Virus record (IMG/VR): IMGVR_UViG_3300030202_001666
Span: 393 to 64,392 of that record
Direction: 5' to 3' (one strand)
Source of the DNA: a virus
Taxonomy: Duplodnaviria > Caudoviricetes
Length of the DNA: 64,000 nt
In this document: positions 1 through 64,000 of the stretch, piece after piece
Numbering within the stretch: position 1 is the stretch's first letter
Layout of the letters: each line of letters starts with the position of its first letter
Program-made: the position numbers and the translations under genes
Notes under the pieces: generated by a model
Seen by the model: only the letters and a program-made list of their open reading frames with translations
The model's database searches: none
Told to the model about the DNA's origin: nothing

Positions 1-23
1 TGTTGTAGTACTTCTTCATTCAT
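1..23 (-). CDS. 5' start of an ORF running off the left edge (MNEEVLQ...), possibly the N-terminus of the giant virion protein
   Basis: ATG at 23, 2 nt after the stop of 26..2224; frame open to position 1. Confidence 0.5.
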
Positions 24-25
24 AT

Positions 26-2224
26 TTAGTATGCTGATGGTTTACCACCTTTACGGTTAGCTAATTCTGTATTTCTTTTATTTATAATATCTTGAGCTGC
101 TTCGGCTAACATCTGATCCAGTTTCACATATGTCAAATCAGAGTTTAATTTTATATCTGTAACTCCTGGTAAAGATAATTTTTTACCTTTGTATGTAACC
201 ACAAGATTTCCTGTTTTGCCATCAACTTCTATTTTAGCATTCTTTCTAATAGATGAAGGCATATAAGCCTTAAAGACTTTATTTACTGCACCATCCATTT
301 CTTTCTTCCTTGTTCCAGTTCCACTAAAGAAATAGAATTCTAAATTGTCCGCAGTTCTACCAGTATCTGCTTGTAAAGAAGCTACTCCTGTTACGGTTGG
401 CATTTTATCTCCTTGTGCTCTAATGATAGGATCACCAGCACCTTTAATAGTGTAAGGTGTTCTGGATGAATATGCTATTGCATCTTCACTTGAGTAAGTA
501 GTTGGAATACCATTTGCTTTTGCATCTGTAACTTGTTGATCTGTTACTTGAATGTTAGCACCAGCACTTCTAATTTCTGCTGGCGTTGGTTGGTAGTCAG
601 CTAACTCTTTATCAACTTGATCTTGTGTTTTAGTACCAGCAAGAACTTCAGCTTCTAATTTCTTTTTCATTTCAGCAATCAGATTTGCTTTAGCACTTTC
701 ATTCTTAATGTTAGTTTTTATTTCAGCATCTGACATGTTTCGTGTATTGATAGTATACTGTTTAGTTTTTTCAAACTCAGCAGTTATATCATCAAAACTC
801 ATTGGCTTACCTTGAGAGTCTGTACCAGGGGTAACTAATTGGAATACTTCTCTTGATAAATCTTTTGTACTTCTAATCTTACCATTAGTATCTTTTCTAT
901 TAACTTGTTCTCTTCTACCACTTTGGTATTCAATAATTATTTGATCACCAATTCTTTTAATAGAATCAATCATTTCATCTGGGTTATTTTTACCAGCGTT
1001 AAGTTGTTGTATACCAGCCGCACTTGCACTTAGGTAATCACTCATATCACCTGCAATAATATCATTAACTCTTTGTAGATAACCGATACCTTCATTAACA
1101 GATTCATTTTGTGCTATGGTTGCTGAATTTGCTTGAGGGAAACTTACACCTCCAGATATCTTAGTTATCTTATCCATTTGGTTATCGAATGCAGTATCAC
1201 TAAAACCACGTACAGTCTTTTCCATAAACTCTCTATCGTTAGGAATAAACTTTGGTGGATAAGAATTAGCATCAACTTGAATCCAATACTTTAAATCTTT
1301 ACCAGGATTATTTTTCTTAAACTCTTCCTCAGATTGAGCAAAAGCAAATTGCCCATCCATTTGTGCCGCGGCATTAGATAAAACCTCATCATCATAATTA
1401 AATTTAGACTCAAACAATTGATTTTTCATTTCATCAAATCTATCTTTGTTTCTTCTTACATCTTCAACAGAAACATTATAAACACCTTCCATTCCGTTTA
1501 CTTCAGTAGTAGCCGGGAATGATGTTATCAACTGCATCATTTGATCTTTGTATGTAGCAGTCTGTTCAACTATATCTGCGTTACTTCTATCGTATTGGTA
1601 TTTAGACCTATTGTTTGCGTAACTGGCAGGAAGGTAAGATTCTGGGCTATCTTTATAAGATGGCATATTTCCATTTTCATCTAACCTTACTATGTATGCA
1701 GTATTAGTACCTGGGTCCATCCAGTTTACTGTACCATTTAAATTATTAAAGCCTTGATTTGACTCTTGAAGATATGTTTCAGATGCACTTGCACTATTGT
1801 CTTGTTGTCTTTTAACTGCATTATCAGTGTACTCTTGTGCACTCTTGGCCATTATACCAAACTGAGACATCTGATCTTTGGCTTTCTGCATTAATTGACG
1901 AAACTTTTCTGGTGGTATTCTACCATCCTTCATAAGTTTCTGTTGCATTAACAAGTTCTTTTTTAAGTTAGAAGCCATTTCTAAAACACTATCGCTAAAT
2001 GTTTTATCAGCGTTTAGTTCTATTTCAGCTACCTTCGTAAATAAAGCATTAGACTCTTCGTCTAATTTTTTCTTTTTATTAGCTTTTTCTTCTTCAATTC
2101 CATCAAAAGTTTTTTGTAAATCTTTACCAATTTGCCCCCATTGAATACGGGATGCACTATCACGTGGTTGGTAAATAGAATACAAATCTGGATTGACTGT
2201 ATTTAATGTAGGTTTTTCTGCCAT
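26..2224 (-). CDS. putative internal virion (ejection) protein
   Basis: 732 aa, helical/coiled-coil N-terminus, follows the small Gly/Ala-rich internal protein in typical podovirus order. Confidence 0.55.
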   Translation of the reverse strand: MAEKPTLNTVNPDLYSIYQPRDSASRIQWGQIGKDLQKTFDGIEEEKANKKKKLDEESNALFTKVAEIELNADKTFSDSVLEMASNLKKNLLMQQKLMKDGRIPPEKFRQLMQKAKDQMSQFGIMAKSAQEYTDNAVKRQQDNSASASETYLQESNQGFNNLNGTVNWMDPGTNTAYIVRLDENGNMPSYKDSPESYLPASYANNRSKYQYDRSNADIVEQTATYKDQMMQLITSFPATTEVNGMEGVYNVSVEDVRRNKDRFDEMKNQLFESKFNYDDEVLSNAAAQMDGQFAFAQSEEEFKKNNPGKDLKYWIQVDANSYPPKFIPNDREFMEKTVRGFSDTAFDNQMDKITKISGGVSFPQANSATIAQNESVNEGIGYLQRVNDIIAGDMSDYLSASAAGIQQLNAGKNNPDEMIDSIKRIGDQIIIEYQSGRREQVNRKDTNGKIRSTKDLSREVFQLVTPGTDSQGKPMSFDDITAEFEKTKQYTINTRNMSDAEIKTNIKNESAKANLIAEMKKKLEAEVLAGTKTQDQVDKELADYQPTPAEIRSAGANIQVTDQQVTDAKANGIPTTYSSEDAIAYSSRTPYTIKGAGDPIIRAQGDKMPTVTGVASLQADTGRTADNLEFYFFSGTGTRKKEMDGAVNKVFKAYMPSSIRKNAKIEVDGKTGNLVVTYKGKKLSLPGVTDIKLNSDLTYVKLDQMLAEAAQDIINKRNTELANRKGGKPSAY

Positions 2225-2235
2225 GTATTTTTATT

Positions 2236-2850
2236 TTAGCTTCCTGTTCCGTATATGCTCTTGAACATTTCCATTTCATCAGCGGATAACTCACCTTTCT
2301 TAGCTTTATATAAAGCAGATGCTTTACCAGCTTCAGATGCAAATGCTCCAACTCCTTCAAAACCAGCCTTCATTGATTCAGCTTGTGCGGTCAACATATC
2401 TTTTTCTCTCATCGCTTCGTCTTTTGCTGCACCTACATCCATACCAATAAGTTGTTGTTTTACATTTTCTTTAGCTTGGACTTTCATTTGAGCATTTTCA
2501 TACAAGTCTTGTTGCATACCAAGTCTTATCTTGTTAGCATTTTCTGATGCTTCCATTCCAACTTTACCTATACCTGCCGCTAAACTTCTTGCGTCACCTT
2601 CTTGTAATGCTTGAATTGATTGTTGTTGGTTTGCCATGTTTTGCTCGTACTGTTGTCCAAATGCTTCTAAAGGAACATTTAAACCTTCGAAGAAATTTTG
2701 TTGAGCATCTTTTCGAGCTTGATCCATTAATCTTTTAGATTCTTGTCTTGCCTTGTCTGCGGCTTTTTTTTGTTTTGCTGCTTGGCTAAAAGACATACCC
2801 GCTTGAGCCACTCCAACACCTGCTCCTATTATTGCTGTTGCTGCTGCCAT
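2236..2850 (-). CDS. small internal virion/ejection protein (T7 gp14-like position and composition)
   Basis: Gly/Ala-rich hydrophobic N-terminus MAAATAIIGAGVGVAQAG followed by Q/K/A-rich helices. Confidence 0.6.
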   Translation of the reverse strand: MAAATAIIGAGVGVAQAGMSFSQAAKQKKAADKARQESKRLMDQARKDAQQNFFEGLNVPLEAFGQQYEQNMANQQQSIQALQEGDARSLAAGIGKVGMEASENANKIRLGMQQDLYENAQMKVQAKENVKQQLIGMDVGAAKDEAMREKDMLTAQAESMKAGFEGVGAFASEAGKASALYKAKKGELSADEMEMFKSIYGTGS

Positions 2851-2851
2851 A

Positions 2852-3262
2852 TTATAATTTTTTTATTAATTCAGTTGTATATGAAGAAGCCTCTTCATAT
2901 CCTTGTTCTTTGTATACATTAATTAAAGATTTATTTTTTACCAAAGCATACATAAATTTTTTGTCCAGATTTATAGCCTTTTCTTCTAATGCTAATAATA
3001 ATAAACCTATCGCCACTTTTCTTTTATACTTATCTTTATAATCAAAATTAGATATTATCCAATCTGCCCACGCTACTCCAGAGTTAGTATTATACAAAAA
3101 TCCAGCTACTATTGGTGTTTCTTCTTCATAAACCATATAGCCTCCTGTACCATTTTCTGGTAAAAAGTTTTTGGGAGGGGGTGTCCAACGCCACGTTTTC
3201 CACCAACCACACAAAATCTCTTCGTAATCTTGTTCTTTAAGTGGTAATAAATTTAATTTCAT
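2852..3262 (-). CDS. GNAT-like acetyltransferase-fold protein
   Basis: 136 aa; GGYMV...VAGFLY strands and terminal LINVYKEQGY motif typical of GNAT folds; sits between tail and ejection genes. Confidence 0.55.
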   Translation of the reverse strand: MKLNLLPLKEQDYEEILCGWWKTWRWTPPPKNFLPENGTGGYMVYEEETPIVAGFLYNTNSGVAWADWIISNFDYKDKYKRKVAIGLLLLALEEKAINLDKKFMYALVKNKSLINVYKEQGYEEASSYTTELIKKL

Positions 3263-3269
3263 TTACCAA

Positions 3270-3277
3270 CAAAGATA
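3270..3277 (-). promoter_or_regulatory. Bacteroidota sigma70 -7 element TATCTTTG
   Basis: matches TAnnTTTG just upstream of the 2852..3262 start. Confidence 0.6.
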
Positions 3278-3285
3278 ATAAATTT

Positions 3286-4113
3286 TTATGGATAACTTTT
3301 CATCACACTACTACCCACGGAATATATCTCAACTGGATCAGTAGAATCGTTTGAAAGTTTGAATTGTAGATAGTACCCACGTGCACCATGAGATTCTGCA
3401 ACAGCGTCTTTAATATACATTATAAACTGCCCAGTAGTAGGAACAGTAGTTCCAACTCCAGTGGTATCTATTGTAATACTATAAGCTCCAGGAGTATTAA
3501 CTACTAATGTTACAACCCCAGCTAATATAGGGGCAGTCGTAGTAACACCACCTGCAACAGTTGCGGCATAAACTGAATCACCTTGGCTTATTATTGAGCC
3601 AACTGGCACATCAAATGTTATTTGAGTAGCTGCGGCAGGTTGCCCACCAGCCACTGTTCCTACACCAATACCATTAGCTGATCTTTGTGCCCAGTTAACT
3701 GTACCGTCATTAGTACGTAAAAACGAAAACCACTCACCCTCTTTTTCTATAAAATAAGTTTCTAACATAGAAGAAGGAGAACCATCAGTTAAGTCTGTAA
3801 ATAATTCTAATGCAGCCCAACGTGCTTGAGATGTATCGGCTACTGTTGTATTAGACTCATATGATAAAGTTTTGAATAATTTTATATCTTCAGTAGGTGT
3901 TGGATTTAAAGCACTGGTTATAGTAGATGCCGTGTATTGCCCATAATATGTGTTACGTAAATTATTAGTGTTATGTCTAAATACATTTCCACCACTAAAA
4001 GTATATAAATAACTATTCATACCTTGAATATATTCTGGTATATACGAATAAAATGATGGCCAACCATTAAATGGCTCTCCTACTGAATATGTTAATGTAT
4101 ACGCTGTTGACAT
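3286..4113 (-). CDS. tail stabilisation (muzzle/P22 gp10-like) protein, C-terminal part
   Basis: TLTYS...GWPSFYSYIPE, KLFKTLSYES, EKEGEWF and GARGYY motifs recalled from the C-terminal region of crAss-like stabilisation proteins. Confidence 0.6.
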   Translation of the reverse strand: MSTAYTLTYSVGEPFNGWPSFYSYIPEYIQGMNSYLYTFSGGNVFRHNTNNLRNTYYGQYTASTITSALNPTPTEDIKLFKTLSYESNTTVADTSQARWAALELFTDLTDGSPSSMLETYFIEKEGEWFSFLRTNDGTVNWAQRSANGIGVGTVAGGQPAAATQITFDVPVGSIISQGDSVYAATVAGGVTTTAPILAGVVTLVVNTPGAYSITIDTTGVGTTVPTTGQFIMYIKDAVAESHGARGYYLQFKLSNDSTDPVEIYSVGSSVMKSYP

Positions 4114-4123
4114 AATTAATTAT

Positions 4124-5074
4124 TTAAGGACATGTTCCTATTTGTACTATTACTCCATTTGTATCTACTTCGATAAATTGTGTTGCACTGATACTATAAA
4201 ATCCTGCCCCAACTGGAGTTACTCCATTTGAATCTTGAAACACCCAATCATATAAACCTGGGTTTCCAGCAGAACCATTTACTGGAGCATTGAAAATTGG
4301 GCTACCAGTTGTAGGTAAATTACACGCACCTGTAGATGTTAATGAAACATTTGATGCGGCAAAAGCAATCAACGATGTAGGACAAACTACTGATATAGTC
4401 CACCCTGTACTATTACAAGGTCCTTCTATAACAAATGTTACATTTTCTGGTGTTGTGTTTGGTTTTGGAACTACCATGATAGTACCCCCAGGTTGACCTG
4501 CAGTTAAACTCACGCCACCCGCAGCTTGATTTGCATAAGGTCCTAACGTAACTGGAGTTCCTTGATTTACAAATTGATTAGTTCCTGAATCATATACAAA
4601 TGATGCTCCACTGGTTGTTAAACCATTACTTCCATTAGCATTAGTTAGTTGTAGATTACAACCACCTCCAGTAGATATTGTTCCAATAACCCCTTGTAAA
4701 TATCCATAGTTTGGTGAAGAGTATTCAGAAGCACTAACGCCATCGTATGTCCAAGTACATTTATCTGGAACAGACGCTGGGTTAAATGTTACTAAAGCAG
4801 CTCCAATAGAATTTCCTAAGTTCATTGTAACGGTATACTGTCCAGTTCCCCCAGAGCCACTAACACCACTACCACACGGTACTGTACATGTGTCGCATGG
4901 TAAAGCTGCTAATAACGTAGGGTTTGTAGGACCACCAATCAATTGTCTAACAATTCCACTTTGTCCATAATATCCGTTTGGTGCAGCAGTTGTTAACGCA
5001 GCGTCAGTATATAACATACTTGCGTTAGCAAAACTAACTCCATCAAAATAATAATTTCCTAAAACTCCTGCCAT
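4124..5074 (-). CDS. Gly/Thr/Cys-rich structural protein (tail accessory)
   Basis: beta-rich composition; C-terminal GFY...FIEVDTNGVIVQIGTC module shared with 5084..9808. Confidence 0.5.
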   Translation of the reverse strand: MAGVLGNYYFDGVSFANASMLYTDAALTTAAPNGYYGQSGIVRQLIGGPTNPTLLAALPCDTCTVPCGSGVSGSGGTGQYTVTMNLGNSIGAALVTFNPASVPDKCTWTYDGVSASEYSSPNYGYLQGVIGTISTGGGCNLQLTNANGSNGLTTSGASFVYDSGTNQFVNQGTPVTLGPYANQAAGGVSLTAGQPGGTIMVVPKPNTTPENVTFVIEGPCNSTGWTISVVCPTSLIAFAASNVSLTSTGACNLPTTGSPIFNAPVNGSAGNPGLYDWVFQDSNGVTPVGAGFYSISATQFIEVDTNGVIVQIGTCP

Positions 5075-5083
5075 ATTACAAAT

Positions 5084-8000
5084 TTAACAATTTCCTACTT
5101 GTGTTACTATACCTTGCGTGTTTACCTCTATAAAACCATTTTGGTATCTGTAAAAACCTTGAGTTAAATAGGTAGTCGGATCGCAATCCGTTGATGAATA
5201 CACTATACTTCCAACCACTGGATACGTTGTTGTTGGGTTTGTATTCAAGAAATAATATGTGTATGATAATGGTTGTACACATGCGTCAGCACTTGTTTGT
5301 TGAACAGCACCACTCTGATATGATGTACAAGTAAATGTACAATCACAACAAGCATCAACCGCACTACTTGCATCATAACATAATTGTTGTACTGTAGTAA
5401 CTCTAAAATCATATACTAAATATAAATACGCTTTATTGATAGGAATACTAAACGCTGGTGTCGTAGATGGTGTTATTGTTCCTCTATATATATCTTGCCC
5501 AGGGTTAGTTATTAACGAGTTACCAATTATGTTTGGAGCAGCAGAAGAAACTATTGTTTGAATATCTGCTACAGTATTAGAATAAGCTGTATTACTTGAT
5601 AAATAACTTAATTTATATGGTTTTGCAGTTACATCAAAATCGTCTGAACCTATCTTAGCCGTCCCAATAAAAAAGTCTACACTATCATAAGGAAATACAC
5701 CAATCGATCTAACACCAGATTGAGAATCAAATAGACTTGCTACTTCCGAAGAAGTTCCAAATTCTACCCCTGTACTTGCAACTGGGCTTATGTGTATTGA
5801 ATTATTCCACCCATATTCTGCATGAATAAATTGCCCTGCATCTACTGAAGAATTTAAAACAACTTGTACTACGTTAATAGTTGTTTCTGTTGGACAGTTA
5901 CCTACAATTGAATAAGAAGCCGTTTGACCACTTGCAGGTGTTACAGTTATAACTGCATTTGTAGGCGTGTTTAGATTTTTATTAATCTCTAACACTCCTG
6001 TTTGATTTGTTAAAGTAACAGGTGTACTTGCAGTTCCATTCCAAATTCCAGTAACCGTGACAGTTCCTGTTGCGACAACAGTTACCGTTACAGATGCTTC
6101 TATAACAAGTCCAAAATCTATTTCAAAACTTCTTGCCGAAGTCTGCCCATTAAACTCTAAAGTAGTACCACACGGTATCGGTGGGGTTGGAAAAGGTACT
6201 GGTGTAGTATTGGTTGATAAAACATATTCACCCATATAAGGATCAAATCCTCCTAATTTTTGTGTTGTTAGTTGAGTGATAAATGTATCTCTAAACCACG
6301 ATCTCATACCTGTTTCAGATATTACTTCTAACGAATCATTATTTCTTGAAGTACCTCTTAATTTTAATACAGCTAATCTTTTAGTGTCTGTAAAAAACAT
6401 ATCATAACCGTAAGAAGCAAAACTTTCTGGATTAAAACTAATACCGTACTCTTCTATTCTGGCTATTTGCGTTCCTAATATTTCTGGTACTGATGATATA
6501 ACACCACCTCCAGTTGAATCGCTTATTAAATTTTTACTTGCTAAAACGTATGTTATTCTATCTTCGTGAAGAACTAAAATATCTGTTTCTCTTGAGTGCA
6601 TTTTCATAATAGGTCCGAAAGACTGCTCACACTCTTTATAGTTTGCTAATCCTAAATTAAATTCATTAAGATTATTTACACCAGATGTACTACTAAATAC
6701 ACCACTATAAGTCATATCTGCAAATCTATCTGCTTCCTTATAGTTTTGATTTGAAGCTGCTAAAGTTCTTTGACCTAACACCACTGATTTAGAAGCTAAA
6801 CCATCTTTTATTTTATAGCTTTCAACACCGTTTCCAAACGTATAACAATCCATAAAATTTAATGTGGCGAATGCATTTTGCGTAGCCGTTTGGTTTATAT
6901 CACCATCGGCTGTTCCAGTTTGATGAAACCCATTTGTTATATCATACATCTCTGATGCATCATAAAACAATTCTGAGTTAGCATCGGCTGGTTCAGATTC
7001 AAAAACAATTAAATTATTTGCACGAGTTACTACTATTTCTAATCTAACAAAAGAGTCAGAGTCTTTAGCTGGCCACTGGTGTTTACATCCTTTTATACCA
7101 GAACGAATAGATAAATATAATGGTTTAGTAGTATCAATAGTCCCCGTATAACCTGCCTGCCAAAATTGCCAACGTGGATTCCAATTAACACACGTTACAC
7201 CCGCAGCACTTGTAGCAATTGTAGAAACAAAGACAGAATCTCCAACACTTCCTTCAGTAACTACTCCAGTGTTTGGATCAATATTATCTCCAACAAACCA
7301 ATCATACATAGTAGGATAGTCAGCAGATGAAACAAATTGTTTTTCAAATACATATTTTTTACCATTACATCCACAACATCTATCCTGTCTACCATACACG
7401 GCTTTTATATATATTATACTCCCAGCAGGAACATCATAAACAGTATCGACTGCACCATCTGTAACAAATACCGGGTAGTTGACTTGTGGTTTACAATATG
7501 ATTCACTATCACTATTATATTCTTCTCTACCTCGTTCAACTACTGCGTCATCTGGTATAGTAATATTAAAGTTTTGAGCTTTAATAATCATGTATAAACC
7601 TGGTAATTGAAATGTTCCAGTACCTAATTCATTAGTAGTAGCTAAAAAGTCTTCTGCCTCTGCACTTACATCTAACACTTCACATGTAGTCAACGACTGT
7701 ACTGCTCCATTAACATCACGCTTTACAATTAGCGTTTGTCCTTTTGTTACTTTATTTTGATTATCACCTTCTAATCTAAAGTATATATTATTGTTACTTG
7801 GTCTTACATAGAAAAAGTTAGAATATATAGTTTCATATCCACCCTTACTTGGCTTTAATACAAACTTATATTTTGTTGCCCATGATGGAGGTCTACTGCT
7901 TATATTAACCTGAACTCTGTTTTGTCTTTCACTGTTTTGTGGTGGAACAAATACTGTATTATATTCTGATACTAATACGGTTGATGCTCTTGCAAATTTA

Positions 8001-9808
8001 TCCATATAAACTATTCCGAGTTCATAATCTCTATTGCTATGTAAAGAACTTATATCAGCATCAGATGTAAAGTTAGCTGTTGCAACTTCAACTCTAAAAT
8101 ACTCAAATAAATCTGTTGTTACTAATGGATCATTTGTGTTTCTAAAATTCATTGCTAAAGGTTGAAAACCAACCTGGCTTGAACCTGGTGTTGTAACAAA
8201 CCTAAAACCTTGTTGAGCAGTAGGATCAGTTAAACTACTGTTATATTTAGCCCATCCTGCACAGTTAGTAGGTATTGACAATGCACAGTTGAAGGTATCG
8301 GTTACAGATGAACCACTTGAACATGTCGCTATTGGTTGAAAGTTTGAATTAATAACCGTACCCATAGCTGCAGCAAAAGATGGGCTGGAACACATATCGT
8401 AAACACTGGCAAAATCTTGTGGCAGTCTATACGATAAAGGCACTGTAACATCACCATTACTAAATGTAGGTGCATAACAAGGATCAGCCGTGTCCCCATT
8501 TATTTGATCTGAAGTCAATCTAAAATTGATTCCAATTGTTGCATCTTTTTTTAACTTATTTTCAATTGCAGAAAAATCAAAAGTAGCTAACGAATTTGAA
8601 ACAACTACATTACTACCAGATATTGTGTATGTAATACCAGTAGTTAATACTGCGTTTTCTAATGCTTCAAAGTCAATAACTTTTGATTGTAAACTTGCTT
8701 GATAATCAATAGATATTTGACTACCAGAACTATTGGTTATGTCGTATTGATCTACGTAATTAGCATACATTAATCTATTTCCTTGAATAGTTTGTGCTAA
8801 GGCAGTTCTGGGAACATTATCATACAAACGCAATAATTCATCTTGTCCTAAGACCGTATATACTTTACTATTAGTAAAATTAAAATGTTGTGTACTGTCA
8901 TTTGCCCACCCATAATCATCTTTATTAAAACGTTCAATAACAAAAATATTATTTGTATTTGAATCTTTATATAATAAGTCAACCGCTATAACTCTCGCAG
9001 GTCCAGTGTTAAAAGAAACACGTGCCGTGTTGTATTGGTTTTGCATACCAGCATTAACGTAGTTATTTGTATCAAAACGAAATGCTTGTGGTTGAAAAGC
9101 TGGCACAGTAAATAATGAGGTAGCACTATACTCATTATCTGCATATCTATATCTATAAGCAAATGATATAAATCTGTCTACCAAGTAATTTTCTTCTCCT
9201 GGAACATTCAAAAGCTCAACCTCTGGTGTTGGTAAGGTGTCTGTACTTTCAAATCCCGGTGGCTTTAAAATTACATTAATATCTTCTTCTACAATTTGAT
9301 CAGTGTATGGAGCTCCAGTTAAAGGATCAGGGTAATTTCTATTTACATTTATTTTTCGTGGTGGATTAAAATCGTCAGTAAAAAACAACATTCCTTCTAT
9401 TAAATCTACACCAGTAATTAAATAAGAAAGATTAAAATTTAAAACTGAAGTTGATACCACGTGCATTGTAACACCAGTGGTTTGTGTGTTATAAGAAATT
9501 ATAGCATCTAATCTACCACCACCTACAGCAGCATTACTTGGATCATGTACAAACCAATATATAGTTTCGTGTATACCATCAGCTAAACTTCCAATACAAG
9601 TAGCGGCAGATGAAAAAGCAACATTGTTCCATGTTATGGTAGTCATTTGCTCGTTACCCTTTGAGTTTTCAACCGCACCTATTTCCGTGGTTTCAGTTGC
9701 ACCCACACGAACATTCATCGCATCGATGTACTCTCCGGGAGGAAGAAGCCTTTCGTCTATCGACTTATTCATTCTCCCCTTGTTAAAGTTGGTAGTTAAA
9801 ATTGGCAT
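5084..9808 (-). CDS. tail stabilisation/muzzle protein (crAss-like, P22 gp10 family)
   Basis: N-terminal GRMNKSIDERLLPPGEYIDAMN, LFFTDDFNPPRKINV, FAYRYRY, GNRLMYANY and EYGISFNPESFA motifs. Confidence 0.8.
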   Translation of the reverse strand: MPILTTNFNKGRMNKSIDERLLPPGEYIDAMNVRVGATETTEIGAVENSKGNEQMTTITWNNVAFSSAATCIGSLADGIHETIYWFVHDPSNAAVGGGRLDAIISYNTQTTGVTMHVVSTSVLNFNLSYLITGVDLIEGMLFFTDDFNPPRKINVNRNYPDPLTGAPYTDQIVEEDINVILKPPGFESTDTLPTPEVELLNVPGEENYLVDRFISFAYRYRYADNEYSATSLFTVPAFQPQAFRFDTNNYVNAGMQNQYNTARVSFNTGPARVIAVDLLYKDSNTNNIFVIERFNKDDYGWANDSTQHFNFTNSKVYTVLGQDELLRLYDNVPRTALAQTIQGNRLMYANYVDQYDITNSSGSQISIDYQASLQSKVIDFEALENAVLTTGITYTISGSNVVVSNSLATFDFSAIENKLKKDATIGINFRLTSDQINGDTADPCYAPTFSNGDVTVPLSYRLPQDFASVYDMCSSPSFAAAMGTVINSNFQPIATCSSGSSVTDTFNCALSIPTNCAGWAKYNSSLTDPTAQQGFRFVTTPGSSQVGFQPLAMNFRNTNDPLVTTDLFEYFRVEVATANFTSDADISSLHSNRDYELGIVYMDKFARASTVLVSEYNTVFVPPQNSERQNRVQVNISSRPPSWATKYKFVLKPSKGGYETIYSNFFYVRPSNNNIYFRLEGDNQNKVTKGQTLIVKRDVNGAVQSLTTCEVLDVSAEAEDFLATTNELGTGTFQLPGLYMIIKAQNFNITIPDDAVVERGREEYNSDSESYCKPQVNYPVFVTDGAVDTVYDVPAGSIIYIKAVYGRQDRCCGCNGKKYVFEKQFVSSADYPTMYDWFVGDNIDPNTGVVTEGSVGDSVFVSTIATSAAGVTCVNWNPRWQFWQAGYTGTIDTTKPLYLSIRSGIKGCKHQWPAKDSDSFVRLEIVVTRANNLIVFESEPADANSELFYDASEMYDITNGFHQTGTADGDINQTATQNAFATLNFMDCYTFGNGVESYKIKDGLASKSVVLGQRTLAASNQNYKEADRFADMTYSGVFSSTSGVNNLNEFNLGLANYKECEQSFGPIMKMHSRETDILVLHEDRITYVLASKNLISDSTGGGVISSVPEILGTQIARIEEYGISFNPESFASYGYDMFFTDTKRLAVLKLRGTSRNNDSLEVISETGMRSWFRDTFITQLTTQKLGGFDPYMGEYVLSTNTTPVPFPTPPIPCGTTLEFNGQTSARSFEIDFGLVIEASVTVTVVATGTVTVTGIWNGTASTPVTLTNQTGVLEINKNLNTPTNAVITVTPASGQTASYSIVGNCPTETTINVVQVVLNSSVDAGQFIHAEYGWNNSIHISPVASTGVEFGTSSEVASLFDSQSGVRSIGVFPYDSVDFFIGTAKIGSDDFDVTAKPYKLSYLSSNTAYSNTVADIQTIVSSAAPNIIGNSLITNPGQDIYRGTITPSTTPAFSIPINKAYLYLVYDFRVTTVQQLCYDASSAVDACCDCTFTCTSYQSGAVQQTSADACVQPLSYTYYFLNTNPTTTYPVVGSIVYSSTDCDPTTYLTQGFYRYQNGFIEVNTQGIVTQVGNC

Positions 9809-9809
9809 A

Positions 9810-10724
9810 CTATTTTATCCATTTATCCTGCCCTCTTAAATTCATTAAGAGTCTTCCAGGATGTATATTACTTAATCTTAATTTTGCATTTCTTAATAAA
9901 GATGATTTATCTTTACGTGCTCTATTTACTATATATTCTTGTACTCCCAGTCTGCCATTTAAAATTGAAAATTTTATGTATGCATAAATAAATTCTTCAA
10001 ATAATTTATTTACACTAATTTGTGAATCATTACCTTGCTCCATACCATCAGAGACATATTCTAAAACTATAGAATCAGTTGCAGATGCAGAACTAAAATT
10101 AATAACCCCACCTTTTTTATCTATTTTAAATGTTGGATTAACATTAGCAGTTTCTGTATTTAATCCAAAACGTGAACCGATTTGATAGTCAAAATACCAA
10201 CACCCATCTAAACAATAACCTGGTTGGTCATTAAATGGACTATGGTCATTTAAATATATACCACGTGTGGCTTTTGATAAATCTACTTCAGAATCTTGAG
10301 GGCTTAACGCATTACCGTCTTGGTCAAAAAGTATATTAGAGTTGTTGTCTTGTAAGTATGCACTTGCCCAGTTTGTTTGAATGTTTTCAGATAATGGATA
10401 TAATATACCATCTCTGTATACTGATATTCTCACCCAATTTACAAAATCAGATGGTAGTATATATCTGTAGTTTGCATCTATATCAATTTGCAATATTTTA
10501 ATTTCTTTCATTGCATCATAATTCAATTCTTGAATTCCTCTTTTTGCATGAAAAAGAACTTGATATCGATTTATATTATTTACTAATTCGTGATTACCTG
10601 CATACATCAACATAAAATTATTTACTATGTCTTGTAATGACACATACTGGTACGAACCCCAGTTTTGATTTGTGGGACTGTTTCCGTTGTTTTGGTAATA
10701 TTCAAATTGTGTTATATAAGCCAT
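9810..10724 (-). CDS. tail ring/tubular protein
   Basis: FHAKRGIQELNYD, LPSDFVNWVRIS, VLEYVSDG motifs of crAss-like ring proteins; adjacent to the stabilisation gene. Confidence 0.7.
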   Translation of the reverse strand: MAYITQFEYYQNNGNSPTNQNWGSYQYVSLQDIVNNFMLMYAGNHELVNNINRYQVLFHAKRGIQELNYDAMKEIKILQIDIDANYRYILPSDFVNWVRISVYRDGILYPLSENIQTNWASAYLQDNNSNILFDQDGNALSPQDSEVDLSKATRGIYLNDHSPFNDQPGYCLDGCWYFDYQIGSRFGLNTETANVNPTFKIDKKGGVINFSSASATDSIVLEYVSDGMEQGNDSQISVNKLFEEFIYAYIKFSILNGRLGVQEYIVNRARKDKSSLLRNAKLRLSNIHPGRLLMNLRGQDKWIK

Positions 10725-10725
10725 A

Positions 10726-11721
10726 TTATGATGTTTCTTGCGTTTCGTTTATTTCTTCTTGTTGTCCAAATTTAAACACATCTTCTTCCCTTATTTCAAT
10801 TCCAACGTATTGACAAATCTTAGCTATTAAACCTGGTTCGTCAGATACTGGTAATTCAAAGTTTTGATAACTCGTAGAAGCAGCATTAAATAAAGGCTCA
10901 CCAGATTGTAATGATGTGTAAGTCCATTGAGGTGGCAAGGGATATCTTATATACTGTACTCTTATCGCATATTGTTGAACAATAGTTGAAGGATACACCT
11001 CAACAGTATTTCCAATTACAGCGTTAGGTGTTGCCACATTACTACTTGCTCCACCTAAAACATACGCAGGGTATTGTGATGTTGGAGCTGTTAAATTTGA
11101 ACTTGTTAATAAAAACAATTTATTTTGATTTACTCTTTCTACTTCCGTTATATTAGTTGCACTATATATACTGTAGGCATCATTAAGATTCATTATGTTT
11201 GCACTCAATGATAAAGTATCTGCACTATCTACAGCCGTTACATAAGCCTGATCACCAGTAGTGGTGTTTACAACTAAACTCCCTATTGGTGGGTTAATCA
11301 TAGTAGAAGGTGTAGAAACAAATGTTTTAGTATTGTCGGTTAATTTAAATGCACCTACTAAAGTATTTGTGCCAGTAAATAATGAAGTTGGATAATAATA
11401 TAATTTATTAATTAAATAATAATCTGCAGGTAATTGATATCTATTCCTTGTCCCTTGATCTATTGGTAATTGAGTTAAAAATGCGTCTGCCGAAAAACTA
11501 TCAATAACTTCTTCTAAATTTTTTACTATATCAGCATAACCAGTACCAGAAGTTCTTGCGTTTTCTCTATTTATCCAGTTATTATATTGATAAAAATAAT
11601 CCTCAAATATATCCATTTGAGCTTGTTGACAATACAAGTTAAAATCTTGTGGACTTATATACCCATAATTGTTCTTATTAGCAATAGCTAATACGGTATT
11701 TCTTACATCGTTAATCGGCAT
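10726..11721 (-). CDS. tail ring/tubular protein
   Basis: VRNTVLAIANK..GYISPQDFN, LPADYY, YIRYP..P.W and FELP motifs. Confidence 0.7.
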   Translation of the reverse strand: MPINDVRNTVLAIANKNNYGYISPQDFNLYCQQAQMDIFEDYFYQYNNWINRENARTSGTGYADIVKNLEEVIDSFSADAFLTQLPIDQGTRNRYQLPADYYLINKLYYYPTSLFTGTNTLVGAFKLTDNTKTFVSTPSTMINPPIGSLVVNTTTGDQAYVTAVDSADTLSLSANIMNLNDAYSIYSATNITEVERVNQNKLFLLTSSNLTAPTSQYPAYVLGGASSNVATPNAVIGNTVEVYPSTIVQQYAIRVQYIRYPLPPQWTYTSLQSGEPLFNAASTSYQNFELPVSDEPGLIAKICQYVGIEIREEDVFKFGQQEEINETQETS

Positions 11722-11737
11722 AATAAAAATCTTTTTA

Positions 11738-11745
11738 CAAAGATA
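11738..11745 (-). promoter_or_regulatory. -7 promoter element TATCTTTG for the tail operon
   Basis: TAnnTTTG match directly after a terminator and 17 nt before the ATG. Confidence 0.65.
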
Positions 11746-11747
11746 AC

Positions 11748-11782
11748 AAAAAAAAAGAGGCTACTTTTTTTTGTAACCTCTT
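11748..11782 (-). terminator. intrinsic terminator
   Basis: AAGAGG-CTAC...GTAA-CCTCTT hairpin followed on the minus strand by a U9 tract. Confidence 0.75.
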
Positions 11783-11805
11783 CTTAATTTCTAATAAGTA
11801 AAGAC

Positions 11806-12129
11806 TTACGAATTAGGCACTACAATTGAGAATACAATACCTGAGATTGTAACAGCTCCACCAGCCGCATCTTCTAAGCCACTAAGACTTACTTGAATTG
11901 AAGGGTGTTGCCAACTCTGTTGAAGTGATTCTAAAACATAGTCTTGAAACTTGTTTCTTACATCTTCATTGTTCGCTGCCATTACTTCATGAGTAACAGT
12001 TGCTATTGCACCAGATTGATAGTGAAATACACAAGTAGACGTAGAAGCCTGCTCGATCATTACTAAACCATCTAATGCTACCAATTGATTAGCTTCATTT
12101 AGAACTGGAATACTTAAAAACTTTTGCAT
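11806..12129 (-). CDS. hypothetical small structural protein
   Basis: 107 aa ORF with its own promoter and terminator inside the virion module. Confidence 0.55.
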   Translation of the reverse strand: MQKFLSIPVLNEANQLVALDGLVMIEQASTSTCVFHYQSGAIATVTHEVMAANNEDVRNKFQDYVLESLQQSWQHPSIQVSLSGLEDAAGGAVTISGIVFSIVVPNS

Positions 12130-12169
12130 AGTTAAAAAATTTAAGGGTTATGTGAGAAAATACTCGAAA

Positions 12170-12177
12170 CAAAGATA
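12170..12177 (-). promoter_or_regulatory. -7 promoter element TATCTTTG
   Basis: TAnnTTTG match in the intergenic gap upstream of 11806..12129. Confidence 0.6.
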
Positions 12178-12180
12178 ATG

Positions 12181-12939
12181 TTATTTTTCCTTATCTTTCA
12201 AGCGTTTCTTCAAAGCCTTAAATGTCTCTATACCATCCTCTGATTGGAAATAAGAAGCTAAAATAAAATTAGCATCTTCACCAAAAGGAACAGTTAAAAT
12301 TTTCTTTTTATTCTTAGGTAAGTTAAAATACACATCACGTTGATTATTTCTAAACATTATAAAACCTGCGTCAAAAAACTTATATACATCATCTTGTAAT
12401 TCTAACATAGGATCATTTAATGTCTCTAAAAAATCTTCTGGCTCTTGTTTAGCATACAATAAGATATCTCTTTTTATTTCGGTGGTAGACATTTTATCTA
12501 CACCTGAACCTAATAAAATTCTGGATACTGAAAGCATTTTATCTAAACTTAATCCTTTAGCAACTATCTGTGCTTCTAATGATAACTCTACTACCTCTAA
12601 TTCTTCAGCAGCATCTCTTGCGGCATTTACTTCTTCAAACACACTACCATTTTGTGGGTGTAAGTGTAAAAACTTTTGTAACACTTGATTGTTTTTCGGA
12701 ACAAACAAAACACCGTCTTCAAAGACAATTGGCTCTAAAATAGCATTACCATCTTGCTCATCTTCAAATGGAGATTTTTGATTTCTTGCGTAACGCAAAG
12801 GTTTATTAACGCCTTCGGTTTCATCGAAATGTAATAAAGGATATCGTGAGGAGTTTCGAGAAGCCAACATATAAGATAATGGGGCTACCTCTCTTTTTAG
12901 TCTGTAGAATTTATCTACAAATTCTTTTGATTTTTTCAT
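12181..12939 (-). CDS. conserved hypothetical protein downstream of the major capsid gene
   Basis: 252 aa; LRYARNQKSPFEDEQ and LQKFLHLHP motifs; position next to MCP as in crAss-like phages. Confidence 0.6.
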   Translation of the reverse strand: MKKSKEFVDKFYRLKREVAPLSYMLASRNSSRYPLLHFDETEGVNKPLRYARNQKSPFEDEQDGNAILEPIVFEDGVLFVPKNNQVLQKFLHLHPQNGSVFEEVNAARDAAEELEVVELSLEAQIVAKGLSLDKMLSVSRILLGSGVDKMSTTEIKRDILLYAKQEPEDFLETLNDPMLELQDDVYKFFDAGFIMFRNNQRDVYFNLPKNKKKILTVPFGEDANFILASYFQSEDGIETFKALKKRLKDKEK

Positions 12940-12970
12940 TGTAATATAATTTAATTTAATTTAAAATTTA

Positions 12971-13008
12971 TAATAACAAGGGGGGAGATAAACTCCCCCT
13001 TTATTATT
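12971..13008 (-). terminator. terminator/stabilising hairpin after the major capsid gene
   Basis: AAGGGGGGAG-ATAAA-CTCCCCCTTT hairpin with AT-rich flanks. Confidence 0.7.
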
Positions 13009-13016
13009 GAGTAATA

Positions 13017-14492
13017 TTAATTCTGGAATAAGAAGAAGTTGTTTGCACCTAAAGTACATACAGCTCTCTCACTCAAGAAGTTTACTTCCATTGCATCAAG
13101 ATCAGAAGTTCTTGCACCACCAGCAGAACCAGTAATCCAAGTTTTGTATCTTCTGTCTTCTGTTTCAGAAGCTCTATATCTAACGTGTAAGAATGGTCTC
13201 TTTGCGTTCTTACCTAAGATTTGGTCATAAACTGTAGTTGAACCAGCAGGAACTAAAAGTCCATTTACTGCACCACCTACAACATCACCTCTCATAGTAA
13301 CATCGTTTAAGTATTTCCAATCTGACTTGTAGAAGTCATAACCTCTTCTGAATCCAGTGAATCCAAGATTTAAAGCCATTTCTTCATCATTGTCAAATAA
13401 ACCATATGAAGTACCACCAGCTCCGTAAGAGTTTTGTGCTGCTAACATATCGTCAATATCAAATGAGAATTCTCTATTTACAAAAATAACATTTTCTTCA
13501 ATAGAACCTTGCTTATCAAGTCTTTGGATAATGCTATCAAATTGAGATAATACTTGTGGGTTTCCACCGCCCCAAACATTTCCTCTTAATCCAACAACAT
13601 AGAATATACCATCTGAACCATTTAAGTTTGCAGCAGATAATCCAGCACCAACTCCTTGTAAGAAGTCTCCAGCACCAGAAGTTGCGTCTGCAGGTACTGC
13701 TTCAATCATTGCAGTCTCAAGATAATCTTCAAATCTTAATCTTGTTTCATGCTCAGATTTTAAATACCATAGGTATCCAGATGCACCGTTCTCAGTAGTT
13801 ACTTCAACCCATCCAATTTGAGCCATATCAGAACCAGAAACAGAATACTTGTCTTTGATTATAATTGGCTTGTTATCGAAAATAAAGTCATCAGCTTCTA
13901 AAGAACCTACCATTCCATTAGTTCCTTTGTTAAATTCAGAACCATATACAAAAATATCACAAGCTACACCAGCAGCTACTGCTTGTCCACCCGCTTCATA
14001 ATAAGCGATTGAAACTTGGTTTACACCTGTTCCAGCAACAGCGTCACTTGGACCAGCTATTACAATACCTTTGTTAGATAACGTTGATCCAGCAGTTTTG
14101 TCAGAAATCATTACTGTTTGTCCTACTCTTAGAGCAGCAGTATTAGGAGTTCCAGCTAATGCAGGATTAAAGTTAGTAAGGTTGTTAGGTATAGTCCAAA
14201 TTGCATTTCTTGTTGCAGCTCCAGCTCCAGCAGCAGATGTACAGTTTAGATATTTAGTATGTAATCTTCCTTGTTCTGCCCATTTGATAAGGTCAGAATT
14301 AGAAGGCATTTCTGCTCCAACCATTCTTAGGAAGGAAGCAATTGTACGATTGCCATATCTCTCAAACTCTTTTTCATATGTATCAGGTAAGTACTGATTC
14401 AAGAAATCAAAGTCGTTGATATAATTTGTAGACAACGGTACTTGTTGGCTACTTGGTTGCAAATCAAAACCAGGGGTTACATTTACACTCAT
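13017..14492 (-). CDS. major capsid protein
   Basis: 491 aa; FLNQYLPD.YEKEFERYGNR, WAEQGRLH and terminal FLSERAVCTLGANNF motifs; portal-scaffold-MCP order. Confidence 0.85.
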   Translation of the reverse strand: MSVNVTPGFDLQPSSQQVPLSTNYINDFDFLNQYLPDTYEKEFERYGNRTIASFLRMVGAEMPSNSDLIKWAEQGRLHTKYLNCTSAAGAGAATRNAIWTIPNNLTNFNPALAGTPNTAALRVGQTVMISDKTAGSTLSNKGIVIAGPSDAVAGTGVNQVSIAYYEAGGQAVAAGVACDIFVYGSEFNKGTNGMVGSLEADDFIFDNKPIIIKDKYSVSGSDMAQIGWVEVTTENGASGYLWYLKSEHETRLRFEDYLETAMIEAVPADATSGAGDFLQGVGAGLSAANLNGSDGIFYVVGLRGNVWGGGNPQVLSQFDSIIQRLDKQGSIEENVIFVNREFSFDIDDMLAAQNSYGAGGTSYGLFDNDEEMALNLGFTGFRRGYDFYKSDWKYLNDVTMRGDVVGGAVNGLLVPAGSTTVYDQILGKNAKRPFLHVRYRASETEDRRYKTWITGSAGGARTSDLDAMEVNFLSERAVCTLGANNFFLFQN

Positions 14493-14514
14493 AATTAATA
14501 ATTTTTAATAGTTT

Positions 14515-15672
14515 TTAACTTTTTTTAATACTTCTAATTTTGAGTCCTCTTCCACTACTATCTGATCTACTTTGTACGTTTTTAATTTTAAGACCATCTT
14601 TATTAAATGATCTTGGTGCTTGTCTAACCTCCATATTAATGTTTTTTGATTTCTTAGTAACATTATCTACAGCATTAGAAACACCTTGTTCGTAAAAATA
14701 ACGAGCAAACTTCTCAGGGTTCATCGCCACGGCTAACGCCTTATGGTAATTGACAGCATCATTAACTAAGCCAGTTTCTTTATCAAGAAAAGATGTCAGA
14801 AAATTATTGACATCTGACTGCTTGTTTCTTAGTTCTTCTGTCGTCCCTGGTTTATAAGTAAGATTTAAATCGTCACTAATATTAAATTCAAAACCTTTGA
14901 ATTCTTTATTAAACACATCTTGTGTTTGCGTTTGGAAATAATCATATCTTTTCTTATTTGCTTCAGCAACAGTTTTAGATTCCTCAATATAACTTTTATA
15001 AGCATTAAGATTTTTTTCTTGATCTTCGGATAACCCACCCCCACTTGACTCAAGAGGAATTTTATATTTATCTTTTTGTTCATTCAAAAATTTCTTTGCT
15101 TTCGCAAGTTCACGCTTTTTAGCTAATTTAATTTTCTTAACATCTTTAGGTTCATCTAATTCTTCGTCATAACTAAACTTATCTTCGATAATATCTCTTA
15201 TGTCTTCAGAATCTAAACCTTCTTCAGTGTTTTGATAATAATTAGCCAGTACATCGTCATCGTCCATAGAATCATAATCTTTTTGTAAATTATAAAAATC
15301 ATTAATTCCACGTCCAGTTTCCTGTTTGTACTTTAAATACGCTGAAACATCTTCTGGTAAATCAGGGTTTGCCTCTTTTTCCGCAAACAATTCATCAACA
15401 GAATTTATTTCTTTGTCATATCTTTTTTTAATAAAAGAAAGAACGTCTTCATCACTTAACTCTGATGAGGGAGTTTTATCTTCAGATGAAACAGTTTTAG
15501 CTTCATCATTATCTGTTTTAACTTCTGGCTTTTCTGAAGTTGAGGTGTTAACCTTTTCTATGTTTGAATCAGAGTCTTGTTGTGATTCATTATGTTTGTT
15601 TAACAACTCTTGTTCTACTTCAGCTTTTGATTTATTGTCGTAGCCTTCGACAGCTTTTACTTTTATTTCCAT
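14515..15672 (-). CDS. capsid scaffolding protein (putative)
   Basis: acidic coiled-coil protein between portal and MCP. Confidence 0.65.
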   Translation of the reverse strand: MEIKVKAVEGYDNKSKAEVEQELLNKHNESQQDSDSNIEKVNTSTSEKPEVKTDNDEAKTVSSEDKTPSSELSDEDVLSFIKKRYDKEINSVDELFAEKEANPDLPEDVSAYLKYKQETGRGINDFYNLQKDYDSMDDDDVLANYYQNTEEGLDSEDIRDIIEDKFSYDEELDEPKDVKKIKLAKKRELAKAKKFLNEQKDKYKIPLESSGGGLSEDQEKNLNAYKSYIEESKTVAEANKKRYDYFQTQTQDVFNKEFKGFEFNISDDLNLTYKPGTTEELRNKQSDVNNFLTSFLDKETGLVNDAVNYHKALAVAMNPEKFARYFYEQGVSNAVDNVTKKSKNINMEVRQAPRSFNKDGLKIKNVQSRSDSSGRGLKIRSIKKS

Positions 15673-15689
15673 TTGATTTAATTTTTATA

Positions 15690-15697
15690 CAAAGTTA
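15690..15697 (-). promoter_or_regulatory. -7 promoter element TAACTTTG for scaffold-MCP
   Basis: TAnnTTTG match 18 nt upstream of the ATG. Confidence 0.6.
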
Positions 15698-15723
15698 ATA
15701 CTTAATTTAATATATTTTTTAGC

Positions 15724-18159
15724 CTATCTTGGATCGAACTCAGCTAAGTCAAAACCATCTAAACTATCCTCATTAGATTCAAAATTTATAGCTGGTAAAT
15801 CTCTTTTCTTTTGTTCAATCATTTTAGATGTTTGAGTGGATTGTTGACTAATCCTATCATCTTTAGCTTTTTCTCTTTCATTTTCTCGCTTCTGTAAACC
15901 TTGTTGTTCTACACCCTTTATTTGCATTTGGTATTGGAACTCCTCAGCCATCAATTGAGCTTTCAACTGAGCTTCTGTTTGAAGTTTTTGTATTTCAAAT
16001 TCTATTTCAGTTTGTTTCAACTGCATTTTTCCTTGAAGCTCTTGTTGAGTTTTTTGCATTTCCATTTGAGCTGCAGCTTGTTGGGCTTCCATTTGTTGTT
16101 GTGCCTGCATTTGTTGTTGCTGCATCATTTGTTGTTGCTCTGCTTCTTGTTTCTTCTTACGTTTTAATTTAAGAAGTTGATTAGCCATTTTTAAATTATG
16201 AACCTCTCTAATATCAATAGCATCCTCTAAGCTAATGTCTTTTTGAGATAATGCCATTTGAATATTTTGTTCAAGCATTTGTTTTTCTTCTTCATCTGGT
16301 GACATTTCAATAAATATCCCAAAATCATACATATATAAATCTTTTATATCTTCTAATATCTTTAAATTATATTTACCAATCTGCATAGCAAATTCATCTT
16401 TGAAGTCTGCATATTCTAAAATATCCGCAGTTCTAATTGATAAACATTCTGCCATTGTTCTGGCTATATATAAACTTGCATCTAATATATGACGGGTAGC
16501 TACGTTAGAATTTAAAGCAGCTAACTTTTGTACACCAACTAACGAATAAGGATCAGGTTTAGAACCATCTCTTGCCTCATTCAATCCAGTCACTTGCCTA
16601 ATCATATCTAAATAATGATTATAATTACCAATAAGCATTTGTAATTTTCCAGCACCACTATTTGCAGTTAACTGAGTTATAGGAACTTTAGCGTTATTGA
16701 ATTCACCATCTTGCGTAAAACTTCTACCTACAACGCTACCTGTTTGAAAATATAATCTTAATGCATCTTCAGGGTTATAAGCATTTCCAGTACCTAAGTC
16801 TACTTCATTTAGCCCATCAGCATCTATAAATACACCATCAGGAACTACACGTGAAACAACTTGTTGAATTTTTAAATGTGTTACTTGAATTAAATCTGCA
16901 AAAGGAATCATTCTCCTTGTTAATGATTCAAACATTCCTTTATAGTTTCTTGGGCCACATGCAACATAATTTGGCATAGCATATTGACTTGCTGATTTTG
17001 GACGAACCATATTTTCTGCTAATTTCCATTGCAACATAATATTAGTACCCATAACCATTACACCATCATACCAAACATCAATTCTTTTTTCTACCCTTTC
17101 AAATTTACCTTCTTCTTGCATTTGATCAGGTGGATTAAATTCATCATCCTTTTGCACTGTTCTAAATGTACCATCTGCCATTTCCTTTTTTTTGTAAACA
17201 AAGGAATTAGATGATTTATAATTAAAATATAGAAGAGTTGCAGTGTCTCTATGAAACATACTGTTTTGATAAAACTGAGCATTATTATAATAGTCATACC
17301 AAGATTGACTATATTTAGAAATCTCTTCTAAATCTTCATTAGTTAAATCTGGATCAATTTTTATAAGTTCAGTTATTGGAACAGTTTTTATTTCACCCCA
17401 GTAAAAACAATCTTTAAAGTACGGATCTTCTGTGTAACTATATACTACATTGGCAGGATCTACATAATCAATTGTAACACCTTGCCCAGGTAAAAACATA
17501 TGTTTTGCTATTCCTAAACCTAAAGTAGCGATATCATAGTCAATACGTTTACGGGTATCTTGATAATGATTTTCTGCAAGTAAAGTATTTATTGCTTCTT
17601 CTTCAGCAATTTCTACCGCAGGTTTATATTTCATATTCATAAATAACTCCAACTCGTCACTGGTTTCAGGAAGTTGTTCTTCAGGAATCATAAATGTATC
17701 AATACCAAAATCTTTTGTCATTTGCTGTAAAATAGGTTTAGCTATCATATCAGCTTCTACCATTTCTTGAAATTGATTTCTTTTTTCAGCAGATAAAACA
17801 TCTTGTGCGTATGCTTTTACTTTAAAAAGTCTATCAGACATTCCGTTCACAACGATGTCTATAAATTTTGGTATGATAGGAACAGGTGTCCAGTCTAAGT
17901 TTAAATAACTTAAATCACCATCTACGGCAATTTCATTTTTATATTTTGCTATGGACTGTTCTCCACGTGCATACAATCGTAATCTATTGAAGTCTGCCCA
18001 TTGATTATAAAACCTACAAGAGCCGCCATCTTTTCTGAACCATTCATATTGTATTGCTTGACCTACTTGCAGACCAAATTCCATTGTGCCTTTTGTAGAA
18101 TCTGAGACAAATTGATCTGGAAATGCAGCAGTCTTAATGTTTATATTTACTTGCTTCAT
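15724..18159 (-). CDS. portal protein
   Basis: 811 aa directly after terminase; LDWTPVPIIPKFIDIVVNG motif; Gln-rich C-terminal coiled coil like a P22-type barrel. Confidence 0.85.
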   Translation of the reverse strand: MKQVNINIKTAAFPDQFVSDSTKGTMEFGLQVGQAIQYEWFRKDGGSCRFYNQWADFNRLRLYARGEQSIAKYKNEIAVDGDLSYLNLDWTPVPIIPKFIDIVVNGMSDRLFKVKAYAQDVLSAEKRNQFQEMVEADMIAKPILQQMTKDFGIDTFMIPEEQLPETSDELELFMNMKYKPAVEIAEEEAINTLLAENHYQDTRKRIDYDIATLGLGIAKHMFLPGQGVTIDYVDPANVVYSYTEDPYFKDCFYWGEIKTVPITELIKIDPDLTNEDLEEISKYSQSWYDYYNNAQFYQNSMFHRDTATLLYFNYKSSNSFVYKKKEMADGTFRTVQKDDEFNPPDQMQEEGKFERVEKRIDVWYDGVMVMGTNIMLQWKLAENMVRPKSASQYAMPNYVACGPRNYKGMFESLTRRMIPFADLIQVTHLKIQQVVSRVVPDGVFIDADGLNEVDLGTGNAYNPEDALRLYFQTGSVVGRSFTQDGEFNNAKVPITQLTANSGAGKLQMLIGNYNHYLDMIRQVTGLNEARDGSKPDPYSLVGVQKLAALNSNVATRHILDASLYIARTMAECLSIRTADILEYADFKDEFAMQIGKYNLKILEDIKDLYMYDFGIFIEMSPDEEEKQMLEQNIQMALSQKDISLEDAIDIREVHNLKMANQLLKLKRKKKQEAEQQQMMQQQQMQAQQQMEAQQAAAQMEMQKTQQELQGKMQLKQTEIEFEIQKLQTEAQLKAQLMAEEFQYQMQIKGVEQQGLQKRENEREKAKDDRISQQSTQTSKMIEQKKRDLPAINFESNEDSLDGFDLAEFDPR

Positions 18160-20399
18160 CTATTAAGTAGTTGACTAACTGAGTTCTTGTTATTATATCT
18201 CGCAAAGTTAATGCTTATTTTTGATTTTTCTTTAGTCGGTGTGTAAAGGTGCTTTTGGTTAGCCATAACAGCTAAACCCGAGCTAATTGCAGCATCAAAC
18301 TTTGTTCGATTAGATATATCAAACTTTGCCCAATCCTCCAAAGTTCTTTGAAATGGCATCACACCCATGTCGTCTTGTTGTCTATATGTGCCCTCCATAT
18401 CTAATCCTATATGTTTTTCTATGTATGATTCTATTGCTGAAGCATGTGCTTGTTTTACATCTTCAGATGAGTTTGGAATACCACCAAGTTCTCTTTCGGT
18501 TTTTGATAATTTATTAAAAGTTTTATCAGGGCGATTCATACTAAACCCTCGATATCCTCTATTTTTAAAATGATATAATAATCTTGGCTTATTGTTTTCC
18601 ACCAAAATAGGCATACCATAAAATACACACGCCATTAAAACTTCTTCAAAAAATATTTCTGCGGTTTGTGGACGTGCTATGTATTCTAAAAAAAATTGGT
18701 TGCTTGGAAAATTATCCATATTAAATTTGGATAACCCATGCAGAGAACCATTAGAACCACTACCAACAACTACACCAGATATGTCATAAGAGTCACAACC
18801 AAATGAACCTAAATGTTCATTACCAGGATACTTACGTCCATTCTTAACTATTACTTTATTTTGTAAGTTTTTTTCTGGTATATAAGATACAAAAAATCTA
18901 CCTCTTGAGTTTGGACTCCATATTACTTTAGAATCTTGGATACCATTTTCCCAACTAAATGAACCTTGAGTAAGATGTTGTTTAATTATTAAACTATCAT
19001 TATAGTCTATTTGTTGATATATTTTTGTAAGATTAAATAATGATTGCTTACTTTCATCTCTAAATGCATGAGATTCAGAACGAGGAAACTGTCTGTAATA
19101 TTCATTAAGTGCATCAGGATCATTAGCCAAGGACTCAACTTCGTTTTCCCAATAATCAATAGCACCTATATTAATGGGTTCATTGTCAATACCTACTACA
19201 TTTAAATCTTTACCTTTTAAAACGGGCATTCCATATTTATCTATAAATCCTTCCATATTCCATTCCATAGGAATAAATAAATTATATAACCCACTTTTTG
19301 TTTGCCCATTCTGATTTCTTTTGAAAGTGTCAGAATCATAAAATAATTTTTTAAAATTATTACCTCCTTTATCTAAAGCATTAGAAGTTGAACCCATCAT
19401 GCATTTACCTATAATTTTACTTCCTAATCTTAGACAAGTTTTTGTAACACGCCAGTTGTTAAGAATGTTTTCAGGGCGTTCCCATTTACCACTTTCATCG
19501 TGCAATAGTAATTGTAGTTTTTCACCATCATAAGAGTTATCAGAAGTATTCTTCCAGTCAATAGTAGTATCAAGTCCTTCTAATTCTTCCTCTCCTATAT
19601 CATACATATTTTTTTTAGTAATCTTAGAAGCTGGAACTCTAAAAGCTAATTCTGTTTTAGGTTTATCCATACCATCTTGAATAGGTTTAAAAAAGAATGG
19701 ATAATTGTTTGAGATAGGAACAACTTTATCTGTAAACATTTTTTTTGCATCAGAACCAGTTTTAGATAAAATACCGATACGAGAATCTTTTGTTATAGTT
19801 GCCTTATTTACTCCTTCAGCTGAACTCATAAAAGAAAATCCAGATCGTCTTATTTTTAAATAACACATACCAAAACTTCTTTTATCAACTTTACAAGCCT
19901 CCCAATATAAAAAGAAAATACGATTTGCTTCTCTAAAATCTGGATGTCCTACATCAATCTTAGTCCATTGTAAATACATATAATGTGTGCCAGTAATATA
20001 CGTAGGCACTCCATTGTTTAAAAACCAATGTCCGTTTTCTCTTCTGTTAAATTCTTCTTCTATGTAATCAACCCACTTATTTTTAAAAGTAGGAGTGGTT
20101 TCATGCCATTGAAAAATACTTTGAATCCTTTTTAATTCTTTTGGATAATCTTTTGCCTTCCAATATTGATTATGGCGTTTTAATTTTGAGGTAAGTTTTG
20201 GAGTAGATGGAACAGCAATATTTAAATTGTTTACTGAATAAATATCACCTATAGTTCCGTTTTGTGAGATAACAATAATATCATACTTTTCATTATAACC
20301 TGGCGTCCAAGATTTAGCTTTGTTTTTTTTTAACAAAACTGATTTAGGTATAATTATTTTGTTTAACCTATAAAAACTATTTTGATCTTGACTCTGCAA
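18156..20399 (-). CDS. terL: terminase large subunit
   Basis: Walker A-like KIRRSGFS, Walker B LLLHDESGKW, MGSTSN motif, nuclease GCDSYD and C-terminal FDAAIS. Confidence 0.9.
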   Translation of the reverse strand: MQSQDQNSFYRLNKIIIPKSVLLKKNKAKSWTPGYNEKYDIIVISQNGTIGDIYSVNNLNIAVPSTPKLTSKLKRHNQYWKAKDYPKELKRIQSIFQWHETTPTFKNKWVDYIEEEFNRRENGHWFLNNGVPTYITGTHYMYLQWTKIDVGHPDFREANRIFFLYWEACKVDKRSFGMCYLKIRRSGFSFMSSAEGVNKATITKDSRIGILSKTGSDAKKMFTDKVVPISNNYPFFFKPIQDGMDKPKTELAFRVPASKITKKNMYDIGEEELEGLDTTIDWKNTSDNSYDGEKLQLLLHDESGKWERPENILNNWRVTKTCLRLGSKIIGKCMMGSTSNALDKGGNNFKKLFYDSDTFKRNQNGQTKSGLYNLFIPMEWNMEGFIDKYGMPVLKGKDLNVVGIDNEPINIGAIDYWENEVESLANDPDALNEYYRQFPRSESHAFRDESKQSLFNLTKIYQQIDYNDSLIIKQHLTQGSFSWENGIQDSKVIWSPNSRGRFFVSYIPEKNLQNKVIVKNGRKYPGNEHLGSFGCDSYDISGVVVGSGSNGSLHGLSKFNMDNFPSNQFFLEYIARPQTAEIFFEEVLMACVFYGMPILVENNKPRLLYHFKNRGYRGFSMNRPDKTFNKLSKTERELGGIPNSSEDVKQAHASAIESYIEKHIGLDMEGTYRQQDDMGVMPFQRTLEDWAKFDISNRTKFDAAISSGLAVMANQKHLYTPTKEKSKISINFARYNNKNSVSQLLNR

Positions 20400-20652
20400 A
20401 TCCTTTTGGGGTTTTATTATTAACTATTGTTCCTCCTTCCAATATTTGCTTTTCATCTTCAATTCTTTTTAATATTTCAAACGCATCAAATATTGCTAAC
20501 TTTTTTGTAGCTGCAGCATTCTTTAATCTATCTGCCGCCAACTCATCATCTTTCTGTGGTTTTATTATTTCTTCTTTAGCTACTTTAATAAGTTGACGAA
20601 CAGCTCTTTCGCCAGCTCTAATTATTTCTAATTTAATTTCTTTAGTGTCCAT
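20377..20652 (-). CDS. putative terminase small subunit
   Basis: small helical protein overlapping the terL start. Confidence 0.45.
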   Translation of the reverse strand: MDTKEIKLEIIRAGERAVRQLIKVAKEEIIKPQKDDELAADRLKNAAATKKLAIFDAFEILKRIEDEKQILEGGTIVNNKTPKGFAESRSK

Positions 20653-21118
20653 TTTTTAATTTTAAAAACATAACTTGAACCAATCTTGCATTATCACCTT
20701 CACCAAAATTATGAAAACAATTTCTTGAATGCTTTATATGTGAAGGAAAAATAAAAACTGAATTATACTTTGCTTTACATACAAGTATCTCTTTATTATC
20801 TTCATCGTATAATGTTGTTCCATATTCACTGGGATACTTTTTATTTAAATATATTATGGCAGTGTAATCTCCATGCATATCATCCTTATGAATAAAATTA
20901 GGTTCTTCTTGACCTAAAACAGACATCCTTGCAAAACTCAAAACAAGTTCAGCATTTATTAAGGACTCAATAGATTTTGCTACATCATCCCTTTCTAACT
21001 TTTGTACATTTTTAAAAACATTAACACCATCATTAAAATCTTCAAATCCTTTTTTTTTTAAAGACGATACATACTCGTCTGGATTACTATAAACATCTGT
21101 TAAAAACATTGTTGTCAT
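20642..21118 (-). CDS. 2OG-Fe(II) oxygenase family protein
   Basis: HxD (IHKDD), TAIIYLN, GTTLY, distal His (HSR) and R.VQV motifs. Confidence 0.75.
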   Translation of the reverse strand: MTTMFLTDVYSNPDEYVSSLKKKGFEDFNDGVNVFKNVQKLERDDVAKSIESLINAELVLSFARMSVLGQEEPNFIHKDDMHGDYTAIIYLNKKYPSEYGTTLYDEDNKEILVCKAKYNSVFIFPSHIKHSRNCFHNFGEGDNARLVQVMFLKLKNGH

Positions 21119-21681
21119 AATACCATCGTTATATTATTAGTAAACATACGATACAAAACCTCATCATCTATTATAAACTCATATTCTGATTCTGGTTGAA
21201 AAGAAATAGTATCTCCAATTTTTAAACCTAAATCTTCTAATTGTTTATTTATATATTTTATTTCACCCATCAAAGGCTCTACGCTTCCTCCTTTTTTTAA
21301 AAAAGAATCTTTCTTAGGAATAGGTTTTATAAAACAATATTTATCATATCCTCTCCATTCATCATCTCTTTTATATAAATAAAATTGATCTGGATCGATA
21401 AAAAATAAATCTTCTCTAAAAAAACTTTTACCACTTTTTCTTCTACCATACATATCGTTATAAAATTTAAATACGTTATGGTGAACAACTAATGTATCTC
21501 CTTCTTTTACTTCGCCTTTATAATTAATTGGCAATGATATAACTTTAGCAAATCTATTAGATGCTTTGTGGTTTTCTTCTGAAGTACTGGTAATAAAATC
21601 TATACCACCTATTTTAGTTGTATTATTGTACCTTCTGTTATCCAAAGGTTTAACAATAAAAGAATAGGGAGACTGCATCAA
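21115..21681 (-). CDS. GroES-like protein with two tandem GroES-type domains
   Basis: FIVKP...GGI...AKVISLP...VKEGDTLVV, then a second FIKP...GEIKY...LKIGDTISF...YEF.IDDEVLYRM repeat. Confidence 0.65.
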   Translation of the reverse strand: MMQSPYSFIVKPLDNRRYNNTTKIGGIDFITSTSEENHKASNRFAKVISLPINYKGEVKEGDTLVVHHNVFKFYNDMYGRRKSGKSFFREDLFFIDPDQFYLYKRDDEWRGYDKYCFIKPIPKKDSFLKKGGSVEPLMGEIKYINKQLEDLGLKIGDTISFQPESEYEFIIDDEVLYRMFTNNITMVL

Positions 21682-21902
21682 AAGTTTATATTATACTCTA
21701 AAGATATTGGGAGGGTTAATTTAAATTCTTTCCAAAGTAAAATCTCTTCACCTTGTTGTATCCAGATTTTATAGGATTTATCTTTTGCGTCTTCTTGAAT
21801 TAAGTGAATAGCGTATTTACCTCCTAATACTTCTTGTCCAACTATATAGTGCATAGCCCCAGACTTATAGTCTGCACCTATGGAAATCTTTCTTATGTCC
21901 AT
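21678..21902 (-). CDS. hypothetical protein
   Basis: 74 aa, translationally coupled (ATGA overlap). Confidence 0.6.
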   Translation of the reverse strand: MDIRKISIGADYKSGAMHYIVGQEVLGGKYAIHLIQEDAKDKSYKIWIQQGEEILLWKEFKLTLPISLEYNINF

Positions 21903-21912
21903 TTAATTTAAA

Positions 21913-22461
21913 TTAAAAGTTTGGCCCTAAATCTAATACTCTATATAGAATATTAAAATATGCAGTTCCATTACCTTGAGTTACAGTTCCTGGTTGTGCT
22001 AATGTTAAAGCAGCATCATCTGGAACATCATAAAACGTACCTACTGTATTGCCAAGGTGTAATGCTTGATCAGTTGCCATATTGAAACCAGGGAATGAAC
22101 CACTTGAAGGAACAATTGTAATTCCAGAAGCAGCACCAGCAATTTGTATTGTTGAAGGCAAACTAAAATCATAAGCCACAGTTCCTGCATCCATATAGAA
22201 CATTATTTCTAATATGTTTAAAACTTTACCTTTCCCTGGACTATCTATTAAATTAATAGTTTGAGAAGGAAGATTTAATAATTTTGCAGAATTAACCTCA
22301 ACATGAGCAGCCAGCATTGTGCTACCAAATAAACCTTGCAGTGCTCCTAATGTACAAGATTTTGTTTTTAACTGATTTTCTTTGTCAGTTAAGATAACAT
22401 AATCATTAACATCAGGGTTAACTATTTGTGGATACGCTGAGGTGTTGCTTATTTTTGCCAT
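21913..22461 (-). CDS. putative tail fibre/spike accessory protein
   Basis: its domain resembles the C-terminus of fibre 23099..26566 (LIDSPGKGKVL vs LIAAPGANSVL). Confidence 0.5.
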   Translation of the reverse strand: MAKISNTSAYPQIVNPDVNDYVILTDKENQLKTKSCTLGALQGLFGSTMLAAHVEVNSAKLLNLPSQTINLIDSPGKGKVLNILEIMFYMDAGTVAYDFSLPSTIQIAGAASGITIVPSSGSFPGFNMATDQALHLGNTVGTFYDVPDDAALTLAQPGTVTQGNGTAYFNILYRVLDLGPNF

Positions 22462-22718
22462 TATTTTTCTTCTTTTATTTCTTCTTCTTCTGGTGGATCT
22501 TTAACTTCACCAGTTTGTAAATCTATTATTGCATTTTTTCCGTAAACTTTCGTCAACTCATCTTCCGATACTCTGAAGTCGGCTCTAATTCCTTCAATAC
22601 TTTTCCATTGTGCAAAGGCTTGAAGTACTGCGTCTGCTAAGGAAAGTTTTGCATTCACAAACTTTTGATTAAGTCCTTGAATGTTTTCTAATTCTTCTTT
22701 TTTTAATTTTTTTGACAT
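22461..22718 (-). CDS. hypothetical coiled-coil protein
   Basis: 85 aa, ends YG...IDLQTGE. Confidence 0.55.
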   Translation of the reverse strand: MSKKLKKEELENIQGLNQKFVNAKLSLADAVLQAFAQWKSIEGIRADFRVSEDELTKVYGKNAIIDLQTGEVKDPPEEEEIKEEK

Positions 22719-22748
22719 TTCATTTAATTTTAATTGTTATACTTAGTA

Positions 22749-22756
22749 CAAATATA
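22749..22756 (-). promoter_or_regulatory. -7 promoter element TATATTTG for the packaging operon
   Basis: TAnnTTTG match in the intergenic gap. Confidence 0.55.
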
Positions 22757-22773
22757 GTAAATTAATCCCACTA

Positions 22774-23085
22774 TTAATTTGAAAACAACAACTCTTCATC
22801 GTTGTCTGCTTTTTGTTCTGCTACATGTGTTTCACATATAGATACAATTCTATCAGTATCATTTTTAATCCAACCTAATACGGTATCTTTAAATGCATCC
22901 GAATCTTCCCATTCAACAAAATTATCTTTATCAAAAGTTAGATTACTAAAGCCACCCATTGAGTGAGCAAATTCACCATCTGCCGATTCTACTACCCAAT
23001 GAACTTCTTGAATCACATGATCCTTTCCTTCAAAAGTTTTTAATGCTTTTAAAGATATTATTTTTACATTACTTACTATTGCCAT
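22774..23085 (-). CDS. putative tail fibre assembly/chaperone protein
   Basis: small acidic protein right after the fibre gene; VI.EVHW...FVEW...VLGW pattern. Confidence 0.5.
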   Translation of the reverse strand: MAIVSNVKIISLKALKTFEGKDHVIQEVHWVVESADGEFAHSMGGFSNLTFDKDNFVEWEDSDAFKDTVLGWIKNDTDRIVSICETHVAEQKADNDEELLFSN

Positions 23086-23098
23086 AATTATTAATTTA

Positions 23099-26000
23099 TT
23101 AAGTTACAGTTGTGTCTACATTATTTACAAATCCTGCAGTTACATTTATTTTTAAATATTCTATTCTTATATACCAGTCCATAGTGGCATTACTTATATT
23201 AGAAGCAGTTTTAAATCTTAAAGGTTGGTTTTTTAAACCATCCCACCTTACATTTGGATTTTCATTAATAGTAGGAAGTGGTACGGGTCTGCCCCAAAAC
23301 CACTCATTTGCAGCACCACAAACTCCACCCGCCATAACAGCTATAATTCTTCTCGATGCTTGTGCACAATTTCCACTGGTACAAAAATAAAATGAAGCAC
23401 CATTAGTCGTTCCAGTAGTCCATCCAGTACCAGGTTGTCCAGTGCCTCTATACATAAATATATTTGTTGGCCAAAGGACACTATTAGCTCCTGGTGCGGC
23501 TATAAGTATTTTACCACTATCACCATGAGCATCATTTAAAGCTGAAGCAGATAGTTTTACTGTTACTATTCTTTTGTCTTGTACTACTTTACCACCACTT
23601 CCAAATGCAGCACTAAACTTAGGTTGGTTTGCTGCGTCAGTTATACCAAAGTAATTTCCAGAAGAACCACCATAATTACCCATCTTAACATACTTACCAC
23701 CTGCAGCGCCATTACCATCAACATATAAATTTTGTTCTGAAGTGTTTCCAACATTTAATTGGTTTCTAACCCTCATCGTTCCATTAACATCGAATGCAGC
23801 ACCTGGGCTCGTTGTTCTAAATCCAACTTTTCGATTAGTAGTATCTAAATATAATGTTGAATTATTAGAAGCATCAAGACCTAATTGTATCACACTTCCA
23901 GTATCTGATATTTCAGAATTACCTATTGCAGAAGAGCTACTCCATTTAGAGAGGAAGTTAGTAGTTCCACTTCCAGTAACTCCACCACCACTTCCACTTG
24001 ATGCGGCAGTTATTCTACCTTTAGCGTCTACAGTTATATTTGCATTTGTAAATGAACCTACATTGGAATTAACCGTAGCCATAGTTAAAATTACTGACTG
24101 ACCAAGTTGTGCAGTACCACTAACATCACCTCCACCAGCAGAAAATTGCCAACCACCAACAAAGTCATAGATTTGATCTCCTGTTGCAAGTTTAGAACCA
24201 CCATTAGTTACAGCGGCAGTGTCAGCACTTATAGTTGGTGAAGTCCCACCTGAAGAAAGTATTGGTGCAGTTGCACCTACACTCGTTACTGTACCAGTGT
24301 TAGTTGTATATCCAGCTCCATTTGTAAGCTGGTTATTGTTTGTAATACCATTATTAATAGTTATAGTATTACTTGATCTTGATGTAGTAATGTTAGTACC
24401 TCCAGCAATATCTACAGTTTCACCATTTGTAATAGAGGTTGAGCCTCCTGAATCTCCTTGTAAATTCCAACTCGACATAGAACCACCTGAAGATGTTACA
24501 TACCCCGCATCATTAGTCCACTGCGAAATATTTCCACTTTTATTAGTAAAAGTTTGTGTATTAGAAGCGGTAGTTGTTCCAGTGTTAGTAGTATAGCCAG
24601 CACCATTAGTAAGTTGAGTATTGTTTGTTATCTCATTATTTATGGTTATAGTGTTGCCAGATCGAGCTGTATTTATATTCGTTCCTCCCGCAAAATCTAC
24701 TGTCTCAGCATCATCAATAGTAGCTGTCCCGCCATTATCAGCTGTAGCTTTCCAATTAGACATAGAGCCAGCTGAAGTTAAATACCCAGAATCGTTTGTC
24801 CATTGTGATATGTTACCAGACTTGTTTGTAAATGTTTGGGTGTTACTTGCTGTAGTTGTTCCAGTGTTGGTTGTATATCCAGCCCCATTAGTTAATTGGT
24901 TGTTGTTTGTTACACCATTAGTTATAGTAATTTTATTTCCACTACGAGCTGTAGTTATATTTGTTCCACCTTCAAAATCAACAGTTTCATTACTTGTGAT
25001 ACTTGTTGAACCACCAGAATCTGCCGTCAAATTCCAATTTGTCATACCTGCACCTGAAGATGTTATATATCCAGAATCGTTAGTCCACTGAGAAATGTTT
25101 CCAGACTTATTAGTAAATGTCTGCGTATTAGAAGCTGTTGTAGTACCAGTGTTGGTAGTGTAACCTGCTCCATTAGTAAGCTGATTGTTATTTGTTATCT
25201 CACAATTTATAGTTATTGTGTTACCTGATCGAGCAGTGTTTACAGCTGTACCACCTGCAAAATCAACTGTTTCTGCATTATCAATTTGTGCTGTACCACC
25301 ATTGTCGGCAGTAGCATTCCAACTTGACATTGTTCCACTCCCCGCGATTGCAGCATCAATAGCTGTTTGTATTTGACTACCTAAAGCTAACTTTGATGAG
25401 CCACTACTTACAGCGGCAGTATCTACACTAACAGTTGGTGTTGCTCCTGCAGTTACTTGAACTGGTGCAGTCCCACTTACATTAGTTACTCCTGAACTGG
25501 TTACATAACCTTGACCGTTTGTTAATTGATTATTGTTTGTTATACCGTTATTTATAGTAACGGTTGCTCCAGATCGTACTGTTGTAATATTAGTTCCCCC
25601 AGCTATATCTACTGTCTCAGCGTTTGAAATAGTTTCGCTTCCCCCACTATCTGCCGTTAGAGTCCAACTTGACATTGAGCCAGAAGGGTGAGCATCAACA
25701 TATGCTTTATTAGCTGCATCAGTAGAAGCACTTACAGTATCTATACCTTGTATTCTACCATTACCACTAAATGTAATATCATCTACTAAACTTATTCCAC
25801 TTCCTTGTACATCAAGGTCGCCAGATAATGTTGTTGTTCCACCTCCAGTTTGTGTTACAGCATTTTGAAATGTTGTTACACCAGTAAATGTTTTGTTACC
25901 AACTATGGTTTGATTAGTAGTTGTACGAACTATACCTGCATCAGAAGCGAATTGGGACTTTGTTCTTTTTTGTACTACGCCATTAGCATCTAATCCCCAA

Positions 26001-26566
26001 AATTGAGTAATTGGACTTGAGCCTAAAGTACCAGTAAATTTTAATGTATTTGCTTTAGAAACAATTGCACTGTCTTGGATTTGGAGGTATGTATCCCCCA
26101 TAACCAATATGTCAACATTTTCTACTAAATCATCTTGAGCAACATCACCTAATTGTAGGTTATGTCCACTGGCAAGAGGGGCGGAGTAAGTAACGTTATT
26201 AAATCCAATAACATCTACCGCGGTAGTAGTGCCTGGGGCATCCATCTTTATAAGTCTACCTTCTATATCAAGATAGTTTCCTACAGTTAGATAGCCACCT
26301 TGAACAATTACATTTTGTGTATATGATGTAGGAGCTCCGAAATAAACAGTACCACCTGAAGTAGTTCCGTTGTTAATCATCAAAAGATGTGAAGATCCAG
26401 ATTCGTTTACAAATATCTGTCCTTTATTCGCATTTAAACTATCATATAAACTGATAGCATTTTGTCGAATTTTGGAATAACTGGCAGTACCGCTTCCTAC
26501 GATTAATTCTGCCTGTACTTGAAGATCATCATTAATGTTTCCATCTGATAAAAATTGTATTGCCAT
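23099..26566 (-). CDS. long tail fibre with internal tandem repeats
   Basis: 1155 aa Thr/Gly/Asn/Ser-rich; ITVDAKGRITAAS and VGFRTTSP fibre motifs. Confidence 0.8.
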   Translation of the reverse strand: MAIQFLSDGNINDDLQVQAELIVGSGTASYSKIRQNAISLYDSLNANKGQIFVNESGSSHLLMINNGTTSGGTVYFGAPTSYTQNVIVQGGYLTVGNYLDIEGRLIKMDAPGTTTAVDVIGFNNVTYSAPLASGHNLQLGDVAQDDLVENVDILVMGDTYLQIQDSAIVSKANTLKFTGTLGSSPITQFWGLDANGVVQKRTKSQFASDAGIVRTTTNQTIVGNKTFTGVTTFQNAVTQTGGGTTTLSGDLDVQGSGISLVDDITFSGNGRIQGIDTVSASTDAANKAYVDAHPSGSMSSWTLTADSGGSETISNAETVDIAGGTNITTVRSGATVTINNGITNNNQLTNGQGYVTSSGVTNVSGTAPVQVTAGATPTVSVDTAAVSSGSSKLALGSQIQTAIDAAIAGSGTMSSWNATADNGGTAQIDNAETVDFAGGTAVNTARSGNTITINCEITNNNQLTNGAGYTTNTGTTTASNTQTFTNKSGNISQWTNDSGYITSSGAGMTNWNLTADSGGSTSITSNETVDFEGGTNITTARSGNKITITNGVTNNNQLTNGAGYTTNTGTTTASNTQTFTNKSGNISQWTNDSGYLTSAGSMSNWKATADNGGTATIDDAETVDFAGGTNINTARSGNTITINNEITNNTQLTNGAGYTTNTGTTTASNTQTFTNKSGNISQWTNDAGYVTSSGGSMSSWNLQGDSGGSTSITNGETVDIAGGTNITTSRSSNTITINNGITNNNQLTNGAGYTTNTGTVTSVGATAPILSSGGTSPTISADTAAVTNGGSKLATGDQIYDFVGGWQFSAGGGDVSGTAQLGQSVILTMATVNSNVGSFTNANITVDAKGRITAASSGSGGGVTGSGTTNFLSKWSSSSAIGNSEISDTGSVIQLGLDASNNSTLYLDTTNRKVGFRTTSPGAAFDVNGTMRVRNQLNVGNTSEQNLYVDGNGAAGGKYVKMGNYGGSSGNYFGITDAANQPKFSAAFGSGGKVVQDKRIVTVKLSASALNDAHGDSGKILIAAPGANSVLWPTNIFMYRGTGQPGTGWTTGTTNGASFYFCTSGNCAQASRRIIAVMAGGVCGAANEWFWGRPVPLPTINENPNVRWDGLKNQPLRFKTASNISNATMDWYIRIEYLKINVTAGFVNNVDTTVT
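24290..25680 (-). repeat. five in-frame coding repeats (units 282-345 bp) in the tail fibre
   Basis: M(S/T)(S/N)W...ADSGG...ETVD.AGGTNI.T.RSG...ITNNNQLTNGAGY units start at 25675, 25330, 25045, 24763 and 24478. Confidence 0.9.
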
Positions 26567-26578
26567 ACTAAATTAAAT

Positions 26579-28921
26579 TTATGACACCTTCGTAATCAAT
26601 ATTCTTATTGAATTTGCACCAGGTGCTGTTGTAAACTTGACTGTAACTTGAGCAGCTGTGTTTCTTTCTACATCTGCATAAACAGTCTCATAAGAAGTTA
26701 AGTCATAAAGTTGAACCATTACATCTCTTGTAGCTAAACCATGGTTTACTGCAATCGAAGTTGCTCCTCCTATATCTGCTGCATATTGTTCGTTAGAAGC
26801 TATACATGTGCTAACCGCAGTACAGAAGTCACTAACTTGTGATGCTGTGATATCAATATCTTGTTCAGATGCTGCCGTTGTTATACCGTCATCATCAAGA
26901 GTAAGTGATACTGTTTTTGATGCTGATCCATAACTACCACTGGTGCTTCGAGTAATTAACTGCACCCAACCATTTGAACTAACAGTAAAGTTATCATTGT
27001 CAAATCCTGCAACACCTTTAGTGGTTGCTCCATCAGTTGCACCAGATCCTGCAATACTTTGTCCAGATTGTACAATAGTAAATAATGAGTTTGCTGGATT
27101 ACTATTTGCAGCAATAGCTGTATTAGCAAAAATTAAATCTCCTGGTTCTAAAGCTGTACCTAATTGAGTTCCTGCAACTGTTACTGCATAGAAATCTCCT
27201 AATGCAGTAGCAATGTTACTTGCTCCATTAATAGCTCCATTTGGTGACAAGTCAGTTGTTTGACCTGTACTTGCATTATATCCTCCTCTAAATAAACTCG
27301 AGCCTGATACTAAAGCCTCTACTTGTCCTAAATTCACACCATCAGTAGCATTCGAACCGTTTGCTACATTTGTTAGTACTTGTGATCCAATACTTAATGC
27401 GGCGGTTGGTGCTCCAAAGTCATTCAAGTGAGCATCAGATACATATATTTTTTGATTTATTTGATTATTTGAATCATAATAAACAAGCATGTCTGTATCT
27501 GGATCATCAAATGCACTTGCAGTTTGAATTTTAGCAAGATCTAAATTAACTTTTAAAATATCTGTATTAGTTCCTACAGTAGCAATACCAGCTTGTGCCG
27601 CATCTTGTGCTTGTCCTTCAATAGTTGCTGTATTAGTTGAGCCAATTGTTTGGTTTGTACCAGAATTTCCAGCTAATGTCCATGATCCGTAATTGTCTGC
27701 ACCTATATATGTTTTTAATTGTGATGCTGTAACTCTTACTACAGCAGTAGCCGCAGATGATGCATTTATATCTTGTAATAGTATTAAATCACCATCAGCT
27801 ATTGTAACCGAAGCACCAGAAGTTGCGTCTGCAATAATTCCTGTTGCAGAATAATCAACAGCCACTGTAGCAGTTTCACCCGCTGTAGTTACTTTAATAC
27901 CAGAGCCTTGGTTTATAGTTGTTATTGGATCAATGTAAGTTTTAAGATCACTAAGAGATATTTGCTTGTTTTTTGTTGCATCTAAATCATAGATTAAAAG
28001 CAAATCACCATCAGCTCCAGTGCCTAATGAGGTTTGACCTACTATATCTACACCGACCTCAGGGATTGGTCCACTTTGATTAGCTATTGTAATACCCAGT
28101 TTAGCGTCAGCAGTAGAAGGGATTACAGATGTAACATCTCCTTGGGGTGCAGCTGCTAAAAGATTAGCAACTGTAATTTTTTTGTTTGTTGTAGTATCTA
28201 AATCATAAATAAGAAGCGAATCACCAGTGGCTGCGGTAGCTAAAGCTGTTTGTCCTACAATATCAAGACCTACTTTAGGAATAGGTCCAGTACCACTGGT
28301 AACTTTAATACCTAATTCTTCACTAACAGTTGCTGCCCCAACTTCAGTAATATCTCCTTGTGGTGCTAAATCAGCAATGCTTTGAGCAGTTACTTTTTTA
28401 ATAGCGTTGGCATCATTAACATCTGCGATAGCAATAAAATCGTTAGCAGCTACAGTCCCCGCAGTAAAACTACCAATAGGGAATCCTATTTCAAGAGTAT
28501 CAGTGTTTTTACCTTCTGTAGTAATACCAAAGACTCCACTAAATGTAGCAGTGTCGCCATCATCTATATCTTGATTAGTTCCAGTGTCACCAGCAAGAAC
28601 CCATTTAGTATAGCTACTTCCTGAAGCAGAAATTGTAATTGTTCCATCAGGATTAGAAACTGTAGATACACCTGATCCACCTACAAGTGAAAGAGTTTCA
28701 CCGTTTGTTATTGTGGTAGTTGCGGTATTAGTGTCGGCAGAAACGGTAAAGCTACTCATTGTGCCCGCACCTATGTCTGTTAAGATTTCAGCTTTTGTTC
28801 TTCTTTCAATTAATCCTGATGTTGATACTAATATACCATCATATCCATCGTTAGCATCAGCGTTAATTGTTGCGGTTACTGTACCATCTATATTAAGTGC
28901 GTTTAAAAATTGTATTGCCAT
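26579..28921 (-). CDS. tail fibre/spike protein
   Basis: 780 aa Ala/Thr/Gly-rich with D.LLIYDLD...NKKIT repeats; same MAIQFL N-terminus as the next fibre. Confidence 0.75.
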   Translation of the reverse strand: MAIQFLNALNIDGTVTATINADANDGYDGILVSTSGLIERRTKAEILTDIGAGTMSSFTVSADTNTATTTITNGETLSLVGGSGVSTVSNPDGTITISASGSSYTKWVLAGDTGTNQDIDDGDTATFSGVFGITTEGKNTDTLEIGFPIGSFTAGTVAANDFIAIADVNDANAIKKVTAQSIADLAPQGDITEVGAATVSEELGIKVTSGTGPIPKVGLDIVGQTALATAATGDSLLIYDLDTTTNKKITVANLLAAAPQGDVTSVIPSTADAKLGITIANQSGPIPEVGVDIVGQTSLGTGADGDLLLIYDLDATKNKQISLSDLKTYIDPITTINQGSGIKVTTAGETATVAVDYSATGIIADATSGASVTIADGDLILLQDINASSAATAVVRVTASQLKTYIGADNYGSWTLAGNSGTNQTIGSTNTATIEGQAQDAAQAGIATVGTNTDILKVNLDLAKIQTASAFDDPDTDMLVYYDSNNQINQKIYVSDAHLNDFGAPTAALSIGSQVLTNVANGSNATDGVNLGQVEALVSGSSLFRGGYNASTGQTTDLSPNGAINGASNIATALGDFYAVTVAGTQLGTALEPGDLIFANTAIAANSNPANSLFTIVQSGQSIAGSGATDGATTKGVAGFDNDNFTVSSNGWVQLITRSTSGSYGSASKTVSLTLDDDGITTAASEQDIDITASQVSDFCTAVSTCIASNEQYAADIGGATSIAVNHGLATRDVMVQLYDLTSYETVYADVERNTAAQVTVKFTTAPGANSIRILITKVS

Positions 28922-28937
28922 TTCTTTTTTATTTTTT

Positions 28938-29672
28938 TTAGTTAAATATTGCTACGCCAGTAAAATTACTTGTAAAATCTAATCGTACCTGGCTCACATT
29001 TAAATACGTTACTTTGCATTCAATCTCTTCAGTAGGTGCTGCGGTCGTCCCTAAACTTACACTTACGGATGGAAATTTATTTAGTCCGTGTGTCACCGTG
29101 TAACTATTGTTTCCAGTGAGTTGGGCACTTACTTCATTCTTATCCCCGCTACCACTACTATGATTTAGCAAAGATATAAAATAATCTTTATCTTCATTTA
29201 AGCTACCGTTACCCGCAACGTAAGTTAAATTCACTTCCCAAAACAACGGTTCACCCCCTTTAACATTGGCAGCCGTCCATGTGTATATAGCCCAATTTGT
29301 AATGTCATCACACTGGGTAAGTAATACTTGAGAACCTACCAATGGTGAGGTATACCAAGTTGATACATTTAATGACAACCCACCTTGATTTTCTGCATAC
29401 TGACTAAAAACAAGTTGAGTTATTCCAGATAATGATTGTGATACTGCTCCACCTCCAGGAAGAGTAATACTCATAGCTGGGCGTAACCCTACACCTTTTG
29501 TACTATATTGATATCTCAATAGTTGAGATTCTGCCCCTACTTTATTTATAAAGTTAGCGACATCTTGAGCTGTAAAGTTTTTGGTTTGAAAATCGTTTTG
29601 AGAATCCGATCCAATCCACTTATCAGCACCAACGACATTAGTATCATTAACGTATGTACTTATTCTTGCCAT
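28938..29672 (-). CDS. tail fibre adaptor/structural protein
   Basis: C-terminal TVTHGLNKFPSVSV domain similar to the C-terminus of 26579..28921. Confidence 0.55.
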   Translation of the reverse strand: MARISTYVNDTNVVGADKWIGSDSQNDFQTKNFTAQDVANFINKVGAESQLLRYQYSTKGVGLRPAMSITLPGGGAVSQSLSGITQLVFSQYAENQGGLSLNVSTWYTSPLVGSQVLLTQCDDITNWAIYTWTAANVKGGEPLFWEVNLTYVAGNGSLNEDKDYFISLLNHSSGSGDKNEVSAQLTGNNSYTVTHGLNKFPSVSVSLGTTAAPTEEIECKVTYLNVSQVRLDFTSNFTGVAIFN

Positions 29673-29675
29673 TAA

Positions 29676-30080
29676 TTATTTTTTTATTGATTTGCCTTTT
29701 TCATAACTACGTCCTCCGAAATATGCCGCGGTAATTGTAATAAGCAACATTTTCAAAAGTTCCTTCCATTCATCATCAACTGCAAAGTTAATAAATCCTG
29801 AGTCAATAAAGATAAGCACAACTGTGGATACAAATAAAAAAATTAAGGTTAGAGGTCTTACTGATTTTGACAACTTATTGTCCGATGCCATATCTGACTT
29901 CCACCTCTCAGTAACATTTTTTTGTTGCTCAGATTCTGCTTGTATAAAAATCTGAGTCATCTCTTTTTCAAACTGAGCCTTCTCATCTTTGGTTCTAACA
30001 AACTTATCTACCACGTTGGTTAGTTTATCTGCTACACCACCTGCAGCTCCTCCAAATATTTTAGCTAAAATTTCTTTCAT
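29676..30080 (-). CDS. holin (3TM/GTA-type holin family)
   Basis: RWKSDM.SD..LSKSVRP motif, two TM helices, AYFGGRSYEK end. Confidence 0.75.
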   Translation of the reverse strand: MKEILAKIFGGAAGGVADKLTNVVDKFVRTKDEKAQFEKEMTQIFIQAESEQQKNVTERWKSDMASDNKLSKSVRPLTLIFLFVSTVVLIFIDSGFINFAVDDEWKELLKMLLITITAAYFGGRSYEKGKSIKK

Positions 30081-30084
30081 AATA

Positions 30085-30366
30085 TTAACATTTCCATCTT
30101 CTTCGAGCTTGTCTTATTCTCGAATTAGGGTTATTTCTTGTTTTTGCACTACTTCTTTTTAACTGACCTAAACTTCTTGCACAATAAGACTTACGTCTTT
30201 TAGCAGATTTAGAACCTTTTTTTACTTTACCAGTAACAGCTCCTTTTAATTTTGAACCAGGATTAGCACGTCTATACGCAGCTATTCCTTTCTTGGTCAT
30301 TCCAGCTCCAGATTTTGTAGGTCGATAGTTTGCACCTTTTCCTTTTGTGGTTCTTCTTATTGCCAT
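30085..30366 (-). CDS. small highly basic protein
   Basis: 93 aa K/R-rich; GMTKKG...NPGSKL...RRKSYCARS...ARRRWKC. Confidence 0.7.
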   Translation of the reverse strand: MAIRRTTKGKGANYRPTKSGAGMTKKGIAAYRRANPGSKLKGAVTGKVKKGSKSAKRRKSYCARSLGQLKRSSAKTRNNPNSRIRQARRRWKC

Positions 30367-30596
30367 TATCTTACGCCTTTTACATTTCTAACAAACTGTT
30401 TTCCTTTAGCTCCTTCTCTTTTCTTTTTTTTTGCAGTAGCTCTAAGTTTACTTTTTGATAATCTTCTGGCTTTTGCTAATGGCAAACATCTATCTGGGTT
30501 CTTCTTGTTTTTAGAAGTACCACACTTGCCTTTGATTTTTCCATCAGTGCCTATTCGAACCCAATTCTGTTCACGCCATTTTTTTAATTCACCCAC
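30366..30596 (-). CDS. small basic protein
   Basis: LKKWREQNWV...CG...RCLP..KA; GTG start coupled to its neighbours. Confidence 0.7.
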   Translation of the reverse strand: MGELKKWREQNWVRIGTDGKIKGKCGTSKNKKNPDRCLPLAKARRLSKSKLRATAKKKKREGAKGKQFVRNVKGVR

Positions 30597-30802
30597 TACT
30601 TTTTCTTTTTCTTTTTTCTATTACTCATTTTGTTTAAGGCAACTTTCTTTGCAACTTTTTTAAAAACTTTTTTACCAATTTGAACAATGCCTTTACCCGC
30701 ACCTCCGACCAGTCCTAAACTACCAGAAGCTCCATATCTTTTTTTATGAGAAGCTGGAACAGGTAATATTTTACCTTTCGATTTTTTTTTAGGATACGCC
30801 AT
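30596..30802 (-). CDS. small basic protein
   Basis: K-rich, with an amphipathic IVQIGKKVFKKVAKKVAL helix. Confidence 0.6.
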   Translation of the reverse strand: MAYPKKKSKGKILPVPASHKKRYGASGSLGLVGGAGKGIVQIGKKVFKKVAKKVALNKMSNRKKKKKK

Positions 30803-31059
30803 TATTTGTTTGTTTTTATCTTAGTGCCTTTTGGTGTTTTTAATCCTTTTTTATTTTTTTGATAAAAACTAATTCTTGAATCTTTTTCAGCTTGAGCTTG
30901 TCTTCTTTTTCTTTTTTTACCAAGAACATTAGAAACATAAATACTATCACCTTTTGTTTTAGGTCTTCTCAAGCCGTACTCTTTAGTTATTCTTTTTATT
31001 TTAGAAGCACTAACAGATATTGGTTTTCTATGTGAACCGCCTTTACTTAATTTGCTCAT
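30802..31059 (-). CDS. small basic protein
   Basis: K/R-rich, coupled start/stop. Confidence 0.6.
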   Translation of the reverse strand: MSKLSKGGSHRKPISVSASKIKRITKEYGLRRPKTKGDSIYVSNVLGKKRKRRQAQAEKDSRISFYQKNKKGLKTPKGTKIKTNK

Positions 31060-31220
31060 TTTTTCTTTTTGTTTTTCATTTTTGCACCAGCTATTCTATC
31101 AGCCTTTGTGATGCCTGGGTTATTATCAATGCCAGCTTTTACACTTAACATACCAAACTTATCAATGTCTCGGTTTTTAAAACCTACACTATTATAATCT
31201 ACTTTTTTATTTTTTGCCAT
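31056..31220 (-). CDS. small basic protein (MAKNKKVDYN...KKKK, 54 aa)
   Basis: likely ATG at 31220 rather than 31304, because the upstream part is occupied by another ORF. Confidence 0.6.
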   Translation of the reverse strand: MAKNKKVDYNSVGFKNRDIDKFGMLSVKAGIDNNPGITKADRIAGAKMKNKKKK

Positions 31221-31359
31221 AATTAGGATCTTTACAATATTTACTTGCCGCCATATTTGCATAAGCTGACGGATACTTATCAAATGTTCTTTTAGCCCAA
31301 GCAATTCCCGCTGGACAAATTTTGTTTCCTTTTTTCTTTGCTCTACCTTTTTTTGCCAT
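31207..31359 (-). CDS. small basic protein missed by the ORF track (50 aa)
   Basis: hand translation MAKKGRAKKKGNKICPAGIAWAKRTFDKYPSAYANMAASKYCKDPNYGKK*. Confidence 0.7.
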   Translation of the reverse strand: MAKKGRAKKKGNKICPAGIAWAKRTFDKYPSAYANMAASKYCKDPNYGKK

Positions 31360-31576
31360 TACTTTTCTTTTTTTTAATTATACTTTTGCTTTTCTTTTTT
31401 GCATTTTTCATAAATGACTTCTGGTTTTTTCTAACTTTTCCACCAGATCTTTTCTGTCCTTCTTTATAAAAACCGTATAAAGTACTTGCTACTCCAATAG
31501 GACCGGCACGTTTAACTACTCTTGTTGCAACCTTTTTCGCCACAGCTTTTGCTAAACCTTTTTTATTTACTGGCAT
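31343..31576 (-). CDS. small basic protein
   Basis: K-rich amphipathic N-terminal helix. Confidence 0.6.
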   Translation of the reverse strand: MPVNKKGLAKAVAKKVATRVVKRAGPIGVASTLYGFYKEGQKRSGGKVRKNQKSFMKNAKKKSKSIIKKKKSNGKKR

Positions 31577-32034
31577 TATATAATTTTATATTTAGTTTTA
31601 CCTTCTTCTTTATATGCTTTCAAACATCTATTTCTATTCTCTTCTTCAGATACATACGAAACATGAATCCAATTAGGAGATACATCTGTACCAAACTCCC
31701 ATATAAGCTGATCAAAGTTTAAATTATCTTTAATCCAGTGATACATCTCAGCATTGGTTTTGTAGTTATATACATCATCCAAATCTAAAGCCTGTCCTTT
31801 ACAATGCTGACTGGAAGCTACCCCACCAATAGATTCATTCAAAGCTACCGATCTGAAAAACGAGTTAACTTTAATCGGTCCTCCTACCCATTCTCTCAAC
31901 GGTTCAAATATTTTTTCTGCCGTTACTTTCATTACTTCAACTTGTGAAGAATTAGGGGTGTTGTCTATTCCTTTTCTTTTAGCGGTGTTAGAATGAATAG
32001 CTTCTGCATAAGTAATATGTTGACTTATTTTCAT
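31576..32034 (-). CDS. endolysin, peptidase M15 family
   Basis: SFFRS..LN..IGG..SSQHCKGQALD and WIHVSY Zn-ligand motifs. Confidence 0.85.
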   Translation of the reverse strand: MKISQHITYAEAIHSNTAKRKGIDNTPNSSQVEVMKVTAEKIFEPLREWVGGPIKVNSFFRSVALNESIGGVASSQHCKGQALDLDDVYNYKTNAEMYHWIKDNLNFDQLIWEFGTDVSPNWIHVSYVSEEENRNRCLKAYKEEGKTKYKII

Positions 32035-33272
32035 AATTCAAGGTTAATTCCAAATGTTGATTTATATAATTCTGTATCCCAAAACTTAGTATACTCTCCT
32101 TCAATAAAAATACCTAACTTAGAAGTTAGATTCCAACCGAACATTAGTCCGAATTGCATATCATCCCACTGTTCAAGTTTAGAGTCTGGTTTTAATCCTC
32201 CCTTACCCCAATTGTTTCTATTTAAATAACTAACTGATTCATCTCCTTTAAAATAAGTGTGATATGGAAGAATATAATTTGCATAAGCATGACACCAGAA
32301 TTTATCAGTATAAGTATAATAATCAAATCCGACAATAGGGGCGTATTCAGCAAAAGCATCTAATAAATCCCATTGTTCATTATTGTATTGTAGCATTAAA
32401 TCTCCAAAGACTGTATTTCTAAACTCTAAATCACTATCAGCAACTATATTTCCATCTCCATCAATCCAATACCAGTCATATGTATTGTTGCCAAACTCGT
32501 CTTGTTGTGAATAATATATGTCATCGTAGCCATATAAAAAACCTAACTCATACCAGTAATTAACAGGATATTCTTCACCATTTATAATTTCTGTTTCATT
32601 TAACCATATTTCAATAGGATTATATCCATAAGCAGTTTGATGTGTACGTGCAATAATTCCAGCAGATATACTAAACTTTTTTCCTATTGGCAACCTTGCT
32701 CTTGCTTCTGCACTTTGATATTTAAATCCTACATTACCCTCTTCTCTGGATTCGATTTTAGCAATGTGATACTTACCCGTATGCCTAAGAAAGTAACGGT
32801 GATTTGAAAACACCTCACCTCGTTGTCTTTCTTTTTCAAAGTGAAACAAATACTCCCAACCATTTACAGCTGCCGTGGGAGCTGATAGTGCTACATTAGT
32901 TTCTGTTCCGTCATAGAAAGGCTTCTCTCTATTTTCATAGTCGAATCTTGCGATTCTCCTAATCCCAATTCCAAGTCTGTAATCGTGAGGAAAATATTCG
33001 GTAACATCAATAACTGTAGGTATATCATATAATCCTCCGTCTTCTGGAGGTCTAACAAAATAATCTTTTCTGGAAGTTTCATATGCATTTGAAATATCAC
33101 CAGCTACATATAGAGTTCCGTATTTAAAAAAATCTTTATAGATGTTTTTAAAAAAATTTTTTGTTTTATACTTTTTTACAATTTTGTTTTCTTGTTCTTT
33201 ATCAAAATCTATAACTTGAGTTTTAACATCAAAACACGTAAACAAAAAAATAATTAATAATATATATCTCAT
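32031..33272 (-). CDS. exported, putative outer-membrane beta-barrel protein
   Basis: N-terminal signal peptide; aromatic-rich alternating strands; ends GIFIEGEY...STFGINLEL. Confidence 0.55.
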   Translation of the reverse strand: MRYILLIIFLFTCFDVKTQVIDFDKEQENKIVKKYKTKNFFKNIYKDFFKYGTLYVAGDISNAYETSRKDYFVRPPEDGGLYDIPTVIDVTEYFPHDYRLGIGIRRIARFDYENREKPFYDGTETNVALSAPTAAVNGWEYLFHFEKERQRGEVFSNHRYFLRHTGKYHIAKIESREEGNVGFKYQSAEARARLPIGKKFSISAGIIARTHQTAYGYNPIEIWLNETEIINGEEYPVNYWYELGFLYGYDDIYYSQQDEFGNNTYDWYWIDGDGNIVADSDLEFRNTVFGDLMLQYNNEQWDLLDAFAEYAPIVGFDYYTYTDKFWCHAYANYILPYHTYFKGDESVSYLNRNNWGKGGLKPDSKLEQWDDMQFGLMFGWNLTSKLGIFIEGEYTKFWDTELYKSTFGINLEL

Positions 33273-33611
33273 TTAAAATTTATCTTTAACTAATTTGTCT
33301 ATTTCTTTTTGGATTAACTTTATAGAACCTTCAGGTAACTTCAAAGTTATATCACTCTCTACCTTTACTATAAGTTTTCTATTTTGATATAAACAAACAG
33401 TAGGTAAAAATTTTATTTTTTCCTTTTCAAAAATTTTAGGATGTTCCGATAAAGCTAAACGTAATAAGTCTGCTCCTTCTAATTTGCTAATATCTATTTC
33501 GTTAGCCTTAACGAAATCGGCAGAGTATTGTACAACAACAATACCGTCTTTATATGATTGAGCAAACGAAAGGGTTGGTATTAATAGTAATATAATAAAC
33601 CATAGTCTCAT
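33273..33611 (-). CDS. exported thioredoxin-like protein lacking CxxC
   Basis: signal peptide (SFA/Q); VVVQYSADF and IKFLPTVCLYQN resemble the Trx beta2 and cis-Pro regions. Confidence 0.5.
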   Translation of the reverse strand: MRLWFIILLLIPTLSFAQSYKDGIVVVQYSADFVKANEIDISKLEGADLLRLALSEHPKIFEKEKIKFLPTVCLYQNRKLIVKVESDITLKLPEGSIKLIQKEIDKLVKDKF

Positions 33612-33892
33612 CGTTCTTTTGTTATTTCGAAAATCCGATCCTCTAATTTACTTAGAGTTTCTTTCATTTCTTTTACATCTTCCTGAGTTGTCATAATAGC
33701 ATCACGTATTATTTGATCCTTATAAGTGAACTCAGTTTTAGTAACTTCTGGTTTTGGCATTTCCATTGCTTTCGCAATGTCAGCTTGAAGTACGAAATAC
33801 ATACTACATAGGGAGACAGTAAAGCCTACGATCATTGAGATTGTTTTTAAATCTAATGTAACTTTTGTGTCTTGTCCTATTTCTTGTGCCAT
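33608..33892 (-). CDS. single-TM coiled-coil membrane protein
   Basis: TM segment ISMIVGFTVSLCSMYFVL followed by a coiled coil. Confidence 0.6.
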   Translation of the reverse strand: MAQEIGQDTKVTLDLKTISMIVGFTVSLCSMYFVLQADIAKAMEMPKPEVTKTEFTYKDQIIRDAIMTTQEDVKEMKETLSKLEDRIFEITKER

Positions 33893-33893
33893 T

Positions 33894-34421
33894 TTACCAG
33901 ATTGCTATACAGTTATTATCGGCTACGTCAGTTGTTCCAGTTGCAAATAATTGAGTTATTTGTAAAGGAAGATACTCACCTACTGGAAAAGAACTAAATG
34001 TTATTATACTTCCAGCTACAGTTTTTACTTTTACGTCTACTCTTAATGTAGATGCATCATTAGAGCCTACATATAATAAACACCCTTCAGAACCATTAAT
34101 TCTTTGAGAACCATTTGGACCTCCCATAAAGATTAAGTAAACATCATTGGGTGCGTTTTTAAATATGTCTGCACTAAGACTAAGAATAGTTGAACTGTCT
34201 ACAGCAGTTACTGTAGCAGAAAAACCTGTTGCGGTATTATACACTATATCCCCAATACTCACTCCAGTAAAGTCAGCTGCAACTGCAACTAATTTACCTG
34301 CCGAGTCTGCGGAGTTAGGTCCAGTAAGGTTTGGTAATCCAGGGACTGGAATTGGAATTGTGTCACTGGCTATCACTTCAAGTGCTAATCCAGTATTGAC
34401 GGTTATTTTTGGGTATGCCAT
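33894..34421 (-). CDS. putative structural/decoration protein
   Basis: contains IGDIVYNT.TG..A.VTAVDS...LSLSA, also present in ring protein 10726..11721. Confidence 0.5.
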   Translation of the reverse strand: MAYPKITVNTGLALEVIASDTIPIPVPGLPNLTGPNSADSAGKLVAVAADFTGVSIGDIVYNTATGFSATVTAVDSSTILSLSADIFKNAPNDVYLIFMGGPNGSQRINGSEGCLLYVGSNDASTLRVDVKVKTVAGSIITFSSFPVGEYLPLQITQLFATGTTDVADNNCIAIW

Positions 34422-34450
34422 TTTTTTTAATTTAGAGGGTTAAAAATCTC

Positions 34451-34609
34451 TTATCTTTTGTATGGAAACATTCTATTGAGTGAATCCCTACGTTCATTGC
34501 ATCCGCAATTACCTTTAGTAACTTTGTCTACAACTTTTTTTATGCCAGTTGCTTTCGTGAATTTTTCTACTGTATCACCGAAACCTCTGGAAACTCTGGT
34601 TCTTTTCAT
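34451..34609 (-). CDS. small basic protein with CGC motif, missed by the track (52 aa)
   Basis: MKRTRVSRGFGDTVEKFTKATGIKKVVDKVTKGNCGCNERRDSLNRMFPYKR*. Confidence 0.7.
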   Translation of the reverse strand: MKRTRVSRGFGDTVEKFTKATGIKKVVDKVTKGNCGCNERRDSLNRMFPYKR

Positions 34610-34746
34610 TTTTTACAAATACATTCTGCCACAGGGCATTCGTTAACATCTACTATTAATTTGGATACTAATAAGTTCCACTTGCATAGAAATTTACACC
34701 ATGCTTTTTGTATCCAATATCCTATCTTTACAAAAAATTTTCCCAT
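34606..34746 (-). CDS. small Cys/Trp-rich amphipathic protein, missed by the track (46 aa)
   Basis: MGKFFVKIGYWIQKAWCKFLCKWNLLVSKLIVDVNECPVAECICKK*; ATGA-coupled. Confidence 0.6.
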   Translation of the reverse strand: MGKFFVKIGYWIQKAWCKFLCKWNLLVSKLIVDVNECPVAECICKK

Positions 34747-34932
34747 TTATTTTTTTAATTTATTTAAATCAGGAGGCAACCTATCTATTCTTCTCGGAAT
34801 ATACGGCATTTCAATATGTGAAGGTGTCGCTTTTATTTCCGTAGGCTTATTCTCCTTTTTTGCTTTTATTATACTTTCTTTTTTTGCAACTACCTTTTTT
34901 TTAGGTGTTGCTTTTTTTTTGCTTTTTGCCAT
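34747..34932 (-). CDS. small basic protein
   Basis: histone H1-like KKATPKKK start. Confidence 0.6.
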   Translation of the reverse strand: MAKSKKKATPKKKVVAKKESIIKAKKENKPTEIKATPSHIEMPYIPRRIDRLPPDLNKLKK

Positions 34933-34947
34933 TTAATTTAAATTTAA

Positions 34948-35109
34948 TTACTTTCTTTTTGCCTTACCCTTTACTCTTTTGAGTTTTGGGTTTTTTCTTT
35001 TAGCCTTGGCACTTGCTTTTCTTGAAGCCGAAGCTAAAATAGCTGAGGCTGCTTTTTTGGAGTATCCTCCTTTTCTTGCAATTTTGGCTGCTACTTTTTT
35101 AAAACTCAT
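34948..35109 (-). CDS. small basic protein missed by the track (53 aa)
   Basis: MSFKKVAAKIARKGGYSKKAASAILASASRKASAKAKRKNPKLKRVKGKAKRK*. Confidence 0.7.
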   Translation of the reverse strand: MSFKKVAAKIARKGGYSKKAASAILASASRKASAKAKRKNPKLKRVKGKAKRK

Positions 35110-35112
35110 AGC

Positions 35113-35313
35113 TTATTTTCTAAAACTGTGCTTATGAATCTTTTGTACGTGTCTGTAAGACATTCCTTTGTCAGCACCATATGCGTGTCCGTATTTTTTC
35201 TTGGACATTGCTTTGCTTTCGTCTCTTCTATCTTTGAAAGATTGAGAGTGTTTTCCTTTATGTCTTCCACCTAATGATTCGTCAAGACGTGAGTTATAAC
35301 CTTGCTTTTTCAT
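35113..35313 (-). CDS. small basic protein
   Basis: KQGYNSRLDESLG...QSFKDRRDESKAM. Confidence 0.65.
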   Translation of the reverse strand: MKKQGYNSRLDESLGGRHKGKHSQSFKDRRDESKAMSKKKYGHAYGADKGMSYRHVQKIHKHSFRK

Positions 35314-35343
35314 AATTTAAAATTTGTTAATTAATAATAAGAA

Positions 35344-35351
35344 CAAAGATA
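35344..35351 (-). promoter_or_regulatory. -7 promoter element TATCTTTG
   Basis: TAnnTTTG match in a gap inside the basic-protein array. Confidence 0.6.
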
Positions 35352-35372
35352 ATAATAAAAATATATTATTAT

Positions 35373-35690
35373 TTAGTTCCATCTGCCATCAAACTCTCTA
35401 CGTTTTTGTCCACGTATAGAATCTAATTTTTTCTTATAGGCTCTTTTTTCTTTTCTTTTACGTAAAGCCTTTTTAATAATACTTTCCTTTTTCTTTTTCG
35501 GTTTAGTTTTTTTAGTAGTGCTTAACTTTTTAGGACCAAGACTTTTCATCTTAGCCATGCTCTTAACTTTTCCTGCACCAGAAGGTTTGGTTCTGGATTT
35601 GGATTTGCTTACTTTCTTTTTTCTACCTAAAGCATTAACCGAAACAAAAGTTTCGTTTTTCTTTAACAATTTATTTTTTCTGTCTGGCAT
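35373..35690 (-). CDS. small basic protein
   Basis: 105 aa, extremely Lys-rich. Confidence 0.6.
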   Translation of the reverse strand: MPDRKNKLLKKNETFVSVNALGRKKKVSKSKSRTKPSGAGKVKSMAKMKSLGPKKLSTTKKTKPKKKKESIIKKALRKRKEKRAYKKKLDSIRGQKRREFDGRWN

Positions 35691-35926
35691 TAGTTTCTTC
35701 TTCTTCTTCTTCTTCCTCTTCCAGAAGATGGATTAACTGCACATCCTACAACCTTACGGCCTCTGTATATTCTGTTCTTACGAGAACAACCTCTTGCTTT
35801 GCCTTCAAGTTTTCTGGCTTTATCAAGTTTGCGTTCCATTTTTTTGATCTTACCTTTGCCTCTGGCCTTATTAGCTTGATCGTACTTTTTATCTGCTCTA
35901 CGCATTAACCTTTCGTATCTTGGCAT
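35690..35926 (-). CDS. small basic, protamine-like protein
   Basis: Arg-rich, ends GRGRRRRRRN. Confidence 0.6.
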   Translation of the reverse strand: MPRYERLMRRADKKYDQANKARGKGKIKKMERKLDKARKLEGKARGCSRKNRIYRGRKVVGCAVNPSSGRGRRRRRRN

Positions 35927-35932
35927 AATTTT

Positions 35933-36220
35933 TTATTTTTTTAGTTTTCTACTTGCTTTACTTATTTTTCTTTTAGCAGCAACTCTTTTTCTTGCCGCAG
36001 ATTTATAAAGTCGATTAATTTCGGAAACCTTCTTTCTGTCAGAAACAGAAAGTCCTTTTAATTTTTTAGTTCGGAGCACCTCGTATTTTTTTGCACCAAG
36101 TTTCTTTTTAAGCTGTGAAGCTAATGTATTTCTTTTAATATCTTTTTTGTCAGCCTTCATAGATTTTCTACTTGCTGCGTTTAATTTACGAACTGCTTTT
36201 TTTGTTTTATGTCCTGGCAT
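35933..36220 (-). CDS. small basic protein
   Basis: K/R/A-rich helical. Confidence 0.6.
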   Translation of the reverse strand: MPGHKTKKAVRKLNAASRKSMKADKKDIKRNTLASQLKKKLGAKKYEVLRTKKLKGLSVSDRKKVSEINRLYKSAARKRVAAKRKISKASRKLKK

Positions 36221-36585
36221 TATGATCTTTTTTTACGTTTTGGATAACTTCTTTTTGCTGTAACTGCTTTAGCTACATTCTGTATTCCTTTAGCTGCTTT
36301 ACTTACACTGCCTTTTTTAATTGCACTGTATGTAGACGCGGCTGCCGTGGCTATCTTGCCCAGCTTACTTCCTTTGATTCTGTCTACTTTCTTTTTAACT
36401 TTAGCGGCTGCTTTTTTAACTTTACCTACAGCTCTACCTGATCCTGTCTTGCCAGTCTTAATAATTTTACCAGCTCTTTTGGATAAACGTGCAGCTTTAT
36501 TAGCTTTACCTTTAACTGCTGCTTTTGTAGTTTTTTTTCTTAGTTTGCTTAACCTGCGTTTAGCGGCTTTTGTCATTGTCGGCAT
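36220..36585 (-). CDS. histone H1-like basic protein
   Basis: 121 aa K/A-rich, almost no acidic residues. Confidence 0.6.
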   Translation of the reverse strand: MPTMTKAAKRRLSKLRKKTTKAAVKGKANKAARLSKRAGKIIKTGKTGSGRAVGKVKKAAAKVKKKVDRIKGSKLGKIATAAASTYSAIKKGSVSKAAKGIQNVAKAVTAKRSYPKRKKRS

Positions 36586-36586
36586 A

Positions 36587-36694
36587 TTAGTATTTTTTAG
36601 ATTTTACTTTCTTACCTACTTTCTTAGCGTAACTTTTTGCAGCTTTTTTTCCTTTAGCTGTATACGAAAACTTTTTCTTTCCTACTTGCGGCAT
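36587..36694 (-). CDS. small basic protein missed by the track (35 aa), first gene of the operon
   Basis: MPQVGKKKFSYTAKGKKAAKSYAKKVGKKVKSKKY*. Confidence 0.65.
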   Translation of the reverse strand: MPQVGKKKFSYTAKGKKAAKSYAKKVGKKVKSKKY

Positions 36695-36712
36695 GATATT
36701 TTTATTTTAAGT

Positions 36713-36731
36713 TATATTTGTAACAAAGATA
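36713..36731. promoter_or_regulatory. face-to-face pair of -7 elements: TATATTTG (+, 36713-36720) and TATCTTTG (-, 36724-36731)
   Basis: near-palindrome TATATTTG-TAA-CAAAGATA between divergent genes. Confidence 0.65.
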
Positions 36732-36744
36732 CAAATTAATTCTA

Positions 36745-37209
36745 ATGAAATTTAAAGGCGTAACAAACCGATCAAGGACCTCACGCACAAAACCTAATCA
36801 CGATTATTTAAAATACTGGCGTGTCATAAGGTACTGGGTAAAAGCTAAATACAAGTTAGGCACTCCAGAACTTGAAATGCTTTTGTTTCTATACAGTGAA
36901 CAAATTTTTAATAAAAGCCAATTCAAACATTATGAAGAATTAATGTCTTGGGATATAAAAAGATTTAATTATTTACTAAAAGAAGATTGGATACATGTAT
37001 GGAGAAAGCGTAAAGGAAATGAAACAACTTTATATGAATTAACGTATAAAGGAAAAAGAGTAATCAATACTATTTATAAAAAATTAAATGGTGAAGAGAT
37101 TGCCGAGACCTCAACAAATAATCCCCTATTTAGATTCGATGCTTCCTATATGGATAAAGTTTATAGGAATATGATTGTAGAAATGAATCAAGAAATCAAA
37201 CAACAATAA
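36745..37209 (+). CDS. winged-helix (MarR-like) DNA-binding protein
   Basis: LGTPELEMLLFL...LLKEDWI...YELTYKGK wHTH pattern; the only convincing plus-strand gene in the late region. Confidence 0.6.
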   Translation: MKFKGVTNRSRTSRTKPNHDYLKYWRVIRYWVKAKYKLGTPELEMLLFLYSEQIFNKSQFKHYEELMSWDIKRFNYLLKEDWIHVWRKRKGNETTLYELTYKGKRVINTIYKKLNGEEIAETSTNNPLFRFDASYMDKVYRNMIVEMNQEIKQQ

Positions 37210-37453
37210 CTACGTTTCTTTCTTCTATTATTGTAAATGTTTCATCTTCTATTAGCATAGAATGTCCAGATGATTTGTCATAGTAAATAGTGTCACCTTC
37301 TTTAATTACTTCAACTCTATTACCTGGATTAATTACTTTACCCTTGTGGTATCTAAAAGATTCAACATCTGCACTGGATAATAAAAGTCCAGAATCCGTT
37401 TTGTACTCTTCGTTTATTTTTTTAATTACTATGTATTTACCTATTGCCTGCAT
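37196..37453 (-). CDS. groES: co-chaperonin GroES
   Basis: IGKYIVIK...TDSGLLLS mobile loop, GKVINPG, IKEGDTIYY. Confidence 0.85.
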   Translation of the reverse strand: MQAIGKYIVIKKINEEYKTDSGLLLSSADVESFRYHKGKVINPGNRVEVIKEGDTIYYDKSSGHSMLIEDETFTIIEERNVVIVV

Positions 37454-37643
37454 GTCTTCTATCTAATTCTTTTTTTATAACTGATTTTTTTCTTTTATAA
37501 GATGGGTTAGTATAATATTTTTCCAGTTCTTCTGTAGATGTACTGGCAATAGTATAATGTTTCCATCTCCACTTCTGCATCATCCTACCATTTGCATCTC
37601 TTTGGTATTCTTTAGTGCTTGGCTTTAATTTAGGAGACGACAT
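37437..37643 (-). CDS. hypothetical protein
   Basis: 68 aa ORF overlapping the groES start. Confidence 0.5.
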   Translation of the reverse strand: MSSPKLKPSTKEYQRDANGRMMQKWRWKHYTIASTSTEELEKYYTNPSYKRKKSVIKKELDRRHAGNR

Positions 37644-37758
37644 TTTTTTCTTTGTATTTAATTATTCTATATCCTCTGGACTCTAAATACTTTATGTACT
37701 CATCTTCTTTTTCTTTTTCTTTTCTGAAAGAACAAAATATTTCATTGTAAATTGGCAT
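37630..37758 (-). CDS. hypothetical protein missed by the track (42 aa)
   Basis: MPIYNEIFCSFRKEKEKEDEYIKYLESRGYRIIKYKEKNVVS*; fills the gap after groEL. Confidence 0.45.
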   Translation of the reverse strand: MPIYNEIFCSFRKEKEKEDEYIKYLESRGYRIIKYKEKNVVS

Positions 37759-37763
37759 AACTT

Positions 37764-39389
37764 TTATTTTTTAGTTTCTTCTCTATTTCCAATACGTGCA
37801 TGTGTAACAATTGCGTTAGTGCTTAGTATTGTTGTTGCTACAGAAACTGCATTAATAAGTGCATTCTTTGTAACCTTTAATGGATCAATGATTCCCATTT
37901 TGAACATATCTCCATACTCTTCGTTCTTAACATCATAACCGTAGTTCTTTGTTCCGTAAGGACCTACGCCTAAATTTAATGTTACTGACTCAATATCTTT
38001 TCCTGCATTAATTAATATTTGGTGCAGTGGTGATCTTATTGCTTCACATATTATATCTACTGCTGCATTGTAATCTTCATTGTCTGATCTATCTGCATCT
38101 AAGTCAACAGCTATTTTCCATAATGCTAATCCACCCCCAGGTATTATACCTTCTTCAAGAGCTGAACGAACAGCACACACCGAGTCATCGACTCGGTCAA
38201 ATTTTTCTTTTTGTTCAACGTCAGAGTTTCCACCTACATATATACAACCGATAGCTCCAGCTAAACTTGCTATTCTTTGATTTATAAATTCAATCTCTGC
38301 TGGTCCAGTACAATTACTTTGGTATTCCTTCAGTTCTTGAATACGATTATCAATCTCTTCAGTTAGTGCAGCGTGTTTGATAATAACAGATGAGTTCTTT
38401 CCTACTATTATTTTATCTGCGTATCCAAGATCAGATGGTTGTATTAAACTTAAATCGTCCCCAGTTTTTTCTGAATAGTATTTTGCTCCAACAGATATTG
38501 CAATGTCTTGCATTAGTTCATGTTGTTTATATCCGAAGTTAGGAGGGATGATGTTACACAACTTTAATCCGTTTCGCATAACATTCGCGGCTAAAGTATT
38601 TATAACATTAGTGGAACACGTTCCAATAATTAATAGCTTTTGGTTTTTTTGAATGATTGGTTTTAAAACATTTTCGATTTGTAGTATGTTACTAATCTCA
38701 GTATCACAAACTAATACTTTCACATCTTCCAATATACATTCGTCTTTACGTTGGTTATTTATAAATAGGTTTGAAGTGTAACCTCTATCAATTCTAATTC
38801 CGTTTGTTACTTCCGCGTATGTCTCGGCATTCATAGATTTTTCTACAGTAACAATTCCACTATGACCAACACGGTTGTATGCATCAGAAATAATCTTACC
38901 AATTTCTTTATCACCGTTGGCAGATATAGAAGCAACATCTAATAGTCGAGACTTAGTAATCTTCTTTGATTGTTTTTTTAATTTCGCTAATACTTCCTGG
39001 GTTAATTTATTTATATGTTTTATAACTTCAGTAACATTATGTTTTGGTTTTAAAATTTTATCCCCAGCTTTAATAATGTTTTCAGTTAACACAATTGCAG
39101 TAGTCGTTCCATCACCCGCAACATTGGCAGTACGAAGTGCTGCATCCTTCATCATTTGGATTGCTAAGTTTTCTACGGCATCATCTAAGTATACCGAGTG
39201 TGCAACTGTGACTCCGTCTTTAGTAATTGTTATTCCCGCTAAGTGATCTGTGGATTCTATTAGTACAGTTTTCCCGCGTGGGCCGAGTGTACTCTTTACG
39301 GCTTTAGAAATTTTAGAGATTCCTGAAATTAATTTTTCTCGCCCTTCCTTACCGAAGTCGAGATTCTTTGGTATATATCCTTGTGACAT
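37764..39389 (-). CDS. groEL: chaperonin GroEL (phage-encoded)
   Basis: STLGPRG, ITKDGVTVA, AGDGTTTA, GIIPGGG and GIIDPLKV motifs; no GGM tail. Confidence 0.95.
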   Translation of the reverse strand: MSQGYIPKNLDFGKEGREKLISGISKISKAVKSTLGPRGKTVLIESTDHLAGITITKDGVTVAHSVYLDDAVENLAIQMMKDAALRTANVAGDGTTTAIVLTENIIKAGDKILKPKHNVTEVIKHINKLTQEVLAKLKKQSKKITKSRLLDVASISANGDKEIGKIISDAYNRVGHSGIVTVEKSMNAETYAEVTNGIRIDRGYTSNLFINNQRKDECILEDVKVLVCDTEISNILQIENVLKPIIQKNQKLLIIGTCSTNVINTLAANVMRNGLKLCNIIPPNFGYKQHELMQDIAISVGAKYYSEKTGDDLSLIQPSDLGYADKIIVGKNSSVIIKHAALTEEIDNRIQELKEYQSNCTGPAEIEFINQRIASLAGAIGCIYVGGNSDVEQKEKFDRVDDSVCAVRSALEEGIIPGGGLALWKIAVDLDADRSDNEDYNAAVDIICEAIRSPLHQILINAGKDIESVTLNLGVGPYGTKNYGYDVKNEEYGDMFKMGIIDPLKVTKNALINAVSVATTILSTNAIVTHARIGNREETKK

Positions 39390-39418
39390 TATAGTGAAAT
39401 TAATTTAAATTAGTTAAG

Positions 39419-39426
39419 CAAATATA
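39419..39426 (-). promoter_or_regulatory. -7 promoter element TATATTTG for groEL
   Basis: TAnnTTTG match 30 nt upstream of the ATG. Confidence 0.6.
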
Positions 39427-39439
39427 TAAAATATAATTT

Positions 39440-39640
39440 ACTCTTTGTGTTTGTTATGTTTGTTTTTTTTTATTTATATAGATATATATATTTATTAACA
39501 CATATATATATTTATCCCTACTCTTTTTATTATTAAAATGAGCATTTTGAACATAAATAAAATAAAGTATTGATTATCAGTTATTTAACTTGTGTTCGTT
39601 TTAAATAAAATAAACACAACTGTGTTTGATACAAACATTA
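39440..39640. repeat. AT-rich origin-like element, copy 1
   Basis: TGTGTT/AACA-type motifs flanking an AT tract; shares 15-mer and 19-mer blocks with 47700-47887. Confidence 0.5.
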
Positions 39641-39713
39641 ATTACAAAAAAAAAGGAAGCTCAACATGAACCTCCTCTTTTCGCATGATCAAAACAGAAC
39701 AATCGGGAAAGTT

Positions 39714-39929
39714 TTAAAACTCGTAAATATCTTTGTCACCATCCATTCGCATCTTGGCTCTTTCGATACCATCTGCTATACAGTCGATCTTGTATTGTTT
39801 TTTCATTTGCTGTCTATACATAGCAGCTTGTTCAATACCAGACTTACCTGGTGCAAGTTGATAGTTTACCAGTCTGCCGTCTTTGATGTATAATCCATCG
39901 CTAACTTGAAATGCTTTTTTTAGTGCCAT
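39714..39929 (-). CDS. hypothetical protein
   Basis: 71 aa with an upstream TATCTTTA promoter variant and a weak downstream hairpin/U-tract. Confidence 0.55.
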   Translation of the reverse strand: MALKKAFQVSDGLYIKDGRLVNYQLAPGKSGIEQAAMYRQQMKKQYKIDCIADGIERAKMRMDGDKDIYEF

Positions 39930-40389
39930 AGTTTTTATTTTTTGTAAAGATAATAAATTTTTTTCAGATATGTTGGGGTTGAGGGTTATGGGGGGTTATA
40001 CGTTGCACACCCCTAAAACTAAAATCGATTTTTTTTTCGCCTTCGAGAACATTTCCAAATTTTTTTTGCAGATTTTTTCAGAATTTAGGAGGGGGTACAC
40101 CTATCCTCCTTGCCTTCCCTCTTGATATGTATATGCATTGCTCTTATCGTTTGTTATATGTGTAGAATAGTACGTTAAAATGTACCTTCCCCCACATACC
40201 TTCCCCCAATAAAAGTAAAGAGAGACAGAGAGACATCTCTTAACCCCTCAACGAGTCCACCAAATAGTAAACGTTTCACCCTCAAAATATGTACGTGTTT
40301 GTAATGACATAATCCACTGATCCCCAGGTTAATAGCAAAGAGAAAAATCGCAGCTTTTGGAGTGCAAATAGTCATCTGACGAGAAGGCG

Positions 40390-40421
40390 TTTGCATATGT
40401 GATAAATTATACGTAAATTAG
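40390..40421 (+). promoter_or_regulatory. putative early promoter TTTG-N20-TAAATTAG
   Basis: -33/-7 spacing matches the Bacteroidota consensus, one mismatch in -7; first plus-strand gene starts 30 nt later. Confidence 0.55.
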
Positions 40422-40450
40422 CATTATATTAATAATTAAATAATAATAAA

Positions 40451-40798
40451 ATGAACACAAAAAACACGTTAGAAATAACACAAAATCAAACAAGCGTTAA
40501 ACACGCAAATGACTATGCATTCGTTGAATCAGAAGCTATCATCAAATTCAATTATTACGCTAACAATTTTCACTATGATTTCATCCAATTAGTTTGGGGT
40601 GAGGATACAAGTTTATCCAACCACCTACAATCAAAGTGGGATGTATTAGTGTCACAATTGACTAATGCAAGAAAAGAGTCAGACAATAGATTCGTAACGA
40701 ATTTAACTGGAACGACTTTGTTCTACAAGTTCTATATGATGCTTGATACCTACAACAAGTACAAATTAAATAACTTTATTCTTAACTCTAAAATTTAA
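40451..40798 (+). CDS. hypothetical early protein
   Basis: 115 aa with an A-rich leader. Confidence 0.6.
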   Translation: MNTKNTLEITQNQTSVKHANDYAFVESEAIIKFNYYANNFHYDFIQLVWGEDTSLSNHLQSKWDVLVSQLTNARKESDNRFVTNLTGTTLFYKFYMMLDTYNKYKLNNFILNSKI

Positions 40799-40803
40799 TA
40801 ATT

Positions 40804-41370
40804 ATGAAAACTATAAAACACACAATATTCAAACAATTATCAGTAAACTTCGGTTTCCAAAAATTCACTCGTAGAGATATCCAAAAAGCAATTTGGATTG
40901 CTCAAAACAAGGACATCAAAACATTCGTGCTCAGACAAGGTTACTACGCAATCAATATTCAAAACTGGGTAGAGTATGAAAAACTACTTGAAAGAGTAGG
41001 AAGAGGAGTGTATGTGTTAACAGATAACGGATATAGATTCGGTAAAGGCACATATAAACAAGGCGTAAAACTCATCCGTAAAATCAATCAAGACAGAAAG
41101 GATGCGAGAGCAAAAGCGAGAGAGGAACGTAACAATCTACCTCACATTAAACACGCAAAACAATTTCAACATTTCGTTGGAAAGACAATTGTTTCTGTGA
41201 GATATGCAACTCCAATTGAATGTTCAGAATTAGGTTGGAACAAATCGCCAATTGTATTTCACTTGTCAGATGGTACAACTATGTTTCCTCAATGCGATGA
41301 TGAAGGAAATGATGGTGGTGCAATGGCAATCCAAAAATTCAACGAATGGGATGTAGCATACACGATTTAG
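40804..41370 (+). CDS. hypothetical early protein (possible N-terminal winged helix)
   Basis: LLERVGRGVYVLT wing motif; C-terminal DDEGNDGG domain. Confidence 0.6.
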   Translation: MKTIKHTIFKQLSVNFGFQKFTRRDIQKAIWIAQNKDIKTFVLRQGYYAINIQNWVEYEKLLERVGRGVYVLTDNGYRFGKGTYKQGVKLIRKINQDRKDARAKAREERNNLPHIKHAKQFQHFVGKTIVSVRYATPIECSELGWNKSPIVFHLSDGTTMFPQCDDEGNDGGAMAIQKFNEWDVAYTI

Positions 41371-41419
41371 TTAACTGATGATTCCTTAAGGATGAAACGC
41401 ACTTCGGTGCGTATTAACT
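41369..41419 (+). ncRNA. type I hammerhead ribozyme 1
   Basis: stem I AGUUAA/UUAACU; core CUGAUGA (41375-81); stem II UCC-UUAA-GGA with a U.U closing pair; GAAA (41394-97); stem III CGCAC-UUCG-GUGCG; GUA cleavage triplet ending at 41413. Confidence 0.85.
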
Positions 41420-41445
41420 TAATAATAATTAAAAACAATACAATT

Positions 41446-41925
41446 ATGGGACAATATTTTAAAGTCGTAAACAAAACCAAGAAAGAGTATTTATCTCCTT
41501 ACACTTTCGGTAATGGTGCAAAAATGTGGGAGATAGTTGCAAGTGGCAAAGGAGTTCTACAAGGACTCGGATTATTACTTGCCGAAGGACACTACATTGA
41601 TGGTGATGAAACTCCAACGCATAAATCTCTAATAGGTAGATGGGTTGGTGATTCAATAACTATGGTTGGTGATTATGCTAAGAGTGAATTGTATCACAAA
41701 TGTGAGAAGTCACCTTACAAAGACATCTCAATGGATGTAGCGAGAGAGTTGTACAAAGACTCTTGGATTGGTAATCAAAAGAGAAAGTATTGTAAAGAAC
41801 ACGGAACTCAATGGTTCTTTGGTGATGAAAAAGATTTGATGTTGGAACTATTTCCACTTGAATGTCACGAAGGTGATTTGAGACAGAAGTTTGACTTTGT
41901 TGAAAAAGAACAATCTGATGAGTAA
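41446..41925 (+). CDS. hypothetical early protein flanked by hammerheads (MGQYFKVVN...)
   Basis: likely start 41446 after an A-rich leader; MGQY..VN...EY, GRW.GD...VGDY pattern. Confidence 0.7.
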   Translation: MGQYFKVVNKTKKEYLSPYTFGNGAKMWEIVASGKGVLQGLGLLLAEGHYIDGDETPTHKSLIGRWVGDSITMVGDYAKSELYHKCEKSPYKDISMDVARELYKDSWIGNQKRKYCKEHGTQWFFGDEKDLMLELFPLECHEGDLRQKFDFVEKEQSDE

Positions 41926-41971
41926 AGGTTTAAACACCTACGAAACTCCCATTGATTTGGGAGTAATTGTT
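41909..41971 (+). ncRNA. type I hammerhead ribozyme 2
   Basis: stem I AACAAU/AUUGUU; core CUGAUGA (41915-21); stem II GUA(AA)GGU...ACCUAC; GAAA (41942-45); stem III CUCCCA...UGGGAG; GUA cleavage triplet ending at 41965. Confidence 0.9.
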
Positions 41972-41990
41972 TAATATAAAATATAATAAA

Positions 41991-42440
41991 ATGAAACACA
42001 TTGAAACGCTTAAAGAACAACTTGATATAGTTGTGAATAAAGCATACACGGAAATCCTTGATGATTATCCTACTGACCAACGAGAGCAACTACCTCATAG
42101 TTTTGAAGAGTTGCACGAACAATGCGATGCAAATGAATACATCGCAGATTACATCGCAGATTTGACTGGTGACATAGGTAATTATTTAATCTCTGAAATT
42201 AATATACGACTCAAAGCTGAGGATAGATCCAAATATAAACGGACAACAAAGCAAGTGATAGCAGAACAACAAGCTATCAATAGAAAGCTAAGGGATAAAG
42301 AAAATCCAGGAGAAGAAAAGATGGATTTAATAGAAGCAATCAGATATGAATTGAAAGAGTATGGTTGGGATTGTCAAACATCTAATCCACCAAGTCCATT
42401 TGAATTCATTAGAAAAATAGATAACATAATAAATAAATAA
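41991..42440 (+). CDS. hypothetical early protein
   Basis: likely start MKHIET at 41991; SFEELHEQCDANEY motif. Confidence 0.6.
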   Translation: MKHIETLKEQLDIVVNKAYTEILDDYPTDQREQLPHSFEELHEQCDANEYIADYIADLTGDIGNYLISEINIRLKAEDRSKYKRTTKQVIAEQQAINRKLRDKENPGEEKMDLIEAIRYELKEYGWDCQTSNPPSPFEFIRKIDNIINK

Positions 42441-42441
42441 T

Positions 42442-42639
42442 ATGGCAAATTTAAGTTATTGCAGATTTCAAAATACTGCACGAGATTTAAGTGATTGCGT
42501 TGAAGCAATCGACAATCACGAAATTGACATTGAAACAATTAGTGATAGTGAAATAGAAGGACTACGTTGCTTACTGATTCTGGCAAGGGAAGTTCTGGAT
42601 AGAGAAACAGAAATAGAATCAATAATCGAAAACACATAA
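42442..42639 (+). CDS. hypothetical early protein
   Basis: MANLSYCRFQNT..DL.DC N-terminus, seen in many small phage proteins. Confidence 0.65.
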   Translation: MANLSYCRFQNTARDLSDCVEAIDNHEIDIETISDSEIEGLRCLLILAREVLDRETEIESIIENT

Positions 42640-42641
42640 TT

Positions 42642-42764
42642 ATGAAAGATATGATTAAGTATATTAAAGAGAATCCGACTGATGCACTTTGCGACATCGC
42701 ATTCCTTTTAATATTAGGGCTTATATTTTATGTAAGCATTTGGACATTCTGTCCTTGTCCTTAA
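42642..42764 (+). CDS. small membrane protein missed by the track (40 aa)
   Basis: MKDMIKYIKENPTDALCDIAFLLILGLIFYVSIWTFCPCP*. Confidence 0.5.
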   Translation: MKDMIKYIKENPTDALCDIAFLLILGLIFYVSIWTFCPCP

Positions 42765-42778
42765 CGATATTCGTTAAA

Positions 42779-42837
42779 CACCCTCGCCTCCTCTCATTAA
42801 TTTGTTAGGGGGTTTTGGTGGTAGAGGGCTATTCCTC
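42779..42837 (+). other. structured intergenic element, copy A
   Basis: CCUC...GGGG hairpin + UUUUGGUGGUA + GAGGG-CUAU-UCCUC hairpin. Confidence 0.55.
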
Positions 42838-42858
42838 GCACAATTAAAATTAAATAAA

Positions 42859-43038
42859 ATGATAACAGAAACTTTAAAACAATTTTTAAAAGATGATTTA
42901 GTAAAATTAGATTATCATACAAACGAACTAATAGATAATCTAATAGTAAGAGGTGTTGATCAAGAATTTAAAAAAGATATTGAACAAATACAACAAATTC
43001 TTAACTATTGGCATCAACACTTAAAAAATATAAAATAA
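42859..43038 (+). CDS. hypothetical protein
   Basis: likely ATG at 42859 after an A-rich leader. Confidence 0.55.
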   Translation: MITETLKQFLKDDLVKLDYHTNELIDNLIVRGVDQEFKKDIEQIQQILNYWHQHLKNIK

Positions 43039-43053
43039 TTAAATTAAATAGAT

Positions 43054-43722
43054 ATGAAAATTTTAGAACTATTCAGTGGTTCACGTAGTTTAGGAAAATC
43101 GGCAGAAGCAAGAGGACACAAAGTGTTTTCCTCAGATTTCCAGGAGTTCCCAAACACCGATTATGTTGTAGACATTTTAGAGTTCAATCCAAAGAAAGTT
43201 CCGTTCAAAAGAGTGGATATGATTTGGGCATCACCACCTTGTGAAAGTTTCAGTGTTGCTTCAATTGGAAGACATTGGATTAAAGGTGAAGTGTTTACAC
43301 CAAAAACTGACAATGCAAAATTAGGTATTCAATTACTAATGAAAACTATGGAGTTGATTGAGTACTATAAAAAGAAAAATCCAAACCTAATTTGGTACGT
43401 GGAAAACCCACGTGGAAAAATGAGAAAATCTCCTCACTGGTCAGAAATAGAACATAAATTAAATGGGGTTACTTACTGCCAATATGGTGACACAAGAATG
43501 AAACCAACAGACATTTGGAATAATAATCCTATGTGGATTTCACGACCAATGTGTAAGAACGGAAGCCCTTGTCATACTCCAGCTCCACGTGGATCTTCGA
43601 CTGGGACTCAAGGAATTAAGTCCTATTATGACAAGAGTAAAATCCCATCAGAACTTTGTGATGAGGTAATTGAAGCGACAGAAAGATTGTATAATCGTGT
43701 CTATTTATATGACACATTTTAA
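43054..43722 (+). CDS. short C5 DNA cytosine methyltransferase-like protein
   Basis: motif I LELFSG, motif IV WASPPC, motif VI VENP. Confidence 0.8.
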   Translation: MKILELFSGSRSLGKSAEARGHKVFSSDFQEFPNTDYVVDILEFNPKKVPFKRVDMIWASPPCESFSVASIGRHWIKGEVFTPKTDNAKLGIQLLMKTMELIEYYKKKNPNLIWYVENPRGKMRKSPHWSEIEHKLNGVTYCQYGDTRMKPTDIWNNNPMWISRPMCKNGSPCHTPAPRGSSTGTQGIKSYYDKSKIPSELCDEVIEATERLYNRVYLYDTF

Positions 43723-43734
43723 AATAATAACAAC

Positions 43735-43932
43735 ATGAAAATAATAAATGAAACAAACGTTAAACGCAAAAAATATATAGTAGAATTTTGGTTTCTACAT
43801 TTTATTGGTGATGAAGATTGTGGCTACGACTATGACCGAGTTGAAGTTGAAGCCATCAGTCCACGCCAAGCGATTCTCAAAGCTGAACAATTAGCTCCCA
43901 GGGGTGCTAAAAAATTTGAGATCGTGGAGTAA
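43735..43932 (+). CDS. hypothetical protein
   Basis: 65 aa ORF in the operon. Confidence 0.55.
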   Translation: MKIINETNVKRKKYIVEFWFLHFIGDEDCGYDYDRVEVEAISPRQAILKAEQLAPRGAKKFEIVE

Positions 43933-43959
43933 TGATTAGGAATTATCAATAAAATTATA

Positions 43960-43967
43960 TAAATTTG
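43960..43967 (+). promoter_or_regulatory. -7 promoter element TAAATTTG
   Basis: TAnnTTTG match 32 nt upstream of 44000. Confidence 0.55.
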
Positions 43968-43999
43968 TACAATAATTAAATAAACTTAAATTAAATAAT

Positions 44000-44236
44000 A
44001 TGGCATACAATGAAGAGTGGCGACTTAACGCAAGAGACAGAGATGAAAATGAAAATGAAGACATAATGATGCAATATCATAGTATGGTTTTCAGTAAATT
44101 TTTAGAATCTATGACTAACCCAAAGCCAGACAGCTCTGGTAAACCACCAAAAGATACTGAAGAAGAAGAAGACAAAGACAAGACAATCCCTTGGGGAAAA
44201 AATGGGGAAGAACCACCCCTCTTTATTGGTTCGTAA
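44000..44236 (+). CDS. acidic hypothetical protein
   Basis: 78 aa, D/E-rich. Confidence 0.55.
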   Translation: MAYNEEWRLNARDRDENENEDIMMQYHSMVFSKFLESMTNPKPDSSGKPPKDTEEEEDKDKTIPWGKNGEEPPLFIGS

Positions 44237-44256
44237 TAATTGTGTGTTTTGTTTGT

Positions 44257-44365
44257 CCAAGACCTCACTATGAAAATAGTGGGGTTTTGGTGGTAGGGGG
44301 TGGAAGGTAATAGTACCTAAAATTAATGGGTGAAAGACATCCTAATATTAAATGTTACCACCCCC
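44257..44365 (+). other. structured intergenic element, copy B, with a multi-stem 3' domain
   Basis: 15-bp hairpin CCAAGACCUCACUAU-GAAA-AUAGUGGGGUUUUGG, then GGGGGUGG...CCACCCCC enclosing AGGUA-AUAG-UACCU. Confidence 0.6.
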
Positions 44366-44379
44366 AAAAATTTAAACTT

Positions 44380-44535
44380 ATGTTAAGAACAACTGAAGTA
44401 AAAATAATAACCGATAAGACAAAAGTTAATCCTTATGGTTTACATTATCTGTATGATGATATTGTAGTGTGGCATGAATCAGAAAGTGCCAGGTCAAAGA
44501 AAATTTCTGAAGAACGTTTAAAAATAGTATTATGA
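44380..44535 (+). CDS. hypothetical protein
   Basis: likely start 44380, after the RNA element. Confidence 0.45.
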   Translation: MLRTTEVKIITDKTKVNPYGLHYLYDDIVVWHESESARSKKISEERLKIVL

Positions 44536-44639
44536 ATCAAGGTCGAAGCCCTAAACAACAAAAAACAAATGAGCAGATGGCTTTTATGAGTTTCTGTGGT
44601 TTGTTTATATGTATAATTTATTTAATTTTAACGCAATGA
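44532..44639 (+). CDS. small membrane protein missed by the track (35 aa)
   Basis: MNQGRSPKQQKTNEQMAFMSFCGLFICIIYLILTQ*; ATGA-coupled at both ends. Confidence 0.55.
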   Translation: MNQGRSPKQQKTNEQMAFMSFCGLFICIIYLILTQ

Positions 44640-45064
44640 AAAACGAGAAAAGTAAATATTATTATGATACTGAAAGAAACAAATCATATGAGTGGGTTAC
44701 AACTGCAACGGATGGTGAGTTTGGTAAATTAGTTGAAAAAACTAACTCAAGATCAACGATAGAAGTTATTGATGCAGTTACCCTGGAAGTCTCAGATTTG
44801 CTTAAAAAAAAGAATAAAGATTATGGCGACACTGCCAACAATCCACCACAAATTTTTAGTAAACTAACTGCAAAAGAAGGAATCTTGGCACGTATAGATG
44901 ATAAGCTGAGTAGAATAAAAAAAATTGGATTTGATAATCCAACAGATTCTGAAGATACTTTAAAGGATCTTATTGGATATCTTATATTATTAAAAGTACA
45001 AATAGAAAAAGAAAAGGACGTGATTCGTAAAAGAATTATCGACTCTAAACCTAAAATTAAATGA
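44636..45064 (+). CDS. DUF1599 / nucleotide-modification-associated domain protein
   Basis: LLKKKNKDYGD...RIDDKLSRI...EDTLKDLIGY motif. Confidence 0.75.
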   Translation: MKNEKSKYYYDTERNKSYEWVTTATDGEFGKLVEKTNSRSTIEVIDAVTLEVSDLLKKKNKDYGDTANNPPQIFSKLTAKEGILARIDDKLSRIKKIGFDNPTDSEDTLKDLIGYLILLKVQIEKEKDVIRKRIIDSKPKIK

Positions 45065-45363
45065 AGAAAACAATATTTGACGAGTACGCAACAAAGGTTG
45101 CAAAAAAGTTTCACGTAGAATTGGATAGCATTTTTGAAAAATCTAAGCGTAGACATTTAGTTGACGCAAGACAAATGCTTTACCTTCTATGTATGGAGAG
45201 ACCAATAAGAGTATCTTACATAAAACATTATCTTCAAGAATATGGATATGATGTTTCTCACTCTACTATTTTATATGGATATAAAAAAGCACGTGAGCAA
45301 GTGGGACAAGATCCAGAATTTAAAGAAATTTATAACGAATTAAAAACAACTCTTGAATTATAA
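45061..45363 (+). CDS. DnaA C-terminal-like HTH protein
   Basis: SKRRHLVDARQMLYLL...HSTILYG resembles DnaA domain IV. Confidence 0.7.
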   Translation: MKKTIFDEYATKVAKKFHVELDSIFEKSKRRHLVDARQMLYLLCMERPIRVSYIKHYLQEYGYDVSHSTILYGYKKAREQVGQDPEFKEIYNELKTTLEL

Positions 45364-45781
45364 AAAGTATACACTTCCAGACATTTGGGAACAAGCATAT
45401 AAAGACACGCAGTCTATTAAAAATGTTATGTCTAAAGGTATTTCCATAATTGGAGCTGGAGTAAAAATGCAAAAATTCAAAGAGCATATAGAGATATTCA
45501 ATATGAATAAAGGTGGCGATTATTTTAAACCCCTGGACGATGATGAGCTGGACCTATTTTTAGAGAGTGGATGGAAAGTTGGAACTATTAATTTAGCAAT
45601 ATCTAATTGTAAACATAAATTAGAATTGATAGAAAAAAAAATTCAAAACGAAGTCAACACTCGTAAAAATGATAAGCATATTCAGAATCTAAAAAATCGT
45701 AGGGAAAGTATTATGTTAAAGTATACTGACCACAAATCAAAATTAAATCAAGTTAAATCTAAAATCAAAACAAATGAGTAA
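45353..45781 (+). CDS. hypothetical protein
   Basis: 142 aa with a C-terminal coiled coil. Confidence 0.55.
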   Translation: MNYKKYTLPDIWEQAYKDTQSIKNVMSKGISIIGAGVKMQKFKEHIEIFNMNKGGDYFKPLDDDELDLFLESGWKVGTINLAISNCKHKLELIEKKIQNEVNTRKNDKHIQNLKNRRESIMLKYTDHKSKLNQVKSKIKTNE

Positions 45782-46382
45782 AACAAATGAAAATTCCTTT
45801 GTGAAACTTTCAAAAGTTGAAATCAAAGGTAAGATAGAGAAGAAGGGAAACTTCGACTATCTTTCGTGGGCTACTGCATGGACACTCTTGCAAGTAGAAT
45901 ACCCAGGATCACAACGTAAAATTTATAAGAGACACTTCGAAAACGGAGATATCCTTAATTATTTTGACGATGGTAAAACGTGTTGGGTTAGTGTTGGTAT
46001 AGTTGTTAATGGCGTTGAGCATATTGATGAACTACCTATTACTGATTTCCGTAACACTCCAATCAGAGTTGAAAAGGTCACGTCTTTTGATGTTAACACT
46101 ACAATTCAAAGAGCAACTGCAAAAGCAATTGCTATGCATGGATTAGGTTTACAATTATGGGTTGGTGAAGACATTGTTAATGTTACATCTCCAGCTCCTA
46201 AGTTGCCAGAAAAAGAAAAGATAGTATTAGAAATTAATACTCCTAATTGGGAAAGAGTTTTAAGTTACATCGCTAAGAACAAAGCTGACGGATTAGAAAA
46301 GATTGTCAAGGCGTTGGAACAAAAATATCAAATAAAAGCCCAAGTAAAAAAGGCAATATCTAACGCATTGAAAGATGAGTAG
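45774..46382 (+). CDS. Sak/Rad52-like single-strand annealing protein (DUF1071)
   Basis: EKKG.FDYLSWA.AW...LPI.D.RN...N..IQR...KAIAMHGLGL. Confidence 0.85.
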   Translation: MSKTNENSFVKLSKVEIKGKIEKKGNFDYLSWATAWTLLQVEYPGSQRKIYKRHFENGDILNYFDDGKTCWVSVGIVVNGVEHIDELPITDFRNTPIRVEKVTSFDVNTTIQRATAKAIAMHGLGLQLWVGEDIVNVTSPAPKLPEKEKIVLEINTPNWERVLSYIAKNKADGLEKIVKALEQKYQIKAQVKKAISNALKDE

Positions 46383-47121
46383 TGCGTTAGATACAACTGA
46401 TAAGGCAGTTGAAAAATTAAAGGATGATAAGTTATACTATGGTGACTATGGTAAACAATATTTATCTAATTCAGATATTATATACTTATTAAAAAATCCT
46501 ACTCAATTTAGAGTACCTCAACTCACGACAAAACCTATGTTAGAAGGATCTTACTTTCATACTTTAATGTTAGAACCAGAGAAGCAAAAAGACTTTACAA
46601 TAGTTGATGTTGCTTCACGATCCACAAAGGCATACAAAGAATTATGTTCGCCTGGAGATATTTTATTGCTTCAAAAAGAAGCAGATAAAATACAAGAAAT
46701 GGCGAGAGTTATGCAAGGTAGGTTAGAGCTGTACGATTTAATATATGATGAGGGAAATCAGTTTGAAGTTCCTATGGTTACGCAAATAATGGGTAACGCT
46801 TGGAAAGGTAAAGCTGACATCATACATAAAGATTATATTATTGATATTAAGACCAGCTCTGACATCGATAAATTTATGTATTCCTCTAAGACTTGGAATT
46901 ATGATTCCCAGGCGTACATCTATCAACGCATGTTCAATAAACCTATGTTGTTTATAGTGATTTGTAAAACATCTAATCGATTAGGAATGTTTGATTGTTC
47001 TGCCGACTTTATTAAAGGTGGGCAAAACAAAGTAGAGAAAGCAACCGAAATATATAATAAATTTTTTAGCGATGAAAAAACTGAAGACATTAATAACTAC
47101 ATTCATAAGCAAACTCTGTAA
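46375..47121 (+). CDS. PD-(D/E)xK exonuclease (RecE/exoVIII-like)
   Basis: LSNS, GSYFH..MLEP, KGKAD, IIDIKT, YDSQAYIY. Confidence 0.85.
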   Translation: MSSALDTTDKAVEKLKDDKLYYGDYGKQYLSNSDIIYLLKNPTQFRVPQLTTKPMLEGSYFHTLMLEPEKQKDFTIVDVASRSTKAYKELCSPGDILLLQKEADKIQEMARVMQGRLELYDLIYDEGNQFEVPMVTQIMGNAWKGKADIIHKDYIIDIKTSSDIDKFMYSSKTWNYDSQAYIYQRMFNKPMLFIVICKTSNRLGMFDCSADFIKGGQNKVEKATEIYNKFFSDEKTEDINNYIHKQTL

Positions 47122-47254
47122 AAAGTTTGGAATGCGAGTGAATGCAAACGTATTGTGGATGGAAGTTCCAAGCATCTGCAATTGTAGAGCTGATAAAGAT
47201 GAAATTATCATGACTACTATTGAACATTTGGAACATAAAATTAAAATTAAGTAA
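47072..47254 (+). CDS. hypothetical protein
   Basis: fills the gap between exonuclease and SSB-like gene; start uncertain. Confidence 0.4.
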   Translation: MKKLKTLITTFISKLCKKFGMRVNANVLWMEVPSICNCRADKDEIIMTTIEHLEHKIKIK

Positions 47255-47258
47255 TATT

Positions 47259-47540
47259 ATGAGTGATCAAGTAAGAAAACCTGGAAACTTTGTCCTATTT
47301 AAAAATGATTATAAAGAAAAAGATAATCAACCAGACTACAAATCTCCTACAAAAGAAGGTAAGAGAGGTTTGGATTTGGAAGGCAAAGAAATCGAGGTGG
47401 CTTGTTGGGTAAACAAGTCTAAAGATGGCGTGAGTTATATGAGTTGCCAAATTCAATACCCACAAAACAAAACAACAGAAGATACAGCTCCAGTGGAGGA
47501 AACTCCAGTAGCAGCAGTTGATCCTGATTTACCCTTTTAA
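47259..47540 (+). CDS. putative single-stranded DNA-binding protein
   Basis: LFKN..K....PDY...VACW...G..YMS pattern; acidic tail ending DLPF. Confidence 0.7.
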   Translation: MSDQVRKPGNFVLFKNDYKEKDNQPDYKSPTKEGKRGLDLEGKEIEVACWVNKSKDGVSYMSCQIQYPQNKTTEDTAPVEETPVAAVDPDLPF

Positions 47541-47541
47541 A

Positions 47542-47647
47542 ATGTTGGTGCGAGTAGCTTAATAGGTTCATCGAAGGTTTGGGATAGACGTTTTACGAAA
47601 TCTCCTAATAGAATAAAACTATGAACACGTAAGTGAATAACCAACAT
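47542..47647 (+). ncRNA. candidate structured RNA (long interrupted hairpin)
   Basis: nested pairings AUGUUGGU/ACCAACAU, GCUUA/UAAGU, GUUCAU/AUGAAC, UUGGGA/UCCUAA. Confidence 0.45.
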
Positions 47648-47658
47648 CACATTAGTTT

Positions 47659-47703
47659 GGGGGCAGAGAGAATTCACATCTTACATTAGCCCCCATTCTT
47701 TTG
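47659..47703 (+). terminator. putative terminator
   Basis: GGGGC...GCCCC stem followed by AUUCUUUUG. Confidence 0.45.
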
Positions 47704-47887
47704 TGTTCATTGTGCTCATTTTGGCAAAGATTTAAGTTTATATAAAAATTTATTTTATTTTATTTTTTTCTATATATATAATTATACTTATTTTGAACAT
47801 TTTGAACACAAAAAAAAATAAATACTTTAAAATCAGAGTATTGAGTAGAAATTAACTTAAATAAAATAAACACAAAATGAACATAAC
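47700..47887. repeat. AT-rich origin-like element, copy 2, upstream of the primase-helicase
   Basis: TGTGTTCA/TGAACA inverted motifs around an AT tract; shares blocks with 39440-39640. Confidence 0.55.
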
Positions 47888-50285
47888 AATATTCAAAGAC
47901 ATCAAAGATACTTCACAACCATTCTACAGACCGGTGGAGGTTATCTTAAAAAGAATACAAGAGGGTGCATCTAAAGATCTTGTAAAAAAAATCAGAAGTT
48001 CTAATGACAAAAGCCAAAGAAGTAAATACAAACAAAGTTTACCAGCTATTTGTTTTTCTGGAACATTTACCAAGCGTAATGATAATTCTATTAATGAGCA
48101 TAGTGGATTAATATGTTTAGATTTTGATGGCTACCCATCAAACAAAGAAATGCTACAAGAAAAAGAACGATTAGCAAAAAACAATTATGTATATAGTGCA
48201 TTTATTTCACCAAGTGGTAACGGAATTAAAGCACTTGTAAAGATTCCTGGAAACCCAGATATGCATAAAACTTATTTTAAAAGTTTAGAAAAACATTTTA
48301 ATTCAAATTATTTTGACAAGACTTCTAAAAATTTATCACGTGTGTGTTATGAATCTTATGATCCATTAATACATATTAATGAAACTTCAAGTTTATGGGA
48401 TAAGGTTGAAGAGCAAGAATACCAGGAGGTTATAAGAAATGTGGACCTTCCAACTTTGCCGGTCACAGATGAAAATAAAATAGTTGAGATACTTGTTAAG
48501 TGGTGGGAAAAAAAATATCCAATGAATGAAGGTGAACGAAATCATAATACATATGTACTTGCATCTGCCTTTAATGATTTTGGAATAAACCAAACATTAG
48601 CAGAGTATATTCTTAATAATTATAAGTCAAGAAACTTTACACAAGCTGAGATAAAAAGAACAATACAATCTGCATATGCAAACGTTCAAAATTTTGGTAC
48701 GAAATATTATGAGGATGAAGAGAAGGTAAACTTAATAAAGCACAAATTAAAGCGTGGCGTATCAAAAAAAGAAATCCGATCTCAATTAACAGAGTCGAAC
48801 ATCGAGGTCGGAGTAGTAGAAAACGTTATCAACCGACTCGAAGAAGAGCAATCAAATCATAAATTCTGGACTAAGACAGAGAAAGGAACTATTAAGATTG
48901 TACATATATTATTCAAACACTTTTTAGAAGAAAACGGATTCTACAAATTTAATCCAGTTGGTAGTAAGAATTATATTTTTGTAAGGGTGACTAATAATTT
49001 AATTGATCACACTTCAGAAAAAGAAATAAAAGATTTTATTTTAAATTATTTATTAGACATAGATGATTTAAGTGTATATAATTATTTTGCAGAAAACACA
49101 AGATATTTTAGAGAAGAGTTTCTCACTCTTTTATCTTCAATTGATGTTTATTTTATTGAAGACAATAAGAACACGTCTTACTTATATTATAGAAACGGAG
49201 CTGTAAAGATTACATATGGTGAAGTTAAAATTATAGACTACCTGGACATAGGTGGTTATGTATGGAAGGATCATGTAATTGATAGAGACTTTGACAAGTG
49301 TGAAAGTATTGAGTGTGATTATAAAACATTTATAGAAAACATTTGTGGAAAAAATGAAAGTAGAGTTAAGTCTATGCGTTCCACAATAGGTTACCTATTG
49401 CATGGTTGGAAGAACTTATCTTATAGTCCAGCAGTAATATTGAATGATGAAGTTATCTCAGACTTTCCTCAAGGTGGATCAGGTAAGGGTTTGTATATGA
49501 ATGCTTTGGCACATATGAAGAAACTGGTTGTAATTGATGGCAAGTCTTTTAACTTTGAGAAATCATTTGCATATCAATTAGTTTCTGCCGACACTCAGAT
49601 ATTATGTTTTGACGATGTAAAAAAACATTTTGATTTTGAAAGATTATTTAGTGTTGTAACTGAAGGTCTAACCCTGGAAAAGAAAAACAAAGATGCAATT
49701 AAGATTCCATTTAGTAAAAGTCCTAAAGTATCTATAACAACAAACTATGCTATTAAAGGAAAAGGTAATTCATTTGAAAGAAGGAAGTGGGAGTTGGAGT
49801 TGGCTCATTACTATACTAAAGACTTTACACCGTTAGAGGAGTTTGGTAAGTTAATGTTTGGTGAGTGGACAGATGATGAATGGTGTCAGTTTGACAACTA
49901 TATGATTGAGTGTTTACAATTGTATTTAGAGCATGGATTAATTAAGAGTGACTTTGTTAACTTAAAAATTAGACAATTATCTGCCGAAAGTTGTCATGAG
50001 TTTATTGAGTGGTGTGGAATAATAGGAGGAACTAAAAATGAAAAACTTGTGCTCGGTCAAAAATTATACAAGAACGATTTGTATTTAGACTTTGTGGATG
50101 AGAATCCAGACTTTGCACCCAAGGCCAAAATGACTGTGTCAAGAACTAAATTTAATAAATGGTTGTTAGCTTATTCGGAATATGAATATGGTTGTTTACC
50201 AGAAGAAGGAAGAGATGGTCCTGGAAAGTGGTTAAGGTTTAGAAACAAACAAGCATTAGAATTACAAACTGATTTTGAATTTTAA
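47877..50285 (+). CDS. primase-helicase (BT4734/VirE-N-type primase, PriCT-like domain, P-loop helicase)
   Basis: K..LPAI.FSG.F, HSGLICLDFD, SPSGNGIKAL, GERN, Walker A GGSGKG, Walker B LCFDD, ITTN. Confidence 0.85.
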   Translation: MNITIFKDIKDTSQPFYRPVEVILKRIQEGASKDLVKKIRSSNDKSQRSKYKQSLPAICFSGTFTKRNDNSINEHSGLICLDFDGYPSNKEMLQEKERLAKNNYVYSAFISPSGNGIKALVKIPGNPDMHKTYFKSLEKHFNSNYFDKTSKNLSRVCYESYDPLIHINETSSLWDKVEEQEYQEVIRNVDLPTLPVTDENKIVEILVKWWEKKYPMNEGERNHNTYVLASAFNDFGINQTLAEYILNNYKSRNFTQAEIKRTIQSAYANVQNFGTKYYEDEEKVNLIKHKLKRGVSKKEIRSQLTESNIEVGVVENVINRLEEEQSNHKFWTKTEKGTIKIVHILFKHFLEENGFYKFNPVGSKNYIFVRVTNNLIDHTSEKEIKDFILNYLLDIDDLSVYNYFAENTRYFREEFLTLLSSIDVYFIEDNKNTSYLYYRNGAVKITYGEVKIIDYLDIGGYVWKDHVIDRDFDKCESIECDYKTFIENICGKNESRVKSMRSTIGYLLHGWKNLSYSPAVILNDEVISDFPQGGSGKGLYMNALAHMKKLVVIDGKSFNFEKSFAYQLVSADTQILCFDDVKKHFDFERLFSVVTEGLTLEKKNKDAIKIPFSKSPKVSITTNYAIKGKGNSFERRKWELELAHYYTKDFTPLEEFGKLMFGEWTDDEWCQFDNYMIECLQLYLEHGLIKSDFVNLKIRQLSAESCHEFIEWCGIIGGTKNEKLVLGQKLYKNDLYLDFVDENPDFAPKAKMTVSRTKFNKWLLAYSEYEYGCLPEEGRDGPGKWLRFRNKQALELQTDFEF

Positions 50286-50288
50286 ATT

Positions 50289-51542
50289 ATGAAAAACATA
50301 ACAGTATTAGATTTGTTTTCAGGTATAGGAGGTTTTCATTTGGGCTTAGAGAAAGCTGGATACAAAGTGAAATCTTATTATTCTGAAATAGATAAACACG
50401 CAATAGCAGTATATAAAAATAACTTTAAAAATAGTAAATATGTCGGATCAATTACAGATGTTCGAGGAGAACAACTACCAAAAATACACGCTATCACCTT
50501 TGGAAGCCCTTGCCAAGACTTTAGTGTTGCTGGAAATCGTCAAGGGATGGGAGGACAACGATCAAGCCTTATCCTTGAAGCCATTAGACTCATTGATGAG
50601 TGCAGACCAAGAGTTTTTATCTGGGAAAATGTTAAAGGAACGTTCAGCTCAAACTCTGGCGAAGATTTTGCGTCAATCCTCCAAGCCTTTACCAACATTG
50701 GGGGCTATCGACTTGAATGGCAATTGTGTAATACAGCGTGGCTACTACCCCAAAATAGAGAGAGAGTGTACCTTGTCGGATATTCTGCAAAAACCAAACG
50801 AAATTGGAAAGGAATTTTTCCTCTCAGAATCAGCCCACAAACGACTACAACAGTATCAGAAGGACACGCCCAAGTAAGTAATTTTTCACCAAGAGAGTTT
50901 GGCTTCAAAGATACTTCACCAGCTTTATTGTCCAGGGATTATAAAGATCCTAAGATTGTTAAGGCTGCCGACTATAGAAATGATGAGGGTTTAAGAATAA
51001 GAGAAAATGGTGACACGCCTTGCCTATCAGCACGTAGGCACAGTGAGAAAGATATTAGTACTATGCCACCTTTAATTGTTTCTGGTGCATTACGTACACA
51101 CCCTCGGACTTCATCTAATGACAAGAACAGAGTGAAACGTTTAGAGACTCGAACTGATGATATATCAAATGCAGTCACCACACACCCATTAGATAGTGTA
51201 GTTGTAAATAGTTTAAACGAAAATCAACAGAACAAAATGGATAAATTAAATGTTGATCCTTCGGTCAGTGGAACTTTAACTGAAGCTATTGGTAGAGGTG
51301 GTTCTTCAGGAGAATATTTATCTATGCTTAAAAAAAATCAAATAAATACTGGAGATGTAAGAAGGTTAACACCAGTTGAATGTGAAAGACTTCAAGGATT
51401 TCCAGATGACTGGACACTTGAAGGAGATTATGATGGTGAGATAAAACCAGTAAGTAATACGCAAAGATATAAGATGTGTGGTAATGCTGTAACTGTAGAT
51501 GTTGTGGCTGCCGTAGCCAAAAGAATAAAACCAATTTTATGA
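50289..51542 (+). CDS. C5 DNA cytosine methyltransferase with a long multi-TRD variable region
   Basis: DLFSGIGG, GSPCQDFS, WENVKG, QNRERV, RRLTPVECERLQGFPD, RYKMCGNAV. Confidence 0.95.
   Translation: MKNITVLDLFSGIGGFHLGLEKAGYKVKSYYSEIDKHAIAVYKNNFKNSKYVGSITDVRGEQLPKIHAITFGSPCQDFSVAGNRQGMGGQRSSLILEAIRLIDECRPRVFIWENVKGTFSSNSGEDFASILQAFTNIGGYRLEWQLCNTAWLLPQNRERVYLVGYSAKTKRNWKGIFPLRISPQTTTTVSEGHAQVSNFSPREFGFKDTSPALLSRDYKDPKIVKAADYRNDEGLRIRENGDTPCLSARRHSEKDISTMPPLIVSGALRTHPRTSSNDKNRVKRLETRTDDISNAVTTHPLDSVVVNSLNENQQNKMDKLNVDPSVSGTLTEAIGRGGSSGEYLSMLKKNQINTGDVRRLTPVECERLQGFPDDWTLEGDYDGEIKPVSNTQRYKMCGNAVTVDVVAAVAKRIKPIL
50440..50877 (+). CDS. out-of-frame nested ORF, M.EcoHK31I beta-subunit-like
   Basis: 145 aa in the +1 frame; ...ERECTLSDILQ...KEFFLS resembles the recalled EcoHK31I beta C-terminus. 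Confidence 0.65.
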   Translation: MSDQLQMFEENNYQKYTLSPLEALAKTLVLLEIVKGWEDNDQALSLKPLDSLMSADQEFLSGKMLKERSAQTLAKILRQSSKPLPTLGAIDLNGNCVIQRGYYPKIERECTLSDILQKPNEIGKEFFLSESAHKRLQQYQKDTPK

Positions 51543-52768
51543 AGCTAAGAGATTATCAACAACAGATAGTAAATGAAGGCTTACCTATACTTAAAAAAGA
51601 TAAATTTTTGTATCTTGCCCTTGAGGTTAGAACGGGTAAGACACTTACGAGTTTGAGTATGAGTAACCTCTTACCTGTATCTAATCTTTTGTTTCTTACT
51701 AAGAAGAAAGCCATAAGTAGTATAGAAAAAGACTACAAACTTTTATCTCCTTCATACAATATTACCGTTATTAATTACGAGTCGGTTCATAAAATACCTT
51801 TAAAAGGATACGACATGATAATCCTGGACGAAGCACATTGTCTGGGTGCATATCCTAAAGCAAGTAAAAGAGCAAAGCAGGTCAGAACTTTAATATCCAA
51901 TAATGATTGTTATGTAATTCTATTGTCTGGAACTCCTACTCCAGAATCTTACAGTCAAATGTACCATCAAGTATATGGTATACCTAACAATCCATTTGCT
52001 CGTTACAAAAACTTTTATAGATTTTGTGATCACTATGTAGATGTTCAAATAAAACCAATTGGTGGCATACCACATAAAGATTACAGTAGAGGGCTCGAAG
52101 ATATTATTTATAAAATGAAACCATATACAATATCATATACACAAAAAGAAGCTGGGTTCAAAGTAGAAACCACAGAAGAAATATGTTATGTTGATTTGTG
52201 TGATTCAGTATTAGATTTAATTAAAAGACTAAAAAAAGATAGAGTAATACAAGGAAGAGATGAAGTTATCCTTGCTGACACTGGAGTAAAGTTGATGTCT
52301 AAATCTCATCAGTTATATTCTGGTACAGTAAAATTTGAAAGTGGTAAGTCTCAAGTTTTCTGCACTGCCAAAGGAAATTTTATATATGATAAGTTTAAAG
52401 GAAAAAAAATCGCTATCTTTTATAAGTTTAAAGCTGAGTTAGAAGCACTTCAAGAGTCTTACAATGGTAATCTTTGTACAACTTTAGAAGAATTTAATTC
52501 AACAGATAAAAATATTGCTCTGCAAATTGTCAGTGGAAGAGAGGGGATTAGTTTGGAAGCTGCCCAGGCGTTGGTTTATTATAATATAGATTTCTCAGCG
52601 ACTTCTTACTGGCAAAGCAGAGATAGAATGACAACTAAAAATAGATTGTATAATAAAATTTATTGGATATTCTCAAGAAACGGAATTGAAAAACAAATTT
52701 ATAAAGCTGTAGTTAAGAAAAAAGACTACACCCTAAATCATTTTCGTAGGGATTTATTAGATTTGTAG
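51539..52768 (+). CDS. SNF2/SF2-like helicase
   Basis: LRDYQ, RTGKT, ILDEAH, LSGTP, SGREGISL, QSRDR. Confidence 0.85.
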   Translation: MKLRDYQQQIVNEGLPILKKDKFLYLALEVRTGKTLTSLSMSNLLPVSNLLFLTKKKAISSIEKDYKLLSPSYNITVINYESVHKIPLKGYDMIILDEAHCLGAYPKASKRAKQVRTLISNNDCYVILLSGTPTPESYSQMYHQVYGIPNNPFARYKNFYRFCDHYVDVQIKPIGGIPHKDYSRGLEDIIYKMKPYTISYTQKEAGFKVETTEEICYVDLCDSVLDLIKRLKKDRVIQGRDEVILADTGVKLMSKSHQLYSGTVKFESGKSQVFCTAKGNFIYDKFKGKKIAIFYKFKAELEALQESYNGNLCTTLEEFNSTDKNIALQIVSGREGISLEAAQALVYYNIDFSATSYWQSRDRMTTKNRLYNKIYWIFSRNGIEKQIYKAVVKKKDYTLNHFRRDLLDL

Positions 52769-52769
52769 T

Positions 52770-53009
52770 ATGACTGAGCAACAAATCCAAGCTAAAAGAA
52801 TTAAAGAATTGGAGGATGAAGGATACTATGTTATCAAACTTATCAAAACAAATAAAAACGGTATACCCGATCTTATTGGCATTCCGAGAGACTCCAATGT
52901 CTTATTTTCGGAGATTAAAAAAGTCCGTGGTAAAGTATCTGCCCTTCAAAAATATAGGATAGAAGAATTAAAAGATCATGGAATCAAGACTGAAATATAC
53001 AGAGGATAA
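52770..53009 (+). CDS. VRR-NUC family nuclease (possible resolvase)
   Basis: TEQQIQ...GIPDLI...FSEIK...S.LQ. Confidence 0.8.
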   Translation: MTEQQIQAKRIKELEDEGYYVIKLIKTNKNGIPDLIGIPRDSNVLFSEIKKVRGKVSALQKYRIEELKDHGIKTEIYRG

Positions 53010-53343
53010 ATTTTATGACATGGAAGATGATTTCATGGATTTTTTTCATTCATGCAATCCATTTCTGGCATTTAAAATTGCACAATATTTAGATAGATAT
53101 TTAAAAGTTGTTCCTAACAACCAGAATATTACTCAAATTAGAGCTGGTGTAGTTAGGTATGAAGGTGAGTCTGTATTTTTTGCAGTAGAAATAGTAAAGA
53201 TACCTGGTTTACTTATGAGTCTATCTGATATAGATTTAATCAGTGCCGATGAGTATTTAGATTTAAGGAATATGAATTATTATATTAAAACCAATGACGA
53301 AAACCCTTACTACGTTAACCCAGATAGTTTGCTCAACGTTTGA
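52978..53343 (+). CDS. hypothetical protein
   Basis: 121 aa ORF in the operon. Confidence 0.55.
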   Translation: MESRLKYTEDKFYDMEDDFMDFFHSCNPFLAFKIAQYLDRYLKVVPNNQNITQIRAGVVRYEGESVFFAVEIVKIPGLLMSLSDIDLISADEYLDLRNMNYYIKTNDENPYYVNPDSLLNV

Positions 53344-53761
53344 CATAGAAGAAATCAACACCATTTCTCGGAAAACAAAATTTATTTACGCAAGAGCTAT
53401 TCTATATTCATTGATGCGTAATCATTTATTTATGACATACCAAGCAATTGGCAGAGTGTTTGATAAAAACCATGCCACAATTATACACGCTACAAAAGAG
53501 TTACCTTTTATGTTGAAGTATGATAAAGAGCTGGATAGAAAATACCAAAAAATTATAGCAGAATGGTTGGGTGATGACGTAGAAGAGGCTCAAACCCCTG
53601 AATTAGTGCGAAAAAATTTGGAAAATGAAATAAATTTCCTAAATTTGGAAATATTGAGACTTAAAAAACAAGTCCAATCGCAAAAGTCAATCATAGAGCA
53701 ATTTAAAAAATCTAAAGAAACTGCCGGGAAACAGTCATTTAGAAATTGGATTAATCTGTAA
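53294..53761 (+). CDS. second DnaA C-terminal-like HTH protein
   Basis: SRKTKFIYAR...TYQAIGRVFDKNHATIIHA. Confidence 0.75.
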   Translation: MTKTLTTLTQIVCSTFDIEEINTISRKTKFIYARAILYSLMRNHLFMTYQAIGRVFDKNHATIIHATKELPFMLKYDKELDRKYQKIIAEWLGDDVEEAQTPELVRKNLENEINFLNLEILRLKKQVQSQKSIIEQFKKSKETAGKQSFRNWINL

Positions 53762-53767
53762 AAAAAA

Positions 53768-53980
53768 ATGGTTGACAATTCTGAACGTACTAATAGAGTT
53801 TCTTCAGATGATACACAAACGATAGCTCACATAAATCATGTGACTAACGGGCTTCACAACCTTACTAACGATCTCTACGAAGACTTGATGGAAAGAGATC
53901 ATGAAAAAGCAAAAGTAAAAGCAACTAACATTTGTAAATTAATGTCCGAACTAATACATAGTCTCACGGATGAAATATAA
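53768..53980 (+). CDS. hypothetical protein
   Basis: 70 aa helical. Confidence 0.55.
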   Translation: MVDNSERTNRVSSDDTQTIAHINHVTNGLHNLTNDLYEDLMERDHEKAKVKATNICKLMSELIHSLTDEI

Positions 53981-54695
53981 CATAGACGAAATAAGACCAA
54001 GGCTTTCTGGTAACAAACGTAAAGCGTTTGAAAATTTAAATAAAAAAGAAAGACGAATTTTAATCATAGGAGATTTACATGCTCCCTTTGTTTTAGATGG
54101 ATATTTAGAACACTGCCAAGATGTTTATGCTAAATACAACTGTAATCAAGTTATTTTTATTGGTGACATACTGGACAATCACGCCTTCTCATATCATGAG
54201 CCTGATCCAGATGGCTTATCACCTGGATCGGAATTAGTAATGGCAAAGAAGTTTGTAAAGGAATGGTATAATGCATTTCCAAAAGCTGATGTTTTAATTG
54301 GAAATCATGATCGTATGGCTTCTCGTAAGGCGATGACTGGGGGTGTACCTTCGGCATGGATACGATCCTACAACGATGTCTTAGGCACTCCTAAATGGAA
54401 TTGGGTTGAAACTATAGTGTATGATAATGTGTTATACGAGCATGGTGAAGGAGGTCAAGCAAAGACAAAAGCTAAAAATAATATGATGTCAAGCGTGTGC
54501 GGTCACATTCATACTGAAGCATATGTACAATGGTTTGTCGGTAAAAGGTTTCGAGTGTTTGGAATGCAAGTAGGGTGTGGTGTAGATGCAAAAACTTATG
54601 CGGCTGCTTATGCTAAAAATTTTAAAAAACAAGCAATTGGATGTGGTGTCGTGGTTGGAGGGCATACAGCTATAAATTGTTTAATGGAGTTATGA
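53970..54695 (+). CDS. calcineurin-like metallophosphoesterase
   Basis: GDLH, GDILD, GNHD, HG and GHIH motifs. Confidence 0.9.
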   Translation: MKYNIDEIRPRLSGNKRKAFENLNKKERRILIIGDLHAPFVLDGYLEHCQDVYAKYNCNQVIFIGDILDNHAFSYHEPDPDGLSPGSELVMAKKFVKEWYNAFPKADVLIGNHDRMASRKAMTGGVPSAWIRSYNDVLGTPKWNWVETIVYDNVLYEHGEGGQAKTKAKNNMMSSVCGHIHTEAYVQWFVGKRFRVFGMQVGCGVDAKTYAAAYAKNFKKQAIGCGVVVGGHTAINCLMEL

Positions 54696-54799
54696 CCTCA
54701 AAAGAAATAATTAAAAAGATAATTAAATTAAAACTCGAGTATCCACAAACACAAGAGATTAAAAAAAAGATATATCAACTTCAACAACAACTTAAATGA
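54692..54799 (+). CDS. hypothetical 35-aa protein missed by the track
   Basis: MTSKEIIKKIIKLKLEYPQTQEIKKKIYQLQQQLK*; ATGA-coupled at both ends. Confidence 0.45.
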   Translation: MTSKEIIKKIIKLKLEYPQTQEIKKKIYQLQQQLK

Positions 54800-55122
54800 A
54801 TAAACCATTAGTAGTATCTCTTCATAAATTTGCAGAAACAGTAGCCAAAAGATTTTCAAAACCAAACCGAGAAGGTAACTATAAAGCTGAGACTTTTAGT
54901 GTTTATGAAGTTATACCAACTTCAGATCAAACTGCCGTAGTATTTTTTAAAAAATCTACAAAAAAATTAGGTATGGCTTTTTTTTATTATATCAATAGAG
55001 GTTCTTCTATGGGTTGGAAATATTTTTTTCCTACAGATTCACACGTGGTAGGCATGATGGCAACGCACTTCTATAAGTTAGAAGTGGAAAGATATAATAT
55101 GTCTAAAAACTTTGGAAATTAA
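54796..55122 (+). CDS. hypothetical protein
   Basis: 108 aa, last plus-strand gene. Confidence 0.6.
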   Translation: MNKPLVVSLHKFAETVAKRFSKPNREGNYKAETFSVYEVIPTSDQTAVVFFKKSTKKLGMAFFYYINRGSSMGWKYFFPTDSHVVGMMATHFYKLEVERYNMSKNFGN

Positions 55123-55384
55123 TTAGTAATTTTGCAACCGTTTTTGAATCTCTAAGTTCTTTACAGATTTCATACTGCTCTACTGAATTAAAATACTCTA
55201 TCAAAATATCATATACATCATCCTCCATTGGAATATATTTTCTGGTAGGATTAAAAATAAAAGCACAACCTAAATCTTTTTCAAGTAGTTCTTCATGAGA
55301 CGATTTACCTGTCAACACTAAATAGCTATTATACATACAAGTGTACTCATCAAAATCTTCTATGTCGTAACTCTTCATTTTCAT
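55103..55384 (-). CDS. hypothetical protein
   Basis: 93 aa, coupled to the giant gene's stop. Confidence 0.55.
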   Translation of the reverse strand: MKMKSYDIEDFDEYTCMYNSYLVLTGKSSHEELLEKDLGCAFIFNPTRKYIPMEDDVYDILIEYFNSVEQYEICKELRDSKTVAKLLINFQSF

Positions 55385-58300
55385 TGGTTAAAATAATATT
55401 CATCCATTTCTTTTCTGTACTCTCTTTCTAATCTTTCCTGTTCCTCTTCAGCTTCTCTTATTTCATCTGCGTACTCTAATTCATACTGTTGCTCTTCTCT
55501 AAGCATTTGATCATACTCTTCCGGGAAGTATCTCTGTAATTCTCTTCTGGTTAAGTTAGGTGATTTTGGTTTCTTAGTTCTTTGTTGAGGTCCTGATTGT
55601 ATATAGTCACTGAAACTAAATAGTTTTAGTATAGCATCACCCATATCCTCTGGACCTTCTGCTAATGCCATATAGTTGTCAAGTAATCTTTTTAGTTGAG
55701 GTCCTGGTATACCAGTTAAGGTTGTTAGTTCTAAATAAAATCTTGTTGTATACTCTTGTTTTTTAATAGGATCTTTTGTTTTATTAGCTTGACTATACAA
55801 TCTACTCATATTTGCAGCTTGTTCAATCACTGGTAAACTTGAAGGAGTTGCCGCCCAATATTTACCAGTTGCAGTATCTTTTGCAATATTTAATAAATCA
55901 CCAATAATAAATAATGCATTTAAGTTACCCATAAAACCAGCTAAGACTAACTCTTCTTTATCATCATCTCTTCTGTCTCTAAGTAAACCTGGAGCACCTA
56001 AACTTACATATCTAAATAAGGTTGGCATAATAAAGTGATAAACCATAAGTGTTCTTAAATTTTGCCAATATGTTCCTTTACCTTGTTTATTTCCACTTCT
56101 CAGTTTTCTGTAAAAATTACGTGCAGCAATTATCTCTCTTCTTAAATACTGTTTAGGAGTTGTTAAGAACATATTAAATGCTCTTTGGTATACATTTCCA
56201 GTTTGGAAATAATCCTTGTCTTGTAAATCGTAAGACTGCTGAGTTCTTAAAGTATCTTGCTCAAATCTTTTTATTGCATAATCAATTGCATCTTGTTCCG
56301 TAGCGTTTTCATTTTCCGATAAGTATTGAGCTTTATAAAATCTATAATTAGGTAAACCTCCTAACATAATAGCACCTTTATCACCAAGCATCGTGAATGA
56401 CATTAGAGTATTTACAAATTGATTTTGCACTTCTCTATTAAAAACTTTTTGCACAATATTATTTTGTGCATCCATTTCTTTGAAATTTCTATCTTGATAT
56501 GTCTCAATCACACGTGTGATAGGTTTGCCGTATCTATCTTGTAACACGACAGAATTATCCATTATTTCTCTTAAGTCAGCTTTCCATTCTGTTGGATTCA
56601 TAGCTGCATACTTAATCCAGTTATCATATCCAATATCATTTCCATATGTAACAAAGGAAGTCATCTGTTTTAATATAAGAGTTGGATTAAAACCTAACCT
56701 TGAAAGTAAGAATGTATTGTTGAAGAAGTTAATAAATCCTGCGTCTTTTTGATTTTTAGCACCTTTGTTTGCAATCTTAGTTATCTGATCGTTTATATAT
56801 TTATTTATATTGTTACCAAATCTTTCTGCAATAACTTCTTTAACTGCCGAATCACTAAATACTTTATTGATATCTCTGATAGGAATAGCATAAGCAGCAA
56901 AGTATTCCATATCCCTGGTGTAATTTAACAATGCATCCACAGCATTTGTTTGTCTTATCGGTGAAATGTTTTCTTGTCTGAATTTTGTACTGGCTGCACT
57001 TACATTAGTAATCCAAGTTTTATTTTCAGAAGAAGCTAATAAATCCACACCAGTAATATCTTCGCCATCTCTATATAATCTACCTGCATAGTATTGATTC
57101 CACGGCATGTCGGCTCTGTAAACTTTTTGATATGTTTTATTATAATGCTCGTACTGAGCTGGGTAGAATTCTTGTACCATCCAATCACCTAATGTCACTA
57201 ACTTATCATCCAACTTTTCTTCTAACTCAGCTTTAATTCTTGAAGCATATTCTCCTTTGTTGCCGAACTTATTATCTTTTGTTTTTTTAAACTCTTGATT
57301 TAAGTAAGCCAATACACCACTAAAATTAGTAGGCTCGAAGGTAGCTTCAAAAGAACCTTCTAATGACGGATCAAGCCCTTGGTTTCTAAAATATAATATT
57401 TCGTTTTGCGATAACATTTTAGTATTCTCATTCATCTCTTTATATATCGCATTAAGTAAAACTTCTTTTTCTCCAGACTCCATAGTCTTATCAGCCTTTA
57501 CTCTGGCTTCTTCTTTTTCTAAAATATCTTGCTTGGCTTGACTGATAACAATAGCTTCAGTAACATTACTGTTTCTTCTATTGAATTTAGTCCATCTCTT
57601 TCCGTAAAGTTCAGTCATCTTCATACTGAACCCTAATTCATGTCTTAACATTCTACCTTTGTAAATTCTTGAAGCCTTTCTTATTTCATTTGATACCATC
57701 TCTTGCGAAAATCCTCCAAATAATTCCCCAGTTGATAAGGATATTCTGTCCATTAAACCAGCTAAATCTTCTGCCGATCCAAACACATATCTTTCAGCAG
57801 CTTTGATATTTTCTTTTACTCCAAGTGCTAATCTTTTTGTTACACTAATAGGTTTTATTTTACCTCTTGTAGCGTCTATTTTAATTTTATTTTTTAACTC
57901 TCTAAATTTTGCCAGAATATCACCTTGGGTAATATTTGTTACACCTTCATCTTTTAGTTCTTGTTCTGGATCAATAGACACACCCATTTCTTTTAACATT
58001 TTTAGTGTGTTGTTCATATACTTGGTGGAGTCTCTTAAAAGTTCTAACTGTAAACCAGTTATACCCATTGACTGAAGTTGCGATAAGCCAAATAAAATTT
58101 GTTCATATGCATTTGTTTTCTTCCCATTGTTTTGTTCCATGGATAAAGTGTTGTTGTAAGCAACTGCCATTCCTAAATCTGCCACTTCTTGTGCTTCTTC
58201 TGGTGTCAATGTTCTATTGACTTCAGTTTTTACACCACCTATACTTATGGTTTCTTTTTCTAAAGCCTCAATCTTAGCTAATAGTTTTGAATTGACTTCG

Positions 58301-61300
58301 TCTATTTCGTTTTGACTAATCTCTTTTGGTAACTGTATTGTTCCTTTTCTTCCTTTCTTACCAGGCACATAACCTATTATATTTTCCTGAATAGAATTAA
58401 TTCTATCTTTAATTGCTTTAGTAATACTTGTTCCTTTTAATCTACCAGATTGTACAGTCTCGTAACTTCTATTTAATATATCTAATATATTATTATTCAA
58501 TTGTTTATTAGTAATTGTAGTTGCTACATCTGTAACCTCCTTAACAACTGCTTCAAAATTTTCTTCAGTGACCGCATTGATTTTATCTATCAGTGCAATG
58601 ACTTGGCTTTTTGTGTAAAGTTCTCTTGGTATAACACTTCGAATATATTGTCTAAGTTTTCTTTGAATTCTTTTACCTTCTTTTTGACTCCACTTCATCT
58701 CTCTGATATTCTTATTTAAATTTAAAATACGTTGTCCATTTCTGGCAGATGTATCTGGAGATAAATAATTAAGCAAATCTACTTCAAGTGCTTGTTGTTG
58801 TGCAGTCTTTCTTGAGCCCTTTGTTCCTAAGTTTTTATACTCTGGAGTAGTGTACATAAACTCTATAGTTTCATTGACTAAATCCTCATTACTTTTTTTA
58901 TTTTTTCTTTTTCTATTGTTAGCTTTTACCAACTTCTTATAGTGATCATTCAATTTATTTATAAATGCTACACCTTTTTTTAAACCACCTTCTACGTTTG
59001 CAAAACTTTTAGGAAATATATTAAACAAATCAGTGTCAAACTTCAATGCGTCTGCAATTTCTTTAGCCTTGAATCCTCTTCTTCTTAAATAATATTTTAT
59101 AGCAGAGTCTTTGAAACCAGCTTCTCTTCCTCTCATTACAATATCCATTGCTTCATTTTCTGCATCCATCTTTTGGAATTTACCTCTTCTTGATGGATCT
59201 TTAGGCTTCAACATTCCACCTCTTGGTTTCAATACATATACACCGCCACCTTGTCCGTACTGATTTACTTTTGCTCTCTTAACTTTATAACCAGGAGATA
59301 TAGCATCAAACTCTTTCTGTAAGTATCTCATATCAGCAAACTTACTATAGAACCCATTGACATCCATTTGTGTTTGTTCTAAGAGCTGATCTATTGTTTT
59401 TTGTTCTTTACCCTTTCTTGTTTCGGTTTGTGGCTTAGACTTCTTCTTTTGACTTTCTATGTTTCTTATACCACTACCGTATGGAGCTATAACTTGTGAT
59501 GCTTGAGCACCCATTAATACTTTTCCATACTTAGCTTTCATTGATGCAGGTAGTAAAAAGTATGCGTTCACTAATTTATTTGGAACACCAACTACCTCAC
59601 CTAATATATCATTTGTATATGTTGAATGATTAGATTGTTGACCTGCTCCTGTTGGTTTTAGAACCAACATAATATCATTCATTTTAAAATTATTGTCTTT
59701 GTAGAAACCGTCACGTAAAGATTCTAAATCTACAAAAGCATCTGAGTCTTTAAGTAATTTATGTAGTTCAGTGTTAGGTGTTTGCTCTGAAGCAACAATA
59801 CCAGCTAAGAATTGTTTTCTAACTTTGTTTGATTTTGCATTTCTTATTGCATCCCAACTATCATACTTAGCTAAAGTTTCTCTAATAACTTTGAGTGGAG
59901 GTTTAGCAAAGTTGCTTACACTATTTTTAAATTCTTCAAAACTTCCTAACTTAGAAATAAATAAATCATAAACTTTTTTATTAGCTAACTTACTTGCAGT
60001 AGGCGAACCACTCACTATAAATATATAGTCAGCTTCTTCTGAGTTCTTTGCTAATGCAGACTCACTCATACCACTTGCCCAAATAATATTCTTTTGTTGA
60101 TGTTCTGGAACAAAAGCATAGCTTGGTCCTCCATCTATTGAGACTCCATCTACTGTTCCTATGCCTAACTGATCAGCCATCCAGAACCATACCTTTTGTT
60201 TTTTCTTAGCTATGTCTTCAATTAAAGCATCGATATCTAATTCACTTGCTGGAGTAATTAATGAATTAGAATATGTTCCATCGAAACTAACCTTTTGTTC
60301 TTTACCTTCTTTTCTTTCATCAACTATTGTAGTTGGATTACCGATCGGTGATGTCCCCATCTCATCCATTTCAGCATTTATATCTTCAATTATTTGAACA
60401 TCTTCTTGTAATATCTCTTCACCTCTTCTTAGTTTTCCAGCTACTGTATTTAAGAAATCTATTACTGCTTCATCTGATTTACTAAGTTGTTCAGAGAATG
60501 GACTTGGTACTCCAATTCTATTTAAGAATCTATTGATTAAATCAATTACTTTATTTTTAGTTGGCTTTGTTAACGTCTTATATTCAGAAGCTAATATTCC
60601 AAACAGTTCTGAAACTGCTTCTTCGTTTTGCTCTTCGCTTTCATACTGTTGAGTAAAAGAATTTATTCTTTGTTGTAAGTTTCCTTCCTTTGGAAGTACT
60701 TTATTTAAACTAACTAACATTCTACCAAACACTTTATTTGCTGCGGCATCAGTCTTTATTAACTGATTAGCCATTGCGTGTACAGCCTCATGAAAAGGAG
60801 TAGACTTAGAAGCTGTTTGCATGTTTATATGTATGGTTTCCGTATCTGGATTAAAATAACCACGTCCCTCTTTACCTGTGGTTTTTTTAAATAACTCTGA
60901 GTTATCATGAATTACTATTCTAACTTTAGGAAATAATTTATTTATTGCACTTGCAGCTTTCTTTGCGTTTTTAATTATTGTAGTTTGCAAATTAGCATCC
61001 ACATCGGATACTTGCTTTCCTTTATTTCTACTTATGTTAGGGGAAATAATTTCATTAGTGTCTTGCGTTTCATCAAAGAAGGCATCTATATCTTCTTTGG
61101 TTTCTTGACTTACTTCCTCTTGCGTTTCATCCTGGACTTCAGGTGACTCGGTTTGCGTGTCGATCCCTTCCGTACTTTGTTGGGAAGATTCAGATTCGGA
61201 TACGCTTTCTCCCACCTGGCTGCCACTTTCGGTAGATTCTTGTGCATCCACTTTCGTTGTGCTTGACTTTTGAAGGGCATCTTGTTTTATTTTAATTTGT

Positions 61301-64000
61301 TCTGGGGTGGGATTTTCCACACCCTCTTTTTTAAGCTCATTTATTGCATCCTCTTCGGTTACCATTTGTGGTATACCTTCTTGCTCTCTTTTTAGGTTAG
61401 CTTGGTTCTGAGCTTGTTTACTTCCAATCTCACCTAATTGCATTTTAATTATCTCTAACTCTGTTTGTTTTTCTTTATAAGAACCAAGGTCCTTATCCAT
61501 CCCATCCATTTCAGTTTCTAATCTTTTCTTTCTAAAGATTAACTGAAGAGCTTCTTTCTTTTGAGATTTACTCAAATCAGTAGCCATATCTAAATCCATA
61601 GAAGCTGAACGTAAAACATTAAATTGTTCTAATTTACTTTTAGCTTCTGCCTTACTCATTTCACCTTGAGCTACTGCTAAATCTAATTTAGTTTTGTAAC
61701 CCTCGACAAATGTGTCGTCATTCTTCATTGAGTCAAACAACTCTATCATTTCATCATCGATGATTATAGAATTATCTTTTCCATAAATACCATTAATTAT
61801 ACCACCAGGAGTTGCTAAAGCAAAACCACCTACTGCTTCGGCAGCAGCAGCGTGTCCTAATTGTTTGAAATATTCAGCAGACCAACGATCTGGATTCTTA
61901 AACATCTCTTTACCTTTAATGGCGTTGTAAATATTTTTTCCTTCTATATCTGTAAGTTCTTGCAAGAATCCAGTCTCAGCTTCGGCAAGAGCCGCGGGTA
62001 CAACAGCACTACCAAATCTATAAACACCAGACTGTCCAACTGCTCTTGTCATTTTATTGTCCATTATATTTACTACAGCTCTTCTAAACATCGCTGGAGT
62101 TGCTCCTTTAGGTAGTTTAGCTAATGCTTGTGTAGTAATACTTTGAATGAACTGCGTACCAGATGTTCCAGAAAGTAAATTTCTAAAACCTAAAGTTTCT
62201 AAGATACCAGATGTTATTGCTAATGGTAATACTATTGCTTTCTTTTCTCCTTCAGTTACCCATTCAAACTCTGGATTAGCTTCCATTTGTTCGTTAAGTT
62301 TATCTGCATGTAGTAAAGACATTGCTATTAAAGATGATTGGCGGTATCCGTCTGTAGCCCAGTTCTTAATTGACTGACCTATTCTTTGAAACATCTTTTT
62401 GTCTTTATTAGAAACCTTGACCTTGCCTTTTCTTTTTATTGCTTGATATATCATAGGTATCAAAGCTGGAAGGGATTCAGCAGCTCCATAAAGTCCAGTA
62501 GCTATAATACTGTCATCCATTTGTGCTTGTATACGTTCTTCGCTAACGCCAGCGCCAATTAAGTTTTGTAAACGATCCCTTGACTTAGATTTTAAATCTT
62601 TTTTTCTTGCTTTTATTTTTTGATCTCCTACTAAAGAATCTATTTCTTCAAAAACATTTAACGCACCAAATACCCTTGGAGCATCTACCCAACCATCTTC
62701 TTCTATACTCCACACTTGTGGTTCATTGTATTTTACTCTTGGTTGATCTATTCCTAATATAGAAGACGAGCCATAATCATACCTAACACCTTTACTTATA
62801 TCATAAACACCTTTAGGAAGTTTACTTAAACGTGTATCATTTTTTGATACCACATGTCTATCAAATATATTGCCTTGTAATTGATTTTCTAAAGCATATT
62901 TTTGGGCTTCTTCCATTGTAGTAAAAACAAAATCACCTTCTTCTTCTCTACTTTTTTTTCTTTCTTCTTTTATTTTTAAAGTTTCTAACCATTGTGCAAA
63001 TCCCTCTTCACTTTCTTTAGCATAATCTGGAACATCAATTCCTTTATAACCTTCATAAACTCTGATAAACTCAAGTCTATATTCTTCATCAGTCATACCG
63101 TAATCATTACCAGAAAAACCTTGAGCCAGTTTGTAAAAAGCCTCTATTCCTGTTCCTCCTAAAGTGCTTATAGCAGAATCAAAATATCCTATAAACTTAT
63201 CATACATACCACCAACAAAAGTACCTACTGCTGTTCCTTCATTTTGTTTGAAACGAAGATGGTTTCCCACTGCAATATCTACATCTTTAGCGTTGTCAGA
63301 AAAAGTTTTATACTCATCAGTTAGTTTATTCTCAAGTTGTTTTAAATATCTACCCTCTTCAATCTCAGCTTGGTATGCTGCTTGAAATTCTGGATCATCA
63401 TAATAACTCGAAGGAGCATTAGAAAACTTTAACATATTTTGTTCGTGCTTTTGTTTACGTTCAAAAAATGCTTTTTGTCTTCTGACTAAATCGGCAGAGC
63501 TTTTTCTAATTAAATTAATATCATTGATACGTGCTTGAGAACTAAAGTATTTTTTTTTAGAAGCATCGTATTGTTCTGACATCCTCTGCATGATAGAAGA
63601 GTCTTGGTTCTTTCTAATAAAATCTCTTAGGGCTCTTGCCTCTTGTGAGTTGTCTGCAACAATCCATGAGTCTATTGCAAACTCTTCAGTAGCTCCATTG
63701 GGAGCTGTAACTGTTACATTATCAAACACACCAGATTCTTCAAATGTAAAACCATAATCATTGAAGTGATAGTTTAATCTATCTACAACTGGCTCTTCAT
63801 CACGTGTAAATAAATCTCTATTTACAAAAGCCAATGAACGTTCAAATGGAGTAGCATCTTCATCGTAAGTTATTTGAGATGGTGTAACACCAGATTCTTT
63901 TTCATCGTATTGGACATCCTCCGTTATGGTTTCAACACCTTCTTGTGGTGTTATGTCTGAAGTTATTTCTTCATCATCTGTAACAGCTAAACCTCCAAGT
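55381..64000 (-). CDS. giant internal virion/polyvalent protein, 5'-truncated by the window edge
   Basis: more than 2870 aa; frame stays open from 63834 to 64000 (LGGLAVTDDEE...FERSLAFVN); HExxH motif PFHEAVH near 60778-60792. Confidence 0.75.
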   Translation of the reverse strand, partial: LGGLAVTDDEEITSDITPQEGVETITEDVQYDEKESGVTPSQITYDEDATPFERSLAFVNRDLFTRDEEPVVDRLNYHFNDYGFTFEESGVFDNVTVTAPNGATEEFAIDSWIVADNSQEARALRDFIRKNQDSSIMQRMSEQYDASKKKYFSSQARINDINLIRKSSADLVRRQKAFFERKQKHEQNMLKFSNAPSSYYDDPEFQAAYQAEIEEGRYLKQLENKLTDEYKTFSDNAKDVDIAVGNHLRFKQNEGTAVGTFVGGMYDKFIGYFDSAISTLGGTGIEAFYKLAQGFSGNDYGMTDEEYRLEFIRVYEGYKGIDVPDYAKESEEGFAQWLETLKIKEERKKSREEEGDFVFTTMEEAQKYALENQLQGNIFDRHVVSKNDTRLSKLPKGVYDISKGVRYDYGSSSILGIDQPRVKYNEPQVWSIEEDGWVDAPRVFGALNVFEEIDSLVGDQKIKARKKDLKSKSRDRLQNLIGAGVSEERIQAQMDDSIIATGLYGAAESLPALIPMIYQAIKRKGKVKVSNKDKKMFQRIGQSIKNWATDGYRQSSLIAMSLLHADKLNEQMEANPEFEWVTEGEKKAIVLPLAITSGILETLGFRNLLSGTSGTQFIQSITTQALAKLPKGATPAMFRRAVVNIMDNKMTRAVGQSGVYRFGSAVVPAALAEAETGFLQELTDIEGKNIYNAIKGKEMFKNPDRWSAEYFKQLGHAAAAEAVGGFALATPGGIINGIYGKDNSIIIDDEMIELFDSMKNDDTFVEGYKTKLDLAVAQGEMSKAEAKSKLEQFNVLRSASMDLDMATDLSKSQKKEALQLIFRKKRLETEMDGMDKDLGSYKEKQTELEIIKMQLGEIGSKQAQNQANLKREQEGIPQMVTEEDAINELKKEGVENPTPEQIKIKQDALQKSSTTKVDAQESTESGSQVGESVSESESSQQSTEGIDTQTESPEVQDETQEEVSQETKEDIDAFFDETQDTNEIISPNISRNKGKQVSDVDANLQTTIIKNAKKAASAINKLFPKVRIVIHDNSELFKKTTGKEGRGYFNPDTETIHINMQTASKSTPFHEAVHAMANQLIKTDAAANKVFGRMLVSLNKVLPKEGNLQQRINSFTQQYESEEQNEEAVSELFGILASEYKTLTKPTKNKVIDLINRFLNRIGVPSPFSEQLSKSDEAVIDFLNTVAGKLRRGEEILQEDVQIIEDINAEMDEMGTSPIGNPTTIVDERKEGKEQKVSFDGTYSNSLITPASELDIDALIEDIAKKKQKVWFWMADQLGIGTVDGVSIDGGPSYAFVPEHQQKNIIWASGMSESALAKNSEEADYIFIVSGSPTASKLANKKVYDLFISKLGSFEEFKNSVSNFAKPPLKVIRETLAKYDSWDAIRNAKSNKVRKQFLAGIVASEQTPNTELHKLLKDSDAFVDLESLRDGFYKDNNFKMNDIMLVLKPTGAGQQSNHSTYTNDILGEVVGVPNKLVNAYFLLPASMKAKYGKVLMGAQASQVIAPYGSGIRNIESQKKKSKPQTETRKGKEQKTIDQLLEQTQMDVNGFYSKFADMRYLQKEFDAISPGYKVKRAKVNQYGQGGGVYVLKPRGGMLKPKDPSRRGKFQKMDAENEAMDIVMRGREAGFKDSAIKYYLRRRGFKAKEIADALKFDTDLFNIFPKSFANVEGGLKKGVAFINKLNDHYKKLVKANNRKRKNKKSNEDLVNETIEFMYTTPEYKNLGTKGSRKTAQQQALEVDLLNYLSPDTSARNGQRILNLNKNIREMKWSQKEGKRIQRKLRQYIRSVIPRELYTKSQVIALIDKINAVTEENFEAVVKEVTDVATTITNKQLNNNILDILNRSYETVQSGRLKGTSITKAIKDRINSIQENIIGYVPGKKGRKGTIQLPKEISQNEIDEVNSKLLAKIEALEKETISIGGVKTEVNRTLTPEEAQEVADLGMAVAYNNTLSMEQNNGKKTNAYEQILFGLSQLQSMGITGLQLELLRDSTKYMNNTLKMLKEMGVSIDPEQELKDEGVTNITQGDILAKFRELKNKIKIDATRGKIKPISVTKRLALGVKENIKAAERYVFGSAEDLAGLMDRISLSTGELFGGFSQEMVSNEIRKASRIYKGRMLRHELGFSMKMTELYGKRWTKFNRRNSNVTEAIVISQAKQDILEKEEARVKADKTMESGEKEVLLNAIYKEMNENTKMLSQNEILYFRNQGLDPSLEGSFEATFEPTNFSGVLAYLNQEFKKTKDNKFGNKGEYASRIKAELEEKLDDKLVTLGDWMVQEFYPAQYEHYNKTYQKVYRADMPWNQYYAGRLYRDGEDITGVDLLASSENKTWITNVSAASTKFRQENISPIRQTNAVDALLNYTRDMEYFAAYAIPIRDINKVFSDSAVKEVIAERFGNNINKYINDQITKIANKGAKNQKDAGFINFFNNTFLLSRLGFNPTLILKQMTSFVTYGNDIGYDNWIKYAAMNPTEWKADLREIMDNSVVLQDRYGKPITRVIETYQDRNFKEMDAQNNIVQKVFNREVQNQFVNTLMSFTMLGDKGAIMLGGLPNYRFYKAQYLSENENATEQDAIDYAIKRFEQDTLRTQQSYDLQDKDYFQTGNVYQRAFNMFLTTPKQYLRREIIAARNFYRKLRSGNKQGKGTYWQNLRTLMVYHFIMPTLFRYVSLGAPGLLRDRRDDDKEELVLAGFMGNLNALFIIGDLLNIAKDTATGKYWAATPSSLPVIEQAANMSRLYSQANKTKDPIKKQEYTTRFYLELTTLTGIPGPQLKRLLDNYMALAEGPEDMGDAILKLFSFSDYIQSGPQQRTKKPKSPNLTRRELQRYFPEEYDQMLREEQQYELEYADEIREAEEEQERLEREYRKEMDEYYFNQ

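What the first reader, a model, noticed from the sequence alone, without database searches (positions are those of the whole stretch)
30085..36694. Array of about 16 unrelated Lys/Arg-rich microproteins wrapped around the lysis genes
Seen: two blocks (30085-31576 with 7 genes; 34451-36694 with 10 genes, 9 of them basic) of 35-121 aa ORFs, tightly coupled by overlapping start/stop codons. Five are absent from the ORF track. They are driven by TAnnTTTG promoters at 36724 and 35344, are not copies of each other, and range from H1-like and protamine-like to amphipathic-helical. The holin and M15 endolysin border the first block, and I see no canonical lipoprotein spanin. Inference: candidates are a cocktail of cationic outer-membrane disruptors replacing spanins, DNA-condensing core proteins, or nucleic-acid/ribosome-binding host-takeover factors. 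I know of no defined system of this size.
Basis: partly seen in the sequence, partly recalled or inferred. Interest (0 to 1): 0.8.

Follow-up and report, generated by a model that had tools for sequence, protein, structure and literature searches.

The report
Conserved basic mini-protein genes in phage
A marine flavobacterial phage carries 17 real, tightly packed genes for tiny, strongly positively charged proteins from module families shared by the ocean's commonest phages; they are more likely carried in the virus particle than used to burst the cell.

Summary
On the minus strand, 30085-31576 holds 7 ORFs and 34451-36694 holds 10 (35-121 aa). Sixteen are strongly basic. They are tightly coupled and are not paralogues of each other. 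ORF cover is 100% and 96%, against 19% and 17% in shuffles (0 of 1000). All 17 have homologues elsewhere. Families with many relatives show dN/dS of 0.05-0.28, as low as or lower than the neighbouring endolysin and structural gene. The TAnnTTTG promoter motif before the 35313 gene recurs in 34 of 44 relatives.

The "unrelated orphans" reading is wrong. The set includes DUF6321, apparently both halves of a split DUF5872, and a module found in 731 cluster representatives. These modules are shared with pelagiphages and cyanophages and are often fused into polybasic multi-module proteins.

The link to lysis genes looks local to this lineage. In other lineages DUF6321 sits next to the capsid gene (12 of 19 well-flanked loci) more often than next to lysis genes (4 of 19). 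In cyanophage S-SCSM1 a 517-aa DUF6321 protein is labelled "virion protein" in a record backed by virion mass spectrometry.

My best reading (about 0.45) is late-made cationic proteins carried in the virion, probably bound to DNA. The spanin-replacement idea fits at most one to three members. No function is shown directly.

The parts
36724..36731 (-). TATCTTTG, a Bacteroidetes-type -7 promoter motif in front of the first gene of block 2. A divergent TATATTTG lies at 36713-36720 (+).
   Evidence: locates the motif. It sits in the 501-nt gap that also holds the divergent gene. The same motif lies within 70 nt upstream of 3 of 5 homologues of the 121-aa gene and 2 of 4 homologues of the 35-aa gene.
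36587..36694 (-). 35-aa basic protein (net +14)
   Evidence: phrog_33179, E 8.2e-8. Found in 4 of 64 related loci at 53-86% identity.
36220..36585 (-). 121-aa basic protein (net +41) with Ala/Lys-rich arms and a conserved core
   Evidence: Found in 5 of 64 loci at 33-67% identity, dN/dS 0.35. Part of a 328-aa polybasic ORF in L053.
35933..36220 (-). 95-aa basic protein (net +32)
   Evidence: Found in 5 of 64 loci at 35-47% identity, dN/dS 0.33.
35690..35926 (-). 78-aa basic protein (net +26) with an Arg-run tail and 2 Cys
   Evidence: Found in 3 of 64 loci at 60-84% identity.
35373..35690 (-). 105-aa basic protein (net +35)
   Evidence: Found in 4 of 64 loci, with a conserved C-terminal motif. 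One population SNP, synonymous. A contig from an RNA library covers 35551-35686.
35344..35351 (-). TATCTTTG, an internal promoter motif 31 nt upstream of the 66-aa gene
   Evidence: locate it. The motif is present upstream of 34 of 44 homologues at -26 to -39, against a background of 5.6%.
35113..35313 (-). 66-aa basic protein (net +13); the 'QGYN-RLDES' module
   Evidence: Found in 56 of 64 loci at 64-85% identity, dN/dS 0.12. 25 invariant columns. 731 cluster representatives at E<=1e-3, both standalone and as 1-3 modules inside proteins of 200-1113 aa.
34948..35109 (-). 53-aa basic protein (net +21)
   Evidence: Found in 15 of 64 loci at 77-96% identity, dN/dS 0.07.
34747..34932 (-). 61-aa basic protein (net +14)
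   Evidence: Found in 12 of 64 loci, dN/dS 0.26.
34606..34746 (-). 46-aa Trp- and Cys-rich protein (5 Cys, pI 9.1); the one weakly basic member
   Evidence: Found in 49 of 64 loci, dN/dS 0.22.
34451..34609 (-). 52-aa basic protein (net +10) with a CGC motif; always just upstream of the 175-aa gene
   Evidence: Found in 63 of 64 loci, dN/dS 0.12. phrog_27568, E 3e-4. tblastn hits in MW202828.1 and Microcystis phage Mel-JY01. One SNP, synonymous.
31343..31576 (-). 77-aa basic protein (net +26)
   Evidence: Found in 0 of 64 loci, but 4 clusters at 69-100% identity in the 5.8-billion-protein set, with 39 invariant columns.
31207..31359 (-). 50-aa basic protein with a YPSAYAN motif and 2 invariant Cys. 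It resembles the N-terminal half of Pfam DUF5872.
   Evidence: phrog_27331, E 6.6e-21. Found in 26 of 64 loci at 81-96% identity, dN/dS 0.045. 29 invariant columns. BLASTP against P0004 gives E 1e-5; the DUF5872 N-terminal positions match P0004 only weakly.
31056..31220 (-). 54-aa basic protein (net +10). This is the corrected start of the listed 82-aa TTG ORF.
   Evidence: Homologues over the 54-aa part in 6 loci at 52-88% identity. The upstream 28 codons are a shadow frame. One SNP, synonymous.
30802..31059 (-). 85-aa basic protein (net +24)
   Evidence: Found in 2 of 64 loci at 32-38% identity. This is the least supported member.
30596..30802 (-). 68-aa basic protein (net +23) with a Gly-rich non-polar stretch and an amphipathic helix. 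It is the only member resembling a membrane-active peptide.
   Evidence: Found in 0 of 64 loci, but 12 clusters at 53-96% identity, with 25 invariant columns. Hydrophobic moment 0.67, reached by 0 of 300 shuffles.
30366..30596 (-). 76-aa basic protein (GTG start) with a W..W motif and 2 invariant Cys. It resembles the C-terminal half of DUF5872.
   Evidence: phrog_23735, E 4e-26. Found in 28 of 64 loci at 67-92% identity, dN/dS 0.11. 33 invariant columns. hhalign to residues 64-128 of the S-SCSM1 virion protein gives E 4e-4, probability 35%. One SNP, synonymous.
30085..30366 (-). 93-aa DUF6321 protein (net +31, 2 invariant Cys)
   Evidence: PF19846, 44.9 bits against a cut-off of 28.5. 70-77% nucleotide identity and up to 91% amino-acid identity to pelagiphage genes. 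Found in 41 of 64 loci, dN/dS 0.28.
29676..30080 (-). Context: 3-TM holin bordering block 1
   Evidence: PF11351, E 1.9e-6; phrog_3427, E 2.4e-23.
31576..32034 (-). Context: M15 endolysin bordering block 1
   Evidence: PF08291, E 1.7e-15; phrog_894, E 8.9e-29.

Best explanation
The 17 ORFs are genuine, co-oriented genes in the long minus-strand operon that also holds the structural and lysis genes. Transcription probably starts from two conserved host-type promoters.

They encode a lineage-variable selection from a pool of small cationic mini-domains that circulates among marine phages. The pool includes DUF6321, what look like the two halves of DUF5872 encoded as separate genes, the QGYN-RLDES module, and others. 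In other phages the same modules are strung together into polybasic multi-module proteins.

The most likely role is cargo carried in the virion. The proteins would be made late together with heads and taken into the particle, most plausibly into the capsid interior. There their roughly +360 charges per set would bind and partly neutralise packaged DNA. They may enter the next host with the DNA.

Shown: the ORFs are coding, they are under purifying selection, the promoter is conserved, the modules occur fused, they lie next to head and packaging genes in other lineages, and one DUF6321 fusion protein carries a virion label.

Inferred: that this phage's own small proteins are packaged, that they sit inside the capsid, and that they bind DNA.
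For: Coding and selection:
- ORF cover is far above shuffles.
- Median dN/dS is 0.045-0.28 for the nine families with 12-63 relatives. For comparison, the M15 endolysin gives 0.095 and the 175-aa neighbour 0.275.
- Several small proteins are 77-96% identical across loci whose 175-aa neighbour is only 33-65% identical.
- All 4 population SNPs in small ORFs are synonymous; overall 10 of 13 are.
- The two apparent orphans have 4 and 12 homologous clusters.

Pool and fusions:
- 2724 proteins of 164-2000 aa hold DUF6321. Its partners include the YPSAYAN domain, the DUF5872 C-terminal half, a second DUF6321 and other basic modules.
- Relatives carry 161-328 aa polybasic ORFs that contain the same modules.
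- The b2_66 module occurs 1-3 times inside proteins of 200-1113 aa.

Place in other lineages:
- In L112, L117 and L157 the order is capsid, beta-rich protein, DUF6321, YPSAYAN, W..W, KGG-repeat basic protein, then further structural genes.
- Of 80 DUF6321 loci, 32 hold an HTVC023P-type capsid gene and 20 hold a 3-TM holin or M15. Among the 19 loci with at least 4 kb on both sides the counts are 12 and 4.
- HTVC023P has DUF6321 three genes after the capsid gene.
- In Phage C75C1 the array lies between the major head protein and the head closure protein.
- In cyanophage S-SM2, DUF6321 ends a 708-aa protein that lies between the small and large terminase genes.

Virion evidence:
- S-SCSM1 ORF29 (517 aa) has DUF6321 at residues 445-515, E 3e-22. 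Its product name is 'virion protein', in a record that marks other proteins as '(virion protein)'.
- The S-SCSM1 paper reports 45 proteins by mass spectrometry of CsCl-purified virions (PMC9602691, passages read).
- The same ORF aligns to the b1_76 family (E 4e-4) and carries the PSAYA motif.
- S-SCSM1 ORFs 93 and 97 (69 and 61 aa, basic) are also labelled virion protein.
- In Cellulophaga phage phi38:1, gp069 (113 aa, K+R 0.28) and gp080 (101 aa, K+R 0.32) are annotated as structural proteins. gp080 lies three genes upstream of the endolysin gene.
Against: - No virion data exist for this phage or for any standalone small member of these families.
- The S-SCSM1 peptides may come from other parts of the 517-aa protein. 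Which ORFs were detected is given only in the paper's figure and supplement, which I could not see, so the link rests on the record's product names.
- The phi38:1 structural proteins are not homologous to the window's proteins (no tblastn hit at E<=0.01).
- Proteins that condense DNA are usually low in complexity and evolve fast. Here b1_50, b1_76 and b2_66 have 25-33 invariant positions, which points to a more specific partner.
- In the window, HTVC010P and HTVC027P the genes do sit beside the holin or endolysin.
- The capsid and lysis probes differ in sensitivity.
- The AF2 models are only moderate (pLDDT 67.6 and 72.3) and have no informative structural neighbour.
Confidence: 0.45

Rival explanations
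1. They are late-made intracellular helpers that are not packaged. As small cationic proteins they would bind nucleic acid or the assembly machinery in the infected cell. Possible jobs include condensing or presenting DNA for the terminase, chaperoning head assembly, or modulating late transcription or translation.
For: The genes lie in the same late, structural and packaging neighbourhoods. High positional conservation suggests a specific and universal partner. The near-identity between phages whose hosts belong to different phyla (91% amino-acid identity to pelagiphage genes) fits a target common to all cells or to phage machinery.
Against: The DUF6321 fusion protein carries a virion label in S-SCSM1. 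Small basic proteins are labelled virion or structural in S-SCSM1 and phi38:1. There are no Pfam hits to ribosomal, histone-like or HU-type families at E<=0.1.
Confidence: 0.25
2. They are lysis accessories. Some or all would act as cationic peptides that attack the outer membrane once the holin and endolysin have acted, replacing spanins as gp28 of coliphage phiKT does.
For: Block 1 lies between the M15 endolysin and the 3-TM holin. Similar neighbourhoods occur in HTVC010P, HTVC023P, HTVC027P and C75C1. No lipobox spanin was seen in the region by eye. The 68-aa protein at 30596-30802 has a strongly amphipathic helix next to a non-polar Gly-rich stretch. phiKT gp28 is a 56-aa cationic amphipathic peptide that complements a spanin defect (10.1101/515445, abstract read).
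Against: Twelve of 17 proteins are no more amphipathic than their own shuffles, and most of their best segments are very polar. In relatives the block-1 families lie away from the endolysin, inside the block-2 position, for example in L038, L040 and L044. Across lineages DUF6321 lies next to lysis genes in 4 of 19 well-flanked loci, roughly what chance gives for a 12-kb window in a 35-60 kb genome. DUF5872 occurs in a giant algal virus. Fusion into 200-1100 aa proteins is unlike antimicrobial peptides. Relatives carry ORFs that look like unimolecular spanins (L061 7157-7336, L012 9668-9838). The window also has a TM plus coiled-coil protein and two signal-peptide proteins between the blocks.
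Confidence: 0.1
3. The set has no single function. It would be a recombination hot spot where small, cheap, portable genes of several unrelated roles collect (virion cargo, fibre or assembly helpers, lysis, anti-defence), and the shared basic charge would reflect A-rich codon usage as much as function.
For: The families are unrelated to each other. Membership varies greatly between relatives, from 63 of 64 loci down to 2 of 64, and order and position vary too. The coding strand is 45-46% A. The 46-aa and 52-aa Cys-containing pair always accompanies the 175-aa gene, which hints at a separate role.
Against: The same modules are repeatedly fused to one another in single polypeptides, which argues for joint action. 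DUF6321 co-occurs with the b1_76 family in 31 of 80 loci and with the b1_50 family in 25 of 80, across lineages that lack the 175-aa gene.
Confidence: 0.15
4. They are non-coding by-products of A-rich sequence.
For: The coding strand is 45-46% A. The weakest member (30802-31059) has only 2 distant relatives, with dN/dS 0.76.
Against: as set out above.
Confidence: 0.01

Closest known systems
Pfam DUF6321 (PF19846), including S-SCSM1 ORF29 'virion protein'
   Same: The 93-aa protein at 30085-30366 is a full-length match above the curated cut-off. The family is confined to marine phages in the cultured collection: 46 Synechococcus, 17 Pelagibacter and 4 Prochlorococcus records out of 73.
   Different: Here the domain stands alone as a 93-aa protein. 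In cyanomyophages it ends proteins of 104-856 aa. The family has no described function, and a full-text search for 'DUF6321' found 0 papers.
Pfam DUF5872 (PF19197), first described from giant viruses
   Same: The model's positions 1-53 carry the YPSAYAN-type domain and positions 49-111 carry the W..W/Cys domain. The window encodes look-alikes of both, as do HTVC023P and HTVC027P, where they are adjacent genes.
   Different: The window's two proteins do not reach any Pfam score. They are separate genes with two other genes between them. The relation rests on motifs, one BLASTP at E 1e-5 and an hhalign at E 4e-4.
Phage T4 internal proteins IPI-III and their hypervariable locus (recalled from general knowledge, not from a call)
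   Same: Small basic proteins, a gene set that varies between relatives, made late, packaged with DNA and injected.
   Different: The 17 proteins share no N-terminal capsid-targeting sequence (N-termini listed; 6 of 17 start with Met-Pro). There is no sequence similarity, and packaging is not shown here.
Core proteins of eukaryotic dsDNA viruses (adenovirus VII and mu, baculovirus P6.9, ascovirus P64)
   Same: Small or modular cationic proteins that condense the genome in the particle (PMC6163548, abstract seen in the listing). The module junctions here, a hydrophobic residue then A-[KHR]-G-G, recall the Gly-Gly-X precursor cleavage sites of adenovirus and ASFV (recalled, not tested).
   Different: These are tailed phages, which pump DNA into a preformed head. 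No cleavage or protease is shown, and there is no homology.
phiKT gp28 'disruptin' (10.1101/515445)
   Same: Small, cationic, lacking a signal sequence, and encoded by a phage without an obvious spanin.
   Different: Only the 68-aa protein at 30596-30802 combines an amphipathic helix with a non-polar face. The rest are polar or Cys-stabilised mini-domains.

Membership tests
DUF6321 (PF19846) | Match to the Pfam model above the gathering score | tested here: met
   30085-30366: 44.9 bits against a cut-off of 28.5, model positions 6-72 of 72.
DUF5872 (PF19197) | Match to the Pfam model above the gathering score | tested here: not met
   31207-31359 and 30366-30596 give no hit at E<=10. Related proteins reach 25.5 bits (L117, below the 27.5 cut-off) and 44.6 bits (P0054).
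DUF5872 (PF19197) | Both halves present (YPSAYAN-type domain plus W..W/two-Cys domain) | tested here: inconclusive
   Both motifs are present in separate genes. BLASTP of b1_50 against P0004 gives E 1e-5 over 23 residues. b1_76 against P0054 aligns over only 9 residues.
Disruptin (phiKT gp28 type) | Short cationic peptide with an amphipathic helix able to sit in a membrane | tested here: inconclusive
   Charge and size fit all 17. The hydrophobic moment exceeds that of own shuffles (at most 4% of shuffles reach it) in 5 of 17. Only 30596-30802 also has mean hydrophobicity near 0.
Disruptin (phiKT gp28 type) | Complements a spanin defect and disrupts the outer membrane | not testable with these tools
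   This needs a lysis assay.
Spanins (two-component or unimolecular) | Lipoprotein signal with a lipobox Cys (o-spanin or u-spanin), or an N-terminal TM plus periplasmic coiled coil (i-spanin) | tested here: not met
   None of the 17 has a signal peptide or a TM segment by eye. The longest stretch free of K, R, D, E, Q, N, H and P is 14 residues. No predictor was run.
T4-type internal proteins | Shared N-terminal capsid-targeting sequence removed by the prohead protease | tested here: not met
   N-termini listed show no common motif beyond Met-Pro in 6 of 17.
Histone H1, HU-type or ribosomal proteins | Match to the corresponding Pfam models | tested here: not met
   No such family at E<=0.1 for any of the 17. 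Profile searches of three families against PDB sequences found nothing meaningful.
Virion proteins | Detected in purified particles | not testable with these tools
   Only indirect evidence exists: a DUF6321 fusion protein labelled virion protein in S-SCSM1.

The most novel reading that the evidence does not exclude
The most abundant tailed phages of the ocean (pelagiphages, cyanophages, flavophages) package their DNA together with a modular, fast-shuffling set of protamine-like mini-proteins, a kind of phage 'chromatin'. The modules are encoded either as separate microgenes, as here, or as polyproteins. The polyproteins would be cut at conserved hydrophobic-A-[KHR]-G-G junctions into the same pieces, much as adenovirus and ASFV process their core proteins.
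Probability: 0.25. Interest if true: 0.85.

Novelty: new variant of a known kind. Interest (0 to 1): 0.6.

Why it matters
These families are numerous in marine viral data:
- DUF6321 occurs in at least 538 IMG/VR stretches and in 2724 longer proteins.
- The b2_66 module occurs in 731 cluster representatives.
- Cultured pelagiphages and cyanophages carry them.

None of them has a described function. They are short and Lys/Arg-rich, so gene callers with length cut-offs miss them and trypsin-based virion proteomics is likely to miss them too.

If they are packaged DNA-binding cargo, that would change the usual picture of tailed-phage heads as holding essentially naked DNA. It would also bear on genome ejection, capsid pressure, protection of incoming DNA from host nucleases, and the nitrogen cost of a virion in oligotrophic seas.

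The window phage holds the largest set seen here, 15 by a uniform count against 5-13 in relatives. That makes it a good catalogue of the modules.

Tried and rejected
- Complex prediction on the 50-aa and 76-aa proteins, as possible halves of a split DUF5872: score 0.01, no verdict. This is not evidence either way.
- AF2 of DUF6321 (pLDDT 67.6) and of the 76-aa protein (pLDDT 72.3), followed by Foldseek against PDB and VIA-align wide: the best results were E 7.4 with Z 4.9, and E 5.8 with Z 2.9. These are generic helical matches only. BFVD returned only other DUF6321 proteins.
- Profile searches of three families against PDB sequences found nothing meaningful.
- The ESM Atlas returned only DUF6321 clusters.
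- Pfam on ten large proteins that hold the b2_66 module: 0 families.
- tblastn of the 66-aa protein against cultured phages: no match at E<=1e-3.
- Narrow HMMs of this clade's holin and M15 found few hits in the 80 DUF6321 loci (4 and 2). I added pelagiphage probes. Sensitivity still differs between probes.
- Loci found with the 413-aa protein (19 loci, about 50% identity) mostly lacked the arrays and had a different gene order. The 175-aa protein proved the better anchor.
- E. coli-type sigma-70 and terminator scans were at chance level.
- RNA-library contigs (X19, X20; one study) cover parts of both blocks with 0-2 differences. DNA carry-over cannot be excluded, no silent control stretch was laid, and uncovered parts say nothing.
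- The Holmfeldt 2013 paper, tried under a PMC id recalled from memory, is not held. Supplements of PMC9602691 and PMC5335546 were not available. I therefore could not see the per-ORF mass-spectrometry list or the per-gene timing of phi38:1.

Full report
WHAT THE WINDOW IS. The window is nearly all of a 64,392-base IMG/VR virus record rated 100% complete. Its 491-aa structural protein matches podophages of Flavobacteriia: Flavobacterium 'elemo' phages, Cellulophaga phages, Maribacter phage Panino and a freshwater relative, MW202828.1. Cellulophaga phage phi38:1 is classified in Pervagoviridae. The minus strand from about 39.4 kb down to 0 carries the following genes in order:
- GroEL and GroES
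- block 2 (10 small ORFs)
- a 175-aa acidic protein with a weak tail-fibre PHROG hit
- a 94-aa TM plus coiled-coil protein
- a 112-aa signal-peptide protein
- a 413-aa signal-peptide protein
- the M15 endolysin
- block 1 (7 small ORFs)
- a 3-TM holin
- fibre-like proteins, the terminase, the portal and the other structural genes

There are 17 small ORFs of 35-121 aa. Sixteen have K+R of 0.23-0.41 and pI of 10.1-12.0, and the summed net charge is +359. Neighbouring genes are separated by -17 to +15 nt. The only exceptions are two gaps that carry TATCTTTG motifs. Same-strand ORF cover is 100% and 96%, against 19+-11% and 17+-9% in dinucleotide shuffles, and 0 of 1000 shuffles reach the observed value. 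With composition correction the 17 proteins show no similarity to each other. One correction is needed. The 82-aa TTG ORF is a 54-aa ATG gene at 31056-31220, and its upstream part is the shadow frame of the adjacent, highly conserved 50-aa gene (dN/dS 2.06 for those hits).

THEY ARE GENES UNDER SELECTION. I used the 175-aa protein as an anchor and fetched 64 related IMG/VR loci. tblastn found the small proteins in this many loci, by length of the window protein:

| Protein (aa) | Loci of 64 |
|---|---|
| 52 | 63 |
| 66 | 56 |
| 46 | 49 |
| 93 | 41 |
| 76 | 28 |
| 50 | 26 |
| 53 | 15 |
| 61 | 12 |
| 121 | 5 |
| 95 | 5 |
| 105 | 4 |
| 35 | 4 |
| 78 | 3 |
| 85 | 2 |
| 68 | 0 |
| 77 | 0 |

The true 54-aa gene has relatives in 6 loci.

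Several small proteins are far more conserved than the anchor. The 50-aa protein is 81-96% identical and the 53-aa protein 77-96%, against 33-65% for the 175-aa protein. Nei-Gojobori medians are given below, with synonymous sites near saturation.

| Protein | Median dN/dS |
|---|---|
| 50 aa | 0.045 |
| 53 aa | 0.07 |
| 76 aa | 0.11 |
| 52 aa | 0.12 |
| 66 aa | 0.12 |
| 46 aa | 0.22 |
| 61 aa | 0.26 |
| 93 aa | 0.28 |
| M15 endolysin | 0.095 |

HSPs chosen by protein similarity bias these values downward, but the contrast with saturated synonymous sites is robust.

The two apparent orphans have 4 and 12 homologous clusters in the 5.8-billion-protein set, with 39 and 25 invariant columns.

Near-identical DNA occurs in marine metagenomes of several studies (16 runs hold half or more of the sampled words). 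The few population SNPs are synonymous in all 4 cases inside small ORFs, and in 10 of 13 overall. Contigs from two metatranscriptome libraries of one study cover parts of both blocks. This is compatible with transcription but does not prove it.

PROMOTERS. TAnnTTTG is not enriched in the window as a whole (115 sites against 102+-9.5 expected). Its position, however, is conserved. It lies 26-39 nt upstream of the start in 34 of 44 distinct homologues of the 66-aa gene. It also precedes 3 of 5 homologues of the 121-aa gene and 2 of 4 homologues of the 35-aa gene. By contrast it precedes 0 of 49, 0 of 22 and 0 of 31 homologues of three internal genes, and the background is 5.6%. That this motif is the Bacteroidetes -7 element is recalled knowledge.

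THEY ARE NOT ORPHANS BUT MEMBERS OF A MARINE-PHAGE MODULE POOL.
- The 93-aa protein is DUF6321 (44.9 bits). It is 70-77% identical in DNA and up to 91% identical in protein to genes of Pelagibacter phages HTVC027P, 100P, 010P, 023P and the Skadi phages. In cultured phages the domain occurs in 73 records, all marine: 46 Synechococcus, 17 Pelagibacter and 4 Prochlorococcus. IMG/VR holds at least 538 relatives.
- The 76-aa, 50-aa, 35-aa and 52-aa proteins hit PHROGs of unknown function.
- 2724 longer proteins carry DUF6321. Its fusion partners are other small basic modules. They include a YPSAYAN domain that matches positions 1-49 of Pfam DUF5872, and a W..W domain that matches positions 49-111.
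- The window's 50-aa and 76-aa proteins look like these two halves encoded separately, as in HTVC023P gp51/gp52 and HTVC027P gp49/gp50. They do not reach Pfam significance, so I do not file them as members.
- DUF5872 is listed in a giant algal virus genome (PMC12085832, table passage).
- The 66-aa module occurs in 731 cluster representatives. Of the 150 listed, 76 are 110 aa or shorter and 57 are 200 aa or longer, with 1-3 modules each.
- Relatives of the window phage fuse the same modules into 161-328 aa polybasic ORFs.
- By one uniform count the window has 15 small basic ORFs, against a median of 8 (range 5-13) in 27 relatives with loci of at least 12 kb.

WHERE THE FAMILIES LIVE. The window places block 1 between the endolysin and the holin. 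HTVC010P, HTVC023P, HTVC027P and C75C1 also have a 3-TM holin or an M15 nearby. Within the window's own clade, however, the block-1 families often lie inside the block-2 position (for example L038, L040, L044). In other lineages the array follows the capsid gene. In L112, L117 and L157 the order is capsid, beta-rich protein, DUF6321, YPSAYAN, W..W, a KGG-repeat basic protein, then further structural genes. HTVC023P has the capsid gene, two beta-rich proteins, then DUF6321.

Of 80 DUF6321 loci, 32 contain this capsid type and 20 contain a 3-TM holin or M15. Among the 19 loci with at least 4 kb on both sides the counts are 12 and 4. The b1_76 and b1_50 families co-occur with DUF6321 in 31 and 25 of the 80 loci. 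In cyanomyophage S-SM2, DUF6321 ends a 708-aa protein that lies between the two terminase genes.

VIRION EVIDENCE (INDIRECT). S-SCSM1 ORF29 is 517 aa and its product is named 'virion protein'. It has DUF6321 at residues 445-515 (E 3e-22). It aligns to the 76-aa family at residues 64-128 (hhalign E 4e-4, probability 35%) and contains the PSAYA motif between two Cys (E 0.012, weak). The paper reports 45 proteins detected by mass spectrometry of CsCl-purified virions and marks them in a figure (PMC9602691, passages read). I could not see the per-ORF list. Two small basic S-SCSM1 proteins (69 and 61 aa) carry the same label. In phi38:1, gp069 (113 aa, K+R 0.28) and gp080 (101 aa, K+R 0.32) are annotated as structural proteins by similarity to a relative that was tested by proteomics. 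gp080 lies three genes upstream of the endolysin gene. In phi38:1 the capsid, tail-fibre and amidase genes are late genes (PMC5335546, passages read).

WHAT ARGUES AGAINST A SPANIN SUBSTITUTE. Only 5 of 17 proteins have an 18-residue segment more amphipathic than 96% of their own shuffles. Only the 68-aa protein combines this with a non-polar face. The 93-, 76- and 50-aa families have two invariant cysteines each and 8-33 invariant columns. That looks like small folded domains stabilised by a disulfide or a metal. My inference is that this would suit an extracellular, virion-borne life. Relatives have ORFs that look like unimolecular spanins.

MECHANISM I COMMIT TO (confidence 0.45). The proteins are made late and carried in the virion as cationic cargo, most plausibly bound to DNA inside the capsid. 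The modules are interchangeable as separate genes or as fusions. The rivals are intracellular late helpers that are not packaged (0.25), a mixed bag with no common function (0.15), lysis accessories (0.10, mainly the 68-aa and 77-aa proteins) and artefact (0.01).

A LEAD WORTH FOLLOWING. In the multi-module proteins the modules are preceded by a conserved junction: a hydrophobic residue, then A-[KHR]-G-G. 'GG' lies within 10 residues upstream of 61 of 102 QGYN-module starts (background 11%) and within 22 residues of 79 of 107 DUF6321 starts (background 22%). The standalone proteins of the window start within a residue or two of where the fused modules begin after the G-G. This is what one would expect if the polyproteins were cut there into the same pieces. 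It recalls the Gly-Gly-X processing of adenovirus and ASFV core proteins, which is recalled knowledge. No protease or cleavage is shown.

LIMITS. No structural neighbour was found for the two folded families. The complex prediction gave no verdict. Full-text searches for 'DUF6321' found 0 papers and for 'DUF5872' found 1 paper, so I know of no functional study in the held library.

Noticed in passing
Proteins P0040 and P0043 (metagenomic): An insert of about 247 aa, beginning with Cys and ending in Asn followed by Ser, interrupts the YP|SAYAN motif exactly. Removing it restores the sequence of P0004. This looks like an intein in a tiny basic domain, which would mark that motif as functionally critical. 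The Pfam Intein_splicing match is only E 0.14.
   Followed up: partly
P0138-P0286 and P0001-P0120: Modules in the polybasic multi-module proteins are preceded by a conserved junction: a hydrophobic residue, then A-[KHR]-G-G. It occurs at 61 of 102 and 79 of 107 module starts, against backgrounds of 11% and 22%. The standalone genes begin just after the equivalent point. The junction may be a cleavage site or simply a linker.
   Followed up: partly
window 31221-31304 (-): The first 28 codons of the listed 82-aa TTG ORF are conserved only as the out-of-frame shadow of the 50-aa gene (dN/dS about 2). This is a useful warning for ORF lists in overlapping microgenes.
   Followed up: yes
window 32031-33892 (-): This is a conserved cassette. 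It holds a 94-aa protein with an N-terminal TM and a coiled coil, a 112-aa protein with a cleavable-looking signal peptide, and a 413-aa protein with a signal or lipobox-like N-terminus (LFTC). The 413-aa protein has no Pfam or PHROG hit. The 413-aa and 94-aa genes occur together in 18 of 19 loci, but in the opposite order. They could be the envelope-disruption genes of these phages.
   Followed up: no
L061 7157-7336; L012 9668-9838: ORFs of 56-59 aa with a lipoprotein-type N-terminus (Cys after a hydrophobic stretch) and a C-terminal hydrophobic segment, which looks like a unimolecular spanin. They lie next to the 413-aa or 94-aa homologues in relatives. No counterpart was seen in the window.
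   Followed up: no
window 34451-34746 (-) with 33894-34421 (-): The Cys-containing 46-aa and 52-aa proteins always sit directly upstream of the 175-aa acidic protein (49 and 63 of 64 loci), and also in freshwater MW202828.1. The 52-aa protein has a tblastn hit in Microcystis phage Mel-JY01. They may form a separate unit, perhaps a fibre or assembly helper.
   Followed up: no
L112 7226-7453; L157 7708-7905; L117 7045-7458: Genes made almost entirely of K-G-G-type repeats (K+R up to 0.37, no acidic residues) lie in the same arrays after the capsid gene in other marine podophage contigs.
   Followed up: no
P0043, and HTVC027P gp44 (L002 6067-6333): One recurrent module has a D-L-T-G-D-G-K-V-T-x-x-D stretch that resembles a calcium-binding loop of the EF-hand or dockerin type (resemblance recalled, not tested).
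   Followed up: no
window 55381-63999 (-) and 37196-39389 (-): An ORF of more than 2870 aa runs off the window end. The phage also encodes its own GroEL and GroES pair, as do its relatives.
   Followed up: no
NC_021796.1 notes for gp069, gp077 and gp080: The record bases 'structural protein' on similarity to 'phi18:1_gp69/77/80'. A later paper says phi18:1 encodes only 67 proteins (PMC11946311, passage).
   Followed up: no
window 29600-37300: Near-identical sequence, with 0-2 differences per contig, recurs in marine metagenomes of several studies dated 2014-2020. This phage population is widespread and stable.
   Followed up: partly

Follow-up and report, generated by a model that had tools for sequence, protein, structure and literature searches.

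Two hammerhead ribozymes around a conserved gene of a marine tailed phage as probable punctuation between cistrons

Two motifs of the hammerhead type lie in the same sense on either side of one short gene of a marine tailed phage, and they raise the question of whether such motifs are real ribozymes and, if they are, what a transcript that cuts itself before and after a single coding sequence would be for. The virus record (64,392 bp, from marine metagenomes, G+C about 33%, rated 100% complete by CheckV) is covered nearly whole by the 64,000-nucleotide stretch of DNA analysed here, which we call the window. The plus-strand block of small genes begins past a divergent gap at about 39,400-39,660; because it encodes a DNA methyltransferase and a Sak-like annealing protein, it has the appearance of an early or DNA-metabolism operon, and its timing is presumably early. 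A similarity search of 40,800-42,500 against a phage sequence collection gave no match. The features of the locus, by position in the window, are the following.

40804..41370, plus strand: upstream ORF of 188 aa without a family match; it ends in a TAG (41368-41370) that runs into the 5' edge of HH1
41369..41419, plus strand: HH1, type I hammerhead, from direct sequence reading, descriptor and models
41413..41414, plus strand: predicted cleavage site 1, after A17 of the GUA triplet, placed by the hammerhead consensus
41414..41965, plus strand: predicted excised RNA, 552 nt (41965 - 41413), composed of an AU-rich leader (32 nt), ORF159 and all of HH2 up to the cut
41446..41925, plus strand: ORF159, 159 aa, conserved marine-phage protein, no functional name
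41908..41972, plus strand: HH2, type I hammerhead, from direct sequence reading, descriptor and models
41965..41966, plus strand: predicted cleavage site 2, after A17 of the GUA triplet, placed by the hammerhead consensus
41991..42440, plus strand: downstream ORF of 149 aa without a family match; cut 2 precedes its ATG by 25 nt

The sequence-only reading had described two same-sense type I hammerheads, each with a CUGAUGA and GAAA core, three stems and a GUA triplet, and this is what the letters hold. HH1 sets in at the stop codon of the upstream ORF; its stem I pairs 41369-41374 with 41414-41419 (6 bp), the core segments CUGAUGA (41375-41381) and GAA (41394-41396) enclose a stem II hairpin (41382-41393) of 3 bp with a closing mismatch, U10.1.U11.1, and the stem III hairpin (41397-41412) has 6 bp and a UUCG loop. 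In HH2, stem I (41908-41914 with 41966-41972) has 7 bp including one G.U, the core segments are found at 41915-41921 and 41942-41944, stem II (41922-41941) has the G10.1-C11.1 closing pair and is made up of 3 bp, an AA bulge and another 3 bp, and stem III (41945-41964) has 7 bp. The cleavage-site rule holds for both: A41397-U41412 in HH1 and A41945-U41964 in HH2 form the pair A15.1-U16.1, and a residue other than G follows, namely A41413 and A41965. Both carry the GUA triplet, while their relatives mostly have GUC, and the two are unlike each other in all three helices. The coordinates also agree with the further claim that cuts after 41413 and 41965 would free a 552-nt RNA holding the leader and the whole 159-aa ORF.

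That such motifs should arise by chance can be judged with a descriptor, which asks for CUGANGA, a closed stem II, GAAA, a closed stem III ending in U, a non-G residue and an open stem I. Run over both strands of the 64 kb (128 kb in all), it matches HH1 and HH2 only, and both lie between plus-strand genes. In 300 dinucleotide-preserving shuffles of the window, stems of at least 5/3/5 gave no match and stems of at least 4/3/4 gave one. Two type II matches, at 41867-41923 on the plus strand and 3884-3992 on the minus strand, came up at loosened stringency only; with 2-3 bp in stem II and 4-5 bp in stems I and III, they are weak and were set aside.

A search with hammerhead covariance models, which the earlier reading had proposed as a check, gave a divided outcome: the Rfam models miss both motifs at their cut-off, while a model built from relatives without HH2 recovers HH2. 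At the gathering score, Rfam had no match in the whole window, and no hammerhead family was found at E<=10 for 41,300-42,050; searched against the genome, RF00163 gave HH1 10.4 bits (the cut-off is 34) and did not report HH2. The missed cut-off reflects the training set of the model and not the definition of the ribozyme. As Rfam models miss these minimal marine-phage hammerheads, the frequency of hammerheads in viromes is probably underestimated. Our first model, R1, was built from HH1 and two relatives, three copies of equal length, with HH2 excluded; with filters off it recovers HH2 with 31.4 bits and an E of 2.8e-8, while the next-best match in the window reaches 11.6 bits. A second model, R2, was trained without the long-stem 'd' copies, which R1 misaligned, and scores HH1 at 48.5 bits and HH2 at 51.2 bits; it also has weak matches in the 185-kb record G004, at 20.2 and 13.9 bits. 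A MAFFT alignment of all 13 hammerheads misaligned their 3' halves and was not used for models.

Among 13 distinct sequences, standard pairs fill 96.2% of the pair cells, compared with 27-38% when the partners are slid against each other, two-sided changes are seen at 13 of 16 pairs, and none of 500 shuffles attains the covariation score; the alignment behind these figures was fitted to the model and so favours structure, but the margin is large. In the CUGANGA/GAA core only position 7 varies among the relatives, the other core bases being fixed by the descriptor itself. The changes can be followed in single copies as well: the close relatives of HH1, L003_a and L004_a, show a compensatory change in stem III, and so do the HH2 orthologues of loci L002, L008, L024 and L029, across which stem II is near-invariant, a hint of constraint beyond pairing. 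In hammerheads, fast cleavage at low Mg2+ calls for a tertiary contact of stem I with loop II, or for a pseudoknot; no contact between stem I and loop II was identified in the two motifs. When folded in isolation, HH1 and HH2 each have the three-helix shape as the minimum-energy structure; with their flanks included, other folds compete, and the predicted minimum-energy folds lack stem I. The chance and covariation tests thus agree with the direct reading of the motifs, and we regard HH1 and HH2, judged by their sequences, as genuine hammerheads that are under selection and not as products of chance.

The earlier reading had also asked whether homologues of the ORF are flanked by ribozymes, and in other phage contigs (L002-L008, L024, L025, L029) they are indeed bordered by hammerheads. 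A hammerhead adjoins the ORF159 homologue at each of the seven loci L002-L008, which come from IMG/VR contigs. In the G001 lineage (L003-L007), four follow one another within about 2 kb; L002 has the downstream hammerhead only, another ORF directly preceding the homologue; and in L008 the homologue lies between a type III candidate on its upstream side and an HH2 orthologue downstream. In 17 further loci (84,811 bases), the descriptor finds hammerheads in four: one in L024, three of type III in L025, two in L029 and one in L031. A model search of 16 of these 17 loci gave the same result for the type I copies. L026, L027, L028, L030 and L032, as well as distant ORF159 homologues, have no hammerhead within the fetched flanks, and ORF159 can therefore do without one. 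Searches of whole records show the type I copies confined to this region (two in G000, four in G001, two in G002 and one in the partial G003).

Gene order around ORF159 is mosaic among these relatives—in L002, L024 and L029, for example, homologues of the upstream 188-aa ORF take up different places with respect to that of ORF159—while ORF159 and HH2 travel as a unit. This might be taken to mean that the motifs matter as DNA or as plain hairpins, being border repeats in the shuffling of cassettes, or terminator or stabiliser hairpins whose likeness to hammerheads is accidental. Modules common to neighbouring copies would fit the former (in L005, stem II is common to copies c and d, and stems I and III to copies b and c), and the detection of HH2 stem III by a terminator-like scan would fit the latter. 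However, all three helices are preserved by compensatory changes around an unpaired core that does not change, which argues that selection acts on the RNA fold and not on repeated DNA. In addition, the chance expectation is near zero, the shared segments are probably too short for homologous recombination, and downstream of the HH2 stem III hairpin the sequence reads AAUUGUUUAA, with no clean U-run. We therefore consider a role as DNA or as plain hairpins highly improbable.

What the ribozymes might do is suggested by where they stand. We compiled 34 type I and 5 type III non-redundant hammerheads from 16 records. For 26 of the 34 type I copies, an ORF of at least 40 aa with an ATG start begins 20-37 nt past the cut (median 24.5). 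Upstream, 36 of the 39 hammerheads have an ORF stop codon within 200 nt, and 33 of these 36 start between 20 nt before and 22 nt after it. HH1 was scored in this count at 577 nt, as the in-frame ATG at 41392 was taken; the ORF159 frame as listed does extend 5' to this ATG, which lies within HH1, but the N-terminus is conserved from 41446 in 5 of 5 aligned homologues and we therefore take 41446 as the start, 32 nt past the cut. Such regular placement at gene borders is what would be expected of punctuation marks. We suggest, with a probability of about 70%, that HH1 and HH2 are functional hammerheads serving as intercistronic mRNA punctuation in a plus-strand operon of this marine tailed phage.

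Cleavage in vivo, the chemistry of the ends and the effects on stability and translation at this locus are inferred, and we picture them as follows. As the RNA polymerase passes, each motif would fold and cut itself, after 41413 and after 41965, and the polycistronic transcript would be divided, with the ORF159 message becoming a monocistronic RNA of 552 nt. The 5' end of this message would be a hydroxyl 32 nt ahead of the start codon, and at its 3' end it would carry HH2, compactly folded, with a 2',3'-cyclic phosphate; the downstream 149-aa gene would likewise begin 25 nt past a 5'-hydroxyl end. The short, AU-rich stem I (6-7 bp) would dissociate after the cut and leave an unstructured leader. 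The likely benefit would be that each cistron receives its own ends, and hence its own stability and translation rate, without the help of host RNases. The arrangement has a further consequence at the 3' end of the gene: the last five sense codons of ORF159 (41908-41922) lie within HH2, where they form the 5' strand of stem I, the whole CUGAUGA core and the first base of stem II, and the stop codon (41923-41925) lies inside stem II. Because the end of the coding sequence and its stop are thus part of the ribozyme, translating ribosomes and ribozyme folding should compete.

The two motifs need not contribute equally, and HH2 alone may be active, with HH1 a decaying copy; there would then be a defined 3' end for ORF159 and a defined 5' end for the next gene, and no excised cassette. 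Where its closest relatives retain the G10.1-C11.1 pair, HH1 has U.U, which is unusual among the relatives; this is the most conserved pair of stem II, and it is still G-C in the related copies that share the stem III hairpin of HH1. HH2-type copies are, furthermore, the most constant partner of ORF159 (L002, L008, L024, L029), and in L002, as described above, the downstream hammerhead is the one retained. On the other hand, U10.1.U11.1 is a natural hammerhead variant that is cited as the best-tolerated mispair and reported to be active in natural hammerheads (PMC3088659). HH1 has every core base and stems I and III of 6 bp each, and it sits exactly between a stop codon and a 32-nt leader, like relatives that look active. 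We think it unlikely that HH2 acts alone, and we prefer punctuation by both motifs.

The cargo itself gives no clue to the reason for the bracketing, as ORF159 is nameless and has no solved-fold match. Its family comprises 40 clusters or more, drawn from marine and other metagenomes, and no cluster bears a functional name; no Pfam or PHROG family was found for ORF159. By sequence profile, the best match in the PDB reaches only E 0.27. An AlphaFold model (pLDDT 83) has no Foldseek match in the PDB at E<=0.001, and its best VIA-align Z there is 3.7; in BFVD the model matches only uncharacterised phage proteins, one of them labelled SWIM-type domain-containing.

The stretch around the locus is present in marine DNA sequencing runs from several studies, and small shares of it only were found in four RNA libraries. 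These shares amount to six short contigs over a 2.6-kb stretch, which show no joints or pile-ups of ends and by their nature reveal neither ends nor strands. The sole contig near a cut, 41243-41428, extends 15 nt beyond cut 1, less than the 31 nt set by our bridging rule, and may be DNA carry-over.

Hammerhead cleavage leaves a 5'-hydroxyl and a 2',3'-cyclic phosphate, ends that an RtcB-type ligase can use. The 552-nt RNA could accordingly be joined end to end by such a ligase of the host, to give a circular, nuclease-resistant mRNA that would not cleave itself again, as the sequence-only reading had put forward. Apart from the end chemistry, what speaks for a circle comes from relatives. Their flanking hammerheads can share an identical open helix (5 of 5 pairs from b to c in L005, whose array lies at 2914-3517, and 5 of 5 in the type III series of L025), arrays with a uniform open helix occur in other marine phage contigs, and a shared open helix lets an excised RNA rebuild a hammerhead across its ends, as in viroids and retrozymes. 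In the window, by contrast, the ends of the excised RNA pair at 0 of 7 positions in the hammerhead register. This bears out one part of the earlier claim, namely that HH1 and HH2 have unrelated stem I sequences and that no hammerhead would form anew at a 41965-to-41414 junction; the proposed circle itself fared worse, as there is no end pairing to act as a splint and no match to the RtcB family in the complete phage record. A fold of the whole 552-nt RNA shows only a weak 5-bp contact between the ends, at an ensemble frequency near 0. Spliced or circular products of tandem prophage hammerheads were sought by the authors of PMC3088659, who state that none was detected (data not shown), and the literature titles and abstracts searched gave no circle made by a phage hammerhead. 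We consider a circle from this locus distinctly unlikely, and punctuation by two cuts the better account of it.

A search for patterns like HH1 returned 14 loci, 13 of which have hammerheads by the descriptor, 10 of them as same-strand series of two to five. In some of these arrays the open helix is identical between the copies; the closed helices, by contrast, have drifted apart, and the changes in them are compensatory. In array L042 (1258-2955), the differing bases in stem I number 0 of 100, against 14 of 80 for stem II and 38 of 80 for stem III; in array L054 (138-2400) the counts for the three stems are 4 of 100, 42 of 80 and 59 of 80, respectively. The open helix is also uniform in L049, in the G001-lineage pair that flanks the ORF159 homologue and in the three type III copies of L025; it is heterogeneous in the window, L029 and L041.

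Since the open helix is identical, the RNAs excised from uniform arrays could rebuild a hammerhead across their own ends, or across those of another segment, and this would allow ligation. One may speculate that ligation turns such RNAs into circles that serve as translatable mRNAs, or joins them into re-assorted messages, the ORF159 cassette being a member of this group whose ribozymes have diverged. If so, any circle from the window would need a host ligase. There are plainer reasons for an identical open helix: in several arrays the upstream stop codon supplies the final three bases of the 5' strand of stem I (offset -6), all downstream messages would receive a common 5' end, and the copies of an array are paralogues. 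Ligation in the uniform arrays seems to us quite unlikely. The arrays are nonetheless the most promising lead to come out of this work, since RNA circles or RNA joining, sought in vain in 2011, could be looked for there at defined loci.

The bracketing arrangement and the idea of a circle are both already in print. Perreault et al. (2011, PLoS Comput Biol, PMC3088659) describe clustered hammerheads that flank single prophage genes; some of these tandem hammerheads were shown to cleave in vitro, and one set in E. coli. The role proposed there is the processing of long phage transcripts into single-gene mRNAs, with splicing or circle formation raised as a further idea. As far as the portions of that paper used here describe them, the prophage clusters resemble the present locus in that same-sense hammerheads lie close together and bracket single genes or short blocks of varying identity, and in that the U10.1.U11.1 variant is noted there too. 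Their hosts are prophages of Clostridium scindens, Azorhizobium caulinodans and Agrobacterium tumefaciens, and type II forms are included, whereas we find a minimal type I pair in an uncultured marine phage. The flanked gene family also differs from those in the same portions of the paper, one of our motifs overlaps the end of a coding sequence, and the Rfam models, which stem from alignments of that era, stay below their cut-off here.

Viroids, satellite RNAs and retrozymes (PMC7761336, PMC6765202) offer a second comparison. There, as is predicted for our locus, two same-sense cuts free an RNA of unit length with a 5'-hydroxyl and a 2',3'-cyclic phosphate, and the likeness to viroid and retrozyme repeats goes further in some phage relatives, whose flanking copies share the open helix. 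In all these systems the excised RNA rebuilds its ribozyme and is ligated into a circle that is replicated or reverse transcribed, which it can do because the flanking ribozymes are copies of one another. The ribozymes in the window, unlike those of such units, differ in all helices, and the excised RNA would be an ordinary protein-coding message of a DNA phage.

A third parallel is found in RNA viruses, where, as described in PMC13725137, self-cleaving ribozymes in the 5' UTR enable cap-independent translation in fungi and plants. Here too a type I hammerhead lies shortly upstream of a coding region, and its predicted cut would make the 5' end of the translated RNA; unlike in those viruses, any effect of the 5'-hydroxyl leader in the phage would be on bacterial initiation, and not on cap-independent translation in fungi or plants. 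A 2019 review (PMC6765202), in the portion we draw on, calls the biological role of bacterial and phage hammerheads largely elusive. In the ORF159 locus and its relatives the hammerheads start at a stop codon and are predicted to cut 20-37 nt before the next start, and this regular placement makes for a simple test of control over mRNA stability and translation. Next to the prophage clusters, the viroid-like units and the viral 5' UTR ribozymes, we thus believe that the locus and its relatives provide a compact and regular system in which the role of phage hammerheads can be tested.

Type I hammerheads similar to HH1 (41369-41419), the first of the two same-strand ribozymes flanking the 159-aa ORF of the window (ORF159), occur as arrays of two to five copies in other marine phage contigs, while type III candidates are found next to ORF159 homologues in the IMG/VR loci L025 and L008.

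Type I hammerhead arrays and type III hammerhead candidates
L042, 1258-2955: type I array, copies all on the same strand
L054, 138-2400: type I array, copies all on the same strand
L051, 7239-9982: type I array, copies all on the same strand
L053, 12091-13246, minus strand: type I array, copies all on the same strand
L049, 9254-9524: type I array, copies all on the same strand
L025, 2103-2151: type III candidate, adjoins ORF159 homologue
L025, 2424-2474: type III candidate, adjoins ORF159 homologue
L025, 3575-3624: type III candidate, adjoins ORF159 homologue
L008, 2927-2975: type III candidate, adjoins ORF159 homologue

The spacing of the hammerheads relative to genes is regular. Across 16 records, the predicted cut lies 20-37 nt before the next ATG-initiated ORF for 26 of 34 type I hammerheads, and most copies start no more than ~20 nt from the stop codon of the preceding ORF; the 5' strand of stem I ends in the three bases of this codon in several arrays. 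At HH2 (41908-41972), the second ribozyme of the window, the ORF159 stop codon and the five sense codons preceding it (41908-41925) lie inside the hammerhead, covering the 5' strand of stem I, the core and the beginning of stem II. Translation and ribozyme folding should therefore compete at the end of ORF159; the same overlap (offset -18) is common to the homologue loci L002, L008, L024 and L029.

Several arrays contain copies in which the open stem I is identical, whereas the closed stems II and III have diverged with compensatory changes. In L042, 0/100 bases differ in stem I, compared to 14/80 in stem II and 38/80 in stem III; for L054 the values are 4/100, 42/80 and 59/80. The open helix of type III, stem III, is likewise identical across the three L025 candidates, and two of the four type III candidates (L025 2103-2151 and L008 2927-2975) have a 2-bp stem II closed by an A.A mismatch, with a GAAA loop. 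L053 also carries a plus-strand hammerhead (14172-14222), opposite to its other four, and its open helix is the same as in three of these; this arrangement may mark divergent operons.

At 37764-39389 the minus strand of the window encodes a 541-aa phage chaperonin belonging to the Cpn60/TCP-1 family (Pfam E 1.6e-60), whose transcription runs in the direction leading away from the hammerhead operon. When window positions 40451-43722 are compared with L002, L008, L024 and L029, the gene order around the ORF159 homologue varies, the reordered neighbours being homologues of the genes at 40451, 40804 and 42442 and of the methyltransferase at 43054. This variable order suggests that single-gene units have been shuffled, mosaic-fashion, at borders marked by hammerheads.
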